In this document: positions 1 to 44,155 of the stretch, piece after piece
Numbering within the stretch: the stretch's first letter is position 1
Layout of the letters: the number at the start of each line of letters is the position of its first letter
Source of the DNA: Escherichia phage Shashou
Length of the DNA: 44,155 nucleotides
Sequence record: MK931440.1
Direction: 5' to 3' (one strand)
The notes under the pieces: model-generated
Databases searched by the model: none
Told to the model about the DNA's origin: nothing
What the model saw: the letters and a program-made list of their open reading frames with translations, nothing else
Position numbers and translations under genes: made by a program

Positions 1-12
1 AGGGCGCGTCTG

Positions 13-597
13 ATGCGCTCTGATGGTCAGACGCATATGTCAGGGGGTTATATGAAACTTACACTTAAGCAACCATCACCTGAGGTGGTGCAAGCTGCAC
101 ATGAAGAGGCTGTTAGTGCCAACCGTCGCCGTAAACGACCACGTGGCAAACAGAGCCTTTACCAGTCATCCCGTAATTCCGCTGCATTGTGGGACCCGGA
201 CTATTGCGACGAGTTAATCCGGTTCTTCGACCGCAACTCGTGGGAACTCGTACCTACGTCCAAAGGTGACGAACGCCCGTTGATTCAGGATAAACCCCCG
301 TCACTGGCCCGCTTCGCCTTACATATCGGCGTCACTATCCCTATTATTAAGCTGTGGTTGCGTGAAATTACCGCATTTGCCGAAGCCTATGAAACCGCTC
401 AGGCGCTGGAAGAGGCGTATTTCACCGAGACAGGCGCGGCCGGTATCTCCGCTACGTTTGCTGCCGCTAAGCTGGGCCTAAGCAAAGAGAAACCGGTTGA
501 ATCTACTGAAAAAACCGCGCCGACTGAGATTGTGTTCACTGTGGCAGAGCCCGTAGGTAAAATCGTTACCACGAACATGGGTGAGGTAGAGGAATGA
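13..597 (+). CDS. terminase small subunit (putative)
   Basis: 194-aa ORF overlapping the large terminase start (ATGA); basic N-terminal stretch RRRKRPRGK; alternative in-frame ATG starts at 37 and 52. Confidence 0.6.
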   Translation: MRSDGQTHMSGGYMKLTLKQPSPEVVQAAHEEAVSANRRRKRPRGKQSLYQSSRNSAALWDPDYCDELIRFFDRNSWELVPTSKGDERPLIQDKPPSLARFALHIGVTIPIIKLWLREITAFAEAYETAQALEEAYFTETGAAGISATFAAAKLGLSKEKPVESTEKTAPTEIVFTVAEPVGKIVTTNMGEVEE

Positions 598-1844
598 GTA
601 TTCAGCTATCAGCCCCTCAGGCGCTGTTCCTGAACTGCGATAACAAATACAAGGCCTATGTCGGTGGCTTCGGCAGCGGCAAGACGTTTGTCGGCTGCCT
701 CGACCTGCTTACGTTCATGCTTAAGCACCCAGGTACGCGCCTTGGTTACTTCGGCCCGACCTACCCGGCTATCCGCGACATCTTCTACCCGACATTCGAG
801 GAAGCTGCTAACCTCCTGGGCCTTGATGTGCTGGTTAAATCCGGCGACAAAGAGGTCGTCGTTACGCGCGGTAAGACTGTAATTGGTACAGTAATCTGCC
901 GCTCGATGGATAACCCCGGCTCGATAGTCGGCTTCAAAATCGCTGCTGCGGTAGTCGATGAATTAGACGTACTGAGCCGTGAGAAAGCGGAGCTAGCGTG
1001 GAACAAAATCGTGGCCCGTATGCGTCTGGTTATCCCTGGCGTAATTAACCACATCTCCGTCACTACGACGCCGGAGGGGTTCAAGTTCGTCTACGCCAAG
1101 TTCAAAGAGAACCCGACACCTAGCTACTCTATGGTGCAGGCGTCAACTCATGAGAACGCCAGGTTCCTGCCGCCGGATTACATCAGCTCGCTGACCGAGA
1201 CCTACCCGGCGCAGTTGATTAACGCCTACCTTAATGGTGAGTTCGTTAACCTTACTTCTGGCAGTGTCTACTACGCCTACGACCGACGAAAGCAACGCAG
1301 TAAAGAGACAATCAAACCTGGTGACACCCTGTACATCGGGCAGGACTTCAACGTTACGAAAAACGCCAGCGCCGTGTATGTGCAACGCCCTAACGGGTGG
1401 CACGCGGTAGCAGAACTGAAAGGGCTGTTCGACACTCCTGACACCGTGCGCGTTATTACCGAGAAGTGGAAGTCGCAAGGCCACCGCATCGTCGTGTATC
1501 CGGATGCCAGCGGAAAGAACCGCAAGACCAACTCGGCGTCAATCTCTGACATAGCCTTACTCCAGCAGGCCGGGTTCGATGTGCGGGCTAAATCTGCCAA
1601 TCCGCCGGTTAAGGACCGTGTTTTAGCCGTGAATACCGCGCTGGAAAAAGGTAAGCTGTGGGTTAATGACCACTTATGCCCTGAGATAGCGAAGACTCTG
1701 GAGCAACAGGCGTACGACGACAACGGTGAGCCAGCTAAAGACGGCGTCATAGACCATATGGCGGATGCGCTTGGTTATCCTGTAGTTTACGAGATGCCGG
1801 TGGTTAAACCAGTAATCAACATCCCGGTGACTTTCGCACTTTAA
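594..1844 (+). CDS. terminase large subunit
   Basis: Walker A GGFGSGKTF, Walker B-like VVDELD, C-terminal acidic nuclease-like region; first gene pair of packaging module. Confidence 0.9.
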   Translation: MSIQLSAPQALFLNCDNKYKAYVGGFGSGKTFVGCLDLLTFMLKHPGTRLGYFGPTYPAIRDIFYPTFEEAANLLGLDVLVKSGDKEVVVTRGKTVIGTVICRSMDNPGSIVGFKIAAAVVDELDVLSREKAELAWNKIVARMRLVIPGVINHISVTTTPEGFKFVYAKFKENPTPSYSMVQASTHENARFLPPDYISSLTETYPAQLINAYLNGEFVNLTSGSVYYAYDRRKQRSKETIKPGDTLYIGQDFNVTKNASAVYVQRPNGWHAVAELKGLFDTPDTVRVITEKWKSQGHRIVVYPDASGKNRKTNSASISDIALLQQAGFDVRAKSANPPVKDRVLAVNTALEKGKLWVNDHLCPEIAKTLEQQAYDDNGEPAKDGVIDHMADALGYPVVYEMPVVKPVINIPVTFAL

Positions 1845-1856
1845 GAGGATTATTCA

Positions 1857-3326
1857 ATGTTAACTATGAACGGTCAGAATCAGGGTGTTAAGACAAAACA
1901 CCGGGAATGGCTGCATCACTTTGATAAATGGCAGAAGGTGCGCCATGCGCTGGAAGGCGACCTTATCCGTTACCTGCGTAACGTCGGGAAGAACGAGCCT
2001 GACCCGACTTACGCCGCCCAACGCCAGGAGGAATACGAGAACGGCGCTATCTGCTACAACTTCACCAAGCGCACCCTGTCGGGTATGGTCGGCTCAGTTA
2101 TGAGAAAAGACCCTGAGCAGATTATTCCTCGTGAACTGGAGTACCTGTTACGCAATGCCGACGGTTCTGGTGTTGGCCTGTGGCAGCACGCGCAGGATAC
2201 GCTGATGGAGATTGACTCAGTAGGCCGTGGTGGTTTGCTGGTTGACGCCCCGGAAACAGCCGCAGCAACGGCAGCCGAACAGAACGCCGGATTATTAAAC
2301 CCGGTCATCGCATTCTACACCGCAGAGAACATCATCAACTGGCGACTCACTCGCGTAGGCTCGGTTAACCGCGTCACGATGGTAGTGCTGCGCGAGGTAT
2401 GGGAGTATTCAGAACCTGGTGCGGAGTTTGAAACCAAATTCGGCGAACAATACCGCGTTCTCGACTTGACTGATGGCCGCTACCGCCAGCGCATATACCG
2501 TTTCGATGCCGAAGGTGGTGCGCAGGGTGATGTAAAAGAAATCTTCCCGGAACTGGGCGAACAGTTGCGCGGAAAAATCCCATTCACGTTTATTGGTGCG
2601 AGTAATAACGACGCGACGGTTGATGACGCACCTTTGCTGCCGTTGGCAGAACTCAATATCGGACATTTCCGCAACAGCGCAGACAATGAGGAATCTAGCT
2701 TCGTCGTAGGTCAGCCTACCCTGTTTATCGCCCCAGGCGAGAATATGAGCATGGAGCAGTGGAAAGAGGCCAACCCTCACGGCGTGCGCATGGGTTCACG
2801 TTCAGGCCACAACATCGGCTACGGCGGCAACGCGTTTCTGGTTCAGGCCGGGGAGAATAACCTCGCCAAACAGAACATGCTGGACAAGGAGAATCAGGCC
2901 ATCCAGATCGGCGCGCAGCTTATCACGCCTACCCAGCAAATCACCGCTGAATCCGCCCGCCTGCAACGTGGTGCCGATACTTCCGTAATGGCGACTATCG
3001 CGCGTAACGTAAGCATGGCGTATACAGAGGCGCTGCGCTGGGTAGCTGCGATGCTGGGCCTGCGCGAAGGTGTGGAAATTGAGTTCAAGCTGAATATGGA
3101 GTTCTTCCTGCAACCGATGACTGCGCAAGACCGTGCGCAGTGGATGGCGGACATTAACGCCGGTTTACTTCCTGCAACTGCTTACTACGCCGCGTTGCGT
3201 AAGGCCGGGGTAACTGACTGGACTGACGAGGAGATTACAACGGCGATTGAGGACGCACCTGTGCCGTTAGGTGCTGTTACTCAGGTAGCTGGTGAGATTC
3301 CGCAGTCGGCGCAACAGCAGGAGTAA
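1857..3326 (+). CDS. portal protein
   Basis: 489-aa ORF directly after terminase with RBS aagagga; size and position typical of siphovirus portal. Confidence 0.75.
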   Translation: MLTMNGQNQGVKTKHREWLHHFDKWQKVRHALEGDLIRYLRNVGKNEPDPTYAAQRQEEYENGAICYNFTKRTLSGMVGSVMRKDPEQIIPRELEYLLRNADGSGVGLWQHAQDTLMEIDSVGRGGLLVDAPETAAATAAEQNAGLLNPVIAFYTAENIINWRLTRVGSVNRVTMVVLREVWEYSEPGAEFETKFGEQYRVLDLTDGRYRQRIYRFDAEGGAQGDVKEIFPELGEQLRGKIPFTFIGASNNDATVDDAPLLPLAELNIGHFRNSADNEESSFVVGQPTLFIAPGENMSMEQWKEANPHGVRMGSRSGHNIGYGGNAFLVQAGENNLAKQNMLDKENQAIQIGAQLITPTQQITAESARLQRGADTSVMATIARNVSMAYTEALRWVAAMLGLREGVEIEFKLNMEFFLQPMTAQDRAQWMADINAGLLPATAYYAALRKAGVTDWTDEEITTAIEDAPVPLGAVTQVAGEIPQSAQQQE

Positions 3327-3329
3327 AGG

Positions 3330-3356
3330 AAAAGGCCCTGTTATGGGGCCTTAGTT
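3330..3356. terminator. bidirectional hairpin terminator between portal and minus-strand moron
   Basis: aaggccc-loop-gggcctt flanked by A-run and T-run. Confidence 0.5.
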
Positions 3357-3878
3357 TTATTTAAATCGTGCGGGTATTAGCACCATAAATGCTGAGTTTG
3401 AAAATGATATTTTGCAACCTCTGGTTTGATCCTGGAAATCGAAACGAGCAATTACATTTTTGTATGCCTTAGAAATCTTGTACGCGTCAGCTAAATACTG
3501 CATAGCGAATCCTATACTATCAACCGCACCTGGCTCGATGCGCGCCACGCGCCTCCAGTCAGGAAAGTTTCCGTCTACAACATCTACCGGAAGTGTACAT
3601 ATAAGAGAACGACTATCGTCATAGAAGGAAACACTGCCGTTGGTATGGTTCACCTCCGCGTAGTTAAATTTAGATGGTTCTCTACCTTTGATGTCTATGA
3701 GAATCCCCTTCTCAACGTTTGTCTTCACATTGTCACAGAACAATCTACGACCATCCGTAGACACTATCAATCCTTCCGGGTCTATGTAAAAAGCGTTCAA
3801 ATAGTAGCGCGCATCATTTTTAGCCCTGCAGATTTTCGCCCCTACATACGCAGGGAAAGTAATAACGGTAGTAATCAT
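3357..3878 (-). CDS. hypothetical protein (AT-rich moron, opposite strand inside head module)
   Basis: Start taken at internal Met22 of track ORF 3357..3941, preceded by AGGAGG RBS; markedly lower GC than flanks; own promoter and flanking hairpins. Confidence 0.55.
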   Translation of the reverse strand: MITTVITFPAYVGAKICRAKNDARYYLNAFYIDPEGLIVSTDGRRLFCDNVKTNVEKGILIDIKGREPSKFNYAEVNHTNGSVSFYDDSRSLICTLPVDVVDGNFPDWRRVARIEPGAVDSIGFAMQYLADAYKISKAYKNVIARFDFQDQTRGCKISFSNSAFMVLIPARFK

Positions 3879-3905
3879 TTTATGCCTCCTGTTTAAGTTA
3901 ACTGA

Positions 3906-3934
3906 ATAGTACCCTATTATATTGGTGTCTGCAA
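3906..3934 (-). promoter_or_regulatory. promoter TTGCAG-N17-TACTAT (minus strand) with palindrome AATAG-tacc-CTATT
   Basis: Read on minus strand; palindrome at 3905..3918; drives moron 3357..3878. Confidence 0.45.
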
Positions 3935-3978
3935 ATATCATTTTTATGCGTTACACTGACACCACTACAGGAGGGCAT

Positions 3979-5022
3979 ATGAGCTTACTAACATCATTAA
4001 TCAGCCACCAGATTTGGCTGCAACGCACCGCATCCGGTGAAGTGAAGGACCTCACACCATTCATTCAGGAGATGCGAGATGAAATCAAAAGGCAGGTGCT
4101 GTTGTTCGGCGACGACGGGCGGAGCACAGCGCGTCTGAATAAACTATTGCGCGACCTCGAGGAAGCACTTACCGGGCTAACCGGCGACTGGCAGACTAAG
4201 CTGACAGAAGACCTTAAGGAGCTTGCAGCGTATGAGGCTGAGTGGAATGTGAAGACACTCACGGCTAACGTTAATGCGGAATTTGTTACCCCGACCGCTG
4301 AACAGGTGTGGTCCGCCGCCGTGTTTCAACCACTGGCGCTAAGCGAAAAGCCCGTTGACTTCACGAAGCTTATGGAAGGCTGGGGTGAAACGGAAGTAGC
4401 TCGCCTCGTTACCGGCGTTAAGATGGGCTTTGTGCAGGGCCGGACAACACGACAGATTATCAAGAGCGTTGTTGGCAACGGTGGGCTATCGGATAAATCA
4501 GCCAACAACGCCGCCGTTGTAATCCGCACCGCTCTTTCACACGTATCTAACGAAGCCCGTAACGAGACTTATCGACAGAACAGTGACATCATCGAGAAAT
4601 ACGAGTGGGTATCCACGCTTGACAGTCGTACCAGCACAATCTGCAAGGCCAGAGACGGCATGACGTGGGGAATCGGTAAAGGCCCTATGCCCCCAGCCCA
4701 TCCGAATTGTCGAAGTACCACAGCACCTGTAATCAGTTCAGAGTTCTATTTCCTTGACGCGGGCGCAAAACGTGCGGCTAAGGGGGCAGATGGAGGTACA
4801 CAAGTTAGCGCGGATACCACTTATTATGAGTTTCTGAAACAGCAACCAGCGTGGTTTCAGGACCAGGCGTTAGGCCCGGTGCGCGGTAAGATTTTCCGCA
4901 ACAGCGGTATATCGCCGGAAGAGTTTCGCGTAATATCTGTAGATGGTTTCGGGAATCCGCTCACGCTTAAGCAGATGGCGGAACTCGATAAACGTGTTGC
5001 TGATTATCTGAAAGGGGAATAA
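3979..5022 (+). CDS. head morphogenesis protein (Mu F / SPP1 gp7-like)
   Basis: Start at Met20 of track ORF with RBS ggaggg; position after portal; size typical of minor capsid/morphogenesis protein. Confidence 0.65.
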   Translation: MSLLTSLISHQIWLQRTASGEVKDLTPFIQEMRDEIKRQVLLFGDDGRSTARLNKLLRDLEEALTGLTGDWQTKLTEDLKELAAYEAEWNVKTLTANVNAEFVTPTAEQVWSAAVFQPLALSEKPVDFTKLMEGWGETEVARLVTGVKMGFVQGRTTRQIIKSVVGNGGLSDKSANNAAVVIRTALSHVSNEARNETYRQNSDIIEKYEWVSTLDSRTSTICKARDGMTWGIGKGPMPPAHPNCRSTTAPVISSEFYFLDAGAKRAAKGADGGTQVSADTTYYEFLKQQPAWFQDQALGPVRGKIFRNSGISPEEFRVISVDGFGNPLTLKQMAELDKRVADYLKGE

Positions 5023-5483
5023 TGATGGGCTTTTTCAAAGTAACTGATGTACCTTCGCGCCGTGTTGTCCAGTACGCCCGCGTGTCAGGCTCCGGCGAGA
5101 ACGTGACCTACGTTGAAGATGAAAGTGTACTGGGTACACCTGTAGACGAGATGCCGTATGCAGATAAAACTGGTATCGCCATCACGGCGGCAGGTATGCT
5201 TTACGAGATTCCGTATCTGGAAGACGCAGGTGACGTGTACTTCTCCGTGCAACCGAAAGACGCGGAACTGGTAGACGGAAGCGCGGTAATCACGGTAGAA
5301 GTTAAGGCGTATAAAGCACCATATTCGCTGACCTGGTACAAAGACGGGAAGGAAGTCGTTAACGCACCAGAAGAAGCTTTGTCTCTGACGGTTAACGCTG
5401 CAGGCGAATACTTCGTTAAAGTTACTGATGCCGATGGTGTAGAGGCTGTGAGTAAAGCGGCGAAGGTTACTAAGCCGGAATAA
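5022..5483 (+). CDS. Ig-like domain protein (putative virion surface/decoration)
   Basis: C-terminal SLTWYKDGKEV...GEYFVKVTDADG resembles Ig-like fold signature; paralogous to 8219..8560. Confidence 0.55.
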   Translation: MMGFFKVTDVPSRRVVQYARVSGSGENVTYVEDESVLGTPVDEMPYADKTGIAITAAGMLYEIPYLEDAGDVYFSVQPKDAELVDGSAVITVEVKAYKAPYSLTWYKDGKEVVNAPEEALSLTVNAAGEYFVKVTDADGVEAVSKAAKVTKPE

Positions 5484-5486
5484 ACT

Positions 5487-5510
5487 AAAGCCCCGAAAGG
5501 GGCTTTTTAG
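5487..5510 (+). terminator. intrinsic terminator
   Basis: aagcccc-gaaa-ggggctt followed by TTTT. Confidence 0.65.
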
Positions 5511-5571
5511 CGCCTGTGATTATTCCAGTTATTCCACTCAATTGTAAATGTTGGAATAAACTATTCGAATA

Positions 5572-5600
5572 GTTGACTTTTCACTAAAAATGTGCTAAGC
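5572..5600 (+). promoter_or_regulatory. sigma70-like promoter TTGACT-N17-(TGc)TAAGCT upstream of spanin/scaffold/capsid genes
   Basis: -35 and extended -10 with 17-nt spacer; near-identical copy at 37502..37530. Confidence 0.5.
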
Positions 5601-5800
5601 TCCACCTGAGCTTGTGAAGTATGAACAAGCGACCGCGGCGCGGGCAGGTAACGGAGCGGGACGTAAGTCCTGAGTGTAGTTACGCTGACGCGTTCGGAAG
5701 GGCCATACTCTATTGCTTGTGTAAAAAGTAACTGGTTTACTGAGATTACGCCGTTTCTATGTTTAAATGATAAGGACTAGCGCCCAGCTTTAAGGCTGGG
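5601..5800 (+). ncRNA. candidate noncoding leader/small RNA (copy 1)
   Basis: No ORF; conserved 41-nt 5' element with hairpin gcttgt-N9-acaagc shared with 37531..37571; ends near hairpin cccagc-tttaag-gctggg about 5771..5793. Confidence 0.3.
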
Positions 5801-5825
5801 CTTTACTTATCGAGAAAGGAGAAAC

Positions 5826-6212
5826 ATGAATCCTAAAGCAACTGTCGTAGCTGGAGCATGTTTCATCCTCCTGACATACGGCTACGGAATCTACCAGTAT
5901 CGCAGCGGCTGGAACGAAGGCCGGGCGAATCTCGTTTCGCAGCAACAGCAGGAAGCACAGGCTGAGTTAGCGAAGAAAACACAACGGCAGCAGCAGGACG
6001 AATCTAAGGCCGCCGCTGCTGACAACGAAGGCAAGACGAAATCAGAGGTGATTACCCGTGAAGTCGTTAAGTACATTAAAACGCCTGGCCGCAGCGTGTG
6101 CACTTTCGACGATGCTCGCGTCCTGCTCAAGTCCCACGCCGTTGCCAACGCCAATTCCATCCCCGGATACGACGATGATGCAGCCGCCGTGCAAACTGGC
6201 ACCGCCAAGTAG
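5826..6212 (+). CDS. i-spanin (Rz-like)
   Basis: N-terminal TM segment (ATVVAGACFILLTYGYGIY) followed by Q/E/K-rich coiled-coil; overlapped by lipoprotein ORF in +1 frame. Confidence 0.6.
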   Translation: MNPKATVVAGACFILLTYGYGIYQYRSGWNEGRANLVSQQQQEAQAELAKKTQRQQQDESKAAAADNEGKTKSEVITREVVKYIKTPGRSVCTFDDARVLLKSHAVANANSIPGYDDDAAAVQTGTAK

Positions 6213-6321
6213 CGACGCTGACGAGGATTTAGCTATCGACGTTCAGAACGCCGAATGTGTACGGCAACTGAGACTGAAAGTGTTCATGTTGCAGGATTAC
6301 GTGAGGAATATTCTGGAATAG
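6058..6321 (+). CDS. o-spanin (Rz1-like lipoprotein)
   Basis: GTG start; signal peptide ending in lipobox LASC; proline-rich mature region; overlaps 3' end of Rz-like ORF in a different frame. Confidence 0.6.
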   Translation: MKSLSTLKRLAAACALSTMLASCSSPTPLPTPIPSPDTTMMQPPCKLAPPSSDADEDLAIDVQNAECVRQLRLKVFMLQDYVRNILE

Positions 6322-6403
6322 TTGCCTTGCATGTTGGAATAATTTATTCTTGACATGTAAATCCGGGTGGCCCGGGTTCCAACGTCCAGGGGACATACTG
6401 AAT

Positions 6404-7105
6404 ATGAATCGTTTTTTACGTTATCCGTTCCAGGAAGAAGCTGGGGCAGAAGATAAAGCCGGTGGCGGTAGCGCACCGAAAATGTTCACCGCTGAAGAAG
6501 TTCAGGCGCTGATTGAGAAAGAAGTTGCAGGGCTTAAGGCCAATCAGGAAGCATTACTGGCAGAGAAGAAAGAAGCCGCTCGTAAAGCAAGAGAGGCTGA
6601 AGAAGAACGGCAGCGCGCGCACCAGGAGGCGTTAAAGGCCGCTGGTAAGATGGACGAGTTCGAAAAGACGATTCGTAGCCAGTATGACCCGGTGTTAGCC
6701 GAGAAAGATGGCCGCATCTCCAAAATGGCAGAGCGCATCCTCGGTAGCGAACGTAAAGCGGTGTTAGGCTCTTTCGCGGGTGACTTCATTACCCCGGAAG
6801 CAGTAGACATTCTTGCTCCGTTCGTTAAGACTGAGTTTGATGGCGATGATGTGGTTACTAAGTTTGTTGGCGCAGATGGCAACGTAATCACAACTGACCC
6901 GGAACAGTTCCGCAAATACCTGCGTGAACACAAAGCGTTTTCGCATTTGATTAAAGCAAATGCAGCTTCCGGCGGCGGGGCTTCCGGCGGCAAAGGCGGC
7001 GGGGCCGCACCAGCGTTTAAAGACATGAACGAAGCGGAGCGTTTAGCTCTGTACAAATCGAACCCTGCCGAATTTGAACGGCAACTTAAAGCCCTGAGGA
7101 AATAA
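6404..7105 (+). CDS. scaffolding protein (putative)
   Basis: Highly charged, alanine/glutamate-rich helical protein immediately upstream of major capsid gene; start codon uncertain (track ORF opens at TTG 6350). Confidence 0.55.
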   Translation: MNRFLRYPFQEEAGAEDKAGGGSAPKMFTAEEVQALIEKEVAGLKANQEALLAEKKEAARKAREAEEERQRAHQEALKAAGKMDEFEKTIRSQYDPVLAEKDGRISKMAERILGSERKAVLGSFAGDFITPEAVDILAPFVKTEFDGDDVVTKFVGADGNVITTDPEQFRKYLREHKAFSHLIKANAASGGGASGGKGGGAAPAFKDMNEAERLALYKSNPAEFERQLKALRK

Positions 7106-7107
7106 TA

Positions 7108-8157
7108 ATGGCAATTACCACTATCGGCGATATCGTAACTGGCAACGTACCCGTCCTTCTGTCCTATATGACTGAGGACCCGGTAGAGAAAACTGCGTTC
7201 TTCCAGTCCGGCATCCTGGCCCCGACCCCGTACGCTGCTGAGATTGCTCGCGGTCCGTCCAACGTCGCTAATATTCCTTTCTGGAAAGCGATTGATACCT
7301 CTATCGAGCCGAACTACTCGAACGATGTATATCAGGACATCGCCACTCCACGCAACGTACAAACCGGTGAGATGATGGCACGCGTCGCTTATCTGAACGA
7401 AGGCTTCGGACAGGCAGACCTGACTGTTGAACTGACCAGCCAGAACCCGCTGCAATCTGTTGCCGCTCGTCTGGATAACTTCTGGCAGCGTCAGGCACAG
7501 CGCCGTCTGATTGCTACCGCTCTCGGCCTGTATAACGACAACGTAACGGCAACCGATGCTTACCACGAGCAGAACGACATGGTTATCGACGTGTCTGCGA
7601 CTCTGGGCTTCGATTCTGGCGCGTTCATTGACGCTACCCAAACCATGGGTGACGCGCTGATGGGTAATGGTGGTGAAGTGCTGGGGGCAATCGCGATGCA
7701 TAGCTTCGTGTATGCGCAGGCGCGTAAGCAACAGCTTATCGACTTCATCCGCGATGCCGACAACAACACCATGTTCGCCACCTACCAGGGCTACCGCGTG
7801 ATTGTTGACGACAGCATGACCGTAGTTGGTACTGGCTCTAGCCGTAAGTTCATCTCCATCATCTTCGGCAACGGCGCTATCGGTTATGGCGAAGGCAATC
7901 CGTCCAATCCGCTGGAATACGAGCGTGAAGCGTCCCGCGGTAACGGCGGTGGTGTTGAAACCCTGTGGACCCGTAAGACCTGGTTGCTGCATCCGCTGGG
8001 TTACAGCTTCACCAGCGCGGTAATCACCGGTAACGGTACTGAAACCGTAGCCCGCTCTGCTTCCTGGCAGGACCTGGCGAACGCCTCCAACTGGAACCGC
8101 GTTGTTGACCGTAAGCATGTGCCGATTGCCTTCCTGGTAACTGGTGTAAAGGCTTAA
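7108..8157 (+). CDS. major capsid protein
   Basis: 349-aa ORF after scaffold, followed by strong intrinsic terminator; typical position and size. Confidence 0.8.
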   Translation: MAITTIGDIVTGNVPVLLSYMTEDPVEKTAFFQSGILAPTPYAAEIARGPSNVANIPFWKAIDTSIEPNYSNDVYQDIATPRNVQTGEMMARVAYLNEGFGQADLTVELTSQNPLQSVAARLDNFWQRQAQRRLIATALGLYNDNVTATDAYHEQNDMVIDVSATLGFDSGAFIDATQTMGDALMGNGGEVLGAIAMHSFVYAQARKQQLIDFIRDADNNTMFATYQGYRVIVDDSMTVVGTGSSRKFISIIFGNGAIGYGEGNPSNPLEYEREASRGNGGGVETLWTRKTWLLHPLGYSFTSAVITGNGTETVARSASWQDLANASNWNRVVDRKHVPIAFLVTGVKA

Positions 8158-8173
8158 GGTTAAGTTATAATCG

Positions 8174-8197
8174 AGAGGGACTTCGGTCCCTCTTTTC
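8174..8197 (+). terminator. intrinsic terminator after major capsid gene
   Basis: gagggac-ttcg-gtccctc followed by TTTT. Confidence 0.7.
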
Positions 8198-8218
8198 ATT
8201 TACTAAGAGGACTCCTCA

Positions 8219-8560
8219 ATGGCAGACGTATTGAAACGACGCACTACGGGTGTTTCTGCGGATACAGTTGGCGCTAAGATTGACATGGAGACTATTTCTC
8301 CAGCGTCTTTCTCCCCCGCGCTCGCTGCAACCACATCCGTCACAGCGGGTGAAACTATGACACTGACCGTAACAGTAACTGGCGGTCTGAAGCCATATTC
8401 ATATCAGTGGTACAAAGATAACAACGCTATCGCCGGGGGTACCGCGGCTACCTATGCTAAAGCGTCGACCACTGCCGCCGATTCCGGCACGTATAAAGTG
8501 GTTGTTCACGATGTGTATGGTAATATTATCTCCAGCAGCACTGTAGCAACTGTGTCTTAA
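8219..8560 (+). CDS. Ig-like domain protein (putative head decoration)
   Basis: KPYSYQWYKDNNAIAGG...SGTYKVVVHDVYG Ig-like motif; paralog of C-terminus of 5022..5483. Confidence 0.55.
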   Translation: MADVLKRRTTGVSADTVGAKIDMETISPASFSPALAATTSVTAGETMTLTVTVTGGLKPYSYQWYKDNNAIAGGTAATYAKASTTAADSGTYKVVVHDVYGNIISSSTVATVS

Positions 8561-8596
8561 TACAATGGCCCTTCGGGGCCATAATAAGGAAAGGTC

Positions 8597-8776
8597 ATGG
8601 CAGATAATTACGTAATCCGCGAAAAGTACACCCACGTTGATATTGTTGATGGTCAGGTGATGCCAGTGCGCGGTGTTGTAGATGCGGATGAGCTTGTAGC
8701 AACACAACCGGATAACGAAGGAGCACACAACAACGGTGGTGGTACTAAGCGTCGTCGCCGTAAGTCTGAGGAATAA
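8597..8776 (+). CDS. small basic protein (59 aa), hypothetical
   Basis: ATG with RBS aaggaaagg; fills gap between flanking genes; C-terminal KRRRRK; below the 60-aa track cutoff. Confidence 0.45.
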   Translation: MADNYVIREKYTHVDIVDGQVMPVRGVVDADELVATQPDNEGAHNNGGGTKRRRRKSEE

Positions 8777-8779
8777 TTT

Positions 8780-9292
8780 ATGCCGCTAATCGTGGAAGAC
8801 GGGTCAATAGTCCCGAATGCTGACAGTTACGTTAGCCTGGCCGACGCCCGCGCGTTAGCGGCTAATTATGGTCTTGAGCTACCAGCTGACGATACCACCG
8901 CAGAGGTGGCCCTGCGAAATGGTGCTACGTACGTCGGCCTGTCCGAACCGCAGATGTGTGGTCGCCGTGTGTCCGCCGAGCAGTCGCTGACATACCCGCG
9001 CACCGGGGTAACGCTGAACGGCTTCCCTGTGGCTAACAATGTAATTCCTAAGCAGGTAATTCTTGCACAGGTAATCGCCGCAGTAACATATGGCGCAGGT
9101 ACAGAGGTGAGGGCTAACTCCGACGGACGTTCAGTACAGACTGAGCGCGTAGAGGGTGCAGTAACCGTCACCTACTTCAACAACGGTAGTTCTGGCGCTA
9201 CTACGTCAATCACCGCAGCAGACGACGCCTTGCGCCCGCTTCTTTGCGGCGGCCTTAACAATGGCTTCTCATTTAACGTGTACCGGGGTTAA
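8780..9292 (+). CDS. head-tail connector protein (gp6-like, putative)
   Basis: Position after capsid genes; N-terminal SLADARALAANYGLELPADD resembles gp6-like connector N-termini. Confidence 0.45.
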   Translation: MPLIVEDGSIVPNADSYVSLADARALAANYGLELPADDTTAEVALRNGATYVGLSEPQMCGRRVSAEQSLTYPRTGVTLNGFPVANNVIPKQVILAQVIAAVTYGAGTEVRANSDGRSVQTERVEGAVTVTYFNNGSSGATTSITAADDALRPLLCGGLNNGFSFNVYRG

Positions 9293-9294
9293 AA

Positions 9295-9909
9295 ATGGCG
9301 AAGACTAAAACAGAGATATTTACGCTAATCGGGTCTGAATTACCGGATAACACAACCGGGCTAATCACCCCAGCTAAGTTACGCGGGGTGCTAACCCAAA
9401 TGGCTGACTCGCCGATTTATGTCACACCCGGCGTGAAAGAGGTTGAGGTGCTACGTGCCGCATCGACCATAGCACAAGCGCCAACCGCAGTAGATACCGC
9501 ATTGCAGTTAACTTTCGGCTCTGCTCAGGGAAGCGCATCCGACCCCGTGATGATTAACACGGCAGGTTTGGTTACGTTCAACACCGCAGGTAACTACGCC
9601 GTTCGCATCAAGTTACAGGCGGGGCGCACGGGTGCTAGCGGTACATCAATCCTGTTATCGCGTATTCTTCCGAACGGCTCTCAGTACGGCTCGCCAGCTG
9701 CCACGAAACTGGTAAGCGCGGACGTGACCATCCCGATTGAATCCCGCGTCGTTATTAACCCAACCGCGGGCCAGACTTTTGCCGTTCAGATTATGCGGGA
9801 TAGCGCCGGGAGTAACTTCGGTGGCGTATACCCTCAAGCGGCTACCGTAACTGCATGGGGTACCGCACCGTCCGCGCTACTGGTTATCTCGAGACTGGAG
9901 GCTGCGTAA
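9295..9909 (+). CDS. hypothetical structural protein
   Basis: Tightly packed ORF in head-tail joining region. Confidence 0.5.
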   Translation: MAKTKTEIFTLIGSELPDNTTGLITPAKLRGVLTQMADSPIYVTPGVKEVEVLRAASTIAQAPTAVDTALQLTFGSAQGSASDPVMINTAGLVTFNTAGNYAVRIKLQAGRTGASGTSILLSRILPNGSQYGSPAATKLVSADVTIPIESRVVINPTAGQTFAVQIMRDSAGSNFGGVYPQAATVTAWGTAPSALLVISRLEAA

Positions 9910-10268
9910 TGGGTACAGCTTTCAGTAAACGTATGCAAGGCGTGGGCACACGCCTGCTAACCAAATTTGGTAGCACGGTGTCTCTGGTTCGCTCTGGCTC
10001 GAAAGTGTGGGACGAAGTTCTCGGCGAGTACGTCTGGTCTGACGATGAAGTGTTGCCGTTGAAGGCTGTTCCGGTTCCGGTTAACGCAGGACTGGTAAAC
10101 GGTACGACGATTCGGGCTGGCGACATGATTGTTAAAGCCGATTACAGCGTCGTTCCGAAGATGGAAGACAAGGTGCAATTCGGCGGTGAGCAGTGGTCGG
10201 TAGTAGCCATCGAGAAGAAGATGGTTAACAATGATGTCGTGGCCTACTTTATTCAGGTGAGAAAATGA
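9909..10268 (+). CDS. head-tail joining / head closure protein (putative)
   Basis: Start at Met19 of track ORF overlapping previous stop (TAATG); synteny. Confidence 0.45.
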   Translation: MGTAFSKRMQGVGTRLLTKFGSTVSLVRSGSKVWDEVLGEYVWSDDEVLPLKAVPVPVNAGLVNGTTIRAGDMIVKADYSVVPKMEDKVQFGGEQWSVVAIEKKMVNNDVVAYFIQVRK

Positions 10269-10660
10269 GTTTCGCGCTTGATGTCTCTAAGTTCGTTGAG
10301 AAGGCGAAGAAGAACCCTGAAACGGTTATGCGTCAGGTGTCTATCAAGCTGTTTTCCGCTATTATAAAGGTGAGTCCGGTAGACAAAGGGCGTTTTCGTA
10401 TGAACTGGATGGCGTCGGGAGGAACCCCCGCTTCCGGAACTACAGACGCTACCGACAAGTCTGGTAACATCGCAATAGGAAACGCCACTAGTTTTGTGCT
10501 GAAAGCCGCAGACTGGTACGAGTTTACGCTGACTAATAACCTGCCGTATGCGCAACGGCTGGAGTACGGTTGGTCGCAACAGGCCCCGCAAGGTATGGTC
10601 AGGACTAACGTGTCACGTTTCCAGCAACTAATTAATGAAGAAGCCAATAAGGTAAAATGA
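10265..10660 (+). CDS. tail completion protein (HK97 gp10-like, putative)
   Basis: ATGA overlap with upstream gene; KGRFRMNW motif region; synteny. Confidence 0.5.
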   Translation: MSFALDVSKFVEKAKKNPETVMRQVSIKLFSAIIKVSPVDKGRFRMNWMASGGTPASGTTDATDKSGNIAIGNATSFVLKAADWYEFTLTNNLPYAQRLEYGWSQQAPQGMVRTNVSRFQQLINEEANKVK

Positions 10661-11073
10661 TGGGCTACTTTGAAGACTTAACCAAAGCGTTCGACGTGCC
10701 GCTGGTAGCCTTCGGAAACACCAACGGCATCAAGATAGCGCTTGAGAACATCGACGCTCCGACGTCAACCGATACGCCATACCTTGCGAGTTACATGCTA
10801 CTGGCGGATACCGAGCAGGCCGACTTATTTTTCACAGAGCAACGCGCCGGTGTTTATCAGGTGGACATTAACTACGCATCGGTGAAAGGTAGCGCGCCAA
10901 TCAATAAAATGGCAGACTTACTTAACACGACATTCAAAGCAGGTAAGTCTTTTTCACGTAACGACATCTGCGCCGAAGTGCAATCGGTTAGCCTGGGGCC
11001 GCTGATTGTAGAAAATGGATGGGCTAAAAGACCATTGTCGATTAACTTTATTGCATTCACCAAGAGGCTGTGA
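10657..11073 (+). CDS. tail terminator protein (putative)
   Basis: Immediately upstream of major tail protein; ATGA coupling. Confidence 0.45.
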   Translation: MMGYFEDLTKAFDVPLVAFGNTNGIKIALENIDAPTSTDTPYLASYMLLADTEQADLFFTEQRAGVYQVDINYASVKGSAPINKMADLLNTTFKAGKSFSRNDICAEVQSVSLGPLIVENGWAKRPLSINFIAFTKRL

Positions 11074-11075
11074 AT

Positions 11076-12242
11076 ATGGCTACAACTCCTTTTAAGGGCG
11101 CGAATACCGCGCAATTCTATGTGGCGGAAACTACCCCGGGCGTGACACCGACTTCCCCGGTATGGTCGCCGTTGCGTAATACTGGCGGCGTTCCCGCGAT
11201 TACCCGCGACACTTTGACCTCCAACGAACTGGACGGCAGCCGCGAAACTACGTCAATTCGCACTGGTAACAAACAGGTTAGCGGTGAATACGCCATCGAG
11301 CTTAGCTCTAAAAGTCAGGATGACTGGCTGGCAGGTGCTTTAGGCTCTACGTGGCAATCAGGTGTATCCTTAACTGACCTGTCAATTACCGTCGCACCGG
11401 CAGGCAAGACGTTCACCCGTGCTGATGGTAGCTTTATTAAAGACGGCGTTGAAGTAGGCGACCTGATTGCGTTTACCAACTTAACGGGAGATAACGCAAA
11501 ACCGTTCATCGTCACTGCGGTAGAGGCACTGGTAGTGACCGGTGCGGGCATCCAGCACACTCTCACCACAGAGACCGCTACTACTGCTGCTAAGACCGGC
11601 GACAAACTGGAAACCGGTAGCCAGTGTAAGACGTTCTCTATTCTCACATGGTACAAAGGCCAGTGCGGCGGGACTGACGCGTACACGCTTACCAAAGGTG
11701 TAGAAGTTTCTGGTTTCACTGTTGAGCAGGCCGTTAACGCGATGGTAACGGGCAGCTTCCCGTTCATCGGGCGCAGCCAGGAGATTCTCACCGAGCTGCC
11801 GTCTGGTTCTGATTTCTCCTCTGTTACGTTTGGTGATGAGCCGTTCTCCTCAGTTGACGTTTCTGTGTTCGATGGCTCTACGCCGTTGCGTTGTGATAGC
11901 TTTACCATCACCAACGACAACAGCGCGTCCGCGCAGTTCGAACTCGGCAACACTAACGTTGCGTTTGTGGAACGTAGCCGCGCGGCCAACACCTTCTCCA
12001 TCTCCGGTAAGCTGTACGACATGGTGATGATTCAGAAGTTTATCAACGAACAGCAGGTAGAGATTAACTCTATTCTGGCGGGGGTAAACGGGGCTATGTC
12101 TTTCAGTCTGAAACGTGCAGAACTCACGGCGGTTACGCCAGAGATTGGTGGTCCTGAGTCAATCACTCAGAGCATAGAAGGACAGTCCACAGGCAATCAA
12201 TATCAATCTTCTATTGTAATACAGCGCATTAGCTACGCGTAA
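11076..12242 (+). CDS. major tail protein
   Basis: ATG at 11076 with RBS aagagg (track ORF opens at GTG 11070); T/S/G-rich 389-aa protein followed by strong bidirectional terminator. Confidence 0.7.
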   Translation: MATTPFKGANTAQFYVAETTPGVTPTSPVWSPLRNTGGVPAITRDTLTSNELDGSRETTSIRTGNKQVSGEYAIELSSKSQDDWLAGALGSTWQSGVSLTDLSITVAPAGKTFTRADGSFIKDGVEVGDLIAFTNLTGDNAKPFIVTAVEALVVTGAGIQHTLTTETATTAAKTGDKLETGSQCKTFSILTWYKGQCGGTDAYTLTKGVEVSGFTVEQAVNAMVTGSFPFIGRSQEILTELPSGSDFSSVTFGDEPFSSVDVSVFDGSTPLRCDSFTITNDNSASAQFELGNTNVAFVERSRAANTFSISGKLYDMVMIQKFINEQQVEINSILAGVNGAMSFSLKRAELTAVTPEIGGPESITQSIEGQSTGNQYQSSIVIQRISYA

Positions 12243-12244
12243 GG

Positions 12245-12270
12245 AAAAGGCCCCGAAAGGGGCCTTTTCC
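12245..12270. terminator. bidirectional intrinsic terminator between major tail gene and leftward accessory operon
   Basis: aaaaggcccc-gaaa-ggggcctttt, perfect stem with A-run and T-run. Confidence 0.7.
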
Positions 12271-12429
12271 TTATTCCTTCAATTGCATTGGGTAGAAGTT
12301 AACGAGTTCTCCTTTATCCCGAAGCCGTGAATATTCATCTAACGCATCTTGCTGGCTACTCACTGCATAGATATCGTTCCACTCGTCCCATTCTTTGTCG
12401 TATACGCGGATTACATATATTGTTTTCAT
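12271..12429 (-). CDS. small hypothetical protein (52 aa), last gene of leftward accessory operon
   Basis: ATG a few nt downstream of the stop of 12437..12667; ends just before bidirectional terminator; not in ORF track. Confidence 0.35.
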   Translation of the reverse strand: MKTIYVIRVYDKEWDEWNDIYAVSSQQDALDEYSRLRDKGELVNFYPMQLKE

Positions 12430-12436
12430 AATATTT

Positions 12437-12667
12437 TCACACATCAATGTTACTCCTGTACTCCCGTAACTTCTCCAGGCTTTCGATTGCCTCAGCTAAG
12501 TCTGTCCAGGCGTCCTTGTGACCACGTAAACCCATACACAATAGCTTCTTCAATGCGTGCTGTAACGCCGGGTCGCGTATGTCGAAGGCGCGTAGCACGT
12601 CGTAAACGTCTACAGTCATAGTGCTGCCGTAGGTGTTTGTCATTGTGCGGTTGTATTTATTTGTCAC
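12437..12667 (-). CDS. hypothetical protein
   Basis: 76-aa ORF overlapping upstream gene; part of leftward operon. Confidence 0.5.
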   Translation of the reverse strand: MTNKYNRTMTNTYGSTMTVDVYDVLRAFDIRDPALQHALKKLLCMGLRGHKDAWTDLAEAIESLEKLREYRSNIDV

Positions 12668-12857
12668 TGTTAACTCTCTTAAATCTGGCTATGCCTGACT
12701 CGTTAATGTTGCCTATTTCAAAGAAGCTGCGATATTTAGGCGAATACATTCTTACATCGCCATTCTCTAGGGTGACTCCTTCGTACACCGCACCTACTTC
12801 GAACCCATTTTTCTCTGCATACGGACTTACCTCGGTGCATTCATACATGTCTTTCAT
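12657..12857 (-). CDS. hypothetical protein
   Basis: 66-aa ORF with ATGA overlap to phosphoesterase gene stop. Confidence 0.5.
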   Translation of the reverse strand: MKDMYECTEVSPYAEKNGFEVGAVYEGVTLENGDVRMYSPKYRSFFEIGNINESGIARFKRVNSDK

Positions 12858-13984
12858 CCCAGCATCTCCGGTGAAATAGTTAAACGTGCGACCTCGCCGT
12901 ATTCGGCGCTATAAGTAATTACATTTGCACTGCGGCCTGACATCCACCCGCCGCGGGAGGCGTAGGCATCTTTAGCCGCCAGGGTGCGGTGTTGTTCAAC
13001 AATCATGTTACGGCTTTCTACAATCTTTTGGTGGTGCAGGTGACCTACGTGGGCGTAGCTGTAAACACTCTCGCCGAACGCTTTGCGGAACTTGGCAATC
13101 ATAACCGGTTCGATAATGTCGAATCGCGCCTTATGCCCGTGATGAAAGAACAGCGTCGTTTTGCCGTGTTGCACCATCTTGTAAACATCCGGCGACGTGT
13201 CGACAATCACTCGGCTGTCGTTTGAGTATAAAGTCGCGAACATTTCCGCCAGCCATACGGACCCTACAGGATCGTGATTTCCTTGCACGATAAGCAAGCG
13301 AACGGTTTTATGTTTAACCAGCGCCATATCTACAACACGGCGGACCATACGAATCATGTAGCGGACAAGTTTCTGGTAGCGAGTGTCCGCGTCCAGCACA
13401 TGACGTGACTCAGGTGTAACGGCGTCCAGACTATCGAAGTGTACGAAGTCTCCTAGCAGATTAATAACCCCTGTTCCTGCATCCGGTGCTTTCTGAAACG
13501 CCGCATCGAACCATCGAGAGAACAGGTCTTCCGCAATCTTCATATCCCAGTCGTCGCCGCTCTCGTCGGCCCATGCCAGCATACCAAGATGAAAATCAGA
13601 CACGGTGTAAAGATTGAGTAGCTTGTCGTCGCGTTTGGCTCGAGTCGCTTTAACAGGAGCAACGGGCGTAATCTCTGACTTCATGCCTTCGATCACGGCT
13701 TTCATCAATTCAACCTGACGTTCGGCATCGGTGTCGGTCTTAACCCATTGCAACTTAGTGTTGCCGAACTCATCCACAAGTGACGACGTTCCTTTAATCT
13801 TGTAGCCGTCCGGCACAAGGTGGCTAACGTCGCGCCCGTGACCTACGCCTTTCTTCGCCAGCTTCGCTTTACGGATACGGATAACGCGGTCTGAGATTCC
13901 ATACTTACGTGCGATATCAATAATTTTTGTTCCGGCGTTCAATTCTTCCCGTAACTGTTCGTCGGTTATTTTCTTATGAGCCAT
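12854..13984 (-). CDS. HTH domain fused to calcineurin-like metallophosphoesterase
   Basis: N-terminal HTH-like KIIDIARKYGISDRVIRIRKAKL; ordered MPP motifs SDFHLG, GDFVHFD, GNHD, HHGH, GHLHH. Confidence 0.7.
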   Translation of the reverse strand: MAHKKITDEQLREELNAGTKIIDIARKYGISDRVIRIRKAKLAKKGVGHGRDVSHLVPDGYKIKGTSSLVDEFGNTKLQWVKTDTDAERQVELMKAVIEGMKSEITPVAPVKATRAKRDDKLLNLYTVSDFHLGMLAWADESGDDWDMKIAEDLFSRWFDAAFQKAPDAGTGVINLLGDFVHFDSLDAVTPESRHVLDADTRYQKLVRYMIRMVRRVVDMALVKHKTVRLLIVQGNHDPVGSVWLAEMFATLYSNDSRVIVDTSPDVYKMVQHGKTTLFFHHGHKARFDIIEPVMIAKFRKAFGESVYSYAHVGHLHHQKIVESRNMIVEQHRTLAAKDAYASRGGWMSGRSANVITYSAEYGEVARLTISPEMLG

Positions 13985-14023
13985 GCTTTACTTCCTCGTG
14001 TTTAGGATTTGTCCTATACTAGC

Positions 14024-14215
14024 TCACTTCTCTTTGACATTCGAGTTGCACGCCCAGATTAAAATAAATACCCACGGCAGCAGAACCCAACCGAGAAACA
14101 GATTAGCCATGAATATCGCTAATTTAGCTTTATGGTTGCGCATATGCGCCACGAGAAATGGGATAAAATAAACTAAAACGATAACGATTAAGAAGAACAT
14201 AGTAATACCTGTCAT
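14024..14215 (-). CDS. superinfection-immunity-like small membrane protein
   Basis: Start at Met47 of track ORF with AGGAG RBS; 63 aa with two hydrophobic segments flanking HMRNHKAK; resembles Imm-type small membrane proteins. Confidence 0.55.
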   Translation of the reverse strand: MTGITMFFLIVIVLVYFIPFLVAHMRNHKAKLAIFMANLFLGWVLLPWVFILIWACNSNVKEK

Positions 14216-14256
14216 GGTGTAGCTCCTGTTCGAGTTAACATTGTTGGTGTAAGTGA

Positions 14257-14285
14257 ATAGTATCCTATTATGTTGGGGTGCGCAA
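14257..14285 (-). promoter_or_regulatory. promoter TTGCGC-N17-TACTAT (minus strand) with palindrome AATAG-tatc-CTATT
   Basis: Palindrome at 14256..14269; region is reverse-complement homologous to 37799..37835; drives Imm-like/phosphoesterase operon. Confidence 0.5.
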
Positions 14286-14393
14286 GTAATGTGATAGAAT
14301 AATTTTGCGCCTAGTGTCGCACACGAAAAGCGGGTGGTTCCCGTCTGGCGCATTTACCATTAACCTGTAACCTCTTAACCAAAGGATTAAAGA

Positions 14394-14810
14394 ATGAAAC
14401 TTTCTGATTTTTATTACGAAGCTGAGGCAGAAAAAGGCGCCCGTATGCCGATACCACTGAAAGACGGCACCGATTCAGGGGAGTGGCTGAACGTTGTTTC
14501 ACCGGAGGCAGACGTTGCTGTTAAAGCTATGAGGGCGTTTACACTTGCGTACCGCGCGGCATTAGGTAAATTGAAACCGCTTCGCGATAAATGCGAGGAA
14601 CTGAAAGATTTCTCGGAATACAACATCAAGATGGAAGACGCCGCAACGGACCTTAACCGCCAGTTAGCGCTTGAACTGGTTAACGGTTGGAGTCTCGACG
14701 ATGAATTTAATAAAGAGAACCTGAATACTCTTTTCTCACAATATAAACGACTCGCTGAACACGTTGTTGTTTTCCACAATGAACAGCTTCACCAATTGCA
14801 GGAAAAGTAG
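14394..14810 (+). CDS. tail assembly chaperone
   Basis: Acidic 138-aa protein immediately upstream of tape measure gene; synteny. Confidence 0.55.
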   Translation: MKLSDFYYEAEAEKGARMPIPLKDGTDSGEWLNVVSPEADVAVKAMRAFTLAYRAALGKLKPLRDKCEELKDFSEYNIKMEDAATDLNRQLALELVNGWSLDDEFNKENLNTLFSQYKRLAEHVVVFHNEQLHQLQEK

Positions 14811-14815
14811 ACGCG

Positions 14816-15175
14816 TTGCTCCAGTTTGCCCGTTGGAACTTCATAACCCGCCACAAACGGCGGGAGTTTGACAGTATCGCCGACGGGCATAAAGCCGCGC
14901 TAATTGCTATGGGGGTTATGCAAGACGCGCCGGAAGCAACGCAGGACACAGGGCCGGAATGCCCCCCTGAGCTATTAACCACCTTCGAGAAGTACAGGGA
15001 AATCAAATTCACCCGCCGAGTGGACGATGATGGCATCAAGATGTACCCGCGCGAACAGTTAAGATGGTCGGATTTAGTGGCATACAGCACCGTTTCAGGC
15101 CAGAATATAGGCATGTTCGAATCTGACATCATCATGAGCTTAGACGCTATTTTCGAGGGTAGAAACGATGGCTGA
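14816..15175 (+). CDS. tail assembly chaperone extension (putative -1 frameshift product)
   Basis: Frame is -1 relative to 14394..14810 and opens at 14783, upstream of the chaperone stop; overlaps tape measure start; no classical slippery heptamer identified. Confidence 0.35.
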   Translation: MLQFARWNFITRHKRREFDSIADGHKAALIAMGVMQDAPEATQDTGPECPPELLTTFEKYREIKFTRRVDDDGIKMYPREQLRWSDLVAYSTVSGQNIGMFESDIIMSLDAIFEGRNDG

Positions 15176-17504
15176 TGTAGCTAGTTTAGTTGTAAAAGTA
15201 TCAGAGCAAGGCGCGAAAGCTACATCAGACCGTCTTGATAACCTTTCCAAGTCTGCAAAGGTAGCCGGAGCTGCGGTAGCGGGCCTCGCTTCCATCGTCG
15301 CCGCTACCGCGTACAAGGCCGCACAGGAACTGGTAGACTCCCAACGGCAACTGGACAAGATGTCCGCCAGCCTGAAAACACTAACCGGAAGCACGCAGGG
15401 TGCAAGACAGGCGTTAAGCATCCTGCAAGACTTCGCGCGCGACACCCCGTATGGTCTTGAACAGGCGGTAGAGGGATTCCGTAAACTGGTGGCTCTCGGC
15501 CTTACACCGTCAGAAGAAGCGTTGCGCTCCTATGGCAACACTGCCGCTGCTATGGGTAAAGACCTTAATCAGATGATTGAGGCCGTTGCGGACGCCAGTA
15601 CATTTGAATTTGAGCGCCTTAAAGAATTCGGCATCAAGGCCAAGCAAAACAAAGACGATGTTGAATTTACATTCCAGGGCACCACTACGGTAGTTAAGAA
15701 GAGCGCTGCCGACATCGAGCAATACCTGCTCAACATTGGTAACGTAAACTTCGCGGGGGCTATGGCGGACCAGGCCAACACACTTAACGGCGCCATCGCC
15801 AGTGCCAGCGACTCATGGTCGCAGTTAAAAATGACACTGGCTACCAGCCTTGATGTTGGTGCTCTTGCGGAGCCTATCCGGTACATCGATGATTTAATCC
15901 AGGAACTTAACGCACAGGTAGCATCCGGCGAACTCGCTGCTGAGATGCGTATGTGGGGCGACATCGCGTCAGAAGTGGGAAGCGCGATAGAGATGTCGTT
16001 CGACGCGGCATTTGGTTTCGTAGGCGACGCAATAAACGGGCTGAATGAACTTTGGGACTTTAGCAGTAAAAGTATCACCGATAGCGGTGAACAAACGGCG
16101 ACAACCATCGCGGAATCAGCCGCCGATGCGCTCGATTTCATTGCGGAAGAATTTACCGCGATGGAGCGATTCTTTGAAGATATGGTTAAAGGGGCACAGG
16201 ACGCTGGCCGGTTGGTGAAAGCTGCCTTCACACCAGGGGAATCTGTAGACGTAGCAAAAAACATTAACTTCCAGTTAGGGATGGCACTGGATACTCAGCG
16301 CGATGTTGCGGACCTGACCCGTAAAAGTTTCCGCGAACAGGTGGAGGCTCAGCAAAATATTGTCGCGCTTAAACGCGCGGCATATGACATCGACAAAGAA
16401 GCCGCTAAGGGAGAAGGTCTTAGTAAATTTAAGGTAACTGGTACTGGTGGCGGATCCGAAGATGATAGCGCAGGTGCAAAAGCCGCTAAGAAAGCCGCAG
16501 ATGCGTTCGAGCGCCAGAAGAAAGCCGCTGAGGATTTCTACTACCAGTCGATTCATCTCAATGATGACGTATTCCAGAAAATAGAAGCCAACCAGGAACA
16601 GCAGCTAACCAAGCTACAGGAGTTTTACGGCAATCAGCTTCTTAGCGACCAGCAATACGAGAACGCTAAAACTCAGATTATGCTGGAGGCGGACACTGCA
16701 CGTCAGGAAGAACTCGCCAAGCGAGAGAAAGAACGGCAGGAAAAGAACCAGAAAGGCGAGGACTTCATGGCTCAGATTATGGGTCAGAATGCCGCAGAGC
16801 TTGAGCTTTTGGAGATTCAGGAACAACAAAAACTTGACGTTGCAGACCGATATCGCGAACAGAACCTTATTAACGAGGAGCAGTACCAGGCTGCGGTTAA
16901 TGCTATAAACGACCAGTATGCTTTGAAACGTGCCAACGCTACCGGTAACGCTTTCGGAATGATGGCGGATAACATGAAGGCCTCACTAGGGGAGGCGTCT
17001 GCCGCATACAAAGCGTTTGCCATTGCGCAGGCCACCATCGCCACATACACATCCGCCATCGAGGCTTATAAATCTGCATCGGCTATCCCTATTGTTGGAT
17101 GGGTGCTCGGGCCTGTAGCAGCAGCTACAGCGGTAGCGGCAGGTCTCGCTAACATCAGCAAGATTCGTTCGGCCCGTGAGCAGGGCGGTAACTTAGCCGC
17201 AGGTCAGTTATCTACTATCGCGGAACGTAACAAGCCAGAAGTTATTATGCCTGCAGGGGCGTCACGCGTACGTACCGCGGAACAGATGCGCCAGATTATG
17301 GGCGAGAACGGCAACAAGTCAGGCGGTGACAGCGTGACAATCGTCAACAACACCACCGGACGAGTTGATTCCGCCGTTACAGAGCGTGACGACGAAGGGC
17401 GGTTACGTGTTATCATCAGTGAAACAGTATCGGCGGCGTTACAAGACAGCAACAGTGCAATCTCCAAGTCCCGCCGGGCTACACGAAACCAGCCGGGGTA
17501 TTAA
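15168..17504 (+). CDS. tail tape measure protein
   Basis: 778-aa Ala/Gln/Glu-rich helical protein with C-terminal hydrophobic and Gly-rich region; canonical position. Confidence 0.85.
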   Translation: MADVASLVVKVSEQGAKATSDRLDNLSKSAKVAGAAVAGLASIVAATAYKAAQELVDSQRQLDKMSASLKTLTGSTQGARQALSILQDFARDTPYGLEQAVEGFRKLVALGLTPSEEALRSYGNTAAAMGKDLNQMIEAVADASTFEFERLKEFGIKAKQNKDDVEFTFQGTTTVVKKSAADIEQYLLNIGNVNFAGAMADQANTLNGAIASASDSWSQLKMTLATSLDVGALAEPIRYIDDLIQELNAQVASGELAAEMRMWGDIASEVGSAIEMSFDAAFGFVGDAINGLNELWDFSSKSITDSGEQTATTIAESAADALDFIAEEFTAMERFFEDMVKGAQDAGRLVKAAFTPGESVDVAKNINFQLGMALDTQRDVADLTRKSFREQVEAQQNIVALKRAAYDIDKEAAKGEGLSKFKVTGTGGGSEDDSAGAKAAKKAADAFERQKKAAEDFYYQSIHLNDDVFQKIEANQEQQLTKLQEFYGNQLLSDQQYENAKTQIMLEADTARQEELAKREKERQEKNQKGEDFMAQIMGQNAAELELLEIQEQQKLDVADRYREQNLINEEQYQAAVNAINDQYALKRANATGNAFGMMADNMKASLGEASAAYKAFAIAQATIATYTSAIEAYKSASAIPIVGWVLGPVAAATAVAAGLANISKIRSAREQGGNLAAGQLSTIAERNKPEVIMPAGASRVRTAEQMRQIMGENGNKSGGDSVTIVNNTTGRVDSAVTERDDEGRLRVIISETVSAALQDSNSAISKSRRATRNQPGY

Positions 17505-17507
17505 CCA

Positions 17508-18908
17508 ATGAGTGATTTGAGATTCCCTATGTCCCTTCGACCAATAGTGTCGAAGGGGTACTCCCAAACGCGAGGGAGTAATATCTGGCGTACAGAAGTG
17601 CAAGGTGGCGTACCGCGACAGGGGCGTGATACATACTTTGAGCCAGTGCCGATTAGCGTTACGCTCGTCGTATCGTCGCTCGGGCGACAGGCGTTCTATA
17701 GCTTCCTGAACAACATAGACGGCGGTGCGTCTTCATTTATCATGCCGCACGATACGGGTTTAGGTCTCGAAGACCACCAGGTACTTATTACGTCGGACAT
17801 TAGCGACAGCACCGACGATGGTAAAAACTGGGTAATTACTTTCACAGCAACCGCGGAGCGGACTGCGATTCAGGAAGATACCTGCCTTACGAAGAATCTA
17901 CCGGATTTGTTCGGTTGTTATGGGGATTGCTTAGGTGGATTCCTTAAAGCATACGGAGCCGCGCAATCAACGTTTCCACGAATTTGGAGCAATGAAGGGC
18001 CTGCCGGATACCCGCCGATTAACCTTCTGGCGCCCACGCTGGATAGCCGTATTGTGTACGACGGACCGCAGGTTTACTACATCAACCGAAACGGCAATCT
18101 TGTGCAGTCCGCCGTCAATGAATGGCCTCTTACGTTTATTGATGGGGTCGCTGTTGGGCGTGTGCCGCCGGAGGTTGGTGGTCTAAACCTACTAAAAATG
18201 TCAGAGGACTTATCGGATCCCGTATGGGCAAAAACAAGGACTACTGTTACATACGGCGGAACGCAAGACCCTACCGGCGGAACGGGCGCATCCAAACTAG
18301 TCCCAACAACAACCACTGGTACTCACAACGTTTTACAATTGATAACCCCGGAAGCATCTACGGCATACACCTATTCTGTTTTTGTGAAAGCAAATGGGTA
18401 CAATAATGCTATTGTTCAGATCGGAGTATTTGCTAGTCAGGTGGCAAGTAATCCTGTTTATGTAGACCTATCTACGGGGGTGATAACATCAGCTAATGAC
18501 TATTCAAGATGCGGGATAATAGCAGTAGGTGATGGCTGGTTTAGAGTATGGGTGCGAGTTATTACTAATTCCTCCCCGACAAGGATAAACGCGTCTGTGT
18601 GGGCCTCTGACGCTGCTAACAACACGTCTTTCCCAGGTGATGGTGTTAGTGCTATATCAGTTTTTGGCGCCCAAATGGAGAAATCTAATAATTCATCGTC
18701 GTATGTTAAAACCGAAGAAAATTTAATTACACGCCCCGCGGCATCGGCAAAAGTAACCATGAATGGTGCGGCAAGCATTGACATTACCTATTCCGACGGC
18801 ACTGTGGTAAACGTTCCGTCTGTTGACGGTTACGCCACCATCCCCCAAGCGGATTCTGCGTGGGGTAGCAAATATATCACCCGTATTGATTTTAATGTGG
18901 ACGGTTAA
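17508..18908 (+). CDS. minor/distal tail protein with AT-rich C-terminal extension
   Basis: First gene after tape measure; C-terminal half (about 18250..18750) is distinctly AT-rich, suggesting an acquired domain. Confidence 0.6.
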   Translation: MSDLRFPMSLRPIVSKGYSQTRGSNIWRTEVQGGVPRQGRDTYFEPVPISVTLVVSSLGRQAFYSFLNNIDGGASSFIMPHDTGLGLEDHQVLITSDISDSTDDGKNWVITFTATAERTAIQEDTCLTKNLPDLFGCYGDCLGGFLKAYGAAQSTFPRIWSNEGPAGYPPINLLAPTLDSRIVYDGPQVYYINRNGNLVQSAVNEWPLTFIDGVAVGRVPPEVGGLNLLKMSEDLSDPVWAKTRTTVTYGGTQDPTGGTGASKLVPTTTTGTHNVLQLITPEASTAYTYSVFVKANGYNNAIVQIGVFASQVASNPVYVDLSTGVITSANDYSRCGIIAVGDGWFRVWVRVITNSSPTRINASVWASDAANNTSFPGDGVSAISVFGAQMEKSNNSSSYVKTEENLITRPAASAKVTMNGAASIDITYSDGTVVNVPSVDGYATIPQADSAWGSKYITRIDFNVDG

Positions 18909-18911
18909 CTT

Positions 18912-19427
18912 ATGAGTCAGGAATCAGTAGAAGCAGCCTATCGCCGTAAGCTGGCATCAAACCCCGACGGCGAGATTGACTACACGACGCTGGAGATAGT
19001 GCATCCGCTTCTTTCGAAGCGGTATTTACTTGTGCGCGGAACTTCTGACCTGACGGCAACGTTAGAGACCGGAGAAGTAGTTACGTTTGAGGCCACACCA
19101 ATGGAGGCTAAAGGGGCCGCCAACAATAACGACATGGACCAGCGAGCATCGTTCGCATTGCCCGATATTGGAAACCAGTTAGACGATGAGATGGATAGGA
19201 TACCGCCCGATAATACCGTGTTGCCTAAGTTTATATTCCGCCGTTTTGTTAGTACCGATTTGTCTTACCCGGCTGACGGGCCTGTTGTGTATGAGTTGCA
19301 GTCGATAAACCAGGAAAAGGGGCTATTTACCGCCTACGTTGGCGTTCCTATGTTGAACCAAAGGGCCACTGGTGAACTAATGACCCCTTCAGTAATCCCA
19401 TTGTTACGGGGCGTTTTGTCCACATGA
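18912..19427 (+). CDS. minor tail protein (gpL-like, putative)
   Basis: Synteny in tail tip cluster. Confidence 0.45.
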   Translation: MSQESVEAAYRRKLASNPDGEIDYTTLEIVHPLLSKRYLLVRGTSDLTATLETGEVVTFEATPMEAKGAANNNDMDQRASFALPDIGNQLDDEMDRIPPDNTVLPKFIFRRFVSTDLSYPADGPVVYELQSINQEKGLFTAYVGVPMLNQRATGELMTPSVIPLLRGVLST

Positions 19428-19789
19428 ATATTAATTCTTATACAGGGTTGCCGTACGACTTTCGCCGTCGTAATTGCTGGCACCATGTCCGTAACGTTCG
19501 TGCGGATGTAGGCCTCTTTACGCCTGAGTTTAACGTCGCTTCGCCAACACAGATTAACGACGCCTTCGAAGAAGGCCATAAAGATACTAAAGGCCTTGTA
19601 CGCGTAGAAACTCCGCAAAACTTCGATGCCGTGCTGATGGCAACACGGCACAGAAACCGTGTAATCTGGCACGCCGGAGTATACTATGACGGTATGGTTA
19701 GTCATTGCGAGCTGGCGAGTCGCCAGGTACGGTTAGACCGTCTGGAAGACTTGCGCGAAACTTATGCGGAGATAGAATTTTGGCGCTGA
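19424..19789 (+). CDS. tail assembly protein (gpK-like, putative)
   Basis: Synteny; RRNCWHH cysteine/histidine cluster. Confidence 0.4.
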   Translation: MNINSYTGLPYDFRRRNCWHHVRNVRADVGLFTPEFNVASPTQINDAFEEGHKDTKGLVRVETPQNFDAVLMATRHRNRVIWHAGVYYDGMVSHCELASRQVRLDRLEDLRETYAEIEFWR

Positions 19790-22335
19790 CATTACATTAC
19801 ACCCGTAACGAAGACGGTACTTTCGACCGCGAACGGCACAACGTACCGCCGATGGAATACGTCGTCGCTAACATCCCCGACGGGGTGCCTGTACGTATTT
19901 ACCGTGGCGAGATCGGCGAGGACACGGAAGTAACTGAAGATTTCGAAGCGCTGAAAGAAGACGATGTTTTCCATATTATCGAAGGCGCTGGTGGCGGTGG
20001 CGGTTTTCTGGGTAAACTCCTGGACCCTTTGGGTGTGCTTAAATTTGTTACCAAGTTGATTTCTCCGTCGCAGAAAACGCCTAAAACGAGTTTAGCGAAC
20101 CAGCAGGCTGAGTCCCCCAACAACAGCCTGACGGACCGAAGCAATAAACCCCGTCCATATGAACGGTCGTATGATATTTGCGGCAGAGTCCAGACTATCC
20201 CTAATGACCTCATGACTACCTATAAAATATTCGATGAATCTGGTCGCATTATTGAATACGGATACTACGATGCCGGTCGTGGGTATCTGGACATCAAGGC
20301 CGAAGATATTACCGACGGCGATACTAAGGTACAGGAGATTACGGGGACCTCTGTCGCGGTGTACGCGCCGTTTACATCCCCCAACAATACAAATACCCCG
20401 CAGCTTCTGGTGGGGGAACCTATCAATCAGAATCTTTATATAACTATCGCGTCTAATGAAGTAGATGGAGCCGTTCTTAAAGCCCAGAACGATATTCGGG
20501 TCAACCCAAGCGACACGGGCCGCGTGAGATATGACTCTGCTACAAAAATTGGATACCTGTATGACGACACGGGGGATTCTGGCTTCGCGGAAATATTATC
20601 TGTTGGTGACACCGCGTCGTTCAATAACTTTGACGTTCCGGACGTAACAAATACCAACGGCAACTTTCGTGTTCTTTATGTCGATAACTTCGAGCTGCGG
20701 GTCGACACCGGCGGCGCGTCTAATTGGGCTGCTTTAGGCTCAACCACCTATTCACTTTCCCAGAGAAGTGACACGTGGGTAGGCCCCGTGGATACGTATG
20801 AAAGAACATTAACCGACTGGACCACCTTAAACCGCCTGGAAGTTGAACGCGTAGTAGCCAACATCGCTGCCGCTAACGGTATGTATAAAGACAACGGCAG
20901 TAAATTGCGTACGTCGGTAACTATTGAACTCCAATACCAACTACTCGATGAAACCGGTGCCCCATACGGGAGTATCTATTCAAAACAGGCCGTTATATCT
21001 GGTCGGTCCGCCGACTACACCGGAGTTACTATTTACGCCGACTTGCCCATGAGGTCGAAAGTTAGGGTACGTGCCCGTCGTGTTACCAACCTGGACCTTG
21101 ATTTCGAGGGCACCGTGGTAGACGAGGTTTCCTATATCAACCTTTACGGTCAGGTCCGTGACACTACGCCACATTACGGCAATCGTACCACCGTACACTC
21201 GGCACGTAAGCAGACGCCGCGGGCCGCAGAGATTAAGCAACCACAGTTACGTATGGTCGCCACAGAGATGGTGTACAAATACCTCGGTAATGGTGTATTC
21301 GACACCGTAATGACACCGAATACTCAGGCCATTCAATCATTAATACGTCTCGCCCGTGACCCGGTAGTAGGTAATCTCAACCTAACAACATCCAATATGG
21401 ACAAGTTGTTAGCGACTCAAACCGAAATAGAAAACTATTTCGGTAACGTTGAGGCTGGGCAATTCTGCTACACTTTTGACGACTATAAAATGACCATGCA
21501 GGATATCATCAGCACAATAGCCGATGCTATTTTCTGCACTCCATATCGTAAAGGGCAAGACATATTACTGGATTTCGAGCGCCCGCGTATGGGGCCGGAA
21601 ATGGTATTCACACATCGAAGTAAGACAACAGCTTCGGAAAAGTGGACGCGCACATTCAACGACGCTCAGGTATACGATAGTCTTAAGTTCTCCTACATCG
21701 ACCCAGATACTAACGTAAAAGAGACCATCAGCATTCCCGCCGAGGGCGGTGTTAACACAGAAACGTATGACTCTAAAGGTATACGTAATTATCGTCAGGC
21801 GTACTGGGCGGCGTACCGTCGGTACCAGAAGAACCTGTTGAAGAAGGTGACGGTATCATTCACGGCGACAGAAGAAGGGGTTTTTGTGCTTCCAGGACGG
21901 GCAATAAGCGTAGTTAAAGGTTCACGCGTAGCACCCCAAGACGGTTATGTTATTGCGGTTAATGGCCTTACCCTGACGCTATCACAGCCTGTTACGTTTA
22001 CCCCAGGAGATGACCACTCCATCATCCTCAAGAAGCGAGACGGAGGAGTTCAAAGTGTTGCCGTTGTGCCGGGAAGCCACGACCGTGAAGTGGTTATGCT
22101 ATCTGCGCCACAGGAAGCAATCTACACGGGGAATAGTGCGCTAAAAACTGAGTTTTCATTCGGCAACGAAGCAAGGCATAATGCTCAGATGATTCTTGTT
22201 TCCACAGTTGACCCCGGAGATGACAGAACGGTCAAGATTACGGGTTACAACTATGACGACGGATTCTATAAATACGATGGCGTCGCGCCATACGGCAGCG
22301 GTTTCTCCGACGGATTCAGCAATGGTTTTAATTAA
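19780..22335 (+). CDS. tail tip / central fibre protein (gpJ-like) with gpI-like N-terminal region
   Basis: Long ORF; start uncertain (track opens at TTG 19705; TTG 19780 has GGAG RBS; first ATG 19852); N-terminal Gly-run GAGGGGGF. Confidence 0.6.
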   Translation: MALTLHYTRNEDGTFDRERHNVPPMEYVVANIPDGVPVRIYRGEIGEDTEVTEDFEALKEDDVFHIIEGAGGGGGFLGKLLDPLGVLKFVTKLISPSQKTPKTSLANQQAESPNNSLTDRSNKPRPYERSYDICGRVQTIPNDLMTTYKIFDESGRIIEYGYYDAGRGYLDIKAEDITDGDTKVQEITGTSVAVYAPFTSPNNTNTPQLLVGEPINQNLYITIASNEVDGAVLKAQNDIRVNPSDTGRVRYDSATKIGYLYDDTGDSGFAEILSVGDTASFNNFDVPDVTNTNGNFRVLYVDNFELRVDTGGASNWAALGSTTYSLSQRSDTWVGPVDTYERTLTDWTTLNRLEVERVVANIAAANGMYKDNGSKLRTSVTIELQYQLLDETGAPYGSIYSKQAVISGRSADYTGVTIYADLPMRSKVRVRARRVTNLDLDFEGTVVDEVSYINLYGQVRDTTPHYGNRTTVHSARKQTPRAAEIKQPQLRMVATEMVYKYLGNGVFDTVMTPNTQAIQSLIRLARDPVVGNLNLTTSNMDKLLATQTEIENYFGNVEAGQFCYTFDDYKMTMQDIISTIADAIFCTPYRKGQDILLDFERPRMGPEMVFTHRSKTTASEKWTRTFNDAQVYDSLKFSYIDPDTNVKETISIPAEGGVNTETYDSKGIRNYRQAYWAAYRRYQKNLLKKVTVSFTATEEGVFVLPGRAISVVKGSRVAPQDGYVIAVNGLTLTLSQPVTFTPGDDHSIILKKRDGGVQSVAVVPGSHDREVVMLSAPQEAIYTGNSALKTEFSFGNEARHNAQMILVSTVDPGDDRTVKITGYNYDDGFYKYDGVAPYGSGFSDGFSNGFN

Positions 22336-22347
22336 AGAGGACTCTAT

Positions 22348-24720
22348 ATGTCAAGCGGATGCGGTGACGTTTTAAGCCTGGCGGATTTACAAACCGCCAA
22401 GAAGCACCAGATTTTTGAAGTTGAGGTTATCACTGGTAAATCCGGCGGTGTCGCCAGTGGTGCGGATATCGATTATGCGACCAACGCGGTTACTGGTCAG
22501 ATGCAGAAGACTCTCCCCGCCGTGTTGCGAGATGCGGGGTTCTTCCCGGCATCTTTTGATTTCACTACCGGCGGGACATTATCGACTACAGACCGCAATA
22601 AGGTCGTTTATGACCCAGTAAGCATGGCCTGGTATTCATGGGGTGGTTCTTTACCAAAGGTCGTCCCCGCGGAAACTAACCCGTTACTGGACACAAATTG
22701 GAAACCGCAAACAGACCCGAATCTACGCAATGACCTTGAAAATGGCATGTACAGAACGGACGCAACCGCCGTTAAATATGTCCCTGGGGTGGTTATAGAT
22801 AGCACAACAGATAACCGGGCCGCATTGTATGCATTCCCTGGCAAAGTTTATATCCCAAAAGACGTCCAGCTACGCTGTAATTTCCTGCCAGATGATGATG
22901 TAACAAAATTTACTGGTGAAGGAAAAATTCTCACGCGCGACCCATGGGGTAACGAGCACATTTTCGACGTTTCACTGGCAACTCATGGGAGCAAATACAC
23001 TGCATTCAACGTAATAAACCAGTTCGCTCGCCGCAATACGCTATGTCGTGTTGGTATCGTTGGTGACTCAATCACAGACGGTGCATACGGAACCGAATGG
23101 GTAGCCAACCCAACGGATTCAAACGGGGACCTGTCCTCGACTAATTATGACCACAATAGCAATGGTGGCGCAGGCTCCTGGTTCCGTACCTTCACGGACT
23201 GGCTTAACCGATTTACAAAAAATGGTGCTTTCATCTTTAAAGCAGAAAACTGCGCATCTTCTGGAAAGCGACTTATTGACGGGTGGGCTAATCGTAATTT
23301 CGACCATGGCTTTTTCAAAAACACTGCATACGGGAATGTTCCACCGGATGTCTGCTTTATGTCTATGGGCGTTAACGATAACGGCCAACTGAATACGTTA
23401 GGGTTCGATCAGTACTTATTCCGTTTTGAGCAGTTTATCCGTAAAGCATGGGGCTATGGATGTGCTGTCTGCGTTGTTTCAATGAACCAGAATGGCTCAC
23501 AATGGGCGGCTCTCGAGGCATCAATCAAGAAGCATATTGAACGCCTGTTCCCCGCGGTAGAGTTCCTCGATCTCTCTCAGGCAGTAACTGAGATGTACAG
23601 AGATGTCGGTAGCTACACCTTAGAAGAAATTTGCCGTCGTCCTACCAATGGCTCTTTCGACTACACGCACTTTGCGCCCCTTGGTCACCAATATATTGGC
23701 GCTTATGCCGCGACCAAGGTTATGCCTTATCGCGTCCATAAGGCCACAAAAGGGAATAATTTCCTGCCGGTGTCGCCTAACGATATCCAACCATTCGGGT
23801 ACCCTTCCGGCAGTACATATGACGTTTCTATGGAGCGACTTAGCGGAAATTCATACCTGAATGGGCTTACCGGATGGGGCGTGGTTGAGCCCGCTACTGA
23901 AAATTTAACCATACGATATTTTGTCTGGTGTGATACTTCTGACATATCAATGGTTATTTTTGAACCATATAACCCTACTTACATTGGTTCCAGGCGCGCA
24001 AATACTGTATCAATACGCCAACAAGATACCCGTAATACAGCATATAGCTCCGGTAATATCGCGAGTAATGGCGTCTCATCGTTTACGAACAAACTCACCA
24101 CACGAACTGGAATCCTTAGAAAAGGACTGAATCAGATTGAGATTGTTTACGATGGTACGCCGTCGAAAGTATACCCTCCCGCTCTGTTATTCAGAGGAGA
24201 GCTGAACGAATCATGTTCTCAGAACGCCTCTGTATACTTGGCTGCAAATGCGATAAAGGGTGTTTACGGGCAGGTAAGAGATAAAGCAGATCTCTTATTA
24301 GCGTATGGTGCAGAAACAGCAAATGATGAAGCGCCGGATATGTACGGCGCTACTAAGTCATCAAATGTTCAAAATGTTGTCCTGTCAGCTTTGCCCGTTG
24401 GTTGTGGTGTTGTTTTTTACTACAAACCCACGTCACAAAGTGGAGTTGTCGCCAAGAGAGTGGCGACTGGCATCGAGATCTCGACGATGCTTTTTGGCGC
24501 ACTTACTGTTATCGGCACCTTGACTTGCGATGTGACCGGCGAAGTCATGCTCACAGCCGGCCTGGCACCTTCAGTACCTACAATAACAGTTAAACCCACT
24601 ACCGGCGGCACTGTTCAACAAGCTGTTACTGGTCACTCTGGCGGCAAGATAGCCCTGATTAACAAGGGGGCTTCCGGTAACACAATAACGGTTAAATCTT
24701 CATCTCAATTCGTCATTTAA
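22348..24720 (+). CDS. tailspike / receptor-binding protein with SGNH (GDSL) hydrolase domain
   Basis: SGNH blocks in order: GIVGDSITDG, MSMGVNDNG, FDYTHF; C-terminal third AT-rich; followed by bidirectional terminator. Confidence 0.7.
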   Translation: MSSGCGDVLSLADLQTAKKHQIFEVEVITGKSGGVASGADIDYATNAVTGQMQKTLPAVLRDAGFFPASFDFTTGGTLSTTDRNKVVYDPVSMAWYSWGGSLPKVVPAETNPLLDTNWKPQTDPNLRNDLENGMYRTDATAVKYVPGVVIDSTTDNRAALYAFPGKVYIPKDVQLRCNFLPDDDVTKFTGEGKILTRDPWGNEHIFDVSLATHGSKYTAFNVINQFARRNTLCRVGIVGDSITDGAYGTEWVANPTDSNGDLSSTNYDHNSNGGAGSWFRTFTDWLNRFTKNGAFIFKAENCASSGKRLIDGWANRNFDHGFFKNTAYGNVPPDVCFMSMGVNDNGQLNTLGFDQYLFRFEQFIRKAWGYGCAVCVVSMNQNGSQWAALEASIKKHIERLFPAVEFLDLSQAVTEMYRDVGSYTLEEICRRPTNGSFDYTHFAPLGHQYIGAYAATKVMPYRVHKATKGNNFLPVSPNDIQPFGYPSGSTYDVSMERLSGNSYLNGLTGWGVVEPATENLTIRYFVWCDTSDISMVIFEPYNPTYIGSRRANTVSIRQQDTRNTAYSSGNIASNGVSSFTNKLTTRTGILRKGLNQIEIVYDGTPSKVYPPALLFRGELNESCSQNASVYLAANAIKGVYGQVRDKADLLLAYGAETANDEAPDMYGATKSSNVQNVVLSALPVGCGVVFYYKPTSQSGVVAKRVATGIEISTMLFGALTVIGTLTCDVTGEVMLTAGLAPSVPTITVKPTTGGTVQQAVTGHSGGKIALINKGASGNTITVKSSSQFVI

Positions 24721-24724
24721 ATAC

Positions 24725-24748
24725 AAAAGGCCCCTTTCGGGGCCTTTT
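24725..24748. terminator. bidirectional intrinsic terminator between tailspike and helicase operon
   Basis: aaaaggcccc-tttc-ggggcctttt between convergent genes. Confidence 0.7.
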
Positions 24749-24750
24749 CT

Positions 24751-24888
24751 CTACTCTTCGGATAACTTCTCCAGTACAAACGCCAGTTGCGCATTAGCGG
24801 CGTCTCTCTGTTGCCGTAGTCGTAGAACCTCTTCTTCGAGTTCCTCGATACGTTTTTGCAATGCCGGAATTGGGGCTATGATGTTCAT
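24751..24888 (-). CDS. small coiled-coil protein (45 aa), hypothetical
   Basis: ATGA overlap with helicase stop; heptad-like IEELEEEVLRLRQQ; ends at terminator; not in ORF track. Confidence 0.4.
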   Translation of the reverse strand: MNIIAPIPALQKRIEELEEEVLRLRQQRDAANAQLAFVLEKLSEE

Positions 24889-27350
24889 TTCTTACCTCGT
24901 CTCTTCATGTAATTAAGCAATTCTTCCTGTACAGATTTCTTCTCGTCGGTGCGCGCGGCAACAACCTCATCCAGCGTGTCTTTAGCGACGATGTGATAGA
25001 GGAACACCGGGCGCTCGTGTCCAGCCTGTTTCTGACGAACAGGGCCTATGCGCTCGACAACCTGCAAATAGTGCTCGAGGTTCCATCCCTGACTTATAAA
25101 CGCCAGATGATGCCCTCCATCCTGTAAATTCAAACCATGGCCGGCTGACGCGGGATGAACACATAAGATTTCGATTTCACCACGGTTCCACGCTTCCATC
25201 TGCTTATTACCCTTAGCTCCTTTGGCAAACGCCTTAGCCTGCGGGAATCGCTTAAGTATGCGCTCCAGTTCGTGTTTAAACTGATAGGCCACCAGTAACG
25301 GCGCGCCCTGCAACTCCTCAACAATGGACTCCAGTGCGTCCAGTTTCGTGTCATGCACTTTCTCCCAGTCTTTCGTTGCTTCGCCATCTGGCCCTGATAC
25401 ATACACGGCACCGGACGCAATCTGGAGACACTTTGATGTCTTCGCTGCCGCGTTAGCGGCTTCAACTTCCCCGCTCTCGAGTTCCGCAAATAACTTCTCC
25501 TCCATATCGATGTACGCCTGACGCGCTTTCTTCGGCAGGTCTATTTCAACAGGAACGATAATCGGCGCTTCGCAACCGAACCACTCTGCAGCATCGATAG
25601 TGAGACTGATATCCTTCATCTTCTGATGAATCTCGGTATCCGCGCCCGGGCGAGCGTGATACTCACGCGCCATAGCCGATTTGCCTTTCTGTATCGAATT
25701 AAACCAGCGGTCGGTAAACGCCGTATACGAAGAACCAAGTCGCTCGCCTGCGTCTATAAACCAGTTCTGCCCCCACAAGTCTTTGAGGCCGTTTGGTGAC
25801 GGCGTACCGGTCAGGTTGATAAAACGCTTAACCTTACCAAACGCCACTTTACTAAGCGCCTTTGCTCGCTTGCTGCCACCAGAACGGCTGCGGAACGATT
25901 TAAGCTTCGTGCTCTCGTCGGCAACGATAACTGTGAAAGGCCAGTCGTCTTTGCCGTAGTAGTCAATCAGCCACTCGATAACTTCGTAGTTAGTGCACAC
26001 CACGTTAGCGTCGGACTCAAGCGCCGTGATGCGGCGCTTCTCCGAACCGGTCGCATCTACTACACGCAGGCACGGGAAACCCCAACGTGCCTGTTCCGCG
26101 GGCCACGTGCCAGACGCAACACGCAACGGGGCGAGGATTAACACGCGGTCGTCGTCATTAAGTTGCCCATTACGGAACAGGCGGTTGAGAACCCACAACG
26201 TTGAGCTTGTATTGTGCGTGACAGTGAAGTCCCCCAATAAAAACCTACTGTCACCGTCGATAGTGAAGCCGAAATAATCATCTACGCCGACCGGGGTTAT
26301 GGATTCTATACCAACGTTAAGCACGTTCTTATTAATATTACGCTTCGGTAAATTCTGGTGGCGTCCTCGCACGAAAGGTACCTCAGAAAAATCGCCAGAT
26401 ACCGACACACGGAAGTAGTCACCCCAAACATCAGTGTTTGCGCAACGCTTACGAGTTTTCTTCTTGTAAGCAGCAAAACCAAGAGAACGGCATAGATAGC
26501 AAAAATCATCAGCAAGTCGCTCGCTTACCGAAATCCAGTCAAAACCCGCTTTAGACAAATCGCAGTAACCATCACTATCCAGAAGCCCCGCCAGCAATTC
26601 TAACCGCTGTCGCCGGTCGCCGCATTTGTAACTATGCGGTATATGCTTATTGTTCAGGACACCCGCCGATTTCAGCGCGTGCGTAAACCCGTGCTTCTTA
26701 TGACCTGTGTTGCCGTAAGATATACTCCATGTAAGTCCTTCTTTTCGTATTTGCATCCCATTACGTGCTGCGTACGACTCAAGATAAGCCCTTATTTCCT
26801 TTTCGTTCTCTCCTGATGTTATGGCCCCCGACGACGAAGTACCGTCACCCAGCCATAACCCCATAAGGTACGGAGGCAATAAAGCCTCGTCCTGCTCTTT
26901 CCTTGTAAAATCGACAGGTACCCGCCAACCCTTAAGATACCCATTAGGTCCGGTTACATATTTCGGCAACTTAAGCCAGTCGCGGACGCTTATGTCGAAA
27001 ACGGTATTATCTGGCCATGAACCTTTTGCAATCCCTGTAGTAGTTCGCAGGGATAATATATGGCTTTCGTTGACCGTATACGACTCTCCTTTTCGCGGTT
27101 TAACCTCGTACATCATCTCCCGGCCTCTACCGAGAGACAGTACATTTCTAGGCGTTGAATCCGGCCCCATAAGCACGTCACCGACGATGACGTCTTCTAC
27201 TTTCTTGGTCGTACCGTCAAACATAATAACTTCCGTCCCGCGTTTCAGGCACTTGCCGCTGCCCATACTAGCCCAGATATTGCAACGTGGGTGCTGTAAC
27301 ATAAACGACGTCATTATTTTCTGGTATTCCCTGCGCCTAAATTTACTCAT
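24885..27350 (-). CDS. SF2 (SNF2-like) helicase interrupted by an intein
   Basis: Walker A split as MGSGK | intein | TSSTLW; DExx box VIVADEST; C-terminal helicase motifs incl QVVERIGPVRQ. Confidence 0.8.
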   Translation of the reverse strand: MSKFRRREYQKIMTSFMLQHPRCNIWASMGSGKCLKRGTEVIMFDGTTKKVEDVIVGDVLMGPDSTPRNVLSLGRGREMMYEVKPRKGESYTVNESHILSLRTTTGIAKGSWPDNTVFDISVRDWLKLPKYVTGPNGYLKGWRVPVDFTRKEQDEALLPPYLMGLWLGDGTSSSGAITSGENEKEIRAYLESYAARNGMQIRKEGLTWSISYGNTGHKKHGFTHALKSAGVLNNKHIPHSYKCGDRRQRLELLAGLLDSDGYCDLSKAGFDWISVSERLADDFCYLCRSLGFAAYKKKTRKRCANTDVWGDYFRVSVSGDFSEVPFVRGRHQNLPKRNINKNVLNVGIESITPVGVDDYFGFTIDGDSRFLLGDFTVTHNTSSTLWVLNRLFRNGQLNDDDRVLILAPLRVASGTWPAEQARWGFPCLRVVDATGSEKRRITALESDANVVCTNYEVIEWLIDYYGKDDWPFTVIVADESTKLKSFRSRSGGSKRAKALSKVAFGKVKRFINLTGTPSPNGLKDLWGQNWFIDAGERLGSSYTAFTDRWFNSIQKGKSAMAREYHARPGADTEIHQKMKDISLTIDAAEWFGCEAPIIVPVEIDLPKKARQAYIDMEEKLFAELESGEVEAANAAAKTSKCLQIASGAVYVSGPDGEATKDWEKVHDTKLDALESIVEELQGAPLLVAYQFKHELERILKRFPQAKAFAKGAKGNKQMEAWNRGEIEILCVHPASAGHGLNLQDGGHHLAFISQGWNLEHYLQVVERIGPVRQKQAGHERPVFLYHIVAKDTLDEVVAARTDEKKSVQEELLNYMKRRGKK
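26211..27251 (-). mobile_element. intein with LAGLIDADG homing endonuclease domain (about 347 aa)
   Basis: Begins with Cys after GSGK, ends THN followed by Thr; LAGLIDADG-type motifs LMGLWLGDG and LAGLLDSDG; excision restores GSGKT. Confidence 0.75.
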
Positions 27351-27538
27351 TTCAGCACCAGCACCAGCTCTTTACGCCCGAACGCCGTAACGTTACCTGT
27401 TACATCTTCAATAACCAGTTTACCGTTAGACTCGACGAACACCGTATCAACGGCAACAGGGCGACGGGTCTTAACGTTGAAAATCATATCGCCTGGTACG
27501 ATGTCACGTGCTGGTTTGCGGTCATATTCGTGTTTCAT
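27347..27538 (-). CDS. hypothetical protein
   Basis: 63-aa ORF with ATGA overlap to helicase start; downstream of promoter 27572..27600. Confidence 0.5.
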   Translation of the reverse strand: MKHEYDRKPARDIVPGDMIFNVKTRRPVAVDTVFVESNGKLVIEDVTGNVTAFGRKELVLVLK

Positions 27539-27568
27539 TTCTCAATTCCTTATATTGTTGGTGTAGGG

Positions 27569-27856
27569 CTAACTATAATAGTTCGCTATTAGGTCGTCAA
27601 CCTGTTTAAACGAACCAACGACAAAAACATTTGCACCACGTTTACGCATCCGCTCGTGCTCTCGTAGCTGGTGGGGGTCCGGCTTCGTGTTTTCATCTTT
27701 CTTAACCTCGACGAACCAGATGACGCTGCCGGGGAGGATTACCAGCAGGTCAGGGGCGCCCACTCTATTTTCGTACGACAATTTGCGTACGAGGCCCCCC
27801 AGGGCCTCGAATCGGTCTTTTGCGTATTTCTGAACAACTCCTTCTTTAGTCGCCAT
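27569..27856 (-). CDS. VRR-NUC domain nuclease
   Basis: PD-(D/E)xK signature GAPDLLV ... FVEVKK in a 95-aa protein. Confidence 0.65.
   Translation of the reverse strand: MATKEGVVQKYAKDRFEALGGLVRKLSYENRVGAPDLLVILPGSVIWFVEVKKDENTKPDPHQLREHERMRKRGANVFVVGSFKQVDDLIANYYS
27572..27600 (-). promoter_or_regulatory. promoter TTGACG-N17-TATAGT (minus strand) with palindrome AATAG-ttcg-CTATT
   Basis: Palindrome at 27577..27590 in spacer; upstream of helicase operon. Confidence 0.55.
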
Positions 27857-28346
27857 GGTTACAGAAATCTCCGTGTAGTGATTCTCTCGCCGCGCAGACT
27901 ACTTTGTACGCTTCCTCCTTTGTCGAAAAAGCACCGAAATATATGCGCTTCCCGTTCACGGTTATCCTTGCCCTAAATTTACCTCTTTCAGGTGATACCC
28001 CCTTTAAACATGAGGTGTTGTCACGCCTTACCCTTGCGTTTCTGGTATTCTCCCACCTGGTCGCTAACCGCAGGTTGCAAATCCGATTATCCGCACGGTC
28101 GCCGTTTATATGGTCAACCTCCTCCGGCGGCATATCACCGTACACCCACCACCAAGCCAATCGGTGTGCCGGATAGTGGACGTTTCTGAACACAACTTTC
28201 ATATACCCAAGGTCAGTGTAGTTATTTATAGCTTTCCCCGGAACAGACCGCGGACCACTTCGCTTAACCCATTTGAATACCCCAGTATCAGGGTCGTACG
28301 ACAGGAAATCTTTTATATCGTCACTTGGTGCTTTCATAATACGCAC
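27846..28346 (-). CDS. HNH homing endonuclease (free-standing)
   Basis: HNH core HYPAHRLAWWWVYG ... VDHINGDRADNRICNLRLATRWEN; C-terminal AP2-like DNA-binding region. Confidence 0.7.
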   Translation of the reverse strand: MRIMKAPSDDIKDFLSYDPDTGVFKWVKRSGPRSVPGKAINNYTDLGYMKVVFRNVHYPAHRLAWWWVYGDMPPEEVDHINGDRADNRICNLRLATRWENTRNARVRRDNTSCLKGVSPERGKFRARITVNGKRIYFGAFSTKEEAYKVVCAARESLHGDFCNHGD

Positions 28347-28419
28347 CCCTCACGTTTCGTATGCTCAATCCCGCAGCGCGGGCAGATTCGGCAGTCTTCT
28401 TCGTATAACCAGTAAATTT

Positions 28420-28551
28420 TCATTCCAGCACCCACATATAAATTGCGATGAACATGCCTAATACGGCAACCATCATGCCGTATTGGCCCTCGTGGCAGTA
28501 GACACCGGCGGCGAATCCTGCCAGTACCGCGATAATTAGTTTACTTAGCAT
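28420..28551 (-). CDS. small membrane protein (43 aa), hypothetical
   Basis: Overlaps DNA polymerase stop; two hydrophobic segments; not in ORF track. Confidence 0.35.
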   Translation of the reverse strand: MLSKLIIAVLAGFAAGVYCHEGQYGMMVAVLGMFIAIYMWVLE

Positions 28552-30712
28552 AACGCTTCATCTCCGCACCTTCCGCTACAAGAGGGAAGCCTTCTGCCCA
28601 CTCAGGCAGAGAACACATTAATTTTTCCAGTTCGCCCACCGTGTACTCAGATGTATCGGGGGTTTCGCAGATAATCTCATCGTGAACATGAAGTACAATT
28701 GGATAGCCGTTTGCTTCTACGTTCAGCAGGGCGTTAGCCAGCAAATCACGGCACAGCGCCTGAGTGCAGTTTTCCACGAGTTTACCGGAGTAGGTGTACT
28801 GGAAGCCCCACTGACGGGTTAACTGATTCTCTCCCTGGTACTTGATATGCACGTTAGTAGACACCTTCCCGTCTTCGTCTGTCTCTTTCGACACGCTCAA
28901 CCCGATGCCTGGATAGGACATAACGCGGCCAGACGGCAACGTCATGCGCAACCACCAACCGGCGACTTTGTTGCCGTTGTTGTCTGTATCTACGTTACGC
29001 GAAAACTTAACGCCCCGCGGCCCTGCGGTGAACTCTTTGCCTGGATTGCGGATAGCAGCCATAGCTGCGTCTTCAATATCTCGCCAGAATTGTACTATCG
29101 CTGGATTGGCCTCTCGGTACATGCGTTTCAGAGCGTCACATGTTCTCCATACTTTCTTATCAAGTATATATGATGGTCGGTCATCCTTTTCACCAGGACG
29201 TGGTGGTCGCTTGGCTTCCTGAATACGTGCCCACTCGTAACCGCGTGCAGTAGCAGCCCAAATATGGTCCGGGAAAGTTCCGTCTAAAGTGCGTGTCATA
29301 TCATTCAAATCAAGACCTAAGTTTTTAGCAAACGTGACGAAAGCACCGACACCACCCGCGTAGCCGAGGCCCAGAACCATTGCTTTGGCTATTTGTCTTT
29401 GGTCCTTTGTTACGTCGTCATAACTAACGTTGAACACGGTTGATGCGAGTTTCTTATACACATCAACCCCGTTTACAAATACTTCTATTAAATCGTCTTC
29501 ACCAGCAAGCCACGCAAGCCCGCGGCCCTCGACGTTAGAGTAATCAGCGACGACAAACTTGTGCCCTTCTTCTGGTATGATGCAGCTACGAACCGTCGAT
29601 GCCGTTAGCTTGGCTACGTCAAAACGGCGATGAGCACGGCCTTTAAGTAGCGCTGAAATACCTTTATCCAGTTCCTCATCATGGTAATACCCGCGAGCCA
29701 GGTTCTGTGGCTGGAAGCCTTTACCAGCAAATCGTAACGTACGCTTGGCCCCACCATACTGGATGCAACCCCGGCGGCGGTCGTCAGACGAGCGACCTAA
29801 CAGCAATGGGTTGTATTTCGTGGACGCCGTGGACGCGGCCCCGAGGCGCATTTCAATAATCGTACGCGCATCGTCCTGTAAATCATCATCCGCCAGCAGG
29901 TCATTCAGCGTCGACTTCTGTGCGTTGTGGATGCGGTGGGCGGGGGCGAGTTCACGCAGAATCGGCAGGAAGTCTTTACCGGTGAGTGAGCAGCCGTATT
30001 TGCGCTGGGCTTCTTCCTGCAACTGCGCCTTGTGCTTCTCTACGGCTTCAATCGCTGCTTCCGCCAGCGCAACATCAACCTTGAACCCACGGTCATTGAT
30101 TAACTGGTCCAGTTCCAGTACACGGTCTTCGAACTCAGAGTTACCCCACCGCGGCAGCTTATGGAATACTTCACGCATCGCGGTGATGTCGCTCACGGCG
30201 TACTTGATGAACAGCGCCCACTCGTCCGAGTGCGTTTCGGCGGTGTAGCGGCGGATTTTGTAGTTCTTCGGTGTCGGTTTAGAAAAACGCTTAATCAGCG
30301 CCTTGCCGCGTTTGTCTTTCGCGTTGTCTGCAGACACGCCCAGCACTTCACACAGCGCGTCAAGTGAACCCGGCAGCGCGTGACGAAATGCCCAAATCAT
30401 CGTATCAATGGTGTTGCTTACAGGAATATCAAAGCCCCAGCAGTGCTTCATGATGAGCCTATCGAACATTGAGCCGTTGTGCCACACCATCTTAATGCGG
30501 CTGTTTGGCTTAGCCAGACGGCGTAACGCGCGGTGCAAATCTCCCGGCATGTCGCTGCCGTCGGTGCAATCCCATGCCTGTACAGGCTCGTCGTCAAAAG
30601 CATAGGTACAGATGAGCACTTCGGTGGTTGGGTGTTCGGCGTAAGCGTAGGAGCCAACTTTCTTTAAATCGGCCTCGGAGAATGTTTCAAAGTCTAAGAA
30701 CAGGTAACTCAT
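28541..30712 (-). CDS. DNA polymerase, family A, with 3'-5' exonuclease domain
   Basis: Exo motif LFLDFETFS; motif A DYSNVEGR; motif B RQIAKAMVLGLGY; motif C VLHVHDEIICE. Confidence 0.85.
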   Translation of the reverse strand: MSYLFLDFETFSEADLKKVGSYAYAEHPTTEVLICTYAFDDEPVQAWDCTDGSDMPGDLHRALRRLAKPNSRIKMVWHNGSMFDRLIMKHCWGFDIPVSNTIDTMIWAFRHALPGSLDALCEVLGVSADNAKDKRGKALIKRFSKPTPKNYKIRRYTAETHSDEWALFIKYAVSDITAMREVFHKLPRWGNSEFEDRVLELDQLINDRGFKVDVALAEAAIEAVEKHKAQLQEEAQRKYGCSLTGKDFLPILRELAPAHRIHNAQKSTLNDLLADDDLQDDARTIIEMRLGAASTASTKYNPLLLGRSSDDRRRGCIQYGGAKRTLRFAGKGFQPQNLARGYYHDEELDKGISALLKGRAHRRFDVAKLTASTVRSCIIPEEGHKFVVADYSNVEGRGLAWLAGEDDLIEVFVNGVDVYKKLASTVFNVSYDDVTKDQRQIAKAMVLGLGYAGGVGAFVTFAKNLGLDLNDMTRTLDGTFPDHIWAATARGYEWARIQEAKRPPRPGEKDDRPSYILDKKVWRTCDALKRMYREANPAIVQFWRDIEDAAMAAIRNPGKEFTAGPRGVKFSRNVDTDNNGNKVAGWWLRMTLPSGRVMSYPGIGLSVSKETDEDGKVSTNVHIKYQGENQLTRQWGFQYTYSGKLVENCTQALCRDLLANALLNVEANGYPIVLHVHDEIICETPDTSEYTVGELEKLMCSLPEWAEGFPLVAEGAEMKRYAK

Positions 30713-30724
30713 TATTTTCGACCC

Positions 30725-30752
30725 TTAGTAAAAAGGCCCAATGAAGGGCCTT
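30725..30752 (-). terminator. intra-operon hairpin (putative attenuator) between SSB and DNA polymerase genes
   Basis: On minus strand aggccc-ttcatt-gggcct followed by TTTTT. Confidence 0.4.
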
Positions 30753-30771
30753 AGTTAAATCGATTCAGATA

Positions 30772-31398
30772 TTAGCGACGGCGACGTTCGCGGCGCGGTG
30801 CTGCATCTTCATCGTCGTCTTCCAGGTCATCGACACTTGCGGCGACTTTAGAACCACCGAACGCTTTACCTTCGCCAACATATTTAATTGCCAGAAGGTT
30901 AACACCGAGGACTTTGTATTTCTGGCTGAACCAGATTTCGACGCTTACGTTAGCAACGCAGCCGCTGTAAACCTGTTCACCTTCAATCTGTTCGCCGTCT
31001 ACGTTGAAGTCCTGTTCTACCTGAGTCTCACCTTTTTTAGAGGTTACAATCAGTGGCTGTTTCTGCGCCTTCGCTTTGAAGTAGAAGCCTTCCGGGAAAT
31101 CTTCAAACGGATTGTCGCGCTCGGCAATGTCTTTAATCGCGCATTTATCCATGTGCTTACCTTCGCCGTAGTTGGACTTCATCCATTTCTCGGCGGCGGC
31201 GGCACCTAATGCTTCTTCAACTACAGCATAAACAGCGTCGTATAGCGCGTCGATTTGAGCATGGTCGGACGGCAGGATAATCGTTGCGCTGTACTGGCCC
31301 TTAGTGATTGAGCCATCATCGTTTTCACGGTCTTTTTCGCGTTCGAATACGTTAACCCATGCAGTGTTTACTTTACGCAGATTTAATTTCAGTCCCAT
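30772..31398 (-). CDS. ssDNA-binding protein (T7 gp2.5-like, putative)
   Basis: N-terminal TAWVNVFEREKD...ILP and C-terminal acidic tail DDLEDDDED; position in replication module. Confidence 0.55.
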   Translation of the reverse strand: MGLKLNLRKVNTAWVNVFEREKDRENDDGSITKGQYSATIILPSDHAQIDALYDAVYAVVEEALGAAAAEKWMKSNYGEGKHMDKCAIKDIAERDNPFEDFPEGFYFKAKAQKQPLIVTSKKGETQVEQDFNVDGEQIEGEQVYSGCVANVSVEIWFSQKYKVLGVNLLAIKYVGEGKAFGGSKVAASVDDLEDDDEDAAPRRERRRR

Positions 31399-31456
31399 CG
31401 TGATTTCTCGCTTTTAAGTTTCGTTTACTCCGGGAAGCTGCCCGGCCAGTGATTTA

Positions 31457-31485
31457 ACTATAATAGTTTGCTATTCAGGTGTCAA
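31457..31485 (-). promoter_or_regulatory. promoter TTGACA-N17-TATAGT (minus strand) with palindrome AATAG-tttg-CTATT
   Basis: Palindrome at 31462..31475; upstream of SSB/DNA polymerase operon. Confidence 0.55.
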
Positions 31486-31489
31486 CACT

Positions 31490-31678
31490 TTATTTACTAT
31501 CTGGGTTAATTACATGCCTTACATCAATCTTACCTTTGTTAACCATTCGGATAATTTTACCCATCTCGTCGTGCATTACCATATTAAATACGCGGCGTAT
31601 CGTTTTGTTTTTACCTAGCTTTGCCCCGTTTCGGTACTGTTCTACGTAGCTTTTTTGCAATTCTTGAATCGTACTCAT
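31490..31678 (-). CDS. hypothetical protein
   Basis: Start at Met11 of track ORF with AGGAGG RBS; ATGA overlap with upstream exonuclease gene. Confidence 0.5.
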   Translation of the reverse strand: MSTIQELQKSYVEQYRNGAKLGKNKTIRRVFNMVMHDEMGKIIRMVNKGKIDVRHVINPDSK

Positions 31679-32931
31679 TCTAAATCCTCCTCTGTTACAC
31701 GGTCCCACTCAGGCCGTTTATCGTCTGCCGCGGCGACGCATGGCGCTCCCGGCTTACGGGTAATGAAGTCTTTCAGTTCTTCTTCCGGGATAACTTTAAC
31801 AGCTTCTGTCGGCGTCATGAGCACTTCTTTAGTCAGCTTGTCGCCGTAGAGTTCTGCTACTTTCTCTGCATCTTTCCACGCACGATTACCAGGACGACCC
31901 TCGACCAACTTGTACCCTAGCACTTTCTTACCGGAATGTAACGCAGCTGCCATCGCTTTCTCAACCTTGTCGATGTGCTGTCGTAACAGCGGTAACTTCT
32001 CATACTCAGCGACGAGTTGCTCAGGTGTCAGTTCAAGCGCAAAGTCGTCCTCCAGTTCTTCTGCCAGTACCGCGTTAACCGTCTTCGTACGTGCGGCGCA
32101 CTGTTCAGAGAACCGACACCACTGACAACCATCGACCGACGGCTTGAAGTCCGACGCTTTCAGGTTCTTCTTGCCACGGGAATAGGCATCTAACGTTAAC
32201 AGCGCACGTTTCTGCGCGAACTTAGCGAACAGTTCCAGACCTTCAACCGAGATGTCCCACTCTGACGCACCACCAGCATACGGCTGGAAGATGACAAGAC
32301 GAACGGTTGTTATGCTATAACGTCTCTTGAGTCGGCGATAAACACCGAGAGCGTAAAGCATAAGCTGTTTGTTTTCTTTCGCTTCGACACGATGTCGCCC
32401 GGTTTTCAGGTCGCCGATGATAAGCATGTACTCGTCGGTGTTGGCCCGTTCCTGAACGGCGACAAGGTCAGCGGTCCCGAACGTCTCAACGCCTTCATAG
32501 CCTGGATGCAATACCTCAGTAAGATTTACGCGCATTTCCAGCTTGGCGTAAGTCGCTACGTCGATAATCGCTTTGCAGTAATCGGTGTACTTGCGCACCT
32601 GCTCAATCATATCCGCCGTAATTAGTACCGCGCCTTTCATTGGGCTGATTAGTGCCTTAATCTGGCCTCTACCCTCATCCAGCACATAAGCGCCGACTTC
32701 GCGCTCTAACGGCAACGCAGTCCCGCGGATATAGGCGTTGAGATGGACCTCTGCTATGGTGTGGCACGCGGTCCCTGTAACGGCGGCTTTACCAGACGTG
32801 TTAGGAATATCTTTTTCACAGGCCAGTGACGCACTGCACGTCAGCCACTTCTTAGCACCCGACGGTGACAATATGGCGTGCACATCATTATTGCCCCCGC
32901 GTTCCTTTAAAATCATACCCTGTTCTCCCAC
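31675..32931 (-). CDS. PD-(D/E)xK exonuclease, Cas4/RecB-like with Cys cluster
   Basis: Nuclease core IIGDLKTG ... Q.MLYALG; C-terminal cysteines C-x2-C-x5-C (DGCQWCRFSEQC) typical of Fe-S cluster. Confidence 0.65.
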   Translation of the reverse strand: MGEQGMILKERGGNNDVHAILSPSGAKKWLTCSASLACEKDIPNTSGKAAVTGTACHTIAEVHLNAYIRGTALPLEREVGAYVLDEGRGQIKALISPMKGAVLITADMIEQVRKYTDYCKAIIDVATYAKLEMRVNLTEVLHPGYEGVETFGTADLVAVQERANTDEYMLIIGDLKTGRHRVEAKENKQLMLYALGVYRRLKRRYSITTVRLVIFQPYAGGASEWDISVEGLELFAKFAQKRALLTLDAYSRGKKNLKASDFKPSVDGCQWCRFSEQCAARTKTVNAVLAEELEDDFALELTPEQLVAEYEKLPLLRQHIDKVEKAMAAALHSGKKVLGYKLVEGRPGNRAWKDAEKVAELYGDKLTKEVLMTPTEAVKVIPEEELKDFITRKPGAPCVAAADDKRPEWDRVTEEDLE

Positions 32932-33185
32932 TGGTCAATTAAATGTCTCGTCTTATGGTCGCAATGTAAGGCCCATCCATACATCGACTCGAAGACATAA
33001 AAGTCAGGTTTGGCGAATGTCGTGCGCTTAATCTGCGACACGTGACGGCCTGTATCTTTGGGCCGTGGTGCTTTGCCTAAGTACGCCATTTCTTCCATCT
33101 GATGCGCACCGGATGGCGCACGCAATAGCCACAACGCCTCGGTGTTATCGCGCCTGTCTACGGCTCGGTAGAGTTGGTAAATCAT
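32913..33185 (-). CDS. hypothetical protein
   Basis: 90-aa ORF overlapping exonuclease start; GAGGG RBS. Confidence 0.5.
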   Translation of the reverse strand: MIYQLYRAVDRRDNTEALWLLRAPSGAHQMEEMAYLGKAPRPKDTGRHVSQIKRTTFAKPDFYVFESMYGWALHCDHKTRHLIDQWENRV

Positions 33186-33228
33186 AATTCCGACCCTCAG
33201 TTAAAGCGGCCCGGAGGCCGCAGGATAA

Positions 33229-33720
33229 TTATTCTTCTTCGAAATACTTGTTCTTGATTGCCGTCAGGCGCTCCAGGTATTCAACCAGGTCTTCGTCTTT
33301 AATCGCGGCAATCTTCATCTTCTTACCGGTGAACTCTTCCAGCAGTTCATCGGAGTCATCGCACGCGGCATCGCTCGGGCCTTCGTTAATCGCACCGTCG
33401 ATAGCCTGAATCTGGTCGCGCAGAGACTGGTAATCGACTTCTTCTTCCGGTTCTGGCGTCGGCTCCTCTACTTTAGCTTTACGCGGCTTGCGTTTCGGCT
33501 TCTCTTCTTCTTCCGGTTTAGTGTCGACTACGTCTTCACCTTCAACCGGGATTTCTTTTGTTTCTTCTTTAATACTTTCAGAGAACTGCTCAATTTTATG
33601 CGCGGCTACTGCGGCGGCCTCTTTGGCAGTAGTTGGCGCGAACTGTTTTGCACTGTTCGCAGCAATCAGTTCATGGGCAACTACGAAACGCTCCAGTAAT
33701 TTCAGAAATTGTTCTAACAT
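33229..33720 (-). CDS. hypothetical acidic protein
   Basis: 163-aa ORF with AGGAGAG RBS; highly acidic central region. Confidence 0.55.
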   Translation of the reverse strand: MLEQFLKLLERFVVAHELIAANSAKQFAPTTAKEAAAVAAHKIEQFSESIKEETKEIPVEGEDVVDTKPEEEEKPKRKPRKAKVEEPTPEPEEEVDYQSLRDQIQAIDGAINEGPSDAACDDSDELLEEFTGKKMKIAAIKDEDLVEYLERLTAIKNKYFEEE

Positions 33721-33735
33721 TTGTTTCTCTCCTGT

Positions 33736-33885
33736 TTATTTATACTTAACGGTTTTGACTAACTGGCCTGTTGCTTTGTCGAAGAAGCCAACACGATTGT
33801 TGCTTACGCTATATCGTGCGGTTTCTTTAGTTCCAAATGCGATATCAAGGCCTAACAGAATCTTTGCTTTGCGGTTGTTAACCAT
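33736..33885 (-). CDS. small hypothetical protein (49 aa)
   Basis: First ORF downstream of promoter 33916..33944 with GGAGAG RBS; not in ORF track. Confidence 0.4.
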   Translation of the reverse strand: MVNNRKAKILLGLDIAFGTKETARYSVSNNRVGFFDKATGQLVKTVKYK

Positions 33886-33915
33886 TGTGTCTCTCCTCTC
33901 GTTTGGTATGGGCTA

Positions 33916-33944
33916 ACTATAATAGCGAACTATTCACTTGTCAA
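33916..33944 (-). promoter_or_regulatory. promoter TTGACA-N17-TATAGT (minus strand) with palindrome AATAG-cgaa-CTATT
   Basis: Palindrome at 33921..33934; upstream of exonuclease operon; divergent from XRE gene. Confidence 0.55.
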
Positions 33945-33964
33945 TGGGTTTTTCTAAAATAATT

Positions 33965-33978
33965 AATATGGTACTATT
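33965..33978 (+). promoter_or_regulatory. degenerate palindrome AATAT-ggta-CTATT upstream of XRE regulator gene
   Basis: Overlaps a TACTAT -10-like hexamer about 30 nt upstream of the XRE start. Confidence 0.35.
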
Positions 33979-34008
33979 CACGCATCAACTAACTAAGGAG
34001 TAACTGAC

Positions 34009-34224
34009 ATGCAACCATCTGAACTAGGCATCCGTGTAGAACAACGCCGTAAAGAACTCGGCATCTCCCAGCGCCGTCTGGCTGTCCTGACTGGCGTTTC
34101 CCAGGGCGCGATTAACCAACTGGCACTTGGGGTAACTCAGGACGTCCGCCCGGCGACGCTGTTTAAACTGGCGGAAGTGCTGGAGATAGACGCCAAGTGG
34201 CTGGCGTTAGGTGAAGGGGCTTAA
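34009..34224 (+). CDS. HTH XRE-family transcriptional regulator
   Basis: HTH ISQRRLAVLTGVSQGAINQLALG; RBS aaggag; plus-strand gene flanked by minus-strand operons. Confidence 0.75.
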   Translation: MQPSELGIRVEQRRKELGISQRRLAVLTGVSQGAINQLALGVTQDVRPATLFKLAEVLEIDAKWLALGEGA

Positions 34225-34242
34225 TGCCCCTTTCTTTTTATA
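34212..34242 (+). terminator. intrinsic terminator overlapping XRE stop codon
   Basis: aggggc-ttaa-tgcccct followed by T-rich tract; stop codon lies in the loop. Confidence 0.55.
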
Positions 34243-34255
34243 GCAACTTATCGAG

Positions 34256-34552
34256 CTATTCCAAATTCTTAATCGTGTGTTGCACGTTCAGGTACTGAAT
34301 CCACGCAAAAAGCCATACGCTTAACGGAAAACTAACCACAGCTGCCGTTCTGAAAACAATGTGGACGGTACACGCTACAATTTCCTTTACCGTCATATCC
34401 AGAACGTGGCGCAATTCTGCAACTTCCTCTAACGCTAGCTTGCAAGCAGGCCACCATTGGTGTGCTACACAAGAAACACATGTCAGGTACGACGGGCGGT
34501 ATCCAGCCCTCACTGCTTTAAACGGGTTATCTATAAAATCGTAGATATTCAT
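34256..34552 (-). CDS. hypothetical protein
   Basis: ATGA overlap with primase-helicase stop; C-terminal hydrophobic segment. Confidence 0.45.
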   Translation of the reverse strand: MNIYDFIDNPFKAVRAGYRPSYLTCVSCVAHQWWPACKLALEEVAELRHVLDMTVKEIVACTVHIVFRTAAVVSFPLSVWLFAWIQYLNVQHTIKNLE

Positions 34553-36810
34553 TCCAAATCCTCTTCTGTCACTATCAGCATCTCATTCGGCTCGTATATT
34601 GTCTTCGGAATCTTGTTATCGTTTATGCCCCACGGCAGCCGATATTGCTTAGGTATAGGCCTGTTGTTATTATCCAGCCCAGAGACGATAACCCCGGCCT
34701 CGTGCATCTCCTCCAGTTTCTTTCGAAGGTCGTTATTAGCGTTAATCGGTACACCATAACTATCTTCTTTCACCGCTTTGACGATAGCGGACATAGAAAA
34801 CCCTCGCTTGTCGTCGCCCTGCTCCTGCAATTTACCTAATGCGTAAATAACCGTAGCTTCTTTGGTGCCCAGTTTCTCGAACTGGCCTACCTTTTCTTTA
34901 ACGGCTTCCTTCTGTTCGTCGGTCATACCTTCTACTTTCTTCACGAAGACAGAGAAGGCGTTAAAGTTAACAAAGACATCGATGTGCGGATTTCCCGCGT
35001 CAAAATCTCGTACATCGTCACTGCTATACCCTTCCGGAAGCACCATGAAGTTGTGAGTTGGTTCTTTCTTTTCCGGCGGCTCCGCTATCTGAATCTTCTG
35101 TATTACGAATCCTCTGGCTTTCTGCCGTTCTCCGTTTCGGTTCTTTATGTGATACAGGTTTATCTCTAAGTTATTGTCGTTGTCTGGTTTATGCAGGAAC
35201 ATCCCGTTATCGATGGAGTTGTGAAAGTCGCTCCCACCCTTCGGCATCATGCCGTTTTCAGACGGTACGGTTTCGTCGATGTTTTTAGTCGGGTGCACCA
35301 TAGCGCCTACCGCAGCGTTAAGCGTCGACGCTATTTCGTTAAGCGCCTGCGCCGCTTCTTTCATCGACCTGTTGTCGTTCTCGTCGAAGCCTGGTATGCA
35401 AGTTTGTAGGGTATCAAACGTAACCTTTACAATTTTCTCTTCACCGGCGACACGGCGCATCATTCTTACCGCCTGGCGGCGCCATGCTTCATCAAGTAAA
35501 TTACACCCATCGGCAACACAATCGATAATGTGCAAGCGGTCCAGGCTATCCCCGAGGGCAATCTGCAAAGACTTTTTATGTCGCTCGAACGACTGTGCGC
35601 CTTCACCGGCGAAAATGAACGCATGTCCTTCTGCAACCTCTGCCCCACCGAACGCATATCTTTTTTCGGCGGCAATAGCGGCGTCAATCGCCATACTAAA
35701 TGTCGACTTACCAGTGTGGGACTTTGCGCAAATGTAAAACGATTCGTTAGTCTGCATAAGGCCGTCTACGACGGAGTAAGCAGGTTCTTTTTCAACTTCC
35801 GGCTCGTCTTCGAGGTCTTCCAGAGTGCAAGTTACAGGCTCTTCATTCTCTGTGCGGTGTAATTCCTCAATCTCTTCGTCCGGTAAATCAGGCAGAGCCG
35901 CACGAATGCTGTTAATACTGATAGGTTGCTTGTCTACGTTAAGCTCGTCCGGAAGACCGCACATACGCAGAGCCAAATGTTGTCGGCGGTTAAGCTCGGT
36001 GCAAGCGCCGTTGTTTGTGTGCTGGCACACGAAGCGCACTTCTTTACCATCAAGCATAATGCTGGTAGAGCCTTTGCCGGTGTGCAGGTGTTCGTTAGGG
36101 CAAGGCACTTCGTACCCGCGACCGGAAGATAAAGCGTCAAGGCCAAGCTCCGCTTCGCAGAAATGCGCTATATCCGCGTTAAGCCCATGCTCATCGGCAG
36201 CAAGGGTCTTAGCTTCACGTTTACGCAACCCCATTTCTTCGGCTTTCTTGATGTACCGCTCGGCACGGATAACACGCCCTTCTGTAACCGTTATCTTCGA
36301 CTCTTTATGCGGCAGGTAGATAAGGCGGTTGCCATCTTCTGTGCAGTGGTCACGCAGCGCTTCGTCTATCTCTAACTCTGCACAAATGGCGCGTTGTACC
36401 ATCCACGCATCGTTAGAGTTAAACGGCGTGCGTGCAGGTACAAGAACGCGAAAGGCGTAATCCCCGTTTTTACACGCGTGCTGATGCGACGCCGTTGTGT
36501 GCAGAATGTTGAAGAACGGCGCGTTCTTGAATTTGCGCGTCAGGTCGCGGTACTGAGCGCGGTTGAGATGGTCAAAGTCGAACTTAACCACACTGTCTTC
36601 CAGAATCGCGTTCTTACGGCGACCGCCAACCGGCGCAATAGCTTTCTGCTTAATCTTGGCCGCGTCGTACTCTTCCTTAGTCCATGACGGGTCTACGGAC
36701 AGACGCTTCGATGTATCGCAGACATACTCTACAAACTGCTCCAGTGGCATTTCACGGGCTACCGGGTTTTTATCGAATGTGTTACGCAGCGTTGCAAAAA
36801 CAATATTCAT
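34549..36810 (-). CDS. DNA primase / RecA-like ATPase (primase-helicase)
   Basis: Cys/His cluster CPNEH...C...C in N-terminal half; Walker A AKSHTGKST and Walker B-like HIIDCV in C-terminal half. Confidence 0.6.
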   Translation of the reverse strand: MNIVFATLRNTFDKNPVAREMPLEQFVEYVCDTSKRLSVDPSWTKEEYDAAKIKQKAIAPVGGRRKNAILEDSVVKFDFDHLNRAQYRDLTRKFKNAPFFNILHTTASHQHACKNGDYAFRVLVPARTPFNSNDAWMVQRAICAELEIDEALRDHCTEDGNRLIYLPHKESKITVTEGRVIRAERYIKKAEEMGLRKREAKTLAADEHGLNADIAHFCEAELGLDALSSGRGYEVPCPNEHLHTGKGSTSIMLDGKEVRFVCQHTNNGACTELNRRQHLALRMCGLPDELNVDKQPISINSIRAALPDLPDEEIEELHRTENEEPVTCTLEDLEDEPEVEKEPAYSVVDGLMQTNESFYICAKSHTGKSTFSMAIDAAIAAEKRYAFGGAEVAEGHAFIFAGEGAQSFERHKKSLQIALGDSLDRLHIIDCVADGCNLLDEAWRRQAVRMMRRVAGEEKIVKVTFDTLQTCIPGFDENDNRSMKEAAQALNEIASTLNAAVGAMVHPTKNIDETVPSENGMMPKGGSDFHNSIDNGMFLHKPDNDNNLEINLYHIKNRNGERQKARGFVIQKIQIAEPPEKKEPTHNFMVLPEGYSSDDVRDFDAGNPHIDVFVNFNAFSVFVKKVEGMTDEQKEAVKEKVGQFEKLGTKEATVIYALGKLQEQGDDKRGFSMSAIVKAVKEDSYGVPINANNDLRKKLEEMHEAGVIVSGLDNNNRPIPKQYRLPWGINDNKIPKTIYEPNEMLIVTEEDLE

Positions 36811-37002
36811 TTCTTTTTCTCCGCACGTTCTAAGGCTTCCAGCATACGGCGCATTGCGCGTTCATCTTTACCGGTGCGAAGAAGTCTGCGCCATGTTTCT
36901 GGCGGCGTAGCTGTGGAACTATTAATTTCGCCATTGTATAATCCTTGTGCTTACTTTGATGATTTGTGCTTCGGCCCCGACGTCCTAGCGTTGGGGTTTC
37001 TT

Positions 37003-37215
37003 TTATTTATCGCCTGCAAACCACGCGTGCGCAGAATCATAGAAACGACATTTACTTAATACCTCGATTGGCATCTTAATAATGCGCGTCGGTTCCGACA
37101 AATGATTAGGCTTACATATTTCTGCATAGAATCCGCTGTCAGTAATTTCTGACGCAAACTTAAACCAGTATTTAACTTTACCGTCTTCAAAGTAACAACC
37201 CATACGCCCAATCAT
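37003..37215 (-). CDS. hypothetical protein
   Basis: 70-aa ORF, ATGA overlap with upstream HTH gene. Confidence 0.45.
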   Translation of the reverse strand: MIGRMGCYFEDGKVKYWFKFASEITDSGFYAEICKPNHLSEPTRIIKMPIEVLSKCRFYDSAHAWFAGDK

Positions 37216-37394
37216 TTCACGTTCTCCTTAATCCATGCTTCAACTTTATTACGGTCAAATGTACCCGGTAAACGGCGGCCCATTACTTTAATACAGCAGT
37301 CAGGGAATTTACCACTGCGCAGCCAGTTATTAATTGTCTGACGTGTCACACCGATACGTTCTGCTACTTCATTCTGGGTCATGTAATGTTGCAT
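37212..37394 (-). CDS. HTH DNA-binding protein (Cro/AlpA-like, putative)
   Basis: Start at Met25 of track ORF with AGGAG RBS; HTH MTQNEVAERIGVTRQTINNWLRSG; first gene of leftward operon. Confidence 0.6.
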   Translation of the reverse strand: MQHYMTQNEVAERIGVTRQTINNWLRSGKFPDCCIKVMGRRLPGTFDRNKVEAWIKENVK

Positions 37395-37501
37395 TTTTAT
37401 ATCTCCTGTTTGTTTGGTGAAGCTGAGTATAGGATAGCGGGAATGTAAAAGCAACCAAAACGCCACACAAAGTTACTAAGATACAAAAGATGCTTCAGGT
37501 A

Positions 37502-37530
37502 TTGACTTTTACTAAGAAATATGGTAAGCT
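37502..37530 (+). promoter_or_regulatory. sigma70-like promoter TTGACT-N17-(TGg)TAAGCT
   Basis: Paralog of promoter at 5572; followed by the same conserved leader. Confidence 0.5.
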
Positions 37531-37790
37531 CAGCCTGAGCTTGTGAAGTATGAACAAGCGACCGCGGCGCGCGGCAGGCGAAACGAGCACGTGTAGCGTG
37601 TGGAGTGAGGCTCGCTAGCGCGTTTGGGAGGCCCCAAGTCTATTGTAATTCCAGCCTAAGTAGCTAAGTTACTGATTTGCCGTAGGTTAGAACCGCCAGC
37701 TCACTCACTCACTCTTGGTGCCTTCGGCACCACGTTCGTTTCGTTTCGCTCGCTACCCCCTTAAACGAAAGAATCACAACGGCAACGTAA
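37531..37790 (+). ncRNA. candidate noncoding leader/small RNA (copy 2)
   Basis: No ORF of 60 aa or more; same 5' element; contains UUCG-loop hairpin ggtgcc-ttcg-gcacc and short tandem repeats. Confidence 0.3.
37699..37754 (+). repeat. short tandem repeats (ctcactcactcactc; cgtttcgtttcg) flanking a tetraloop hairpin
   Basis: Direct repeats visible in the noncoding region between divergent operons. Confidence 0.5.
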
Positions 37791-37798
37791 CTAATCTC

Positions 37799-37827
37799 TT
37801 GCACACCCCAACATAATAGGATACTAT
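37799..37827 (+). promoter_or_regulatory. promoter TTGCAC-N17-TACTAT with palindrome AATAG-gata-CTATT
   Basis: Palindrome (37815..37828) overlaps spacer and -10; drives 37862 gene block. Confidence 0.5.
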
Positions 37828-37861
37828 TCACTTATCGAAACGAGACAGAGGAGTGAGGGCT

Positions 37862-38053
37862 ATGTTTAAGAAGGGTCAGTTGGTTAAATACTCCGACGAT
37901 AAACACGGCATAATTGAATTAAAATCTGCTTTATTTCCAGGAGAGTACGTAGTTACCATGCAAAATGTGAGAGGAGTAAATTCACAAATATACGTAGCGG
38001 AGGAGAACTTAAAACTAATCGGCAACAATTTTAAATTCAAAGAGGCGAAGTGA
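37862..38053 (+). CDS. hypothetical protein
   Basis: ATG after RBS gaggag; AT-rich. Confidence 0.5.
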   Translation: MFKKGQLVKYSDDKHGIIELKSALFPGEYVVTMQNVRGVNSQIYVAEENLKLIGNNFKFKEAK

Positions 38054-38241
38054 TGGAAGAATTAATTTACGACGTATACGTCGACGGGGTTATCTCAGAA
38101 ACGACAAGTAATAAAGATTACGCAATAAAGCTGTATATGTATTACGCGGCCATTGTAGGAAAGATGGTAGAAGTGCGGGAGCGAACGGCATCGAATCATG
38201 GTGCCAGTGCCGACGACTCTGAGGGAGGTTGCCGTAAATGA
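38053..38241 (+). CDS. hypothetical protein
   Basis: Stop-start overlap with upstream gene. Confidence 0.45.
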   Translation: MEELIYDVYVDGVISETTSNKDYAIKLYMYYAAIVGKMVEVRERTASNHGASADDSEGGCRK

Positions 38242-38429
38242 GAATTCGTATAACTGATGTTGAACAAACATGCCCTGAGGAATACCAGGACGTTAGCCTT
38301 GCGTACTTTGGCGTCTCTGTTGGTGATGAGTTCGACGTAGGGATTAGTTGCGAATATGGGTTTGTTGTAAATCATCGCGGCGAGAATTTGTTCGTCCGTA
38401 ATTCTGAATGCGAAGTTCTGGAGGACTAA
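38238..38429 (+). CDS. hypothetical protein
   Basis: ATGA overlap with upstream gene. Confidence 0.45.
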   Translation: MRIRITDVEQTCPEEYQDVSLAYFGVSVGDEFDVGISCEYGFVVNHRGENLFVRNSECEVLED

Positions 38430-38432
38430 GTT

Positions 38433-38594
38433 ATGAGAGAAGCGTTCGAACGGTGGGCCGTCGTTGAGGGTCTGCCGGTTAACAAGGGTTCGAAGAAAGA
38501 GTACCTGAACGTTAAGACGCGTCTCGCGTGGCGGGCGTGGAAAGCTGGTGCGCAATATCGTGCCGGTATGACAGGTGGTGTAACAGGTCAATAG
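38433..38594 (+). CDS. small hypothetical protein (53 aa)
   Basis: GGAGG RBS; followed by intrinsic terminator; not in ORF track. Confidence 0.4.
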   Translation: MREAFERWAVVEGLPVNKGSKKEYLNVKTRLAWRAWKAGAQYRAGMTGGVTGQ

Positions 38595-38615
38595 TTTAGG
38601 ATTTTACTGAGTGAC

Positions 38616-38650
38616 TTACGCTGCTACACAGCAGCGTATCATTTTTCTCA
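38616..38650 (+). terminator. intrinsic terminator
   Basis: tacgctgct-acac-agcagcgta followed by tcatttttc. Confidence 0.6.
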
Positions 38651-38731
38651 TTTTTGTCCTATTTCACCAAACGCAACAATCGAATCGACTATTGCAGGAG
38701 ATGCAATAATACAAACACCAATAAAATTTAC

Positions 38732-38760
38732 TTGCACGCTGGGGAAGAATAGGATACTAT
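38732..38760 (+). promoter_or_regulatory. promoter TTGCAC-N17-TACTAT with palindrome AATAG-gata-CTATT
   Basis: Palindrome at 38748..38761; follows terminator 38616..38650. Confidence 0.5.
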
Positions 38761-38791
38761 TCATTTACACAAACGAGAGGAGAGGCAGAAT

Positions 38792-38941
38792 ATGGTTACT
38801 TTGATGATTATGGAGTTCGAAAACAGCGCTGCAACTTACCGCGAGATGACTATGGCGCAGGCGTACCACCTGGCTAAACACAGCAACTTCTACAAGGCTC
38901 AAATCATTAATGAGTTTGGGGTAATTGACTATGAATTTTAA
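38792..38941 (+). CDS. small hypothetical protein (49 aa)
   Basis: RBS gagaggagagg downstream of promoter 38732..38760; not in ORF track. Confidence 0.4.
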   Translation: MVTLMIMEFENSAATYREMTMAQAYHLAKHSNFYKAQIINEFGVIDYEF

Positions 38942-39203
38942 CAGCTACACCGTGACCGTTGATTTTGAGGGGCTGGAGTTGCCCCTCCCTAACAACTACC
39001 GGTACATAACGCGCGATAGTAATGGGTTTATTCAGGGGTGGAAGAACAAACCGACGGATACTGAGTTCGGGATGTCAGGAGGAGAAGAGTTGCCGGTCAC
39101 TTTCGGGCATCAGAGTAGCAATGGAGAACTTAAAACGGTGATTCGTAAGTATCGTCGCCGCGATAACACCGGGCTTATCGCAATAACAGGCGCTGTTGAA
39201 TAA
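38931..39203 (+). CDS. hypothetical protein
   Basis: ATG at Met3 of track ORF. Confidence 0.45.
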   Translation: MNFNSYTVTVDFEGLELPLPNNYRYITRDSNGFIQGWKNKPTDTEFGMSGGEELPVTFGHQSSNGELKTVIRKYRRRDNTGLIAITGAVE

Positions 39204-39222
39204 GCGAGAGGAGAGACAGAAG

Positions 39223-39711
39223 ATGAGTAACAAAAACGAAGTATTCGAGTACCTGATTGACCAACTACGGCAGCAGGTAAATAGCAACCCGTACAAGCAA
39301 CAGTGCGAAGACCTGGCGCACGAGGTGTTGTCACTCAAGAATCAGTTACGTGATGCGTCAGAACATATTAAGGAGTTGCATAAGGCGTTGGCTGCAGCTA
39401 CGGGTGACGTAGGCGCTTATATAGCAGCAGAGCAATCTGGTTGCCGTAAGGAAGATACTCAGTACAACGCCTGGAGGCCGCATTATGGTGCACGACAACC
39501 TGTGCCGGATGGGACTATGGTATTTATCCGGTATCGCAACGGGGAGGAGCTGAAACACAGTGTAGCAGCAGAAAAGAGGTTGTGGATTTGGGATGGAACA
39601 TACGCAGACATAGTGGAATACAAGATTGACACACAGGAATGCGAGCACAATTGGTTATATAGTAAACACAAAAGTGGCTTCGTTTGCTTTAATTGTGGGG
39701 CGCGTAAGTAA
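39223..39711 (+). CDS. hypothetical protein with C-terminal Cys/His cluster
   Basis: Start at Met10 of track ORF with RBS gagaggag; C-terminal CEHNW...CFNC. Confidence 0.5.
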   Translation: MSNKNEVFEYLIDQLRQQVNSNPYKQQCEDLAHEVLSLKNQLRDASEHIKELHKALAAATGDVGAYIAAEQSGCRKEDTQYNAWRPHYGARQPVPDGTMVFIRYRNGEELKHSVAAEKRLWIWDGTYADIVEYKIDTQECEHNWLYSKHKSGFVCFNCGARK

Positions 39712-39911
39712 TGACCAGCGTCCTATTTATATGGGTACTGTACGCAGGCCAGTTACAACTAGCGGCAACAGAAACGTTTTACTCACTGGATGCGTGCCAG
39801 GCTGCGGCACGCAACGCAGAGAACGCGCACTTCCTGTTTCAGGATAAGCCGATTGATACTGAGGTGCGCGCGACATGTTCAACGAAACGATTAGCTAAGC
39901 AGGAGAAATAA
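39711..39911 (+). CDS. hypothetical protein with hydrophobic N-terminus
   Basis: Stop-start overlap; N-terminal VLFIWVLYAGQLQLAA. Confidence 0.45.
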   Translation: MTSVLFIWVLYAGQLQLAATETFYSLDACQAAARNAENAHFLFQDKPIDTEVRATCSTKRLAKQEK

Positions 39912-39912
39912 G

Positions 39913-40122
39913 ATGGTACAGAGATACGAGATAATAAGATGGGGTCTGCCGGAGATGGCTAAGTACCCATACGGTGACTACGTTGAGTATGACAGCTATA
40001 AGGAACTGGAGGCCCGACTGGAAGAAGTCAACGCTGAGTTACAGAAATACAAAGACCAGTTCCCGGATTACGTCGAGTGCGCGAACTGCGGGTCGGTTAC
40101 ACATGTGGAAGGGGTGGATTGA
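39913..40122 (+). CDS. hypothetical protein (MVQRY paralog 1)
   Basis: RBS agcaggag; begins MVQRYE, shared with the next gene. Confidence 0.5.
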   Translation: MVQRYEIIRWGLPEMAKYPYGDYVEYDSYKELEARLEEVNAELQKYKDQFPDYVECANCGSVTHVEGVD

Positions 40123-40376
40123 TGGTGCAGAGATACGACTTAACAGAATACTACGTGAGTGGTGCGGTAGATATAACGCCTGTCCCGGACTCGCATGAAG
40201 GGCGTTATGTAAGCTACGAAGACTACGCGCAACTCGAAGCTGAACTCATGAAAGTAAAAGCCGCAGCCCGTTGTCTTGTGCGAGAAGCAGGTAAGGTGTA
40301 TAGCGATTATAGTGACGTTATAGCACCTGAGTTTGTAGACCAGCAAACCATACACGAACTAGGTATTCTGTTATGA
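40122..40376 (+). CDS. hypothetical protein (MVQRY paralog 2)
   Basis: Start at Met16 of track ORF; begins MVQRYD. Confidence 0.5.
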   Translation: MVQRYDLTEYYVSGAVDITPVPDSHEGRYVSYEDYAQLEAELMKVKAAARCLVREAGKVYSDYSDVIAPEFVDQQTIHELGILL

Positions 40377-40666
40377 GCCTTGCAACTGACATCCTGAAAC
40401 GCAGCGGCCTTGCGCCGCTGTCGCCGAGAGCAAACACTCAGATATACAAGCGCCGCCGTAATACGCTGTACCCAGAGATACAGGAACGACGTAAAGCTAT
40501 CCGCGCCTGTGGATTCCAGAACGGGAAGGCCGTGAATCTCGGTGAGTTTAAAACACAAGAACGCGCCGCAATCGCTAATCGACTATTTAATTACTGGAAA
40601 TCGCTGGGGTACGATGATATTCCGACGAAACCCCAGAGACGACAATACATCTGGAGGCACAAATGA
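40373..40666 (+). CDS. hypothetical basic protein
   Basis: ATGA overlap with upstream gene. Confidence 0.5.
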   Translation: MSLATDILKRSGLAPLSPRANTQIYKRRRNTLYPEIQERRKAIRACGFQNGKAVNLGEFKTQERAAIANRLFNYWKSLGYDDIPTKPQRRQYIWRHK

Positions 40667-41100
40667 CTACTATCGCGTTTGACGGAAAGACGATGGCCTG
40701 TGACACCCGAGTAACCGGAGACCACATCTACAACACAGATACCAAGATATATGAGAACGAGTTTGTTGTTATCGGTGTAGCAGGCAATGCTGAGGCTGGT
40801 ATCCTTTTAGTGAAGGACGATAGTATTTTAGTACCTAAGCACTACGATTTTGATTTCTCTGCTTTGGTGTGGGTTAAAGACATCGAAACGTTGTGCAAAG
40901 TAGAATTCTATAAATCATGGGATTGTGCACTAAGTTCGGTTATCCCTGTTGCAGATGGTTTTGCCGCCGTCGGTTCCGGTGCACCTTATGCACTGGCGGC
41001 TATGTATTTAGGTAATACGGCAACACGTGCAATTACTATAGCAGAGCAATTCGACCCTAACACCGGCGGCAATATTATTACCAAACAACTATTAGGATAA
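40663..41100 (+). CDS. HslV-like Ntn-hydrolase (proteasome beta-subunit family) peptidase homolog
   Basis: Begins MTTIAFDG (Thr directly after Met as in HslV); VVIGVAGNAEAGILL and AAVGSGAPYALAAMYLG match HslV blocks VIAGFAGGTADAFTL and IAIGSGGPYAQAAARAL. Confidence 0.6.
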   Translation: MTTIAFDGKTMACDTRVTGDHIYNTDTKIYENEFVVIGVAGNAEAGILLVKDDSILVPKHYDFDFSALVWVKDIETLCKVEFYKSWDCALSSVIPVADGFAAVGSGAPYALAAMYLGNTATRAITIAEQFDPNTGGNIITKQLLG

Positions 41101-41159
41101 TTCCTAACCGTGCTATCCTCCAGTTACTGCATACTTAATACGCACCTGGAGGATTCATC

Positions 41160-41468
41160 TTGGATAAATTTACTGAAACAGTGCCGGTGTGGCTTCTCAC
41201 CGCCGCACTGGTCGGTGGATTGGTCGGACTAAGACAACATAAAAAGTCTATATCCGGTCCAGTCGACGGACTGGTATTTCTTCTCACCGGCTTCGCGTGT
41301 GCCGTTTTCGGTGCACCTCTTGCCGCTCAATGGTTCGGTATTACCGGTGAGCGCGAGATAGCTGGCCTCGGATTCATCATTGCCGTTCTCTGGATGCCTA
41401 TCTATTCCCGCCTTTCTGGCATTGTCGCCGGAGAATACATCGCACGTCGCGGAGGTGGCAATGAATGA
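41160..41468 (+). CDS. holin (putative)
   Basis: TTG start with RBS ggagga; three hydrophobic segments; immediately upstream of endolysin. Confidence 0.55.
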   Translation: MDKFTETVPVWLLTAALVGGLVGLRQHKKSISGPVDGLVFLLTGFACAVFGAPLAAQWFGITGEREIAGLGFIIAVLWMPIYSRLSGIVAGEYIARRGGGNE

Positions 41469-41742
41469 GTTATTCTGGTTTGGCGGTATGCTCGCAATCG
41501 GGGGCGCATCGCTGTTTAACGTATACCACCCCAGTGTAGACGATGGCCTGTTTGGTCGTGTGCTGTATATTCTCACTGCTATTGTCTGCGCTGCCGGTTG
41601 TATCCACCTGTTACAGGGCAGCGTGTCACCAACGTTGCCGGAAACACTAATCACCCTGGTAGCGCTGCGACAGATTCGTCAATCGTGGCTGCATTACCAG
41701 TCGAAAGGAGGACATAAGCGTGTCTCGAAACATTTCAGATAA
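41461..41742 (+). CDS. holin/antiholin-like membrane protein (putative)
   Basis: ATG at Met28 of track ORF; two hydrophobic segments; overlaps holin end and endolysin start. Confidence 0.45.
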   Translation: MNELFWFGGMLAIGGASLFNVYHPSVDDGLFGRVLYILTAIVCAAGCIHLLQGSVSPTLPETLITLVALRQIRQSWLHYQSKGGHKRVSKHFR

Positions 41743-42223
41743 TGGATTGCAGTTCAAGAAAGCGTGGGAGAAGTTTCGTGGAACTGCGTACAAAGCCACA
41801 AAGAACGAGAAATACTGGACTATAGGCTGGGGCCATACCGGGCCAGATGTGTACGAAGGGCAGAAGATTACCGAGGGTCAGGGGTTGCTGTTACTTAACC
41901 GTGATATGCAGTGGGCGGTGAAAGCAGTAGACGAGGTGGCGCATCCATCGCTTACCCAGGCCCAGTTTGATGCCGTTGTTGACCTGGTGTTTAACGCCGG
42001 AACTGGTGTTATCGCAGCGACTACCGGAACCGGTAAGGCGCTACGGCAGGGGGACATCGCAGCCTTACGGCACAAGATGAGCCAGTTCATTAACCAGCGC
42101 AACCCTAAGACCGGTAAACTTGAACCTGTTCTGGGCCTGCGCCGTCGTGTAGCGGGTCGCCTGGCGCTGTTCGACGGTAAACCGTGGCAGGAGGCGGAGG
42201 ATATCGGGAGGGCTGTTAAATGA
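41720..42223 (+). CDS. endolysin (T4 lysozyme-like glycoside hydrolase)
   Basis: GTG start with RBS aaggagg; AWEKFRGTAYKAT...YWTIGWGHTG resembles the T4-lysozyme catalytic region. Confidence 0.8.
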   Translation: MSRNISDNGLQFKKAWEKFRGTAYKATKNEKYWTIGWGHTGPDVYEGQKITEGQGLLLLNRDMQWAVKAVDEVAHPSLTQAQFDAVVDLVFNAGTGVIAATTGTGKALRQGDIAALRHKMSQFINQRNPKTGKLEPVLGLRRRVAGRLALFDGKPWQEAEDIGRAVK

Positions 42224-42353
42224 TGGACGAATACGAAGGTGTTTAGTATTATGGTTAAGCCAAGTTTTTCGTATTTGCATACTAAGCCTTGGTAAACCTG
42301 AAGCAGCAGCCCAAGCGGTGGAGACTGCGTAGGGTTCAGAGGCTTATGACCGA

Positions 42354-42385
42354 AACCCGGACCGCGAATCCGGGTTTTATTTTAC
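42354..42385 (+). terminator. intrinsic terminator after lysis cassette (1 of 2)
   Basis: cccgg-accgcgaat-ccggg followed by TTTTATTTT. Confidence 0.6.
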
Positions 42386-42456
42386 CATTTGACACCTGAG
42401 ACTAATCCGACGATACTTAAATCACCTCCTGCTCCATCCCTCTGCTCTCCAGTTTT

Positions 42457-42492
42457 ATCCCGGCCCTGACCCAGCCGGGATTTTTTTTATCT
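42457..42492 (+). terminator. intrinsic terminator after lysis cassette (2 of 2)
   Basis: cccggc-loop-gccggg followed by run of about 9 T. Confidence 0.65.
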
Positions 42493-42510
42493 ATTTTCTG
42501 TAATGACTAG

Positions 42511-42539
42511 TTGACTATTATTCTGACACCAATTATATT
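42511..42539 (+). promoter_or_regulatory. sigma70-like promoter TTGACT-N17-TATATT
   Basis: Near-consensus hexamers with 17-nt spacer, downstream of two terminators after the endolysin gene. Confidence 0.5.
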
Positions 42540-42631
42540 TACTCCATCGACGAATCAGCTAATGTTAATATGAGCCTGGATGATTTTATGACTATTGTTG
42601 AGCAGGTTCTGGCGTTTTATGGGGATGTAAA

Positions 42632-42781
42632 ATGAAAATCACAGATATCGAAGCATTCAAAGATGCACAACTGATGGCACGTATCGCTGTCAGTAACCTG
42701 AGCACTACTGTACCAGCGGACGCGTTCTGGTTCACCGCGATGCAGACACTGAAAGCAGCTTATGCAGGAGAGAAGAAATGA
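42632..42781 (+). CDS. small hypothetical protein (49 aa)
   Basis: Downstream of promoter 42511..42539; coupled (ATGA) to next ORF; antisense to track ORF 42617..42808. Confidence 0.35.
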   Translation: MKITDIEAFKDAQLMARIAVSNLSTTVPADAFWFTAMQTLKAAYAGEKK

Positions 42782-42939
42782 GCGAACAAGGTCAAGTAAG
42801 CCAACCATTACGCGTAGGCCGTAAAGTCAGTCACACCCCGTTCCCGACACGCAAGGAACTGATGAAACGTAACAGTTTCCCGGGGCCGGACAAGAACAAG
42901 TATCTAAATCGCATGTGGGGAGAGCGTAAAAATGACTGA
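42778..42939 (+). CDS. small hypothetical protein (53 aa)
   Basis: RBS gcaggagag; overlaps start of 42932..43120. Confidence 0.35.
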   Translation: MSEQGQVSQPLRVGRKVSHTPFPTRKELMKRNSFPGPDKNKYLNRMWGERKND

Positions 42940-43120
42940 CCGTGAATACGAAAAGATGATGGTAGAGGCCGCGCACGGCAAAACGCAGAACGCTAAAGCC
43001 GAAATAGGGATACTTGATAAGTGGATAGAAGAACAGGCTCGATACCTTGACCGCCTGATGGAACGCCGCCGTGAACTGATTAACCGGTTCAACCTGAACA
43101 AAGGTGACACCAATGCCTAA
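42932..43120 (+). CDS. hypothetical protein
   Basis: 62-aa track ORF, charged helical. Confidence 0.45.
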   Translation: MTDREYEKMMVEAAHGKTQNAKAEIGILDKWIEEQARYLDRLMERRRELINRFNLNKGDTNA

Positions 43121-43352
43121 AATCACAATTGCATCGCTCGAGCGTCGTATCCTGGTGCTCGAGTCGGAGAAACAGACGTTAGGCGGGCAACTGTATATCA
43201 ATGGTGAGTTTCAACTGGAGGCGTTTAAGTTGCTTCTTGATAAGTTGAGGGAGGACGAAAAGCCTCACGAGCACGATTACTACCTACATGTGGTTGATGG
43301 GATACACCAGGCAACGTGCATTAAATGTGGTAAAGCGTATGGAGTCGCCTAA
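43113..43352 (+). CDS. hypothetical protein with Cys cluster
   Basis: ATG at Met4 of track ORF; C-terminal H...CIKCGK. Confidence 0.45.
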   Translation: MPKITIASLERRILVLESEKQTLGGQLYINGEFQLEAFKLLLDKLREDEKPHEHDYYLHVVDGIHQATCIKCGKAYGVA

Positions 43353-43521
43353 ACCAGTAGTCATTGATGGTGTCCTGTGGAAACCATACGCGGTTAACCA
43401 CATCGACGCCGACGGAAAGAAGTTCAGCTTCTACATTTTTGCGATTAGCCGTGAGCACGCCGCTTGTGTGGTAGATGATATACGAGAAACGGCGTGGCTT
43501 GGCGATGAGATAGTGGGGTGA
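43339..43521 (+). CDS. hypothetical protein
   Basis: Start at internal Met of track ORF; start uncertain. Confidence 0.35.
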   Translation: MESPKPVVIDGVLWKPYAVNHIDADGKKFSFYIFAISREHAACVVDDIRETAWLGDEIVG

Positions 43522-43523
43522 GT

Positions 43524-43694
43524 ATGTTCGATAATACTGACGCAGCAATCGAAGAAGCAATCTGGCGTCGCTACAACGGTGAGCAACAACGGCACTTCTG
43601 CCTGGTGCAGCGCGGTAACATGATTGCCGTAGTGCAGGACCGCGATAATAAATACCCAAATGCAATGTGGACGACGAGGAATTTCTTAGGATGA
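43524..43694 (+). CDS. small hypothetical protein (56 aa)
   Basis: ATG 2 nt after upstream stop; ATGA overlap with next gene; not in ORF track. Confidence 0.35.
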   Translation: MFDNTDAAIEEAIWRRYNGEQQRHFCLVQRGNMIAVVQDRDNKYPNAMWTTRNFLG

Positions 43695-43927
43695 TTACCA
43701 GCATTCCGAACCTGATTAAAGAATACGGCACGATGGCGGAGACATGCCGACAAACCGGCATCAATGAAATGACGATTCGCAAGTACAGCAAAGACGTAGA
43801 CTGCGAGCGCCATGTAATTTATAACAACCGCCTGATGACGCACGTCAGGACAAGCCCGGTGTTATTCACACGCCGTGGTATCACGAAGACTGAGCAACGT
43901 ATCGCACGAGAGGAGGGTGATGTATGA
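43691..43927 (+). CDS. hypothetical protein
   Basis: ATG at Met9 of track ORF. Confidence 0.4.
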   Translation: MITSIPNLIKEYGTMAETCRQTGINEMTIRKYSKDVDCERHVIYNNRLMTHVRTSPVLFTRRGITKTEQRIAREEGDV

Positions 43928-44079
43928 AAAAGTTAACGGTGTACTGGAAGACAGGCGCTACATCAGAACTTGATGTTTTCAGCGTAACGCAATGTGAGAA
44001 GTTCTGGTACGCCGAAACATTCAACGGTGAAGTGAGAATCCCGTTAGCACTGGTAGACGGCAGGGATATCACCGGGTAA
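43924..44079 (+). CDS. small hypothetical protein (51 aa)
   Basis: RBS gaggag; ATGA overlap with upstream gene; followed by terminator hairpin; not in ORF track. Confidence 0.35.
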   Translation: MKKLTVYWKTGATSELDVFSVTQCEKFWYAETFNGEVRIPLALVDGRDITG

Positions 44080-44087
44080 CCAACCAT

Positions 44088-44113
44088 CAAGCCCTCTACG
44101 GAGGGCTTTTCTG
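44088..44113 (+). terminator. intrinsic terminator at end of small-gene block
   Basis: agccctc-tacg-gagggct followed by TTTT. Confidence 0.55.
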
Positions 44114-44155
44114 TACATCCAGCCCAATCCCCTTATATAATCCCTTTAGACGCGT

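Follow-up and report, generated by a model that had tools for sequence, protein, structure and literature searches.

In phage lambda, the trimer of gpI is found in the lumen of the tail tip, where it holds the tape measure protein's C-terminus and plugs the tube (PMC10721106, PMC11101478, PMC12617516). Fusions of TAPI to TAPJ, located beside NlpC peptidases that lack the JAB domain, were described in 2006 by Iyer, Burroughs and Aravind in 'some prophages' (PMC1779556). In phage Sf11, gp14 was modelled as one chain that covers residues 81-827 and is present in three copies per virion, with the first 80 residues invisible, and neither gpI nor a ubiquitin-like domain is mentioned in that work (PMC12724387). 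The window analysed here, a stretch of 44,155 nucleotides from Escherichia phage Shashou (MK931440.1), contains a long tail tip gene directly 3' of a gene for a small NlpC/P60 peptidase. It is concluded, with a probability of about 85%, that residues 1-150 and approximately 150-851 of its product belong to one protein, a genuine gpI::gpJ fusion that is translated from TTG 19780 (Table 1).

Table 1. Location of the fusion gene, its modules and its upstream neighbors in the window
Feature	Coordinates	Strand	Details
gpL-like baseplate hub 1 gene, 171 aa, DUF1833	18912..19427	+	Pfam PF08875 E=2.4e-17, phrog_396 E=3.5e-50
gpK-like gene, 121 aa, NlpC/P60 papain-like peptidase domain only	19424..19789	+	stop TGA 19787-19789
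5' extension of the mechanical ORF	19705..19779	+	outside the gene; coding only in the gpK-like frame
Shine-Dalgarno GGAG	19768..19771	+	8 nt 5' of TTG 19780
gpI::gpJ fusion CDS	19780..22335	+	TTG start, TAA stop, 851 aa, 94.4 kDa
Predicted beta-grasp (ubiquitin/ThiS-like) domain, residues 1-68	19780..19983	+	putative counterpart of lambda gpI N-terminal domain
Glycine-rich linker GAGGGGG, residues 69-75	19984..20004	+	closes the beta-grasp domain
Amphipathic helix FLGKLLDPLGVLKFVTKLIS, residues 76-95	20005..20064	+	putative counterpart of gpI hydrophobic helices
gpI C-terminal-like segment, residues 96-150	20065..20229	+	hhalign, conserved residues
Conserved core SPNNSLTDRSNKPRPYERSYDICG, residues 111-135	20110-20184	+	SPNNSL...DICG segment
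TipJ-family hub region (gpJ hub domains), residues 354-831	20839..22272	+	NCBIfam NF040662 E=8.7e-114

On the + strand, the open reading frame is uninterrupted between 19705 and 22335 and contains 876 codons when counted from its first TTG. It had been predicted that this frame opens about 85 nt inside the upstream gene and that its start is ambiguous. The overlap of 85 nt with the gene of 121 aa (19424-19789) is correct for the mechanical ORF, given that the longest frame was taken, but not for the gene, which from TTG 19780 overlaps its neighbor by only 10 nt. The ambiguity is resolved in favor of this TTG by the conservation of the codon and of its Shine-Dalgarno sequence, and by the stop codons that relatives carry in the extension. 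Indeed, the 25 codons from 19705 to 19779 are open only in the closest relatives of the phage. Ro145clw has an in-frame TAG within them, and all of its differences in this segment are silent for the protein encoded in the gpK-like frame. K1G, Jersey, Otaku, and Shewanella phage 3/49, which represent four other genera, have a TGA two codons 5' of the common TTG, and in these same four phages GGAG or GAGG is found at equal spacing to the start. No Shine-Dalgarno site is found 5' of TTG 19705. Position 1 of phrog_31307 aligns with TTG 19780, and the annotations of fFiEco03, K1G, Jersey, Otaku, Shewanella 3/49, and Ro145clw use the equivalent start. Judged from these sequence comparisons, the start of the gene is TTG 19780. 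The location of the Shine-Dalgarno sequence and start codon within the 3' end of the gpK-like gene suggests that translation of the fusion is coupled to that of this upstream gene.

In the GenBank record MK931439 (Sciku), J is annotated from GTG 20035, with a nearby 'RBS', and positions 19790-20034 are unannotated. This start is 255 nt too late, so that 245 nt are left unannotated and 85 residues are lost, a loss that removes the entire ubiquitin-like domain and the linker and that constitutes a modest new point of this analysis. The labels of the protein in several related records vary between tail fibre, tail assembly chaperone, and hypothetical.

The continuity of the frame across the junction was evaluated in the sequence and in its homologues. 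Comparison with Ro145clw gives a ratio of synonymous to non-synonymous differences of 10:3 in codons 1-68 and of 13:1 in codons 77-110, which at the sequence level indicates that purifying selection is acting on both sides of the glycine run. A single CDS of 811-1148 aa is located directly 3' of the gpK-like gene in K1G, Jersey, Otaku, VLCpiS11a, and Shewanella 3/49, and the same is observed in FSL SP-062, Vibrio 1.237.A, Acinetobacter R3177, and NX263; all ten sampled phages have one long protein. With the N-terminal 110 aa as the query, tblastn gave matches in 497 phage records, and 80% or more of the whole protein is present in a single place in 633. The search with phmmer of 1.84 billion representative proteins returned 58 matches, all of them at the N-terminus of proteins of 830-1500 aa or in truncated fragments, and no stand-alone gpI-like class was seen among them. 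For the short matches (122-236 aa), a reading as gpI-like proteins that stand alone was rejected, given that the six that were inspected enter the J-body or stop abruptly and, therefore, look like truncated fragments. A word-indexed search for homologues of the N-terminal 140 aa gave only 11 fragmentary matches in short contigs, which are uninformative on architecture.

The original prediction had considered either a genuine fusion or a short and a long gene connected through recoding or through an unrecognised start. The former is upheld by the open frame, by the purifying selection across the junction, and by the single long homologues, with the shared single-protein architecture found in every homologue examined. 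A short gpI-like gene followed by a J gene with its own start is very unlikely. This arrangement would agree with the annotation of J from GTG 20035 in MK931439, with the CDSs of 108 aa and 759 aa of Ro145c2YLVW, and with the BFVD entries of 78 aa and 108 aa for the N-terminal piece. Nonetheless, no stop codon divides the two parts in the zero frame, and no internal start is conserved: ATG 19852 and GTG 20035 lack a Shine-Dalgarno sequence or are not conserved, the latter being preceded by only a 3-nt GGA and replaced by an isoleucine codon in K1G, Jersey, and VLCpiS11a. Moreover, the 245 nt on the 5' side of 20035 are under purifying selection in the frame of the fusion, and the Sf11 chain runs without a break through the corresponding position. 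The reading of Ro145c2YLVW as a relative that keeps two genes was rejected, this being a single record with a 114-bp insertion that carries one TAA and is flanked by a near-duplicate of 51 bp. Given that its sibling Ro145clw is intact and that the two genomes (42145 and 42031 bp) differ by exactly 114 bp, the split resembles a single event or an artefact of assembly. Recoding, with the two parts joined or split by a programmed frameshift or by readthrough, can be considered practically negligible. The run of GGT/GGC glycine codons is repetitive, and tail genes elsewhere (the G/GT chaperones) use frameshifts, but the run lacks a canonical slippery heptamer and the single-frame architecture is kept in all relatives. 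In the other + frames, no ORF opens or extends close to 19984-20060; the closest one is located at 20234-20443 (69 aa).

It had also been predicted that the first 100 or so residues, up to the glycine run, resemble a small tail-assembly protein. The resemblance is sustained by the comparison with a gpI profile, but the proposed end is not, given that the module reaches approximately residue 150. The run itself, GAGGGGGF, corresponds to residues 94-101 of the mechanical ORF (nt 19984-20007). The AlphaFold2 model obtained with a 33-sequence alignment has pLDDT values of 92-97 for residues 1-68, with the topology b-b-a-b-(a)-b, and a beta-grasp domain is predicted for this segment. The best 50 Foldseek matches to the PDB are nearly all ubiquitin or SUMO, but with E values of at least 0.14; for the 175-aa model no significant match to gpI or to any other protein was obtained, and in BFVD only fragments of the family, and no gpI, were retrieved. 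The single-sequence AlphaFold2 model of the whole 851 aa has a pLDDT of 31 and is unusable. GenBank names the Sf11-like homologue of phage NX263 a 'MoaD/ThiS family protein', and no Pfam match to ThiS was found in 43 N-termini of the family. When aligned alone with the N-domain of gpI by hhalign, the N-domain gives a weak similarity (P=0.002-0.007), with scores of 16.5-18.1 compared with at most 11 for 40 shuffles.

The predicted beta-grasp domain is followed by a P-G-G-type motif (P/G-G-G) at the linker that is nearly invariant in the family alignments, and the 'glycine-rich low complexity linker' described for TAPI (PMC1779556) has its match in GAGGGGG. The helix at residues 76-95 is amphipathic and not transmembrane-like: its Kyte-Doolittle 19-residue maximum is 1.21, compared with 1.78 for lambda gpI and with 2.3-2.65, which is transmembrane-like, for the Shewanella, Vibrio, and Acinetobacter relatives. 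The comparison with lambda, which keeps gpI and gpJ separate, reveals a profile similarity that is strongest further downstream. Using a diverse gpI profile made from eight phages, the best local hhalign alignment pairs residues 91-136 with lambda gpI 152-195 (Prob 73.8, P=2.9e-5), with a score of 38.1, whereas 40 shuffles reached at most 22.2 and reversed profiles gave 11-13. With the single lambda gpI sequence the probability is 2.6%, and with a set of near-identical gpI sequences it is 17.5%, both of them weak. The alignment is colinear from residues 1-153 to gpI 14-210, and S112, N114, N115, N122, R125, R129, and G135 are invariant in 33 diverse relatives. Pfam PF06805 (Lambda_tail_I), whose HMM covers residues 14-97 of lambda gpI and gives E=1.1e-28 with lambda gpI, has no match at E<=10 in residues 1-110 or 1-297, nor in the 10 + 33 relatives. 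These profile comparisons indicate that residues 1 to approximately 150 are probably colinear with the whole of lambda gpI, the hhalign probability being only 74%.

Alternatively, the N-terminal 150 residues could be unrelated to gpI and contain another beta-grasp domain and linker that occupies the same gene position, with which the lack of a PF06805 match, the hhalign probability below 90%, and the non-significant Foldseek matches would agree. This is improbable, given that four elements are colinear, namely the beta-grasp domain, the glycine linker, a hydrophobic helix that ends in xSP/APK, and the motif N..SL/F...N...G..P..YG, and that each half independently outscores the shuffled controls. 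The same gene order after the NlpC/P60 gene and the precedent of the TAPI-TAPJ fusions (PMC1779556) also argue for a relationship with gpI.

The body of the protein had been predicted to be tip-protein-like, and its matches confirm it. Residues 354-831 score 380.6 bits with NF040662, versus a cutoff of 140, and the hub body matches phrog_469 (E=3e-243), Sf11 gp14 (PDB 9OCC_E, E=2.1e-22), and residues 312-533 of lambda gpJ (9E7M, E=1.5e-5; 8IYK chain J, E=2.6e-5). Pfam PF13550 (Phage-tail_3) gives 15.4 bits, below its cutoff of 23, and FNIII-A, whose cutoff is 27, only 14.5 bits. A lambda-type central fibre or receptor-binding domain is absent, given that the protein ends approximately 90 residues past the region aligned to gpJ 312-533.

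The genes are ordered gpL-like, gpK-like (NlpC/P60 only), and I::J fusion, which places the gpI-like module directly 3' of the gpK-like gene and 5' of the J-like body; the next gene after the fusion encodes a separate tailspike. The gpL-like gene occupies the position of Sf11 gp16 BH1P (PMC12724387). The family profile of the gpK-like protein aligns with lambda gpK (hhalign Prob 88.7, E=2.6e-6), with residues 4-95 on gpK 59-152, and with C18 and H83 at the positions of the catalytic Cys and His. It aligns only to this NlpC/P60 part, and nothing in its 121 aa matches the JAB part of gpK. The protein matches phrog_329 (E=8e-11) and has no match in Pfam; no significant BLASTP match was obtained with lambda gpK or with the NX263 NlpC/P60 protein, and the PDB sequence search was empty. 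A third-party HHpred note on this protein points to RipA.

It was also considered whether the fusion is made as one polypeptide from which the ubiquitin-like domain (approximately 8-9 kDa) is then cut, at or just after the glycine run, perhaps with the gpK-like NlpC/P60-only peptidase as the protease. In that case, the virion would contain a mature protein that begins near residue 76-81, with a predicted mass of approximately 85-86 kDa. Such processing is tentative and rather unlikely. The Sf11 cryo-EM model begins at residue 81, right after the equivalent linker, and the N-domain of lambda gpI was never resolved (PMC10721106, PMC11101478, PMC12617516), but flexibility explains equally well an unseen domain on a glycine linker. 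The Pro-Gly-Gly that ends the beta-grasp domain is conserved, as in ubiquitin-like proteins, and processing of TAPI by TAPK was proposed by Iyer et al. (PMC1779556); nonetheless, the protease of that hypothesis is the JAB domain, which is missing from the gpK-like protein, and NlpC/P60 enzymes are usually cell-wall amidases. By mass spectrometry gpK is absent from lambda virions (PMC11101478), and gp15 is not listed among the virion proteins of Sf11 (PMC12724387), which fits an enzyme of the assembly stage. Direct evidence for such a cut was found in no member; nothing usable was found in the literature on virion proteomics of Jersey-like phages, and the Sf11 supplement gives no peptide coverage. 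A more specific form of this proposal, to be taken with the same reserve, is that the ubiquitin-like domain acts as a removable pro-domain for folding or trimerisation of the hub that is clipped at Pro-Gly-Gly by the neighboring NlpC/P60 protein without JAB. If true, this would be 'C-terminal glycine' processing of the ubiquitin style in tail assembly, performed by a papain-fold enzyme, and it would explain both the absence of residues 1-80 from the Sf11 structure and the fact that gpK-type proteins are required for assembly yet absent from virions.

Taking the protein as a gpI::gpJ fusion, residues 1 to approximately 150 would be the counterpart of gpI (the 'insertion/plug' protein) and residues from approximately 150 to 851 that of gpJ's hub part (baseplate hub protein 2), with the central fibre of lambda missing and receptor binding left to the tailspike that the next gene encodes. 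If the tip is analogous to those of lambda and Sf11, three molecules of the fusion and three gpL-like subunits may form a closed cone under the distal tail protein, and the gpI-type segment may be released toward the outer membrane upon triggering. The ubiquitin-like domain would probably be a flexible or assembly-stage module.

The gpI::gpJ fusion is ordinary and not new, because it was published in 2006 and is common to hundreds of related phages. Nothing here will surprise a specialist, and the practical gain is one of annotation. The equivalence of residues 1-150 to gpI would explain why Guernseyvirinae, Sf11-like phages, and others have no separate I gene, and shows which part of the solved Sf11 hub is to be compared with the lambda plug. 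The question of the cleavage of the ubiquitin-like domain and of the substrate of the gpK-like peptidase was raised in 2006, and in a fused version cleavage would be visible as a simple size shift.

When compared with lambda, the fusion resembles gpI plus gpJ in the order of the modules (a ubiquitin-like domain, predicted in the fusion, then a glycine-rich linker, a hydrophobic helix, a conserved C-terminal segment, and hub domains) and in the position of the gene after the L-like and K-like genes. It differs in being one polypeptide instead of two, with gpI (TAPI) proteins being separate polypeptides of approximately 190-225 aa and lambda gpI having two strongly hydrophobic helices, whereas the fusion has one amphipathic helix. 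It also lacks the FNIII domains, the central fibre, and the LamB-binding C-terminus of lambda gpJ, and the gpK-like neighbor, unlike that of lambda, has no JAB domain. The TAPI-TAPJ proteins of Iyer et al. have exactly the arrangement found here, with a ubiquitin-like TAPI fused to TAPJ and an adjacent TAPK that is NlpC/P60 without JAB. Sf11 gp14 (9OCC chain E), the baseplate hub protein 2, is a direct homologue (E=2.1e-22), and phage chi has an equivalent. With 828 aa versus the 851 aa observed here, gp14 aligns in an N-terminal region (30-197) and a C-terminal region, with an identity of only approximately 25-30%, and the order of the tail genes is shared: TMP, DTP, BH1P, the small NlpC/P60 gene, BH2P, and tailspike. 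The protein pb3 of T5 likewise combines hub domains and a tube-closing plug in a single chain, but its plug is an insertion in HDII and the gpL equivalent is fused, whereas here gpL is separate and the plug-like module is N-terminal. Nonetheless, pb3 demonstrates that a covalent link between plug and hub is feasible.

The longest ORF here, 19705-22335 (876 codons), does open within the upstream gene with an 85-nt overlap, as the original prediction described, but the gene starts at TTG 19780 and overlaps the upstream stop by 10 nt (residue numbers refer to its 851-aa product unless stated). In 19400-22400 the window is 100% identical, with equal coordinates, to Escherichia phage Sciku (MK931439.1; Kagunavirus, Guernseyvirinae). 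Of the seven in-frame ATG, GTG and TTG codons in 19705-20060, TTG 19780 alone is preceded by a Shine-Dalgarno match of 4 nt (GGAG, 19768-19771, 8-nt spacer). This codon is the exact beginning of PHROG family 31307, and the gene is annotated as starting at the same TTG, with GGAG or GAGG upstream, in fFiEco03, Ro145clw, K1G, Jersey, Otaku, and Shewanella phage 3/49, the last four having a TGA two codons 5' of it. Ro145clw, with 89% nucleotide identity to Sciku, has an in-frame TAG inside the 19705-19779 extension, where its three differences are all silent for the protein in the frame of the upstream gene. Synonymous to non-synonymous changes against Ro145clw in the hub frame are 10:3 (codons 1-68) and 13:1 (codons 77-110). 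Given the sole 4-nt Shine-Dalgarno match, the PHROG start, the annotation of the relatives, the stops in the extension, and the selection, the start is placed at 19780. The 85-nt overlap results from longest-ORF calling, enabled by a TGA-to-AGA change in the immediate clade of Sciku.

Two later starts were rejected. ATG 19852 has no Shine-Dalgarno site and aligns with Ile, not Met, in Jersey. GTG 20035, the start in the Sciku GenBank record, has just GGA upstream, is Ile in K1G, Jersey, and VLCpiS11a, and would exclude 255 nt that are under purifying selection. With it, the record drops 85 N-terminal residues and leaves 19790-20034 (245 nt) unannotated.

It had been proposed that this ORF is either a genuine fusion or a short and a long gene linked by recoding or an unrecognised start. 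No stop codons occur in the hub frame, and no plus-strand ORF of another frame starting near the glycine run was found. The homologs share one architecture, given that all nine increasingly distant phages compared (K1G, Jersey, Serratia Otaku, Klebsiella VLCpiS11a, Shewanella 3/49, Salmonella FSL SP-062, Vibrio 1.237.A, Acinetobacter R3177, and Salmonella NX263) have a single long CDS of 811-1148 aa, which opens just where a small gpK-like gene ends and whose N-terminal extension is built alike. By tblastn, the N-terminal 110 aa are found in 497 phage records, and 633 records cover 80% or more of the full-length protein at a single location. An exhaustive phmmer search of residues 1-150 against 1.84 billion representative proteins gave 58 matches, which sit at the very N-terminus except in one repetitive protein, and the complete proteins have 830-1500 aa. 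The six short matches whose sequences were inspected are best read as fragments, because they continue into the J-body or break off.

The solved homologue, Sf11 gp14 (baseplate hub protein 2), aligns to the 851-aa protein from residue 30 and is modelled as a single chain, 81-827, with three copies per virion. The counterpart of the glycine linker ends directly before residue 81 and, therefore, the helix and the conserved segment that follow are joined covalently to the hub in an actual virion. The sole split version is that of phage Ro145c2YLVW (MH051334.1), where a 114-bp in-frame insertion with one TAA, bounded by a 51-bp near-duplicate of flanking sequence (region 2656-2820), divides the hub gene just past the helix into CDSs of 108 and 759 aa. 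The sibling Ro145clw has an intact gene (851 aa) without the insertion, and the genome lengths differ by exactly 114 bp. This split is treated as a rare, one-off real event or an assembly artefact.

The tip-protein-like body predicted after the N-terminal part was borne out. Residues 354-831 match NCBIfam NF040662 with 380.6 bits (cutoff 140), the body matches phrog_469 (E=3e-243) and gpJ, the hub protein of lambda (E=1.5e-5), and the 851-aa protein matches Sf11 gp14 (PDB 9OCC_E, E=2.1e-22). By sequence, the body is classed as a TipJ/gpJ-type tail protein.

The N-terminal part had been likened to a small tail-assembly protein ending at the glycine run (GAGGGGGF, nt 19984-20007, residues 94-101 in longest-ORF numbering). 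The likeness to gpI, the lambda tail-tip plug protein, holds at the profile level, but the module is longer, and the glycine run (residues 69-75 of the 851-aa protein) lies as a linker inside the gpI equivalent and does not end it. Sequence searches of Pfam, NCBIfam, and PDB gave no support for a gpI identity. Using hhalign, a 59-sequence alignment of family N-termini was compared with a diverse gpI profile (lambda, HK022, a T1-like phage, SSU5, eight enterobacterial sequences, and phages of Pseudomonas, Vibrio, Psychrobacter, Ralstonia, and Edwardsiella), yielding a Prob of 73.8%, P=2.9e-5, and a score of 38.1, versus 11-13 for reversed profiles and 22.2 for the top of 40 column shuffles. The best stretch pairs residues 91-136 with gpI 152-195, and at relaxed stringency residues 1-153 are colinear with gpI 14-210. 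The N-domains alone give P=0.002-0.007 (shuffles score 11 or less) and the C-parts alone P=2e-4.

AlphaFold2 (33-sequence alignment) models residues 1-70 with a pLDDT of 92-97 and a b-b-a-b-(a)-b beta-grasp topology. The top Foldseek matches of this model in the PDB are nearly all ubiquitin, SUMO, UBX, and CIDE domains, none of them significant (E>=0.14). The phage NX263 homologue, near-identical to Sf11 gp14 over the stretch compared, is a 'MoaD/ThiS family protein' in GenBank. The helix after the glycine run is amphipathic in the 851-aa protein (hydropathy 1.21), and its equivalent is transmembrane-like in Shewanella, Vibrio, and Acinetobacter relatives (2.3-2.65; lambda gpI, 1.78). In the segment after the helix, S112, N114, N115, N122, R125, R129, and G135 are invariant in the family.

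Tail module around the hub gene
Feature	Coordinates	Product	Remarks
Tape measure	15168-17504		
Distal tail protein	17508-18908	466 aa	
DUF1833 gpL-like protein	18912-19427		
gpK-like protein	19424-19789	121 aa	stop TGA 19787-19789
Hub gene (gpI::gpJ)	19780-22335	851 aa, 94.4 kDa	10-nt overlap with upstream gene
Tailspike	22348-24720		

The family profile of the 121-aa upstream protein pairs with residues 59-152 of lambda gpK, the NlpC/P60 part (Prob 88.7%, E=2.6e-6), with C18 and H83 coinciding with catalytic residues and no counterpart of the gpK JAB region in that alignment. The protein is, as judged from this profile, gpK-like. Since the N-terminus of the long protein is gpI-like, the gene order is L-like (gpL being baseplate hub 1), K-like, and then I::J.

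At its C-terminus, the distal tail protein carries a 'GTA head spike fiber' domain (NF048003, E=3e-31); in its place, K1G, Jersey, and other relatives encode a protein of only ~165 aa. The Sciku GenBank record starts this gene at 17529, leaving out 17508-17528, although the ATG ORF is already open at 17508. The record (43130 nt versus 44155 nt) also lacks ~1.02 kb, 38849-39868, encoding small early-region ORFs, one of 171 aa; given its ~95% identity to the sister phages Snoke and Schulenburg, this looks like ordinary Kagunavirus DNA left out of the record. On the minus strand, 24885-27350 encodes an 821-aa SNF2-type DNA helicase interrupted by an intein, already annotated in GenBank. The tailspike may deacetylate O-antigen, as suggested by its G7C gp63.1-type domains (PF21562, E=9e-30; G7C galactose-binding-like domain) and a weak match to GDSL/SGNH esterases. 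The hub region of phage fFiEco03 is 97.9% identical, but its tailspike is a different, HK620-like one of 663 aa and, therefore, the spike module has been exchanged right after the hub gene.

Lambda gpI is a structural protein with three copies per virion and an unresolved N-domain; its strands pass through gaps in the gpJ hub domains, and the plug opens once LamB is bound, with the helices proposed to move into the outer membrane (PMC10721106, PMC11101478, PMC12617516). In the window phage, three copies of the 851-aa protein and three gpL-like subunits would close the tail beneath the distal tail protein, which may carry the tailspikes as in Sf11. The plug function of gpI would be provided in cis by residues 76-150, and the ubiquitin-like domain may be a flexible or assembly-stage appendage. 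It is unlikely that this domain is instead released proteolytically at the glycine linker by the JAB-less NlpC/P60 neighbour. That the Sf11 model begins with residue 81 and that the N-domain of lambda gpI has never been seen both fit cleavage and disorder equally well.

The fused gpI::gpJ feature is real, conserved, and ordinary. The full gene (837-861 aa) has long been annotated in relatives, with a structure solved for one homologue. Two points deserve recording: the start set wrongly in the Sciku record, and the explicit assignment of the gpI plug region to residues ~91-136 of the family, the Sf11 paper making no mention of gpI or ubiquitin. In T1, the gpI-type 'insertion protein' is separate. 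Many E. coli entries of 335-389 aa, among them the lambda-type prophage proteins P0077, P0081, P0082, and P0085, carry both NlpC/P60 (PF00877) and Lambda_tail_I (PF06805) in a single polypeptide as apparent gpK-gpI fusions, which may be genuine, frameshift products, or artefacts of annotation, and the lambda K and I genes overlap by ~100 nt. The siphophage hub subunit ranges from one polypeptide (T5) up to three (lambda) (PMC13243795). Iyer, Burroughs and Aravind (2006; PMC1779556) described TAPI, the gpI family, as a ThiS/MoaD-like ubiquitin domain, a glycine-rich linker, and a small C-terminal domain, possibly cut by TAPK (gpK) at the glycine that ends the ubiquitin domain. They also described, for some prophages, TAPI-TAPJ fusions beside a TAPK reduced to NlpC/P60 and lacking JAB, and the window phage agrees with this description point for point.

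Follow-up and report, generated by a model that had tools for sequence, protein, structure and literature searches.

Tailspike locus of phage Shashou

The window analysed here is the whole 44,155-nt stretch of Escherichia phage Shashou (MK931440.1), a Kagunavirus siphophage whose genome is 99.9% identical at the nucleotide level to that of Escherichia phage Sciku. Directly 3' of the J-like central tail fibre gene, which ends at position 22335, it encodes a tailspike of 790 aa (Table 1). Both this position and the genus-type N-terminal anchor of the product fit the tailspike locus of Kagunavirus (Guernseyvirinae), the site directly after the J-like gene being the usual one for a tailspike in this genus (PMC11990801). 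The ribosome-binding site read from the sequence overlaps the one annotated at 22337–22340 in the Sciku record. Downstream, a perfect 10-bp hairpin (AAAAGGCCCC-TTTC-GGGGCCTTTT) sits between the convergent tailspike and replication genes, and the Sciku record places terminators on both strands at 24723–24750. A scan of promoters and terminators gave nothing exceeding the shuffled expectation and also missed this obvious hairpin 3' of the tailspike gene.

The protein matched PHROG 21878 "tail fiber protein" (E = 1.7e-148). Its counterpart in Sciku, with identical locus and coordinates, is CPT_Sciku_032 (QEG06905.1), annotated as "tail spike protein" and identical by 99.8% at the nucleotide and 99.4% at the amino acid level, the five differences (Shashou to Sciku) being E250G, Q347L, E514K, R644I and Q697R. 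The tailspikes of Schulenburg and Snoke were 97% identical (97.6% for the Snoke gene). The tailspike and its family are already known: the Sciku record names a tail spike with an SGNH domain, its note listing the InterPro entries IPR040775 (tail spike) and IPR036514 (SGNH). No second tailspike or tail fibre is annotated in that record. The genome announcements of Sciku and Snoke do not discuss the tailspike.

An excess of nonsynonymous change relative to Sciku was considered and rejected (5 of 5 changes in the tailspike gene against 23 nonsynonymous to 12 synonymous in the rest of the genome; Fisher p = 0.30), and the number of changes in the tailspike gene was only marginally high (P = 0.07). 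The possibility that Shashou is an artificially mutated Sciku was ruled out, as the differences are mostly transitions and the 1-kb "insertion" is ordinary Kagunavirus DNA.

Table 1. Features of the Shashou tailspike gene, its product and associated elements (positions in the window)
Feature	Position	Strand	Basis or remark
Distal tail protein gp28, 459 aa	17529..18908	+	Probable docking platform for the tailspike trimers
Ribosome-binding site AAGAGG	22335..22340	+	Direct sequence reading; 7 nt 5' of ATG
Tailspike gene, 790 aa	22348..24720	+	ORF list
N-terminal virion-anchor region, aa 1–130, Kagunavirus/Jerseyvirus type	22348..22737	+	Homology to tailspikes of the genus
Tail_spike_N domain PF18668, aa 71–112	22558..22683	+	Pfam E = 6.6e-6, 26.6 bits (cut-off 25)
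Horizontally shared cassette, aa 132 to stop plus terminator	22741..24740	+	95.1% nucleotide identity over 2000 nt to contig L004
G7C gp63.1 "domain 3" PF21562, aa 145–208	22780..22971	+	Pfam E = 9.2e-30, 102.8 bits (cut-off 27)
SGNH esterase domain, aa ~233–470	23044..23757	+	Alignment to the esterase domain of 4QNL
SGNH block I, GDSITDG, aa 239–245	23062..23082	+	Ser241 (codon 23068–23070), predicted nucleophile
SGNH block II, Gly306 in CASSGK	23263..23265	+	Predicted oxyanion-hole residue
SGNH block III, GVNDNG, aa 341–346	23368..23385	+	Asn343 (codon 23374–23376), predicted oxyanion-hole residue
SGNH block V, DYTH, aa 438–441	23659..23670	+	Asp438 and His441, predicted acid and base of the triad
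Galactose-binding-domain-like module PF21988 (G7C_GBD), aa 483–615	23794..24192	+	Pfam E = 8.3e-9, 35.8 bits (cut-off 27)
C-terminal concanavalin-A/lectin-like beta-sandwich, aa 617–790	24196..24717	+	
Bidirectional terminator hairpin, perfect 10-bp stem	24725..24748	.	Direct sequence reading

N-terminal anchor and attachment to the tail

Among the records listed, other Kagunavirus tailspike genes had only nt 1 to ~290 in common with that of Shashou (76–83% identity), which at the protein level corresponded to aa 1 to ~130–159 at 70–80%. Spikes such as that of CBA120 likewise matched the N-terminal ~130 positions only. The Tail_spike_N domain scored 33.6 bits when aa 1–130 were searched alone, and a PDB search with the N-terminal 135 aa alone gave no match. 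The match of the family profile to gp13 of structure 9OCC was discarded, since it stems from the Enterobacter-type N-termini and not from the Shashou tailspike. Model confidence was low in aa 1–40, in keeping with a segment that acquires its fold on a partner.

The partner is probably the distal tail protein gp28, judging by likeness to phage Sf11, whose distal tail protein carries an adaptor holding six tailspike trimers (PMC12724387). The region of aa 158–457 of gp28 matched the Sf11 distal tail protein gp17 (PDB 9OCC_C, E = 1.1e-82), and the adaptor-bearing N-terminal part was not matched. A coupling of the gp28 extension allele to the esterase spike was ruled out, as phages hz69 and GZMU_E2010 possess this allele together with other spikes. 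An N-terminus of the N4-like, gp66-docking type was not found in the Shashou spike, aa 1–130 being homologous to the N-termini of Kagunavirus/Jerseyvirus tailspikes; docking to gp66 is a feature of the carrier phage and not of the enzymatic body.

Relationship to the G7C gp63.1 family and the catalytic set

The body of the spike belongs to the family of G7C gp63.1. A phmmer search matched gp63.1 (PDB 4QNL) over aa 71–616 with E = 5.2e-97, the BLASTP identity was 34%, and the family profile matched 4QNL over positions 57–788 with E = 4e-245. The AlphaFold monomer model (pLDDT 85.6) had 4QNL as its top Foldseek match (E = 1.1e-65, TM 0.77 on the query and 0.73 on the target, 812 columns), so the initial annotation of the product as an SGNH-esterase tailspike is supported by sequence, by fold and by a catalytic set conserved across the family. 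Domain 3, the ordered SGNH set, the galactose-binding-like domain, the C-terminal sandwich and the whole-chain fold were all present. Among close relatives, the galactose-binding-like module is one of the least conserved parts of the chain (69–76% in the homologues P0042–P0044 vs 87–95% for the SGNH domain), and the C-terminal sandwich is probably a carbohydrate-binding tip. A parallel beta-helix body of the P22, Sf6 or K1F type was absent from the structural matches, the model consisting of an alpha/beta domain and beta-sandwiches, and neither a glycosidase nor a lyase fold was detected in the body by modeling and Foldseek.

The model of the esterase region is an alpha/beta fold in which most pLDDT values exceed 90, and Foldseek also matched it to the GDSL protein 4RSH (TM 0.80 on the target) and the CE3 esterase 2VPT (TM 0.67). 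The PF13472 profile aligned to aa 238–448 with E = 2e-4 and 22.4 bits, which is below the gathering score of 32.9 for the SGNH/GDSL superfamily; precomputed PF13472 or PF00657 matches are present in several of the homologues. The 790-aa reading frame and the three motifs initially reported in it (GDSITDG, GVNDNG and DYTH) are real, as judged from the ORF list, the motif positions and the conservation in homologues, and their proposed order as a Ser-Gly-Asn-His set was borne out: the blocks stand in the canonical SGNH order, Ser241 aligns with the GDS serine Ser276 of gp63.1 and DYTH with its DTTH. None of the 56 homologues, with identities down to 27%, deviates at G239, D240, S241, G341, N343, D344 or H441, and D438 is conserved in at least 90% of them, which makes the motifs more than chance matches. 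Gly306 is conserved in at least 90% of the family alignment and was a glycine in 15 of the 15 sequences checked.

It is hardly credible that the SGNH domain lacks catalytic activity and serves as a scaffold or lectin in a spike that only binds a glycan or a protein receptor. The subthreshold Pfam GDSL score and the large insertions between blocks I and II, compared with minimal SGNH enzymes, could be taken in this sense, but the active enzyme gp63.1 has the same insertions, Possum gp66, a Cbunavirus relative of the Pectobacterium phage proteins aligning with aa 96–786, is an active deacetylase (PMC9569702), and the conservation of the five catalytic and oxyanion residues in such distant homologues argues for purifying selection on catalysis.

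Composition and mosaic origin of the gene

The last third of the gene had been described as visibly more AT-rich and as a compositionally distinct module whose exchange would set the host range. Its GC content was indeed the lowest of the three thirds (0.497, 0.475 and 0.458; whole window 0.501), corresponding to the 8th percentile of 791-nt windows. However, the dip was mild and centred on the galactose-binding-like domain: the minimum of 0.41 fell at 23900–24199 (2.6th percentile of 300-nt windows), over aa ~517–617, and the lowest GC in the gene belonged to aa 471–616 (0.445, GC3 0.411), while in the last 300 nt it was back to the average (~0.50). Past aa 130 the GC content ranged from 0.445 to 0.482, compared with 0.513 in the N-terminal anchor.

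The gene is a mosaic, albeit with a different boundary. A single tract of 95% nucleotide identity to L004 (Logan ERR11508782_820), an unrelated siphophage contig with a different replication module, spans aa 132–790, which speaks against a separately exchanged C-terminal third. Near-identity to L004 begins at aa ~181, and an Enterobacter hormaechei prophage (L005) is 84.4% identical from nt 22759. The alignments thus place the main exchange junction near the N-terminus, at aa ~97–180. Third-codon-position identity to L004 was 97–100% in aa 301–630, 93% in aa 631–660 and 80–83% in aa 661–750, in line with the finer recombination patches that lie within the body, including aa 661–750. With a junction near the N-terminus and patchwise recombination inside the body, the idea of an exchange that sets the host range is right in spirit, its boundary having been misplaced.

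We consider it very improbable that the C-terminal third was recently exchanged as a distinct specificity module of foreign composition and that the esterase core is ancestral to the phage lineage. Apart from the GC content of the last third and the drop of third-codon identity in aa 661–750, this would agree with the lack of a sequence match of the C-terminal domain to gp63.1 and with identity dropping faster there than in the SGNH domain among distant homologues; yet the continuous L004 tract and the return of GC at the gene end speak against it, and the esterase core itself is foreign to Kagunavirus, where only the first ~290 nt are common and where fBC-Eco01, a Snoke-like phage, has a spike of the CBA120 type in its place (PMC9825357). 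Among the 120 homologues listed, none combined a near-identical esterase and galactose-binding-like domain (>95% at the nucleotide level) with a non-homologous C-terminal domain.

Inferred activity and substrate

E. coli 4s was the isolation host of the phages Sciku, Snoke, Penshu1 and G7C, and members of the family are also found in the T7-like Penshu1 and the N4-like G7C. The G7C protein gp63.1 is an O-antigen deacetylase tailspike (Prokhorov et al., 2017, as cited in PMC10743462). According to PMC10743462 and PMC6393563, it takes the lateral O-acetyl group off the 4s O-antigen, infection by G7C needs this removal, and wclK mutants devoid of the acetyl group resist the phage. The 4s O-unit has a single O-acetyl group (PMC6393563). 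A literature search for an S276A mutant of gp63.1 gave no match. Given the shared host and the dependence of G7C on deacetylation by gp63.1, the same activity, O-antigen deacetylation, is the likeliest for the Shashou spike.

We therefore regard it as probable that the gene codes for the only enzymatic receptor-binding protein of a Sciku-like Kagunavirus, i.e. an esterase tailspike of the gp63.1 family, presumably trimeric, that deacetylates an O-antigen of the 4s type. In the proposed mechanism, the Kagunavirus-type anchor (aa 1–130) would fix the spike to the tail tip, followed by the gp63.1 domain 3 (aa 145–208), the SGNH esterase (aa 233–470), the galactose-binding-like domain (aa 483–615) and the lectin-like sandwich (aa 617–790). 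In hosts such as E. coli 4s, the spike would bind the O22-like O-antigen in its O-acetylated form and remove the O-acetyl group, leaving the backbone uncut, with Ser241 as the predicted nucleophile, Gly306 and Asn343 forming the oxyanion hole and Asp438/His441 acting as acid and base. Deacetylation may then allow the phage to advance through the layer of O-antigen, as has been published for G7C. The host range would be set by swapping the whole body (aa ~132–790) onto lineage-specific anchors and, additionally, by smaller recombination patches inside the body.

It is considerably less probable that the spike is an active SGNH esterase with a substrate unlike that of gp63.1, such as an O-acetylated Enterobacter-type O-antigen, a capsule, colanic acid or the enterobacterial common antigen, growth on 4s then reflecting cross-reactivity or another receptor. 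Identity to gp63.1 is only 34% (29% in the galactose-binding-like and 16% in the C-terminal domain), compared with 52% between the G7C and Pisces spikes, so that the Shashou spike forms a separate sub-lineage and could act on a different substrate, and in the G7C spike the single substitution R421P is sufficient for retargeting to another host variant (bioRxiv 10.1101/542787). The body has its closest relatives (86–97% at the amino acid level) not in E. coli 4s phages but in an uncharacterised siphophage and in Enterobacter hormaechei prophages, where such relatives (86%) are abundant, and only 4 of 5426 complete E. coli genomes contain the module (76–80% nucleotide identity). Against a different substrate stand the three independent Kagunavirus isolates with this spike and the two other lineages with family members, all obtained on E. 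coli 4s, whose O-unit offers one O-acetyl group only.

Extending the preferred reading, deacetylation of the 4s O-antigen, it is quite possible, although we put this forward tentatively, that a long-tailed siphovirus gets past the O-antigen with a deacetylase and no other virion enzyme. If true, the mechanism suggested for the podovirus G7C, in which processive deacetylation draws the virion downwards, would not depend on morphotype; a second esterase lineage, 34% identical to the first, would have been directed at the one O-acetyl group of E. coli 4s; and fine specificity would be tuned by recombination patches in the galactose-binding-like and lectin-like domains, perhaps also in the co-varying extension of gp28. 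Esterase tailspikes that modify the receptor glycan without cutting it are much rarer in the literature than depolymerases, gp63.1 being the best studied, and the Shashou gene places this enzyme architecture on a small siphovirus, attractive for engineering, that grows on the same well-characterised host. The defined wclK, wclH and gtr mutants of E. coli 4s allow a simple test of whether deacetylation alone suffices for O-antigen penetration in another tail morphology. The presence of a near-identical cassette in unrelated phages and Enterobacter prophages documents that a host-range module with a mapped junction has recently moved between lineages, possibly also between genera. In practice, the gene is of value mainly for annotation and for host-range prediction or engineering, and no new kind of system is revealed.

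Comparison with known systems

The Shashou spike shares with gp63.1 the domain order (Tail_spike_N, domain 3, SGNH esterase, galactose-binding-like domain and lectin-like C-terminal sandwich), the catalytic motifs and the isolation of the carrier phages on E. coli 4s. Apart from the low identity, especially in the last two domains, it differs in that PF22245, listed for gp63.1, had no match in the Shashou tailspike. The alignment with gp63.1 begins, weakly, only at aa 35: gp63.1 is attached to the virion via the fibre protein gp66, whereas the extreme N-terminus in Shashou is the Kagunavirus anchor. The carriers are also different, a siphovirus in the case of Shashou and an N4-like podovirus in the case of G7C.

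The spikes of Enterobacter hormaechei prophages (e.g., P0010 and P0035) and of L004 (P0002) have 86–97% amino acid identity to that of Shashou from aa ~132 to the end. They also consist of 790 aa, are encoded after a J-like gene and have 84–95% nucleotide identity to Shashou. In contrast, their anchor is unrelated (7–33% identity in aa 1–120) and of the Sf11 gp13 type, and their carriers are temperate, with an adjoining gtrABC operon for O-antigen glucosylation.

The Cbunavirus tail fibres of Pectobacterium phages CB1, CB3, CB4 and Nepra align with aa 96–786 at ~32% identity, the C-terminal domain being covered as well. As SGNH deacetylases they do not cut the backbone, similar to the activity proposed for Shashou, and Possum gp66, a relative of the aligned proteins, is a proven O-polysaccharide deacetylase (PMC9569702). 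They differ in being longer proteins with another N-terminal attachment, belonging to N4-like podoviruses of a plant pathogen. Finally, the beta-helix depolymerase spikes of other Guernseyvirinae (K1 endosialidases and P22-like endorhamnosidases) occupy the same locus and have a homologous anchor (50–80%), while the body of the Shashou spike is built of an alpha/beta esterase and two beta-sandwiches.

Family, fold and catalytic residues of the tailspike

The initial annotation had read the gene as a tailspike with an SGNH esterase domain, and both its 790-aa ORF and the three motifs were located in the sequence. The esterase reading is well supported by the match to PDB 4QNL in sequence and fold and by the conserved catalytic set, and it is already implied by the GenBank record of the near-identical phage Sciku, in which CPT_Sciku_032, with the same coordinates, is labeled 'tail spike protein' with InterPro entries IPR040775 and IPR036514. 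The only strong match to a solved structure was 4QNL (E=5e-97, aa 71–616), which is gp63.1 of the N4-like phage G7C, at 34% identity by BLASTP; a GDSL Pfam match at aa 238–448 (E=2e-4) was under the threshold. In an alignment of 56 homologues, extending to 27% identity, G239, D240, S241, G341, N343, D344 and H441 were invariant, and G306 and D438 were conserved in at least 90% of them; these residues represent the SGNH set, with Ser in block I, Gly in block II, Asn in block III and Asp-x-x-His in block V. The AlphaFold model built from this alignment had a mean pLDDT of 85.6 (mostly above 90 at aa 140–790), its top Foldseek match was again 4QNL (E=1e-65, TM 0.77/0.73, 812 aligned columns), and its central domain resembled small GDSL and CE3 esterases.

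Coordinates of the tailspike and of associated features
Feature	Position	Strand	Remark
Distal tail protein	17529–18908	+	459 aa; gene after the tape measure gene
Ribosome-binding site	22335–22340	+	AAGAGG
Tailspike ORF	22348–24720	+	790 aa
Tail_spike_N	aa 71–112		Pfam
G7C gp63.1 domain 3	aa 145–208		Pfam, E=9e-30
SGNH motif GDSITDG	aa 239–245
SGNH motif GVNDNG	aa 341–346
SGNH motif DYTH	aa 438–441
G7C galactose-binding-like domain	aa 483–615		Pfam, E=8e-9
Perfect 10-bp hairpin	24725–24748		AAAAGGCCCC-TTTC-GGGGCCTTTT; separates tailspike gene from convergent replication genes
1020-bp segment without Sciku counterpart	38849–39868		small early ORFs (92, 171 and 66 aa)

Comparison with Sciku and other Kagunavirus genomes

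The window belongs to the genus Kagunavirus in the Guernseyvirinae and is matched by Sciku (MK931439) at 99.9% end to end except for a 1020-bp segment absent from the latter. Since this segment was found at ~93.5% identity in Snoke, Schulenburg and other Kagunavirus genomes, its absence represents a deletion in Sciku and not an insertion in the window. The tailspike gene was 97.7 and 97.6% identical to those of Schulenburg and Snoke, respectively. Its five nucleotide differences from Sciku were all nonsynonymous (E250G, Q347L, E514K, R644I and Q697R, from the window to Sciku), but this share did not differ significantly from the genome-wide 23 nonsynonymous to 12 synonymous changes between the two phages. 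Q347 is located immediately after SGNH block III; the window retained the family consensus at positions 347, 644 and 697, where Sciku is derived, and had the derived state at 250.

Elsewhere, a TGA stop at 42781 replaced Trp50 of the hypothetical protein CPT_Sciku_066, truncating a small late-region ORF, and a cross-match in the same comparison revealed two copies, 91% identical, of a ~77-bp sequence (5573–5648 and 37502–37578) in intergenic or early parts of the genome. The gene of an 821-aa SNF2-type DNA helicase (24885–27350, minus strand) was split by a large Hint-domain intein, already annotated in the Sciku record (26208–27251) and mentioned in its genome announcement (PMC6753286).

Module junctions and base composition

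Among the matches listed, similarity of other Kagunavirus genomes to the tailspike gene was confined to its first ~290 nt (76–83%); their proteins shared roughly aa 1–130 to 1–159. The remainder, from aa 132 to the stop codon and into the terminator (22741–24740), was 95.1% identical to L004, a siphophage contig of 47.7 kb that has another replication module, and, starting at 22759, 84.4% identical to Enterobacter hormaechei prophages, in which the protein is common behind an unrelated, Sf11 gp13-type anchor. The esterase body was also found joined to the P22 head-binding domain (PF09008), the T7 fibre N-terminus (PF03906) and a tail-collar domain (PF12571). Because the body is shared with L004 and the prophages behind other anchors, while Kagunavirus shares the N-terminus only, the dominant exchange unit is the whole enzymatic body, with the junction in the conserved Tail_spike_N/neck/domain-3 zone (aa ~97–180). 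fBC-Eco01 is 98% similar to Snoke genome-wide, yet bears a CBA120-type spike in its place (PMC9825357).

Identity to L004 at third codon positions was 97–100% at aa 301–630, 93% at aa 631–660 and 100% at aa 751–790, dropping to 80–83% at aa 241–300 and 661–750, and that to the prophage ranged from 33 to 97% along the body, which shows finer mosaicism within it. In several close relatives, few segments were as poorly conserved as the galactose-binding-like domain.

Modular exchange, as initially proposed, was thus right in principle, but its main boundary is not at the C-terminal third. The claimed AT-richness of this third was likewise correct in part: GC by thirds of the gene was 0.497, 0.475 and 0.458 (window mean 0.501), the last being in the 8th percentile among same-size windows, but the minimum of 0.41 (23900–24199; 2.6th percentile for 300 nt) lay over the galactose-binding-like domain and the final 300 nt recovered to ~0.50. 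A sharper contrast was evident between the N-terminal anchor (0.513) and the sequence past aa 130 (0.445–0.482).

In the L005-type prophages of E. hormaechei, whose esterase tailspikes were 86% identical to that of the window, a gtrA-gtrB-gtrC-like O-antigen glucosylation operon (10413–13131 in L005) directly followed the tailspike gene on the opposite strand, thus placing an O-antigen-recognising spike beside a seroconversion cassette.

Distal tail protein and spike attachment

In the Shigella siphophage Sf11, six tailspike trimers dock on the distal tail protein gp17 (PMC12724387), which was matched by aa 158–457 of the window's distal tail protein (PDB 9OCC_C, E=1e-82). The N-terminal 40 residues of the spike had low AlphaFold confidence, compatible with a segment that would fold on a partner such as the distal tail protein. 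The adaptor-bearing N-terminal parts of the latter gave no match to Sf11, so docking of the spike there is an analogy only. The large C-terminal extension of the distal tail protein, which gave the match to Sf11 gp17, also resembled the head-spike fibre of RcGTA (6TB9, E=2e-17). Within the gene, region 18014–18880 was 93.8% identical to the unrelated L004; six of the 40 substitutions relative to Sciku fell in this region, and every one was nonsynonymous (post hoc binomial P=1.4e-4). The extension could act as a second module for glycan binding and host adaptation; linkage of its allele with the esterase spike was not strict.

Likely substrate and host

In E. coli 4s, whose O-antigen is O22-like, the O-unit bears just one O-acetyl group (PMC6393563). 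This lateral group is taken off by G7C gp63.1, which leaves the backbone whole (PMC10743462, PMC6393563). The same strain was the isolation host of Sciku (PMC6753286), Snoke (PMC6776784) and the T7-like phage Penshu1 (PMC6753287), whose fibre matched the same esterase family by sequence; with G7C included, three unrelated phage lineages from one host thus carry one esterase family. By analogy, the tailspike most likely deacetylates the 4s O-antigen, with the caveats that G7C and Pisces share 52% compared with just 34% between the tailspike and gp63.1, that the body has its nearest relatives in Enterobacter prophages, and that the module is rare in E. coli (4 of 5426 complete genomes). The tailspike adds a new member to an established family for which a structure has been solved and a function demonstrated. 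The modest interest of this member lies in the presence of such an esterase spike on a siphovirus whose host is the model host of G7C.

What the first reader, a model, noticed from the sequence alone, without database searches (positions are those of the whole stretch)
26211..27251. LAGLIDADG intein inserted exactly in the Walker A motif of the SF2 helicase
The helicase ORF reads GSGK-C...(about 347 aa)...THN-T. The insert begins with Cys, ends with His-Asn followed by Thr, and carries two LAGLIDADG-type motifs. Removing it restores a canonical GSGKT P-loop, so the helicase can only be active after protein splicing.
Basis: partly seen in the sequence, partly recalled or inferred. Interest (0 to 1): 0.55.

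Follow-up and report, generated by a model that had tools for sequence, protein, structure and literature searches.

The report
Known helicase intein in coliphage

Summary
Observation and interpretation both hold. The minus-strand ORF 24885..27350 (821 aa) reads ...GSGK|C-(347 aa)-HN|TSST...; the insert is exactly 26211..27251. It matches Pfam Hom_end_hint, LAGLIDADG_3 and, just under its cut-off, Hom_end. Its AlphaFold model (pLDDT 92) superposes on the yeast VMA1 intein PI-SceI (TM 0.8). Cys1, block-B His64, both LAGLIDADG Asp (136, 227), His346-Asn347 and Thr+1 are present.

Seven intein-free orthologues read are all 474 aa, exactly the extein length, and read G(G/S)GK|T or GK|S across the site. 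Deleting the insert raises the SNF2 domain score and makes it span the P-loop.

The intein looks mobile. About 180 phage records carry it and about 270 do not. Its synonymous divergence is 4-15 times lower than that of the flanking helicase.

It is not new. The gene is 100% identical to phage Sciku's annotated "intein-containing DNA helicase". The window's length matches phage Shashou, whose announcement states that the helicase contains an intein. Lys|Thr is described as the "classic" P-loop intein site.

Splicing and DNA cleavage remain untested. Interest is low.

The parts
24885..27350 (-). Precursor ORF: intein-containing SNF2-family helicase, 821 aa plus stop
   Evidence: 100% identical to Sciku CPT_Sciku_034 'intein-containing DNA helicase'. 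phrog_62 DNA helicase, E 4e-199.
27252..27350 (-). N-extein, 33 aa, ending in Walker A residues G-S-G-K
26211..27251 (-). Intein, 347 aa (Cys1 ... His346-Asn347)
   Evidence: Length equals the 821 minus 474 aa difference from intein-free alleles.
27249..27251 (-). Cys1 codon, the N-terminal splice nucleophile (block A)
   Evidence: Invariant in 39 aligned homologues.
27060..27071 (-). Block B, N-E-S-H (intein residues 61-64). I recall the yeast VMA1 intein having Asn at this first position where most inteins have Thr.
   Evidence: His64 invariant and Asn61 at least 90% conserved.
26352..26906 (-). LAGLIDADG homing-endonuclease domain (approximately intein residues 116-300)
   Evidence: Pfam LAGLIDADG_3 above cut-off and Hom_end just below it. 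Model matches PI-SceI, PI-PfuI and I-DmoI. dN/dS 0.04-0.09.
26841..26867 (-). LAGLIDADG motif 1, LMGLWLGDG; Asp136 aligns with PI-SceI Asp218
26568..26597 (-). LAGLIDADG motif 2, LLAGLLDSDG; Asp227 aligns with PI-SceI Asp326
26265..26285 (-). Block F, VDDYFGF
   Evidence: Aligns with PI-SceI EDDYYGIT.
26211..26222 (-). Block G, V-T-H-N, ending in the penultimate His and terminal Asn
   Evidence: His346 and Asn347 invariant.
26208..26210 (-). Thr+1 codon: first C-extein residue, splice nucleophile and the Ser/Thr of Walker A
   Evidence: The +1 residue is Thr in 75 and Ser in 19 of 94 homologues. GenBank's intein feature wrongly includes this codon.
24885..26210 (-). C-extein, 441 aa plus stop: the rest of SNF2 lobe 1 (motif II VADES at 25908..25925) and lobe 2

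Best explanation
This is a canonical class-1 intein with an embedded double-motif LAGLIDADG homing endonuclease, of the PI-SceI / VMA1 / PRP8-like kind. [quoted passage not shown]

Shown here: the gene is one open frame. The insert is absent from orthologues at exactly this point. All splicing-block residues and both endonuclease Asp residues are present and conserved. The predicted fold is that of PI-SceI.

Inferred from established intein chemistry: after translation, Cys1 makes a thioester at the Lys33-Cys34 bond. Thr+1 attacks it, Asn347 cyclises to release the intein, and an O-to-N shift leaves a normal Lys-Thr peptide bond. The products are a 474-aa helicase with an intact GSGKT P-loop and a free 347-aa endonuclease.

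Inferred from the population pattern: during mixed infection the endonuclease cuts intein-free helicase alleles at the P-loop coding sequence, and repair from the intein-bearing genome copies the intein and a short flank. That would explain why the intein is far more similar between phages than the gene it sits in.
For: - Coordinates and junction residues.
- Domain matches: Hom_end_hint 80.5 bits (cut-off 32.1), LAGLIDADG_3 32.8 bits (cut-off 22.5), Hom_end 21.0 bits (cut-off 21.1).
- Best solved relative by sequence is PI-SceI at E 3e-16, with Asp136 aligned to Asp218 and Asp227 to Asp326.
- The AlphaFold model has pLDDT 92.4 and pTM 0.91. Foldseek against the PDB gives PI-SceI at E 2e-22 and TM 0.79-0.80, followed by the TliVMA and PI-PfuI inteins, the Prp8 intein and I-DmoI.
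- Invariant in 39 homologues: C1, H64, D136, G137, D227, G228, H346, N347.
- Seven intein-free alleles read are each 474 aa, with GGGK|TSSTMW, GSGK|SGATLW, GSGK|SVATLW or GGGK|SGSTLW.
- With the insert deleted, the SNF2-rel_dom score rises from 37 to 48 bits and the match runs through the P-loop. DEAD and ResIII matches also span the junction. The motif aligns as mgsgktsst to CHD1L mglgktcqt.
- Mobility: about 180 records carry the intein, while 442 carry the helicase and only 168 match it at full length.
- Intein dS is 0.025, 0.15 and 0.21 against C-extein dS of 0.39, 0.67 and 0.81 for the same three phage pairs.
- Identity to the Salmonella phages steps from 91-99% inside the intein, to 91-92% in the first 90 nt of the C-extein, to 80-84% in the next 90 nt.
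- Purifying selection acts on all parts: intein dN/dS 0.04-0.06, endonuclease domain 0.04-0.09, C-extein 0.03.
Against: No biochemical evidence exists. Neither splicing nor endonuclease cleavage has been shown for this intein or its close relatives in anything I could find. The homing inference rests on nine reference alleles I compared by hand, and the mosaic recombination common in these phages could also give local identity steps. Thr is usually regarded as a weaker +1 nucleophile than Cys or Ser (from my own knowledge), so splicing could be slow or conditional. PI-SceI needs further active-site residues, such as lysines, which I did not map.
Confidence: 0.93

Rival explanations
1. The intein still splices, but its endonuclease is dead. 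The element would then be an immobile passenger inherited only vertically, at a late stage of the homing cycle.
For: No cleavage data exist. A diverged allele at the same site in phage St162 has the second catalytic Asp replaced by Ala (LLDSAGY), so decay of the endonuclease does occur in this lineage.
Against: In the window both LAGLIDADG Asp residues are intact and invariant across 39 homologues. The endonuclease domain is under purifying selection (dN/dS 0.04-0.09). Intein synonymous divergence is 4-15 times lower than that of the surrounding gene. Only 3 Escherichia-phage records carry the intein against 177 Salmonella-phage records. The last two points argue for recent lateral spread.
Confidence: 0.1
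2. The insert is a splicing-defective relic. The precursor would stay unspliced and the helicase would be inactive or dispensable, making the gene effectively a pseudogene.
For: Splicing has not been demonstrated. Thr+1 is usually a less efficient nucleophile (my own knowledge).
Against: All catalytic positions are present and invariant: C1, H64, H346, N347 and Thr+1. The frame is open for all 821 codons. The C-extein of intein-bearing alleles has dN/dS of 0.025-0.033, which is not expected for a dead gene. About 180 independently isolated, viable lytic phages carry this same arrangement.
Confidence: 0.03
3. The segment is not a mobile element but a lineage-specific accessory domain of the helicase. 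Alternatively it is a different kind of insertion, such as a group I intron with a homing-endonuclease gene, or a bacterial intein-like (BIL) domain.
For: None found.
Against: Orthologues lack it precisely at GK|T or GK|S. It is in frame with both flanks, without stops, and carries Hint blocks A, B, F and G plus a +1 nucleophile, so it is a protein-level rather than an RNA-level insertion. As I recall, BIL domains lack a homing endonuclease and do not depend on a conserved +1 nucleophile. The predicted fold is that of PI-SceI.
Confidence: 0.01

Closest known systems
The same intein as annotated in Escherichia phage Sciku (MK931439, CPT_Sciku_034) and reported for phage Shashou (MK931440, QEA09433)
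   Same: The helicase gene is 100% identical in nucleotide sequence to Sciku's, at the same coordinates. The window's length of 44,155 bp equals that published for Shashou. Both genome announcements state that the helicase contains an intein (PMC6753286, PMC6776780).
   Different: GenBank's intein feature (26208..27251, 1044 nt) includes the Thr+1 codon.
Helicase inteins of Salmonella Jerseyvirus phages (SETP3, vB_SenS-Ent1/2/3, LSPA1 and others), annotated 'putative intein containing helicase precursor'
   Same: Same insertion site, same 347-aa length, and 93-96% nucleotide identity. Ent2's record describes it as 'encoding splicing domains and a homing endonuclease of the LAGLIDADG type'. The Sciku paper cites Anany et al. 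2015 for this being a trait of the subfamily.
   Different: The host here is an E. coli phage, where the intein is rare: 3 Escherichia-phage records against 177 Salmonella-phage records. The flanking helicase is much more diverged than the intein.
PI-SceI, the Saccharomyces cerevisiae VMA1 intein (PDB 1VDE, 1LWS, 1EF0)
   Same: Best match by both sequence and fold. It shares the Hint splicing domain with a nested double-LAGLIDADG endonuclease, Cys1, a block B with Asn in place of the usual Thr, the His-Asn end, and both catalytic Asp residues.
   Different: The window's intein is 347 aa against 454 aa, so about 100 residues of PI-SceI have no counterpart; I did not map which. The +1 residue is Thr rather than Cys. 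Identity is about 22%. The host protein is an SF2 helicase rather than the V-ATPase A subunit.
'Classic' P-loop inteins inserted between the Walker A Lys and Thr/Ser (mycobacteriophage TerL1-a, DnaB-b, MCM-a, RFC and others)
   Same: Identical position within the motif and a Thr/Ser +1 nucleophile. Kelley et al. [quoted passage not shown] Novikova et al. 2016 list 15 bacterial SNF2/HepA inteins and many P-loop insertions (PMC4760082). Here, more than 1000 homologues at 38-49% identity were found; the GK|C junction was read in 61 of the best 120, in proteins carrying ResIII, DnaB, PhoH, thymidine kinase, dTMP kinase, AAA, ABC, UvrD and SNF2 domains.
   Different: The host protein family differs. 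Whether those published inteins belong to the same sequence clade as this one was not tested.

Membership tests
Canonical (class 1) intein | In-frame insertion that is precisely absent from orthologous genes | tested here: met
   Seven intein-free alleles are 474 aa, which is 821 minus 347, and are contiguous across GK|T or GK|S.
Canonical (class 1) intein | Cys or Ser as the first residue (block A nucleophile) | tested here: met
   Cys34 of the precursor is Cys1 of the intein, and is invariant in 39 homologues.
Canonical (class 1) intein | Block B His (TxxH, or NxxH as I recall for VMA1) | tested here: met
   N61-E-S-H64; His64 is invariant.
Canonical (class 1) intein | C-terminal His-Asn followed by a Cys, Ser or Thr +1 nucleophile | tested here: met
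   H346-N347|T. The +1 residue is Thr or Ser in 94 of 94 homologues where the junction was found.
Canonical (class 1) intein | Hint (Hedgehog/intein) fold | tested here: met
   PF05203 at 80.5 bits against a cut-off of 32.1. The model (pLDDT 92) matches PI-SceI at TM 0.8 and Prp8 mini-inteins at TMt 0.84-0.91.
Canonical (class 1) intein | Autocatalytic excision with extein ligation | not testable with these tools
   Needs expression followed by western blot or mass spectrometry. No published assay was found.
LAGLIDADG homing endonuclease (monomeric, two-motif) | Two LAGLIDADG motifs, each with a conserved acidic residue | tested here: met
   LMGLWLGD136G and LLAGLLDSD227G align to PI-SceI D218 and D326. 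Both Asp residues are invariant.
LAGLIDADG homing endonuclease (monomeric, two-motif) | LAGLIDADG domain fold | tested here: met
   PF14528 at 32.8 bits against a cut-off of 22.5. Foldseek hits to I-DmoI at E about 2e-5 and to the PI-SceI and PI-PfuI endonuclease domains.
LAGLIDADG homing endonuclease (monomeric, two-motif) | Site-specific cleavage of the intein-free allele, and homing | not testable with these tools
   Only indirect support: patchy distribution, intein dS 4-15 times lower than extein dS, and an identity step about 90 nt into the C-extein.
SNF2-family SF2 helicase/translocase (host protein) | SNF2-related N-terminal ATPase domain with motif I (GxGKT) and motif II (DExx) | tested here: met
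   The spliced sequence scores PF00176 at 48.2 bits (cut-off 24.9) over residues 28-185, spanning GSGKT. VADES aligns to CHD1L VVDEAH.
SNF2-family SF2 helicase/translocase (host protein) | Helicase_C (lobe 2) domain | tested here: inconclusive
   PF00271 scores 20.3 bits, below the 23.5 cut-off. The region does align weakly to CHD1L lobe 2.

The most novel reading that the evidence does not exclude
The intein might be more than a parasite. Because it splits the Walker A loop and uses a Thr+1 nucleophile, splicing could be slow or condition-dependent (redox, temperature, host factors). It would then act as a post-translational timer or switch for helicase activity during infection, as proposed for some DnaB, RadA and RecA inteins. 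Nothing here supports this beyond its position and its retention in many phages, and nothing here excludes it.
Probability: 0.05. Interest if true: 0.5.

Novelty: already known. Interest (0 to 1): 0.12.

Why it matters
It matters little as a discovery. The element is annotated in GenBank for the identical gene in phage Sciku, mentioned in two genome announcements, and recognised as a trait of the Guernseyvirinae. Insertion at Lys|Thr of the P-loop is a textbook intein site.

It has modest practical value in four ways:
- It is a clean positive control showing that the first-stage reader can call intein boundaries to the codon, more exactly than the deposited annotation.
- Annotators should end the intein feature at Asn (26211), not at Thr.
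- The phage family offers a natural series for studying the homing cycle: intein-bearing alleles, intein-free alleles, alleles recoded at the site, and one endonuclease-mutant allele.
- A compact 347-aa Thr+1 intein from a mesophilic coliphage could interest protein engineers.

Tried and rejected
- I asked whether the 1,025 bases by which the window exceeds Sciku were a terminal or circular duplication. They are not. The difference is an internal block of about 1 kb at 38849-39868, unrelated to the intein.
- I tried to fetch MK931440 (Shashou) to confirm the window's identity. It is not in the local collection, so that identity rests on the exact length match and on 99.8-100% identity to the sibling phage Sciku.
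- I looked for a second intein of this kind in the window by tblastn. None was found. The window's DNA polymerase (723 aa) lacks the intein present in the polymerase of some relatives.
- MAFFT misplaced the short N-extein of the intein-free alleles. I therefore split the genes at the Walker A motif and compared the parts directly.
- NCBIfam gave no informative family hit: only sub-threshold matches to SNF2 equivalogs and to an intein-containing Tes model.
- I suspected that the two-piece BLAST hits with about 494 bp or 676 bp of extra sequence were mini-inteins at the same site. For the 494-bp class this was rejected: in fFiEco03 and SaTp-04 the extra DNA is a free-standing HNH gene upstream of an intein-free helicase. 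The 676-bp class was not opened; BLAST lists a DNA methylase gene under those matches.
- I searched the literature for a splicing or cleavage assay of this intein and found none.
Full report
**1. What is in the sequence**

The finding lies inside a single minus-strand ORF, 24885..27350, of 821 codons. Translation gives MSKF...WASMGSGK | CLKRGTEV...GDFTVTHN | TSSTLWVLNRLF....

The intein blocks can be read directly:
- Block A: Cys1 (27249..27251).
- Block B: N-E-S-H (27060..27071).
- LAGLIDADG motifs: LMGLWLGDG (26841..26867) and LLAGLLDSDG (26568..26597).
- Block F: VDDYFGF (26265..26285).
- Block G: V-T-H-N (26211..26222), followed by Thr+1 (26208..26210).

**2. It is more than a chance resemblance**

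Pfam gives Hom_end_hint at 80.5 bits (cut-off 32.1) and LAGLIDADG_3 at 32.8 bits (cut-off 22.5). Hom_end scores 21.0 bits, just under its cut-off of 21.1.

By sequence, the closest solved structure is the yeast VMA1 intein PI-SceI (E 3e-16). Asp136 and Asp227 of the window's intein align with the PI-SceI LAGLIDADG aspartates D218 and D326.

An AlphaFold2 model built on 38 homologues is confident, with mean pLDDT 92.4 and pTM 0.91. Foldseek against the PDB returns PI-SceI first (E 2e-22, TM 0.79-0.80). Next come the TliVMA and PI-PfuI inteins, Prp8 mini-inteins for the Hint part, and I-DmoI for the endonuclease part.

In the 39-sequence alignment C1, H64, D136, G137, D227, G228, H346 and N347 are invariant.

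**3. The decisive test: intein-free orthologues**

They do not.

Seven orthologous helicases were read in full: Kagunavirus VIPECOTH07, XY1, L AB-2017 and fFiEco03, and Jerseyvirus UPWr_S4, SB3 and SaTp-04. Each is 474 aa, which is 821 minus 347, and each is contiguous across the site. They read ...GMGGGK|TSSTMWVL...SMGSGK|SGATLWVL...SMGSGK|SVATLWVL or ...SMGGGK|SGSTLWVL.

Deleting the insert in silico raises the SNF2-related domain score from 37 to 48 bits. The match then runs from residue 28 through the P-loop, and DEAD and ResIII matches also span the junction. The spliced protein aligns to SNF2-family remodellers, with mgsgktsst opposite CHD1L mglgktcqt and VADES opposite VVDEAH.

So the host is an SNF2-family SF2 helicase, and the insert sits between the Walker A Lys and Thr.

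**4. Is the element alive?**

Nei-Gojobori estimates against three phages carrying the same intein give intein dN/dS of 0.00-0.06. The endonuclease domain gives 0.04-0.09 in the two informative pairs; the third pair has no nonsynonymous change. The C-extein gives 0.025-0.033. Both the intein and its host gene are therefore under purifying selection. This argues against a dead helicase and against a decayed endonuclease.

For the same phage pairs, synonymous divergence compares as follows:

| Compared phage | Intein dS | C-extein dS |
|---|---|---|
| VIPECOTPH05A | 0.025 | 0.39 |
| LSPA1 | 0.15 | 0.67 |
| Ent2 | 0.21 | 0.81 |

N-extein synonymous sites are saturated. Against the Salmonella phages, nucleotide identity is 91-99% throughout the intein and 91-92% in the first 90 nt of the C-extein. 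It falls to 80-84% in the next 90 nt. That step is what a short co-conversion tract would leave.

In the phage collection the helicase matches 442 records but only 168 at full length. The intein itself matches 186 records: 177 Salmonella phages and only 3 Escherichia phages.

Three intein-free Jerseyvirus alleles differ from the intein-bearing junction at five or six of the nine bases just downstream (TCGGGGGCA, TCGGTGGCA or TCGGGGTCA against ACAAGCTCA). Two of them keep the 15 upstream bases identical. They are candidates for homing-resistant alleles, but this is inference only.

A diverged allele of the intein in phage St162 (70% nucleotide identity, same site) has the second catalytic Asp changed to Ala. 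So different stages of the homing cycle seem to coexist in the family.

**5. Mechanism**

Shown: the anatomy, the conservation, the fold, the absence from orthologues, and the discordant divergence.

Inferred from established intein chemistry: an N-S acyl shift at Lys33-Cys34, trans-esterification to Thr+1, Asn347 cyclisation, and an O-N shift. These steps would give a GSGK-T peptide bond, a 474-aa helicase and a free endonuclease.

Inferred from the LAGLIDADG family: the free intein cuts intein-free alleles at the P-loop coding sequence, and recombinational repair copies the intein in.

That the precursor is ATPase-dead is a reasonable inference from a 347-aa domain splitting the phosphate-binding loop. 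It has not been tested.

**6. Comparison with what is known**

The gene is 100% identical to CPT_Sciku_034 of Escherichia phage Sciku (MK931439). That gene is annotated 'intein-containing DNA helicase', with separate mature-peptide features for helicase and intein.

Outside an extra block of about 1 kb at 38849-39868, the part of the window compared with Sciku (27000 to the end) is 99.8-99.9% identical. The window's length of 44,155 bp is the published length of the sibling phage Shashou (MK931440).

Both genome announcements mention the intein:
- Shashou: 'The helicase ... in Shashou contains an intein' (PMC6776780).

Salmonella phages SETP3, vB_SenS-Ent2, 5sent1, fmb-p1 and others carry the same annotation. 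The intein of a SETP3 protein, presumably this helicase, has been placed in a clade near PRP8 inteins (PMC3749507).

The position itself is described as the 'classic' P-loop intein insertion between the invariant Lys and the nucleophilic Thr (PMC5050341). SNF2/HepA helicases are listed among bacterial intein hosts (PMC4760082).

In the large protein database this intein has more than 1000 homologues at 38-49% identity. Among the best 120, 61 sit directly after the GK of Walker A, in proteins carrying ResIII, DnaB, PhoH, thymidine kinase, dTMP kinase, AAA, ABC, UvrD or SNF2 domains. Another 23 sit at GKPG|TGKS/T. The +1 residue is Thr in 75 and Ser in 19.

**7. One correction to the public annotation**

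The intein features in the Sciku and Ent2 records are 1044 nt and include the Thr+1 codon.

**8. Verdict**

Novelty is nil, because the element is already known and annotated. Splicing and cleavage remain experimentally untested. Interest is low (0.12).

Noticed in passing
window 38849-39868: This block of about 1.0 kb is absent from the otherwise 99.8-99.9% identical phage Sciku (compared from 27000 to the end). It holds three small plus-strand ORFs: 38925-39203 (92 aa), 39196-39711 (171 aa) and 39711-39911 (66 aa). It is an accessory-gene indel between sibling phages, and the ORFs' functions were not examined.
   Followed up: partly
window 27846-28346 (-): A free-standing HNH homing-endonuclease gene (phrog_99, E 1e-63) lies between the VRR-NUC nuclease gene and the small ORFs next to the polymerase, 0.5 kb upstream of the helicase. 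No such gene is annotated at this position in VIPECOTH07, XY1 or LSPA1, so it looks like a second, independent mobile element in the replication module.
   Followed up: partly
L013 1601-2098 (phage fFiEco03) and L014 1601-2098 (phage SaTp-04): In these relatives a 165-aa I-HmuI-like HNH gene sits immediately upstream of an intein-free helicase. Its first eight residues (MSKFTRRP / MNKLTRRP) resemble the helicase N-terminus (MSKFRRRE here; MSKFTRRP in LSPA1 and Ent2). This suggests it inserted into the 5' end of the helicase gene, about 100 nt from the intein site, and may compete with the intein for the same locus.
   Followed up: partly
window 28541-30712 (-), compared with L010 4733-7040 and L004 1-2507: The window's DNA polymerase I (723 aa) has no intein. 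The polymerase of Salmonella phage Ent2 is annotated with a 299-aa intein. UPWr_S4 has a first CDS of the same 3099-nt length as Ent2's intein-containing polymerase, together with an intein-free helicase; its polymerase was not inspected. The two inteins therefore appear to assort independently in the subfamily.
   Followed up: no
L009 815-3157 (Salmonella phage St162): A diverged allele of the intein (70% nucleotide identity, same site) has the second LAGLIDADG catalytic Asp replaced by Ala. The helicase C-terminus is out of register and truncated (780 aa). This is either a decaying copy or a sequencing error.
   Followed up: no
window 26208-26210; Sciku record 26208..27251; Ent2 record 26688..27731: The public 'intein' mature-peptide features are one codon too long and include Thr+1, which belongs to the C-extein.
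   Followed up: yes
proteins P0012, P0015, P0021 and others: Twenty-three of 94 intein homologues are inserted at GKPG|TGKS/T, three residues earlier in the P-loop than the GK|T register used here, in an ATPase family I did not identify. One intein clade therefore appears to use two registers of the same motif.
   Followed up: no
L011 3001-3123 (Klebsiella phage YX3973): The 3' end of the intein gives a weak nucleotide match (71% over 123 nt) inside an unusually long ORF (942 aa) annotated as terminase large subunit. A related intein probably sits in that ORF. In line with this, the window's helicase precursor also matches three PHROG terminase families over its intein region.
   Followed up: no

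Follow-up and report, generated by a model that had tools for sequence, protein, structure and literature searches.

The DNA analyzed here, referred to below as the window, is the whole stretch of 44,155 nucleotides. The locus of interest lies in its replication module, where a small gene for an HNH endonuclease is followed directly at its 3′ end, with an overlap of 11 nt, by the gene for a VRR-NUC nuclease. The relevant genes are as follows.

24885..27350: SNF2-type helicase gene, which contains an intein
26208..27251, minus strand: Hint plus LAGLIDADG intein in the helicase gene, a selfish endonuclease present in the replication module besides the HNH
27569..27856, minus strand: VRR-NUC nuclease or putative Holliday-junction resolvase gene, a core gene and the fixed downstream neighbor of the slot occupied by the HNH gene
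27846..28337, minus strand: HNH-AP2 (HNN-AP2) endonuclease gene, 163 aa plus stop, equivalent to CPT_Sciku_037
28334..28423, minus strand: 29-aa Cys-rich open reading frame (ORF) CPT_Sciku_038, the upstream neighbor of the slot in phage Sciku
28420..28551: tiny ORF between the HNH and polymerase genes
28541..30712: family A DNA polymerase gene, upstream of the HNH gene

An earlier, sequence-only reading had placed the HNH gene between the VRR-NUC and DNA polymerase genes, and this gene order is borne out, with two tiny ORFs lying before the polymerase. The same reading described the gene as free-standing and as a second selfish endonuclease beside a helicase intein. It does indeed lie in neither an intron nor an intein, and a Hint plus LAGLIDADG intein is present in the helicase gene.

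In the ORF list of the window the HNH frame extends from 27846 to 28346 on the minus strand. The ORF itself exists as first described, but the GTG at 28346 that had been taken as its start has to be replaced by the ATG at 28337, which is almost certainly the true start codon. This ATG is preceded by a GAGGGG Shine-Dalgarno sequence, is the start in every aligned homolog as well as the start annotated in GenBank, and overlaps the stop codon of the upstream 29-aa ORF as ATGA. Together, the Shine-Dalgarno sequence, the ATGA overlap and the homolog-wide start imply an HNH protein of 163 aa. At the other end of the gene, the GGAG ribosome-binding site of VRR-NUC (27869..27872) is positioned inside the HNH 3′ end. 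A scan for promoters and terminators around the HNH gene detected no signal above shuffled expectation, implying that the gene, with neither signal of its own, is read within the replication operon. The HNH cassette is translationally coupled into this operon just upstream of VRR-NUC.

The upstream 29-aa ORF (28334-28423, minus strand) encodes MKIYWLYEEDCRICPRCGIEHTKREGCVL, in which a CxxCxxC...C pattern resembles a mini zinc ribbon. It is conserved at 79-100% amino acid identity among the relatives compared, has no family match, and in phages with an empty slot has three additional codons and overlaps the start of VRR-NUC. An NCBIfam search with the HNH protein and its small neighbors gave no match, and a tblastn search of the HNH protein against the window found no paralog. 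PADLOC matched its generic 'homing endonuclease' model alone, and thus provides no hint of a defense system.

Between positions 26800 and 29800 the window is 100% identical to Escherichia phage Sciku (MK931439.1; Kagunavirus, Guernseyvirinae), and the whole window is 99.9% identical to the Sciku record (43,130 bp) with the addition of 1,020 extra nucleotides at 38849-39868. GenBank lists CPT_Sciku_037 as 'HNH endonuclease' (27846..28337, minus strand), and the note on Sciku gp37 points to the Felix O1 HNH as similar and names the InterPro entries IPR016177 and IPR003615. The Sciku genome announcement mentions the helicase intein and not the HNH gene (PMC6753286). The HNH endonuclease gene is therefore an ordinary and already annotated selfish gene, and its recognition is correct and not new. 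The 1,020 extra nucleotides contain small ORFs without assigned function (92, 171 and 66 aa) and are 94% identical to phages Snoke and Schulenburg. Their presence could mean that the genome is a variant, that the assemblies differ, or that the deposited Sciku record has a deletion. We rejected a second homing endonuclease gene in this segment given its content of small ORFs and its 94% identity to Snoke. Comparison of the window with itself revealed a 78-nt direct repeat (91% identical; 5573-5648 and 37502-37578) and a 37-nt inverted repeat (97%; 14250-14286 and 37798-37834), distant intergenic repeats that may be shared regulatory elements.

The HNH protein can be divided into three parts, listed here with the codons of its catalytic motif.

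Residues 1-55: N-terminal beta-hairpins
Residues ~56-100: beta-beta-alpha-metal HNH core (D75, H76, N88, N97)
Residues ~107-160: AP2/ERF-type domain
28083..28115, minus strand: codons of the catalytic motif D75-H76-I-N-G-D-R-A-D-N84-R

The fusion of an HNH nuclease to an AP2-like DNA-binding region, as read from the bare sequence, is upheld by the Pfam HNH_3 match, by a homolog profile and by fold superposition. Pfam HNH_3 (PF13392) is matched with an E-value of 5.3e-15 (55.2 bits against a cut-off of 24.8; aa 58-102 in 166-aa numbering) and PHROG 99 'HNH endonuclease' with an E-value of 1.2e-63, so that for this predicted nuclease the family match is far beyond chance. We aligned 66 homologs, 38-62% identical, and turned the alignment into a profile for searching the PDB. 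Residues H76, N84, N88 and R90 are invariant across the 66 homologs, and D75, N97 and N100 are at least 90% conserved. The profile matches I-HmuI (1U3E) with an E-value of 5.7e-8 over residues 31-104, and aligns D74, H75, N87 and N96 of I-HmuI with D75, H76, N88 and N97 of the HNH protein. On the basis of this alignment, the I-HmuI active-site residues are all present in the HNH protein. H75 of I-HmuI is said to act as the general base and D74 and N96 as metal ligands, in work attributed to Shen et al. 2004. The motif boxes of the HNH protein (HRLAW / P / DH / DNR / NLR / EN, with no CxxC dyads) are those of the phage 'HNN-AP2' endonucleases (PMC2248197), and group 2 of the His-Me finger classification joins I-HmuI-type cores with AP2 modules (PMC5714182). 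The protein is a predicted I-HmuI-like member of the HNN-AP2 group.

For the C-terminal domain, the single-sequence Pfam AP2 (PF00847) score of 20.8 bits (E 5e-4) lies under the cut-off of 33.3, and a single-sequence search of the PDB gave a marginal AP2 match only (E 0.72). Many of the homologs carry a precomputed PF00847 match, and the homolog profile matches plant AP2/ERF domains in the PDB over residues ~107-160 (WRI1, 7e-11; TEM1, 4e-7; ERF1, 3e-4). The AlphaFold2 model of the HNH protein is confident over its full length (pLDDT 96.4). Its HNH core is composed of strands 73-76 and 89-92 followed by helix 94-99, and its AP2 region of strands 114-117, 120-127 and 130-137 and helix 140-154. 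Foldseek superposes the C-terminus of the model on the AP2 domains of AtERF1 and TEM1 at 1.1-1.9 Å with a probability of 1.0, the fit of the AP2 part to 1GCC being 1.1 Å over 48 columns (probability 1.00). With the single-sequence Pfam score sub-threshold, the AP2 assignment of the C-terminal domain is supported by the homolog profile and the predicted fold. When the whole chain was compared with the PDB, 1U3E was absent among the best 50 Foldseek matches and the sole His-Me match was a weak one to I-PpoI.

The HNH gene occupies a slot which exists in several states among related phages. We aligned the slot classes on a set of exemplars (Snoke, SGPC, Golestan, VSe101, celemicas, Jersey, SETP3, EM1 and ZCEC5), and inferred other slot classes from span lengths in a 60-row sample of ~450 relatives. 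The alignment defines the following features.

27845..28339, minus strand: HNH insert-specific cassette of 495 nt, from alignment with empty-site relatives
28340..28351, minus strand: left junction with GAGGGG, within the terminal (3′) part of the upstream 29-aa ORF; conserved whether the site is occupied or empty
27840..27856, minus strand: right junction, with the HNH stop TAA (27846..27848) within the first VRR-NUC codons (ATG at 27856..27854)
27893..28248, minus strand: segment of 356 nt deleted in Jersey

In Golestan, VSe101 and celemicas the site is empty and consists of CGTGAGGGGTGYGTR, GATGAGTACGCCT and GARGG in direct succession, and the upstream small gene overlaps a VRR-NUC gene beginning MSTPEG. 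The cassette replaces 13 nt of this site (GATGAGTACGCCT) and brings with it, besides the HNH ORF, a new start and four new initial codons for VRR-NUC, which then begins MATKEG instead of MSTPEG. It separates two blocks, ACGAAACGTGAGGGGTG and CAGAAATACGCAAAAGA, that are invariant in all aligned genomes. DNA similarity to HNH is found in the slot in 58 of the 450 phage records that have the slot flanks, an occupancy of ~13%, and these comprise 3 Sciku-type and 55 SETP3-type records; two further records contain the remnant seen in Jersey. The proposal that the gene is an insertion relative to endonuclease-free relatives is therefore substantiated, both by the clean empty site in Golestan, VSe101 and celemicas and by the presence of HNH in only ~58 of 450 records. 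Far from being universally present at this position with no evidence of mobility, the gene is patchily distributed, has two alleles and one remnant left by a deletion, and is younger than the flanking DNA.

The second allele is found in SETP3, EM1 and the Kenya-K phages, in which the slot contains a different HNH-AP2 gene. The slot of Snoke holds an unrelated 39-aa hydrophobic ORF, probably a membrane peptide (L002, 2098-2217), and that of SGPC a 64-aa Cys-containing ORF (L011, 882-1076) which EM1 (L003, 2494-2688) has besides its HNH gene. Judging by span lengths in the 60-row sample, the slot is probably most often either empty or filled by a Snoke-type occupant. The slot is a general accessory-gene hotspot and not just a landing site for homing endonucleases.

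Two copies of the gene are degenerate. In Jersey the slot contains a 40-aa ORF which is the Sciku-type HNH gene with an internal, frameshifting deletion of 356 nt. This makes Jersey gp40 a remnant of 31 HNH codons and 9 out-of-frame codons, with the entire catalytic and AP2 part lost. In the ZCEC5 copy codon 153 is a premature TAG, and the residues beyond it are altered. Decay of the HNH gene is visible in both the Jersey and ZCEC5 copies.

The helicase intein and the slot HNH gene occur independently, with both being present in Sciku and SETP3. VSe101 has a helicase gene of 2,481 nt, as long as the intein-containing ones, yet no HNH gene in the slot, and ZCEC5, EM1 and the metagenomic carriers combine an HNH gene with an intein-less helicase of 474 aa. 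Elsewhere in their genomes, relatives have additional HNH-AP2 paralogs that share 34-42% identity with the Sciku protein (1007-1504 and 5053-5526 in EM1, L003; 34592-35023 and 42876-43352 in ZCEC5, L007; 5245-5742 in L012). Their sites include the interval between the helicase gene and gene 35 and a position upstream of the polymerase gene, and the number of HNH-AP2 genes is three each in ZCEC5 and EM1 and one in Sciku.

We compared the divergence of the HNH gene with that of its flanks. The Sciku-type protein (96-98% amino acid identity) is present in ZCEC5 and at least five metagenomic contigs, always in the slot upstream of VRR-NUC, in backbones that are not alike: methylase genes differ or are missing, helicases have no intein, and tail spikes vary. 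Among seven Sciku-type carriers the HNH gene has 96.9-98.1% nucleotide identity relative to Sciku, compared with 90-92% for VRR-NUC, 90-93% for gene 35, 88-94% for the two small ORFs and 72-81% for the 3′ half of the polymerase gene. The HNH gene and its immediate flanks differ significantly in each comparison (Fisher p 2e-3 to 3.5e-6), the six carrier comparisons not being independent of each other as L017 is the same as L018 and L015 and L019 are nearly identical. The tract of low divergence begins and ends at the boundaries of the HNH ORF, and the Sciku flanks are equally close to HNH-less genomes (91/93/97% for Snoke) and to carriers. The discordance is also evident at the protein level: Sciku and ZCEC5 are 76% identical in Pol and 96% in HNH, whereas Sciku and EM1 are 93.5% identical in Pol and 51.5% in HNH. 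The SETP3-type allele repeats this discordance across genera and hosts, with EM1 (Escherichia marmotae) and SETP3 (Salmonella) being 94.5% identical in HNH, 84% in VRR-NUC and 71% at the Pol 3′ end. As judged from these divergences, the HNH gene has been shared among its carriers more recently than the DNA flanking it on both sides. Stronger constraint, instead of recent transfer, could in principle also account for its excess identity. Two much more distant phages, L012 and L013, have HNH in the same slot with amino acid identities to Sciku (62% and 56%) comparable to those of Pol (65% and 61%). The association of HNH with the slot is therefore old, the similar divergence of the two proteins being as compatible with prolonged vertical inheritance as with mobility, and it is probable that the slot HNH has been both lost and regained.

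A sharp mosaic boundary lies inside the polymerase gene, whose 5′ half is 89-91% identical between the carriers and Sciku and whose 3′ half (28552-29626) is the 72-81% identical part. In the alignment of the Sciku and ZCEC5 polymerase genes local windows fall to 44-67%, with indels around 28950-29070 and 29370-29510. The Snoke polymerase is 96% identical at the protein level over its full length.

The two alleles of the slot are 52% identical overall, but their divergence is unevenly distributed. Identity is high at the ends (92% for aa 1-25 and 85% for aa 151-163) and intermediate in the HNH core (69%), and falls to 20% for aa 26-55 and 29% for the AP2 region, these being the presumed DNA-contact regions. 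The strong divergence of both presumed DNA-contact regions suggests a different or shifted target specificity. Such a distribution would be expected had the parts that recognize DNA been swapped or drifted apart, with the ends remaining coupled to the translation signals of the neighboring genes.

The HNH-AP2 gene of the window is intact, optional, embedded in an operon and younger than its surroundings. We consider it likely that it is a free-standing homing endonuclease gene of the I-HmuI-like HNH_3 ('HNN') group, encoding an enzyme with an AP2-type DNA-binding domain. From its family membership and comparative genomics, the product is inferred to be a monomeric, site-specific nicking or cutting enzyme, with the resulting break being repaired from the carrier genome and the cassette thereby copied. 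During co-infection the monomeric enzyme would bind a long asymmetric site in genomes that do not have the Sciku-type allele, using its N-terminal beta-hairpins and AP2 domain. A single beta-beta-alpha-metal site would then nick or cut the DNA, with H76 as the putative general base and D75 and N97 holding the metal. Phage recombination and repair would mend the break from the HNH-bearing template, copying the cassette into the slot. The target may lie at or near the empty junction between ACGAAACGTGAGGGGTG and CAGAAATACGCAAAAGA, such that insertion destroys the target and confers self-immunity; this location is suggested by the ends of the divergence tract, which coincide with the ORF boundaries, and by the splitting of a conserved junction by the cassette. 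From the shape of the divergence profile, our guess would be that the target spans the empty junction, and we predict a cut within about 40 bp of the junction formed by GAGGGGTGCGTA, GATGAGTACGCCT and GAAGG in direct succession. After fixation the gene would decay, as exemplified by the nonsense codon of ZCEC5 and the 356-nt deletion of Jersey. This scheme has precedents. HNN-AP2 genes of phages are mobile elements that decay once they have spread (PMC2248197). In Skunavirus, the I-HmuI-like HNH endonucleases group according to their insertion site and are responsible for marker exclusion (PMC12724721), and for Jerseyvirus genomes homing endonucleases and inteins have already been listed among the mobile elements (PMC8425127). 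Nuclease genes are also found at the boundaries of inter-phage genetic exchange (PMC10448857).

The two alleles permit a more elaborate scenario, in which the slot is a contested landing pad. Sciku-type and SETP3-type enzymes, alike in their termini and catalytic core but with both recognition modules swapped, would each cut empty sites and genomes carrying the rival allele, and would in this way drive both allele replacement and the sharp mosaic boundary in the 3′ half of the polymerase gene across Kagunavirus and Jerseyvirus. The intron endonucleases I-HmuI and I-HmuII cut each other's phages. We regard this scenario as speculative and rather unlikely.

The nuclease might alternatively have been domesticated because it benefits the phage, either by excluding or degrading co-infecting relatives or by making nicks that start recombination-dependent replication together with the VRR-NUC resolvase, with spreading not being its main role. 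The invariable position of the gene directly upstream of VRR-NUC, to which it is translationally coupled, would suit such a function, as would the documented marker exclusion by the I-HmuI-like enzymes of Skunavirus (PMC12724721). Also relevant are the distant relatives L012 and L013, whose slot HNH has diverged to a similar extent as Pol, which suggests long residence. Against retention for a beneficial function stand the lack of the gene in ~87% of related phages and the decayed copies in ZCEC5 and Jersey, and we judge this explanation to be improbable. Since competitive exclusion and homing are two faces of one activity, this explanation is more a nuance of the homing endonuclease interpretation than an alternative to it.

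A still less probable explanation, to which we give little credence, is that the gene is an inactive relic which no longer cuts and travels as a passenger when the replication module undergoes ordinary mosaic recombination. Degeneration after fixation is common in homing endonuclease genes (PMC2248197), the ZCEC5 copy already has its nonsense codon, and the region is strongly mosaic, with the Pol 3′ half at 72-81% identity and the flanks at about 90%. However, in the window the ORF is full-length, the catalytic and structural residues are all intact, and the AlphaFold model is confidently folded from end to end. The same protein is moreover encoded in at least five other, different backbones, and general mosaicism is not expected to make HNH the least diverged segment, bounded by the ends of its ORF. 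Finally, whilst HNH proteins frequently accompany the packaging machinery of phages as accessory components (a point mentioned in PMC5714182), the idea that this one assists the terminase, in the manner of HK97 gp74, is effectively refuted by its location about 27 kb from the terminase genes (13..1844), by its membership of the HNH_3 / I-HmuI group 2 rather than the PF01844 group, by its sequence-specific AP2 module, and by its patchy presence, most relatives packaging normally without it.

Read as a homing endonuclease gene, the slot HNH follows a textbook-style life cycle of a free-standing element, from invasion through spread across genera and hosts to decay, and it helps to explain the local mosaicism of the replication module in the Guernseyvirinae, a group widely isolated for therapy and biocontrol. 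With their divergent recognition modules, the two natural alleles lend themselves to studies of target choice by HNH-AP2 enzymes. Beyond this the importance of the gene is modest, and it opens no new question.

The closest solved or characterized relative of the Sciku HNH protein is I-HmuI of Bacillus phage SPO1 (PDB 1U3E), a relationship seen at the profile level only. I-HmuI, together with I-HmuII, I-BasI and I-TwoI, has the HNH_3 / 'HNN' core and N-terminal beta-sheet region in common with the Sciku protein, and both I-HmuI and, as predicted, the Sciku protein are monomeric modular enzymes of phage replication modules. I-HmuI nicks one strand. It differs from the Sciku enzyme in being encoded in a group I intron of the DNA polymerase gene, rather than free-standing between genes, and in having helical/HTH modules as its C-terminal DNA-binding part where the Sciku protein has an AP2 domain. 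That domain, the C-terminal ~55 residues, has the three-stranded sheet and helix of the plant AP2/ERF domains (AtERF1, 1GCC; TEM1, 7ET4; WRI1, 7WQ5), with an RMSD of 1.1-1.9 Å and 28-35% identity. In the plant proteins it is a transcription factor domain, whereas in Sciku it is the targeting module of a predicted nuclease.

Among phage proteins, the free-standing HNN-AP2 endonucleases of the Xanthomonas phages Xp10/OP1/Xop411, T5 (heg), Felix O1 and RB49 (Magnani et al. 2004, cited in PMC2248197) have the same two-domain architecture and motif boxes as the Sciku HNH protein and no CxxC zinc dyads. Their genes are scattered patchily over phage genomes, some copies being truncated or degenerate (PMC2248197). 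The SETP3-type HNH proteins (SETP3 gp37, EM1 gp62 and those of the Kenya-K phages) are like the Sciku protein in slot and architecture and have a length of 165 aa. The HNN-AP2 genes of Xanthomonas (X. oryzae) phages are found at varying positions with no conserved flanks. In contrast, the Sciku lineage uses strictly one slot, and this fidelity to the site upstream of VRR-NUC holds even where Pol is only about 61-65% identical.

Follow-up and report, generated by a model that had tools for sequence, protein, structure and literature searches.

At positions 33,916 to 33,978 of the genome of Escherichia phage Shashou, two divergent promoters, one leading to an exonuclease operon and the other to a small XRE-type regulator gene, each carry a version of the same inverted repeat. 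This raises the question of whether the repeat, AATAG-N4-CTATT, is an operator, and which protein would read it. The window analyzed here is the whole stretch of 44,155 nucleotides; Shashou belongs to Kagunavirus, with 99.9% identity to phage Sciku across the 10 kb compared. A genome-wide search against a shuffled-sequence null, the check proposed in the initial annotation, upheld the enrichment: eight exact copies were observed versus 0.07 expected, the largest count in any of 100 dinucleotide-preserving shuffles being 1. With up to one mismatch allowed, 11 copies were found against 1.18 expected under the same null. Among all palindromes with 5-mer arms and spacers of 0-10, AATAG-N4-CTATT was the sole outlier (8 versus a maximum of 3 in 30 shuffles). 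In this virulent E. coli phage, nearly all early and replication promoters contain the 14-bp palindrome, which is genuine and, as described below, conserved.

Exact copies start at 3905, 14256, 21426, 27577, 31462, 33921, 37815 and 38748, and the three one-mismatch copies at 33965, 5568 and 42506. The seven exact sites listed in the initial annotation, together with the one-mismatch copy at 33965, were all recovered at the same coordinates, while the exact copy at 21426 and the one-mismatch copies at 5568 and 42506 had been overlooked. Its placement of the motif in promoter regions stands, with the count of "at least eight" becoming about ten. Seven of the eight exact copies are located within sigma70-type promoters in two registers, either filling the spacer or covering the -10 element. 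The sites are single and scattered over the genome, only 33921 and 33965 being paired, 44 bp apart. Individual sites, with the number of loci compared for each, are as follows.

33921..33934, exact operator AATAGCGAACTATT, class A: fills the spacer of the minus-strand promoter TTGACA (33944..33939)-N17-TATAGT (33921..33916), centre about -18.5; drives the operon from a 49-aa ORF (start 33885) through the exonuclease; half-sites nearly invariant (67 loci).
31462..31475, exact operator AATAGTTTGCTATT, class A: spacer of minus-strand TTGACA (31485..31480)-N17-TATAGT (31462..31457); drives the SSB and DNA polymerase operon; half-sites kept, central N4 variable (76 loci).
27577..27590, exact operator AATAGTTCGCTATT, class A: spacer of minus-strand TTGACG (27600..27595)-N17-TATAGT (27577..27572), within the last codons of the VRR-NUC gene; drives a 63-aa ORF (start 27538) and the intein-containing helicase; conserved (80 loci).
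37815..37828, exact operator AATAGGATACTATT, class B: over the -10 TACTAT (37822..37827) of a plus-strand promoter with -35 TTGCAC (37799..37804), centre about -12.5; drives a cassette of small early genes from 37862; in a divergent region shared with the minus-strand HTH_17 and primase operon; conserved (71 loci).
38748..38761, exact operator, again AATAGGATACTATT, class B: over the -10 TACTAT (38755..38760) of a plus-strand promoter with -35 TTGCAC (38732..38737); the downstream ORF starts at 38792; conserved (56 loci).
14256..14269, exact operator, class B: over the -10 TACTAT (14262..14257) of a minus-strand promoter with -35 TTGCGC (14285..14280); drives an accessory cassette, embedded among tail genes, of an Imm-like protein (start 14215) and a phosphoesterase; Cornellvirus carries TATTATGAAACTAATA at the orthologous position.
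3905..3918, exact operator, class B: over the -10 TACTAT (3911..3906) of a minus-strand promoter with -35 TTGCAG (3934..3929); drives the sliding-clamp gene (start 3878), embedded among head genes.
33965..33978, one-mismatch operator AATATGGTACTATT: over the -10 TACTAT (33972..33977) of the promoter that serves the XRE gene itself; through its G-to-T mismatch the -10 becomes an extended one of TGn type, with a poor -35, TTTTTC; kept in weakened form (67 loci); proposed autoregulatory site of XRE.
42506..42519, one-mismatch site ACTAGTTGACTATT, class C: holds the -35 TTGACT (42511..42516) of a plus-strand promoter with -10 TATATT (42534..42539), centre about -33.5; directly past a terminator and upstream of an operon of small genes, a NinH-like gene and terminase; 14-mer almost invariant, downstream flank variable (49 loci); Jerseyvirus Ent1 has a mirror-image version, AATAGTTGACTAGT.
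5568..5581, one-mismatch site AATAGTTGACTTTT, class C: holds the -35 TTGACT (5573..5578) of a plus-strand promoter with -10 TAAGCT (5596..5601); past the terminator at 5490 and upstream of spanin, scaffold and capsid genes; also found in the other three complete Kagunavirus genomes; with a footprint from only 4 loci, the weakest assignment among the ten promoter sites.
21426..21439, exact copy AATAGAAAACTATT: off-promoter, within the tail J-like gene, as part of a perfect 10-4-10 hairpin ACCGAAATAG-AAAA-CTATTTCGGT; one mismatch in LM02P1, absent from K1ind2 and RP180; membership in the regulon is doubtful.

The promoters fall into three classes, the first two of which correspond to the two families recognized in the initial annotation. 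Class A comprises TTGACA/TTGACG-N17-TATAGT on the minus strand, scoring 10-11 of 12 and ranking at the top of promoter-like matches, with 17-bp spacers and hexamers near consensus. Class B comprises TTGCAC/TTGCGC/TTGCAG-N17-TACTAT on both strands; here the right half-site overlaps the -10 TACTAT, and the left half-site has no promoter role. In class C, the one-mismatch palindrome overlaps the -35 TTGACT of plus-strand promoters (5568 and 42506). The registers are fixed, with site centres at -18.5 (A), -12.5 (B) and -33.5 (C) as counted from inferred sigma70 start sites rather than mapped ones, and on the same sequence-inferred starts the operators overlap core promoter elements, as those of Cro/CI-type repressors do. 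The dyad is the sole element common to the three classes. A Shine-Dalgarno sequence and start codon lie within about 27-41 nt downstream of class A and B promoters, the SSB promoter with its longer leader being the exception. Two leader motifs are weakly enriched, AAACGAGAGGAGAG with 3 copies versus 0.27 expected and ACACCAACAAT with two exact copies. Bidirectional-promoter symmetry was considered as the source of the dyad and rejected, the reverse strands of class B having a poor -35 and class A being clearly unidirectional.

Comparison among relatives shows which positions are held in place. In the footprint, based on 49-80 loci per site except for 5568, hardly any change is seen in the -35, the -10 or either half-site, in contrast to N4 and the linker, which vary; 33 different N4 sequences occur among 145 unique Kagunavirus sites. 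A short dyad with conserved 5-4-5 half-sites and a variable centre is the form of a Cro/CI-type operator. In almost all Kagunavirus and Jerseyvirus loci of sufficient length (68 and 23 examined), AATAG-N4-CTATT ranked first among palindromes. At the orthologous cro-proximal promoter of Cornellvirus, the -35 and -10 are kept and the AATAG dyad is absent, implying that the dyad is an addition to the promoter. Instead, promoters of Cornellvirus SP-031 contain TAWTA-N6-TAWTA (7 observed versus 0.10 expected), as do those of phage ZS (6 versus 0.14), with the same geometry as the AATAG palindrome and seven of eight near-matches intergenic. The SP-031 sites had been inspected before this pattern was derived, and its one confirmation comes from ZS, a related phage; genome-wide one-mismatch 5-4-5 counting was too noisy to yield a Cornellvirus motif de novo, and the motif came from exact TATTA-N6-TAATA matches together with inspection of intergenic regions. 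The helicase-primase protein is mosaic even within Kagunavirus and was dropped as a synteny anchor for finding further clades.

The candidate reader of the palindrome is encoded beside the paired sites.

34009..34224, plus strand: gene of a 71-aa XRE/Cro-like protein with recognition helix GVSQGAINQLALG; proposed binder.

Its HTH_3 (Cro/C1-type) domain matches PF01381 at 5.6e-12, with 46 bits against a cut-off of 23, and its nearest solved relative by sequence is 434 Cro (7.7e-6), likewise of 71 aa. 434 Cro binds a 14-bp 5-4-5 operator. The AF2 model, a single-sequence prediction with pLDDT 79.5, has five helices arranged in the fold of 434 Cro, 434 repressor and P22 c2; Foldseek matched it to 434 Cro (2cro, 3cro) at 40% identity and TM 0.72-0.78, and further to HipB, SinR, P22 c2 and C proteins. 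A candidate operator at the regulator's own promoter, as known for such proteins, is present in sequence as the 33965 site. The recognition helix is essentially invariant in 68 Kagunavirus-type loci, with a single G-to-S variant. Furthermore, Cornellvirus SP-031 and phage ZS have XRE and the same-geometry promoter palindrome without HTH_17, the second small HTH protein of Shashou, and in one Kagunavirus contig (L073) unrelated genes replace HTH_17 while XRE and six exact sites are retained.

Further evidence comes from unrelated viral contigs. All six with an (S/T)QGxIxQ helix in their XRE homologue (L105, L106, L108, L109, L110 and L113) have A(A/T)TAG-N4-CTA(A/T)T 38-92 bp upstream, compared with 0 of 29 XRE homologues with other helices. 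This helix type is associated with this operator family at a Fisher probability of about 6e-7. The six contigs are a small sample, and some are akin to one another (the pairs L108/L109 and L105/L106). DNA at these sites is 46-63% GC, and four of the six contigs have a second site cluster 0.65-2.4 kb away. Inspection of ORFs showed divergent repressor/Cro-like switch regions in L105, L108 and L113, and the Cro-like partner in L108 has GVTQSAISH, which is the Cornellvirus XRE helix, adjoining ATTAG operators. Within the subfamily, covariation of helix and site is not clean: the Jerseyvirus helix SQSLITH differs from the Kagunavirus SQGAINQ, yet both share the same core motif; the Jerseyvirus helix resembles that of Cornellvirus, though the Cornellvirus motif differs; and L111 and L112, with QSxISQ helices, have no such palindrome.

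From these observations, we consider it probable, at roughly two chances in three, that the 71-aa, 434-Cro-like XRE protein encoded by the phage uses the palindrome as its operator, for Cro-style repression. The proposal in the initial annotation of one dimeric regulator, most simply XRE, over the early and replication operons and the minus-strand cassettes gains support, at the level of sequence, from the likeness to 434 Cro, the Cornellvirus and ZS genomes, L073 and the six unrelated contigs.

HTH_17 itself, a 60-aa excisionase/MerR-like protein at 37212..37394, could be imagined as the binder, acting as a repressor, an activator or a Q/AlpA-like antiterminator loaded at the promoter. The 37815 site does lie in the divergent region upstream of its operon, it is about 82% identical between Kagunavirus and Jerseyvirus compared with about 47% for XRE, and among the first four clades the exact AATAG dyad is confined to these two, where HTH_17 is present, and is missing from Cornellvirus and ZS, both of which lack HTH_17. 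However, the same-geometry palindromes in the promoters of those latter clades, the loss of HTH_17 from L073 with its six exact sites intact, and at least five recognition-helix variants alongside an unchanged motif in Kagunavirus led to HTH_17 being set aside, and we regard it as quite unlikely. None of its relatives below about 70% identity has the motif. Its model resembles, at weak E-values (5e-3 upward), winged HTH proteins of the BldC, Xis, RacA and gpNu1 type. Two of these, BldC and Xis, assemble on direct repeats, which also counts against this protein. A MerR-type spacer-binding activator was rejected as well: the class A spacers are of 17 bp between near-consensus hexamers and not the over-long 19-20 bp, and HTH_17, with a winged HTH and one short helix in its 60 aa, has no coiled-coil dimerisation helix. 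A Q/AlpA-like loading site in the spacer was set aside too; with 17-bp spacers and consensus hexamers, no activator is needed. It is likewise unlikely that the binder is the Fis-like NinH homologue (43667..43927), another uncharacterised small phage protein or a host protein. The NinH-like protein (PF06322, 7e-7, just below the Pfam cut-off) and several small ORFs are indeed common to Kagunavirus, Jerseyvirus and Cornellvirus, but none is present in the unrelated contigs that have the same operator family beside XRE homologues, and identity of the NinH-like protein is alike across clades (61-66%), unlike the preference for half-sites, which changes between them. Salmonella enterica is host to both Jerseyvirus and Cornellvirus, and these prefer different half-sites, which argues for phage-encoded rather than host-encoded specificity.

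Two further explanations dispense with a dedicated repressor. Seven hits found with PHIRE in fBC-Eco01, with consensus tgAATAGTa-ccTATTat-T, were called phage-RNA-polymerase promoters (PMC9825357), and seven PHIRE promoters were listed for Golestan (PMC7203180). On that published interpretation in related phages, the motif would serve a phage-specific RNA polymerase, or a sigma-like factor, as its promoter. The annotation of the Sciku genome, 99.9% identical, includes no RNA polymerase gene. A dedicated polymerase would also read an asymmetric element whose distance from the start site does not change, whereas the motif is a dyad whose centre is free to vary, placed in three different registers around good sigma70 hexamers with 17-bp spacers. 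We consider this explanation extremely improbable. The recurrence could also be a by-product of duplicated promoter cassettes or of -10-like symmetry, with no binding function, given that some leaders share sequence (AAACGAGAGGAGAG, ACACCAACAAT) and that the -10 TACTAT overlaps the right half-site in class B. Such an origin is very unlikely: the dyad alone is shared by classes with different registers, the left half-site is conserved like the right in spite of having no promoter role while N4 and linkers drift, and the same dyad family recurs beside XRE homologues in unrelated phages.

With XRE as the binder, the most likely mechanism, to judge from the arrangement of the sites, is Cro-style occlusion of host RNA polymerase. 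An XRE dimer would engage the two AATAG half-sites, which are 9 bp apart, with one recognition helix each and make no contact with the 4 bp at the centre. The near-consensus sigma70 promoters around the sites would be usable by host RNA polymerase unaided, and a protein bound within promoters that need no help should exclude the polymerase and lower their output. Following infection, host polymerase would fire the class A and B promoters and the XRE promoter, yielding the small early genes, exonuclease, SSB and DNA polymerase, helicase, sliding clamp and the Imm cassette. As XRE builds up, it would first fill the seven perfect operators, turning off early and replication transcription. One-mismatch sites, located at the XRE promoter and the -35 of the two structural/packaging promoters, would be filled later or partly, which would give autoregulation and longer-running late transcription. 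Binding, dimerisation, repression and the affinity hierarchy of XRE are all predicted here, repression from the position of the sites and the hierarchy from mismatch counts.

A bolder proposal, which we put forward tentatively and think possible but the less likely outcome, is that a lone Cro-sized XRE acts as the master timer of a virulent phage that encodes neither a polymerase nor a sigma factor. Early and replication promoters, with perfect sites in the spacer or -10 register, would be shut first. Promoters whose sites are imperfect by design, those with a -35-register site ahead of structural and packaging genes and the extended -10 promoter of XRE itself, would be spared longer or even stimulated, in the manner of restriction-modification (R-M) controller proteins. 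At 3905 and 14256, the bound dimer would choose between the minus-strand early cassette and the diverging plus-strand late genes. If this were true, the (S/T)QGxIxQ helix and the A(A/T)TAG half-site would constitute a transferable recognition rule for a widespread CI/Cro subfamily.

The literature search found no characterised AATAG/ATTAG operator, and no study of the transcription programme or promoters of Guernseyvirinae, beyond the PHIRE listings. Guernseyvirinae (Kagunavirus, Jerseyvirus and Cornellvirus) are among the phages most often isolated for E. coli and Salmonella therapy and biocontrol. If the assignment to XRE holds, a single 14-bp site and a single 71-aa protein would govern most of their early and replication promoters, the published reading of the motif as phage-polymerase promoters would be corrected, and early shut-off in a virulent phage relying on host polymerase alone would be explained. 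It would also provide a compact, probably orthogonal repressor/operator pair for phage engineering, with natural half-site variants in AATAG and the TATTAG-biased version of Cornellvirus, and would suggest a recognition rule for the CI/Cro subfamily in unrelated phages.

Several known systems share part of this arrangement. In phi29, p4 is a small DNA-binding protein of a virulent phage that sets the early-to-late programme with host polymerase, and XRE resembles it as a single small promoter-binding regulator; p4 differs in its unrelated fold, in activating a late promoter and in needing p6, whereas the position of the Shashou sites suggests repression only. The R-M controller proteins C.AhdI, C.BclI and C.Esp1396I are small dimers with an XRE fold and rank among the top structural matches to XRE. 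C proteins bind dyads over the -35 and -10, with concentration-dependent activation followed by repression. They differ in serving an R-M timing circuit at one promoter through a paired C-box rather than a single 14-bp site, and at the Shashou promoters no activation would be required because these are near consensus. Lambda Cro lowers PL and PR during lytic growth and binds its own promoter too. XRE would be alike as a small, early-made repressor that cuts early transcription as the lytic cycle proceeds, but lambda Cro has another fold, acts on two promoters and forms half of a bistable switch, while Shashou has no partner repressor and about ten targeted promoters. Instead of a partner CI, a 49-aa ORF without a Pfam match diverges from XRE; the tandem OR/OL operator clustering of a lambdoid switch is not seen, and the annotation of Sciku, 99.9% identical, lists no CI repressor, integrase, excision or lysogeny module.

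Parallels are also found in the switches of the six IMG/VR contigs; the isolates closest to these in CI sequence are Variovorax phage VarioGold and Burkholderia phage KL4. They have the same (S/T)QGxIxQ helix type as XRE and, directly upstream of the gene, A(A/T)TAG-N4-CTA(A/T)T, as in the operator family described here. The homologue encoded by L105 and L108 is a repressor of 229-230 aa that includes an S24 autocleavage domain and is accompanied by a divergent Cro-like gene and OR/OL-like site clusters, whereas in Shashou there is only a short protein of Cro size, and the many sites are dispersed. Phage 434 offers a likeness too: its Cro, with 71 aa and a five-helix HTH_3 fold, is the best solved relative of XRE by sequence. 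The 434 operator is a 14-bp dyad of 5-4-5 form with a free central 4 bp, it overlaps promoter hexamers, and a weaker site lies at the regulator's own promoter. Cro and repressor of 434 act at OR1-3 and OL1-3, of ACAAG-N4-CTTGT type, compared with the half-site AATAG in Shashou, where the sites are not in OR/OL triplets but single, at about ten promoters, in three registers and in a virulent genome. The type of switch is already familiar, that of a Cro-like protein, and in Shashou it is most likely spread over the whole genome.

The proposal of the initial annotation that the palindrome AATAG-N4-CTATT recurs in promoter regions was confirmed, and every coordinate given there is correct. Eight exact copies were observed in the window versus 0.07 expected from dinucleotide-preserving shuffles, which upholds the enrichment, and 11 versus 1.18 when one mismatch was allowed. 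When all 5-mer arms were counted at spacers of 0-10, this dyad was the sole outlier, with eight copies versus a maximum of three for any palindrome in 30 shuffled genomes. All the copies listed earlier stood, but the exact copy at 21426 and the one-mismatch copies at 5568 and 42506 had been omitted. The sites, named by start coordinate, are as follows.

33921, 31462, 27577; minus strand; class A, TTGACA/G-N17-TATAGT, dyad in the spacer
37815, 38748; plus strand; class B, TTGCAC/TTGCGC/TTGCAG-N17-TACTAT family, dyad on the -10
14256, 3905; minus strand; class B, same family, dyad on the -10
42506, 5568; plus-strand promoters; class C, one-mismatch dyad enclosing the -35
33965; promoter of the XRE gene itself; one-mismatch copy in the class B register
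21426; exact copy within the tail J-like gene, part of a 10-4-10 hairpin, poorly conserved

It can be observed that the promoter-associated dyads occupy three registers. In class A the dyad fills the spacer and its last base is the first T of the -10 (centre about -18.5); in class B the right half-site falls within the -10 (centre about -12.5); in class C, centred at about -33.5, both copies read AxTAGTTGACTxTT with the -35 hexamer TTGACT inside. At 33965 the G-to-T mismatch makes a TGn extended -10, and the adjoining -35 is poor. The dyad promoters are near consensus for sigma70. Those of classes A and B are followed by a Shine-Dalgarno sequence and, about 27-41 nt on, a start codon, except for the SSB promoter with its longer leader. 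They serve small early ORFs, the exonuclease operon, SSB and DNA polymerase, the helicase, the sliding clamp, and the Imm and phosphoesterase cassette. The promoters of class C directly follow terminators, ahead of structural, lysis or packaging genes. The copy at 21426 is enclosed in a perfect inverted repeat (21416..21449, ACCGAAATAG-AAAA-CTATTTCGGT), which has one mismatch in LM02P1 and is absent from K1ind2 and RP180; it could have arisen by chance, fold as a hairpin in RNA or serve as a cryptic binding site.

For each site, orthologous regions from 49-80 related loci were located by their flanks and then aligned. These alignments show almost no variation in the -35, the -10 or either half-site, and the central N4 and the linker from dyad to -35 are variable, with 33 distinct N4 sequences among 145 unique Kagunavirus sites. 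The left half-site is conserved equally to the right, though it plays no part in the class A and B promoters themselves, and at 33965 it is the weakened form of the copy that has been conserved. Apart from the dyad no element is common to the three classes, and the register of the dyad differs from class to class; duplication of a promoter cassette was therefore ruled out as its cause.

Escherichia phage Sciku (Kagunavirus, Guernseyvirinae) matches the window at 99.9% identity across the compared 10 kb (30000-40000), and its record also agrees in coordinates and XRE protein. It is annotated as a virulent-type siphovirus with no integrase, CI repressor or RNA polymerase. Its structural and lysis region lies on the plus strand and its replication region on the minus strand, and two minus-strand accessory cassettes sit among the head and tail genes. 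The replicative helicase-primase (34552..36810, minus strand) varies in mosaic fashion across the genus: identity of 95% or more is reached in only about 20 phage records, the match to K1ind2 and other Kagunaviruses is confined to the C-terminal half (about 31% identity), and Dhillonviruses match about 90% of its length (about 33%).

Two small HTH proteins are encoded in the window, XRE (71 aa, 34009..34224) and HTH_17 (60 aa, 37212..37394). XRE carries an HTH_3 domain (5.6e-12), and its nearest solved relative is 434 Cro (E = 7.7e-6), likewise of 71 aa. Its single-sequence AF2 model (five helices, pLDDT 79.5) matches 434 Cro at 40% identity and TM 0.72-0.78, and also HipB, SinR, P22 c2 and R-M controller proteins. 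The 434 and P22 operators have a 5-4-5 geometry with an uncontacted centre. Across 68 Kagunavirus-type loci the XRE recognition helix is essentially invariant, the sole exception being a G-to-S change in L079, and it is unchanged in L090, where the protein is only 77% identical overall. Furthermore, a scan of viral contigs for the helix motif also found distant homologues in unrelated phages (34-43% identity). The helix (S/T)QGxIxQ is present in six contigs (L105, L106, L108, L109, L110 and L113), and in all six an exact A(A/T)TAG-N4-CTA(A/T)T lies 38-92 bp upstream of the gene (for example ATTAGCAGGCTAAT, ATTAGCAAGCTAAT and AATAGCATCCTAAT), in DNA of 46-63% GC. Such a site was found near the gene in none of three viral contigs with other helices and none of 26 bacterial-genome relatives (33-44% identity), whose helices differ or could not be parsed by the script. 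The association is 6/6 versus 0/29 (Fisher ~6e-7, the six being partly non-independent).

In four of these six contigs, one or two further sites form a second cluster at a distance of 0.65-2.4 kb. Switch regions were judged from ORF reading in three: the homologue of L105 and L108 is a CI-type repressor of 229-230 aa with an S24 autocleavage domain, divergent from a Cro-like gene of 83-88 aa, and L113 has a low-GC repressor/Cro-like switch. The second ATTAG/AATAG set lies beyond the repressor gene (L105 10734/10759, L108 11186/11211, L109 12380/12405, L110 10649); in three of these four temperate-type contigs (L105, L108, L109) its sites are paired at a spacing of 25 bp. This resembles an OR/OL layout and may represent the OL-type cluster of an uncharacterised immunity system. 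The Cro-like partner in L108 has the Cornellvirus XRE helix, GVTQSAISH, and adjoins ATTAG-type operators, which fits the Cornellvirus preference for TATTAG; it also shows that one operator family can be served by two helix types, as with CI and Cro. An XRE protein with the Jerseyvirus recognition helix GVSQSLITHLATG, together with a AATAGAGTACTATT site, occurs in an assembly labelled Taishania pollutisoli, Bacteroidota (L114, NZ_JACVEL010000022.1), probably as phage contamination.

HTH_17 was at first a competing candidate, since the motif seemed to track its presence across clades. XRE identity is 93-100% within Kagunavirus, about 47% to Jerseyvirus and about 40% to both Cornellvirus SP-031 and phage ZS. 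For HTH_17, Kagunavirus and Jerseyvirus share about 82% identity, and SP-031 and ZS have no copy. These two phages also lack the exact dyad, which ranks first among the palindromes of Kagunavirus and Jerseyvirus Ent1. The Jerseyvirus XRE helix SQSLITH, moreover, seemed nearer to Cornellvirus TQSAISH than to Kagunavirus SQGAINQ. However, SP-031 and ZS have a palindrome of the same geometry, TAWTA-N6-TAWTA (equal to TAWTAS-N4-STAWTA), counted seven times versus 0.10 expected in SP-031, six versus 0.14 in ZS and five versus 0.20 in Ent1, the pattern having been defined after the SP-031 sites were seen and ZS being its sole, non-independent confirmation. It has no copy in an unrelated temperate Yersinia phage. 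In SP-031, 7/8 near-matches are intergenic, with -10 or -35 hexamers overlapped where the window has its orthologous sites, such as in the divergent region adjoining the tail assembly chaperone gene; the half-site favoured there is TATTA(G/C), not TAATAG. In the Kagunavirus-type genome L073 (IMG/VR, IMGVR_UViG_3300045988_014597), unrelated ORFs of 149 aa (no Pfam match) and 47 aa (a CxxC...CxxC pattern) replace the HTH_17 gene and its neighbour at 12559..13144, yet XRE and six exact sites are intact; this slot is evidently a mosaic hot spot. At least five variants of the HTH_17 recognition helix also occur alongside the unchanged motif, and on these three grounds HTH_17 was dropped. Its model weakly resembles the winged HTH domains of BldC, RacA, mycobacteriophage Xis and gpNu1 type (E-values from 5e-3); BldC and Xis assemble on direct repeats.

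Besides XRE, all three clades have in common a 163-aa protein of unassigned function, the NinH-like protein (PF06322, 7e-7) and the products of a few small ORFs that show no DNA-binding signature. These are the other candidates for dyad binding, but in the unrelated contigs the operator family occurs with none of them alongside. Jerseyvirus and Cornellvirus, both on Salmonella enterica, favour different half-sites, which makes a host factor unlikely. The earlier choice of XRE as regulator gains support from its likeness to 434 Cro, from L073, the same-geometry palindromes in genomes lacking HTH_17 and the helix-operator pairing, and the prediction that XRE is the binder, taken by itself, is made with good confidence. 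The motif has also been read as a promoter for a phage RNA polymerase: PHIRE on Kagunavirus fBC-Eco01 returned the consensus tgAATAGTa-ccTATTat-T seven times, with that interpretation (PMC9825357), and seven PHIRE promoters are listed for Golestan (PMC7203180). This reading does not fit an element that is a dyad, takes three registers relative to sigma70 hexamers and occurs where no polymerase gene is annotated. Our literature search found no paper treating the motif as an operator or characterising an AATAG/ATTAG operator; its recurrence was known already, and the operator reading is without precedent in the literature found.

Several leaders and gene starts bear further description. CPT_Sciku_024, a superinfection-immunity gene (14024..14353), is annotated to start at 14353, so that the 14256 promoter and operator would fall inside coding sequence. 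Downstream of this promoter, a Shine-Dalgarno sequence (AGGAG) and an ATG at 14215 open a 63-aa membrane-like protein, and the Ent1 orthologue carries the shorter annotated length. Sciku's start was therefore probably set too far out, and the same problem affects SP-031 gp17 (L003 14040..14291). The SSB (DUF2815) leader contains a GC-rich hairpin, GGCCGGGCAGCTTCCCGG (~31430..31447, minus strand), right after the class A promoter; Ent1 and SP-031 have similar sequence behind their orthologous promoters. The hairpin might act as a translational operator or as a 5' stem that stabilises the mRNA. A 49-aa ORF (MVTLMIMEFENSAATYREMTMAQAYHLAKH..., 38792..38941, plus strand) starts 31 nt past the -10 of the 38748 promoter and has a strong Shine-Dalgarno sequence; no gene is annotated there in Sciku, where the next starts at 38928. 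Short modules recur in leaders of several operator-bearing promoters (14240..14250 and 27554..27564, minus strand; 33891..33904 and 38771..38784): ACACCAACAAT has two exact copies in the window, and AAACGAGAGGAGAG two exact copies and one with one mismatch, versus 0.27 expected, which suggests shared cassettes of 5'-UTR and ribosome-binding site. Some Kagunaviruses have an extra exact site, caggtcAATAGnTTACTATTt (L006 36765, L008 39464, L073 14662), after tandem GGTGTAACAGGT repeats and just 5' of a conserved terminator (CTTACGCTGCTACACAGCA...), with no obvious promoter; the window has no exact dyad at the matching position. Kagunaviruses without the sliding-clamp cassette retain a one-mismatch dyad, TATAGTATGCTATT (L006 2790, L007 2776, L008 3399), directly after the portal terminator and about 30 nt ahead of the head-morphogenesis gene, which could be a relic of the clamp-cassette promoter or a control site for the late gene.

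Since the promoters are near the sigma70 consensus and no polymerase is encoded, Cro-style repression is the simplest reading. An XRE dimer on the dyad would block host RNA polymerase. Occupancy would begin at the seven perfect sites, which lie at early and replication promoters. The XRE promoter and both class C promoters, with their one-mismatch sites, would be bound later, which would provide autoregulation and allow late transcription to run longer. We infer XRE binding, dimerisation, the direction of regulation and the order of affinity from sequence. As a whole explanation, an XRE operator with Cro-style repression is given a probability of roughly two in three. These comparisons support a Cro-type repressor whose operator would be used genome-wide in a virulent phage. 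The element would work like a Cro operator of the 434 or P22 type, and it differs from the lambdoid immunity switch in having no CI, lysogeny module or clustered operators.

Follow-up and report, generated by a model that had tools for sequence, protein, structure and literature searches.

The window, by which we mean the whole 44,155-nt stretch of Escherichia phage Shashou DNA that was analysed, is a Kagunavirus sequence with 99.8% identity to phage Sciku. Between the start of a leftward gene at 37394 and the first rightward ORF (ATG at 37862) it contains just ORFs of 31–40 aa, none reaching 60 aa, in line with the original prediction. The leftward neighbour (37212–37394, minus strand) encodes a 60-aa HTH_17 or excisionase-like DNA-binding protein (Pfam PF12728, E = 1.6e-8; PHROG 66), for which sequence comparison to solved structures gives no AlpA or Q likeness. 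The first rightward ORF matches PHROG 12538, of unknown function, and its 5′ UTR and ribosome-binding site GAGGAG (37832–37864, plus strand) start with ACUUAUCGAA. Both flanking operons had been labelled early, which is an assumption; the rightward unit continues into lysis and packaging genes. The interval between them, 37502–37852, is well supported as a compound rightward transcription-control region. What could be described as a repeat-rich intergenic region is an assembly of four separable modules: a promoter, a leader core, a closed hairpin domain and an operator-promoter.

The first module is a class I sigma-70 promoter on the plus strand (37502–37530). It has the −35 hexamer TTGACT (37502–37507), a 17-nt spacer, an extended −10 TGg (37522–37524) and the −10 hexamer TAAGCT (37525–37530), and is a paralogue of 5573–5601. 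Mean identity among copy-2 loci is 91%, and transcription probably starts at about 37536–37538. The class I promoter has already been predicted in phage fBC-Eco01, as a 'host promoter'. A second copy of a promoter-leader element had been proposed here, and this is borne out: 37502–37571 is 87% identical to 5573–5642, and a covariance model extends the homology between copy 1 and copy 2, which takes in the promoter and about 120 nt of transcript. The copy-2 leader RNA core, a variant we call K-B (37537–37645, plus strand), consists of two hairpins, P1 and P2, and a conserved 3′ tail, UCUAUUG (37639–37645). Our covariance model of the leader, R1, matches it at 37529–37649 with 104 bits (E = 4e-26). 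Both cores begin about 7 nt past a TTGACT-N17-TGnTAAGCT promoter, and the promoter and core of copy 2 are well supported as a paralogue, or duplicate, of the copy 1 leader.

P1 (37539–37559) is the hairpin GCUUGU-GAAGUAUGA-ACAAGC, near-invariant among K-type leaders, in which U-A pairs have changed to U·G with independent origins. In the G variant its counterpart is 8 bp long and carries a GAUA loop; the Jersey type has ACGCU-UUC-AGCGU instead. P2 (37562–37627) is a long irregular hairpin with the base CCG-C-GGCGC/GCGUU-UGG and an apical stem-loop at 37587–37601. The sequence of the P2 base is kept across K and J types, while the distal part changes sequence and keeps its pairing. Across the alignment 94.7% of P2 cells are paired, compared with 33–42% when the 3′ partners are slid. 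Several pairs occur as three or four pair types: pair 40–102 is CG, UA or AU, pair 51–90 is UA, AU or GC, and the apical stem has up to four types. The minimum-energy fold of the copy-2 core is P1 plus P2, and four divergent leader types each fold individually in this way. The first ~105 transcribed bases are a two-hairpin RNA, supported by covariation, of a family conserved across Guernseyvirinae. Dense structure had been proposed for the whole interval; comparative analysis supports this, but the folding energy of the entire 330 nt is no better than that of shuffled sequence (z = −0.9), and the case for structure therefore rests on comparison. Of the suggestion that the interval holds a regulatory RNA, a replication origin or both, the RNA half stands, in that alignment identifies a covarying two-hairpin member of a conserved family, with the regulatory function predicted.

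Several other candidate elements in the leader were rejected. The P1 loop contains AAGUAU, which fits the sigma-dependent pause motif NANNAT, as in putL, and is lost in G and J types. A closing helix CCU/AGG proposed by RNAalifold is missing from the G type and from several J sequences. Single-sequence folds of copy 1 also pair the P1 loop with CAUACU, an alternative that the variants do not maintain. Inspection by eye found no ops/RfaH or CRISPR-repeat mimicry. Nor does the leader appear to encode protein. GenBank records place short ORFs over it that are spurious, their frame being broken by 1-nt indels at several alignment columns between variants, and the frame of an Arg-rich peptide, MNKRPRR..., is unconserved. 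Substitutions in the leader stems are compensatory, with no coding constraint visible.

Downstream of the core lies a second RNA domain (37667–37792, plus strand), closed by a long-range stem of AGUUAC (37667–37672) with GUAACU (37787–37792) and UUGCCGU (37677–37683) with ACGGCAA (37779–37785). This 13-bp stem is conserved. Minimum-energy folds of the window and six relatives all recover UUGCCGU/ACGGCAA, with differing interiors, and in the L071 locus one C-to-U change retains a wobble pair. Because both strands are conserved in sequence, the stem lacks compensatory proof. Within the domain, of the short tandem repeats originally noted, Tandem Repeats Finder reports a C-rich, G-poor CTCA x3.8 repeat (37700–37714, plus strand) but no other. 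It has another copy number in the L005 locus and is absent from L021-type and G-type loci.

The repeat is followed by a GC-rich hairpin (37716–37732, plus strand) and then by CGUUCGUUUCGUUUCG, a weak U tract. This hairpin had been described as carrying a UUCG tetraloop. It is really a 7-bp stem with a 3-nt UUC loop, or 5 bp with a 5-nt loop, and not a canonical cUUCGg. Its position is kept in relatives and its sequence replaced: some have an unrelated GC hairpin, GGGGUGGGC-UAAC-GCCCACCC, within a longer stem and followed by UUUU, and phage VSt10 has GGGCAGG-UUUUAGA-CCUGCCC followed by UUUAGUU. U tracts after leader hairpins are weak in the window (UUUACUU; CGUUCGUUUCG) and better in VSt10 and in F- and G-type loci, so the hairpins of the window may not terminate transcription at all. 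Copies 1 and 2 alike have their hairpin enclosed by a longer-range helix, the 3′ strand of which lies downstream of the hairpin; this arrangement looks more like an internal helix of a larger fold than a terminator.

The last module is a class II phage promoter/operator (37799–37830, plus strand). The originally proposed promoter TTGCAC-N17-TACTAT lies at 37799–37827, overlapping an 18-nt motif, ATAATAGGATACTATTCA (37813–37830), and the element also contains the palindrome AATAG-N4-CTATT. Seven copies of the 18-nt motif occur in the window, with none expected by chance, and it is identical to the motif that PHIRE identified in fBC-Eco01 (PMC9825357). The class II element is 93% conserved among copy-2 loci, and the class II promoter region is also present in phages that do not have the leader core.

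Copy 1 forms the entire 5′ UTR of the spanin-scaffold-capsid operon. Its promoter (5560–5601, plus strand) combines a perfect palindrome, ACTATTCGAATAGT (5560–5573, centred at about −41.5), with TTGACT (5573–5578), an extended −10 TGc and TAAGCT (5596–5601); upstream region and promoter are 93–95% conserved in 31 variants. The leader (5608–5825, plus strand; R1 match 147 bits) comprises the core (5608–5715), a conserved hairpin (5782–5801) and, at 5805–5814, the 3′ side of a predicted long-range helix. Compensatory changes in the hairpin are found in both K and J alleles. The helix, of 8–10 bp, uses P1 nucleotides and has its 3′ strand just ahead of the Shine–Dalgarno (SD) sequence. It is kept in K and J although 5 of 8 core pairs differ, with 99.2% of positions paired, compared with 38–72% when slid. 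Mean identity of the copy 1 leader is 96–98%, against 85% in the coding sequence next to it, and 178 phage records are at least 95% identical across 271 nt. Both leader copies lie on the coding strand and head long rightward units, inside which terminator-like hairpins occur at 5782, 8173 and 12247 (copy 1 unit) and at 37716 and 38617 (copy 2 unit).

The K allele of the leader is present in 180 phage records and the J allele in 270, about 450 together, which roughly matches the ~460 records holding the capsid protein at 80% identity or more. It is well supported that, in practically every member of the Guernseyvirinae, this leader stands at the head of the capsid operon. Of the 180 K-type genomes, about 42 have copy 2 and some three quarters lack it. 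Copy 2 was not found in the Jerseyviruses VSt10 and Jersey; at the corresponding locus VSt10 carries another promoter and another leader. In the J type the P1 sequence and promoter spacer are entirely different, and the HTH gene family is shared. Among seven genomes, the only gene that co-varies with the K/J allele is the physically linked upstream Hoc/Ig-like gene; no distant gene does so. Loose pattern searches gave mostly chance matches, and the covariance model was used as a filter. Scans of genomes and metagenomes recovered the leader only in phage-like contigs of ~44 kb and in two phage contaminants of bacterial assemblies, with no prophage or host copy. A 'tRNA-Ser' annotated near the Jersey-type leader lies upstream on the opposite strand, and ARAGORN finds no tRNA there. 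Rfam at gathering thresholds gives no match in the whole window. At permissive E values up to 10 the two leaders give chance-level, unrelated matches only, and no known riboswitch class. No description of this leader RNA was found in the literature, where a Kagunavirus RNA-seq study gives gene-level timing only (PMC12645636). By these searches the leader appears to match no described RNA family.

The proposal that the interval is a replication origin, either by itself or combined with the RNA, finds no support, and we regard it as scarcely probable. The interval does adjoin the primase-helicase block at the cumulative GC-skew minimum (near 37–38 kb), falls within the 2-kb window of lowest GC (0.44) and contains short repeats and hairpins. 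However, the skew minimum cannot discriminate because it coincides with the switch of coding strand. No origin signature was found in the interval: there is no DnaA-box-like site and no iteron beyond CTCA x3.8. The repeat-rich stretch is also the least conserved part (62% mean identity) and differs in content among relatives, most of which lack the copy-2 core.

What function might the RNA serve? Two otherwise different 5′ UTRs have nothing in common but the promoter and P1/P2 core, which is why we take the core to be a portable module acting in cis. Our preferred reading, by analogy with the put RNA of phage HK022, is that it acts on transcription elongation and read-through. We hold this tentatively, at rather less than an even chance. 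A strong extended −10 sigma-70 promoter would transcribe the ~105-nt leader of P1 and P2, and the core, once made, would act on its own transcription complex or transcript. RNA polymerase would become resistant to pausing and termination and so pass the downstream hairpin. The modified enzyme would also resist Rho across the 220–330-nt untranslated leader and read through intrinsic terminators in the long rightward operons. As with put RNA, this could occur without a dedicated phage protein. Searches of 23 small proteins against Pfam and/or PHROGs identified no N, Q or other antiterminator family, many of these proteins being of unknown function. This result and the lack of a distant co-varying gene are compatible with an RNA that uses host factors only. 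Several points tell against antitermination. The leader shows no likeness to put in sequence or structure and has no boxA, its hairpins have weak U tracts and may belong to a larger fold, and copy 2 is lacking in most K-type phages. An independent class II promoter follows copy 2, so read-through is not needed for expression of the next gene. In addition, a constitutive, strong and unregulated promoter directed towards lysis genes would be awkward in timing.

The order of parts at copy 2, with a promoter, a structured RNA, a GC hairpin and then an independent promoter, could instead describe a stand-alone sRNA gene. The copy-2 promoter would then make a discrete RNA of ~200 nt ending at or near the GC hairpin and acting in trans, as a decoy for a late-leader factor or a base-pairing regulator, and the class II promoter would serve the downstream genes. 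The lambda PR′-tR′ 6S transcript and StxS are precedents, and the position of the hairpin is kept while its sequence is swapped among relatives; even VSt10, with another promoter and leader, retains a hairpin and UUUAGUU at the locus. We nevertheless judge such a gene rather unlikely. The U tract after the hairpin of the window is poor, the conserved closing stem requires sequence 3′ of the hairpin, and the P1 loop, the obvious seed candidate, is unconserved in G and J types. Moreover, copy 1, which is ancestral, serves as the 5′ UTR of an operon and is not a free-standing gene. An effect on the transcript after synthesis seems less probable again: P2, or the 5′–3′ long-range helix of copy 1, would be an RNase III or RNase E signal, or a 5′ stabiliser, that sets the 5′ end and half-life of the rightward mRNAs. 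P2 is a helix of ~22–25 bp broken by internal loops and is promoter-proximal in two operons, and the 5′ end of copy 1 pairs just ahead of the SD, which would permit excision of the leader. In T7 the RNase III site R0.3 likewise follows the early promoters closely. Sites for RNase III can function with little conservation of sequence, however, whereas the P2 base and flanks (ACCGCGG...UUCGGAAGGG...UAUUG) are near-invariant across K and J, and the long-range helix has just 8–10 bp.

That the copy 1 helix takes P1 nucleotides, and is kept in K and J alleles, also raises the idea of a conformational switch, whether riboswitch-like or a protein- or temperature-responsive attenuator, in which P1 and the long-range helix are mutually exclusive and set SD access or hairpin formation according to a ligand or a protein of phage or host. 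Conserved loops and junctions with variable stems are typical of ligand- or protein-binding RNAs, and a gene for a small HTH protein adjoins copy 2. Yet the expression platforms of the two copies are unrelated, with the core alone in common, and the would-be 3′ partner in copy 2 is part of the conserved class II promoter region, which is also present where the core is not. The statistics are weak, coming from a single K-versus-J contrast, and no known riboswitch class matches; we consider a switch improbable. Very unlikely, in our view, is a loading site for a Q-, AlpA- or N-like protein antiterminator, where the promoter and initially transcribed region, as DNA or RNA, would bind a phage protein, for instance the 60-aa HTH_17 product encoded alongside. 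In K-type copies the promoter spacer and first ~45 transcribed bases are almost invariant as DNA. An HTH_17 gene adjoins copy 2, and AlpA is described as an HTH antiterminator of small size for which a promoter is the loading site (PMC9371919). Against this, no similarity to Q, N or AlpA was found and no distant gene follows the K/J allele. The J type changes P1 and the spacer completely while keeping the HTH gene family, and the covariation indicates selection at the RNA level.

Whatever its function, covariation supports the leader as an RNA that has so far gone unannotated and is better conserved than the surrounding genes, and the ~450 sequenced Kagunavirus and Jerseyvirus genomes that carry it include many candidates for phage therapy and food safety. 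Should it act on the transcription complex, it would be the second enterobacterial-phage RNA, after HK022 put, to reprogramme host RNA polymerase alone. A bolder form of this reading, possible but on the unlikely side, holds that the P1/P2 core evolved independently of put as a second class of RNA that modifies RNA polymerase without a protein, by put-like anti-pausing or antitermination. In that case the core would drive the morphogenesis operon throughout an entire subfamily of virulent enterobacterial phages, some members having copied it to a second promoter, and the K and J alleles would be two natural solutions to binding the same surface of the E. coli/Salmonella polymerase.

Several known systems share parts of this arrangement. 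The T7 early-leader RNase III sites such as R0.3 are irregular long hairpins that are paralogous within the genome, the first lying just past early promoters; the Shashou leader differs in the strong sequence conservation of its P2 base and flanks. EAR of Bacillales, conAn and the Tn916 elements are likewise structured RNAs in or ahead of long operons with internal terminators, in other hosts and with other folds, and no family matches the leader at Rfam gathering score. The lambda PR′-tR′ leader (6S RNA; StxS in Stx phages) also has a constitutive promoter, a leader of ~200 nt and a hairpin ahead of lysis or morphogenesis genes, with a short transcript possible. Unlike that system, Shashou has no Q-family protein that we could find, and its leader is itself a covarying structured RNA, which to our knowledge is not a feature of the lambda 6S leader. 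Lambda nut/N and rrn boxA similarly place a promoter-proximal RNA signal, a hairpin with conserved single-stranded flanks, at two operon heads. The Shashou leader differs from lambda nut in having no GNRA-like boxB, no N-like arginine-rich protein was recognised among the small proteins scanned, and GCUCUUUAACAA-like boxA sequences gave no match within 3 mismatches at 5600–5830 or 37530–37860.

The closest likeness in arrangement is to HK022 put, which acts in cis to suppress pausing and termination without phage proteins and is blocked by mutations in the zinc-binding domain of the RNA polymerase beta′ subunit. Membership of the put family is rejected, since covariance models in both directions give no sequence or structure homology. 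The put model (R2, built from putL and putR) recovers both put sites at 91–96 bits and has no match in either the window or phage Jersey, with a best score of 1.2 bits (E = 1.7) at 37450–37900 with filters off, and R1 has no match in HK022. The put sites occur as two copies, each directly downstream of a promoter (PMC9378689). Like putL and putR, the leader is phage-encoded and present as two paralogous, co-oriented copies just past sigma-70 promoters at the heads of multi-terminator operons. It too has two stem-loops with bulges and internal loops and no dedicated phage protein evident. Unlike put, which is ~70 nt long, the leader has ~105 nt in one short and one very long hairpin, P2 alone taking ~66 nt. 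It also belongs to a virulent siphovirus, and its universal copy heads a late morphogenesis operon, where put heads early operons.

The interval at 37502-37852 contains no ORF of 60 aa or more, as originally noted, and the original observation, with its second promoter-leader element, is essentially correct. This copy 2 begins with repeat D2 (37502-37571), which is 87% identical to 5573-5642 at copy 1, which heads the spanin-scaffold-capsid operon. Read directly, D2 starts with TTGACT, a 17-nt spacer, TGg and TAAGCT, an arrangement repeated in copy 1; by its sequence, the copy-2 site is an extended -10 sigma-70 promoter. The surrounding 501 nt share 99.8% identity with Escherichia phages Sciku and Snoke and match about 250 Guernseyvirinae records from Escherichia and Salmonella phages. 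In the Sciku annotation, the leftward block from about 37.4 kb to 24.7 kb holds the replication genes. The rightward block starts at 37.86 kb with small ORFs, then holins and endolysin, then further small ORFs; on a permuted or concatemeric genome it runs on into the genes for terminase, portal and head morphogenesis. Next come a terminator at 5490 and, after it, the spanins, scaffold, capsid and head-tail genes. Between the endolysin gene and the final small-ORF block are two more near-consensus sigma-70 promoter-like sites (42389-42417 and 42511-42539, plus strand; 10/12 matches).

The regulatory RNA suggested for the interval is supported and can now be specified as a leader RNA, backed by covariation and conserved in the subfamily. 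Homologues were collected by exact-core scans of IMG/VR and from GenBank phages. Their first ~105 transcribed nt align well (alignment A1), and RNAalifold predicts a short P1 hairpin, GCUUGU-GAAGUAUGA-ACAAGC, and a long irregular P2 hairpin. A covariance model of this core, R1, matches the window exactly twice, at 5600-5719 (147 bits) and 37529-37649 (104 bits). In alignment A2, with 32 distinct sequences, 94.7% of cells are paired versus 33-42% when the 3′ partners are slid, and double changes fill 51 cells versus 15 in column shuffles. Three or four pair types occur per position (40-102, CG/UA/AU; 51-90, UA/AU/GC; 66-74, AU/UG/GC/CG). P1 covariation is uninformative among sequences of the K allele because they are almost invariant there, with U-A to U·G changes that arose independently; in a divergent G-type copy-2 variant P1 is an 8-bp stem with a GAUA loop. 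Folding energy alone says nothing about structure, since shuffled sequences fold about as well as the 330-nt stretch (z = -0.9).

A small protein gene over the leader was rejected. Single-base indels among variants disrupt the short ORFs that GenBank annotates there, so the element is an RNA. The hypothetical CDSs (Sciku_007, Sciku_053, fBCEco01_09, Jersey gp08 and QA052_gp08; annotated at 5620-5730 (+) and 37530-37637 (-) of the window, L181:455-571, L182:7265-7456 and L211:264-383) are probably annotation artefacts, as their frames vary among variants. Because the leader has no Rfam match at gathering or permissive thresholds, carries only such CDSs in the GenBank records examined, and has no mention that we found in the searchable literature, it is a structured leader RNA family not described before.

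Copy 1 is effectively universal in Guernseyvirinae. Of the 180 phage records that contain the 271-nt region (promoter to spanin ATG), 178 have it at 95% identity or more, and these span E. coli Kagunaviruses as well as Salmonella Jerseyviruses. Across 31 variants the leader retains 96-98% identity versus 85% over the opening 84 nt of the spanin gene. Phage Jersey has no BLAST match to this K sequence; at the corresponding locus, R1 detects a divergent homologue (39 bits, E = 8e-9). This J allele combines a promoter of its own, TTGACT-N17-TGtTACGCT, with a P1 of 5 bp (ACGCU-UUC-AGCGU) and a long P2. It adds 270 records, and the 450 records with K or J roughly match the ~460 with a capsid protein at least 80% identical. 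K and J are discrete alleles, each 90-100% conserved internally, while capsid proteins remain ~91% identical; both keep the P2 base and flanks (ACCGCGGNGC...GCNUUCGGAAGGG...UAUUG). Among seven genomes (K in the window, L064, L065 and L213; J in L182, L214 and L215), the sole gene co-varying with the allele is the physically linked upstream Hoc/Ig-like decoration gene. Genome and metagenome scans with the P2-base/flank signature, filtered by R1, place the element only on ~44-kb phage-like contigs and on two phage contaminants of bacterial assemblies. These two, a 'Bacillota' MAG contig (L221) and a 738-bp Taishania pollutisoli scaffold (L228), carry the element with its phage flanks and look like mis-binned or contaminating phage contigs.

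Beyond the core, copy 1 has a hairpin at 5782-5801 with compensatory changes (A-U, C-G and U-A at one pair in K; G-C and A-U in J). For full K and J leaders, RNAalifold pairs the 5′ end (P1 nucleotides) with the stretch between this hairpin and the Shine-Dalgarno sequence. This predicted long-range helix (5606-5830; L182:7298-7505), whose 3′ strand lies downstream of the hairpin and just before the spanin Shine-Dalgarno, is mutually exclusive with P1. Pairing in it reaches 99.2% (38-72% when slid), and five of eight core pairs differ between K and J with all still paired, evidence that amounts to a single K-versus-J contrast. Two readings are possible: a leader that changes conformation, or a ~205-nt UTR folded as a single closed unit in which the hairpin is an internal helix. 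At copy 1, and not at copy 2, the 5′ half of P1 is repeated right after the conserved UAUU downstream of P2 (5611-5617 and 5716-5722; L182 ~7310-7317 and ~7400-7407). The repeat is GCUUGUG twice in K and GCUUUCAG twice in J, changing along with P1.

Copy 2 is found in only 42 of the 180 K-type records, and the Jerseyviruses VSt10 and Jersey lack it. Nine distinct copy-2 loci have a mean identity of 91% in the promoter, 79% in the core, 62% in the repeat/hairpin stretch and 93% in the downstream (class II) promoter region; it falls to 44% in the first ORF. A conserved long-range stem, AGUUAC...UUGCCGU/ACGGCAA.GUAACU, closes 37667-37792; its UUGCCGU/ACGGCAA part recurs in minimum-energy folds of the window and six relatives, with differing interiors. 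The predicted UUCG-tetraloop hairpin exists (37716-37732, 7 bp), but GGUGCC-UUC-GGCACC has a UUC triloop and no cUUCGg. F/G-type loci instead have GGGGUGGGC-UAAN-GCCCACCC in a longer stem followed by UUUU, and VSt10 has GGGCAGG-UUUUAGA-CCUGCCC followed by UUUAGUU; position is thus conserved and sequence is not. The only tandem repeat in the interval is CTCA x3.8, and among copy-2 loci it varies in copy number or is missing. In a minimum-energy fold no better than shuffles, the CUCA repeats and GUUUCGUUUCG (37700-37715, 37738-37748) are complementary to the first-ORF 5′ UTR and RBS (37837-37858). Such pairing could mask the RBS in transcripts from the upstream promoter, not in class II ones. 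The VSt10 locus, a ~970-nt gene-free region (L065:36714-37682) without an Rfam match, may contain a further uncharacterised RNA. Its features are a different TTGACA promoter, its own hairpins, a GC-rich stretch (37290-37440) and the GGGCAGG/CCUGCCC hairpin, which is terminator-like.

The predicted TTGCAC-N17-TACTAT promoter is real (37799-37827) and falls in an 18-nt motif, ATAATAGGATACTATTCA, with seven occurrences at up to three mismatches versus none expected: 3903(-), 14254(-), 31460(+), 33919(+), 33963(+), 37813(+) and 38746(+). With its palindrome, AATAG-N4-CTATT, over the TACTAT -10, the motif resembles a phage-specific promoter combined with an operator to which a dimeric regulator would bind. 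In the fBC-Eco01 paper it appears as 'phage RNA polymerase promoters' (PMC9825357); the Guernseyvirinae records examined annotate no RNA polymerase gene. Copy 1, unlike copy 2, also has a perfect palindrome, ACTATTCGAATAGT (5560-5573), with the same half-sites in inverted order; it abuts the -35, and its centre lies at about -41.5 relative to the putative start. A single regulator might act as repressor at class II promoters and as activator at the morphogenesis promoter.

What the interval does has several candidate answers. A replication origin, the other original proposal, is very improbable: the cumulative GC-skew minimum at 37-38 kb falls exactly at the coding-strand switch, there are no iterons or DnaA boxes, and the repeat-rich part is the least conserved of the interval. 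The leader could also be a stand-alone ~200-nt RNA, an RNase processing or stability signal, a conformational switch or a protein loading site. Action in cis on elongation or read-through, like the put RNAs of phage HK022, is favoured, if tentatively. The two otherwise unrelated 5′ UTRs share only promoter and P1/P2 core, so the core has the look of a portable module, active in any transcript that includes it. Each copy stands at the head of a long rightward unit with terminator-like hairpins, and each leader, being long and untranslated, would be open to Rho. The analysis recognised no protein resembling N, Q or AlpA. In HK022, two promoter-proximal put copies enable E. coli RNA polymerase to resist pausing and termination without a phage protein (PMC9378689).

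The arguments against a put-like role are serious. U tracts are weak, longer-range helices enclose the hairpins, an independent promoter lies downstream of copy 2, and copy 2 is evolutionarily dispensable. The single Kagunavirus RNA-seq study gives gene-level timing only (PMC12645636). Membership of the put family itself is excluded: a putL and putR model recovers both put sites, its best score in the interval is 1.2 bits, and R1 has no match in HK022. No boxA-like sequence was found. The leader would best be filed with a known kind of element, promoter-proximal cis-acting leader RNAs; HK022 put is the closest functional precedent.
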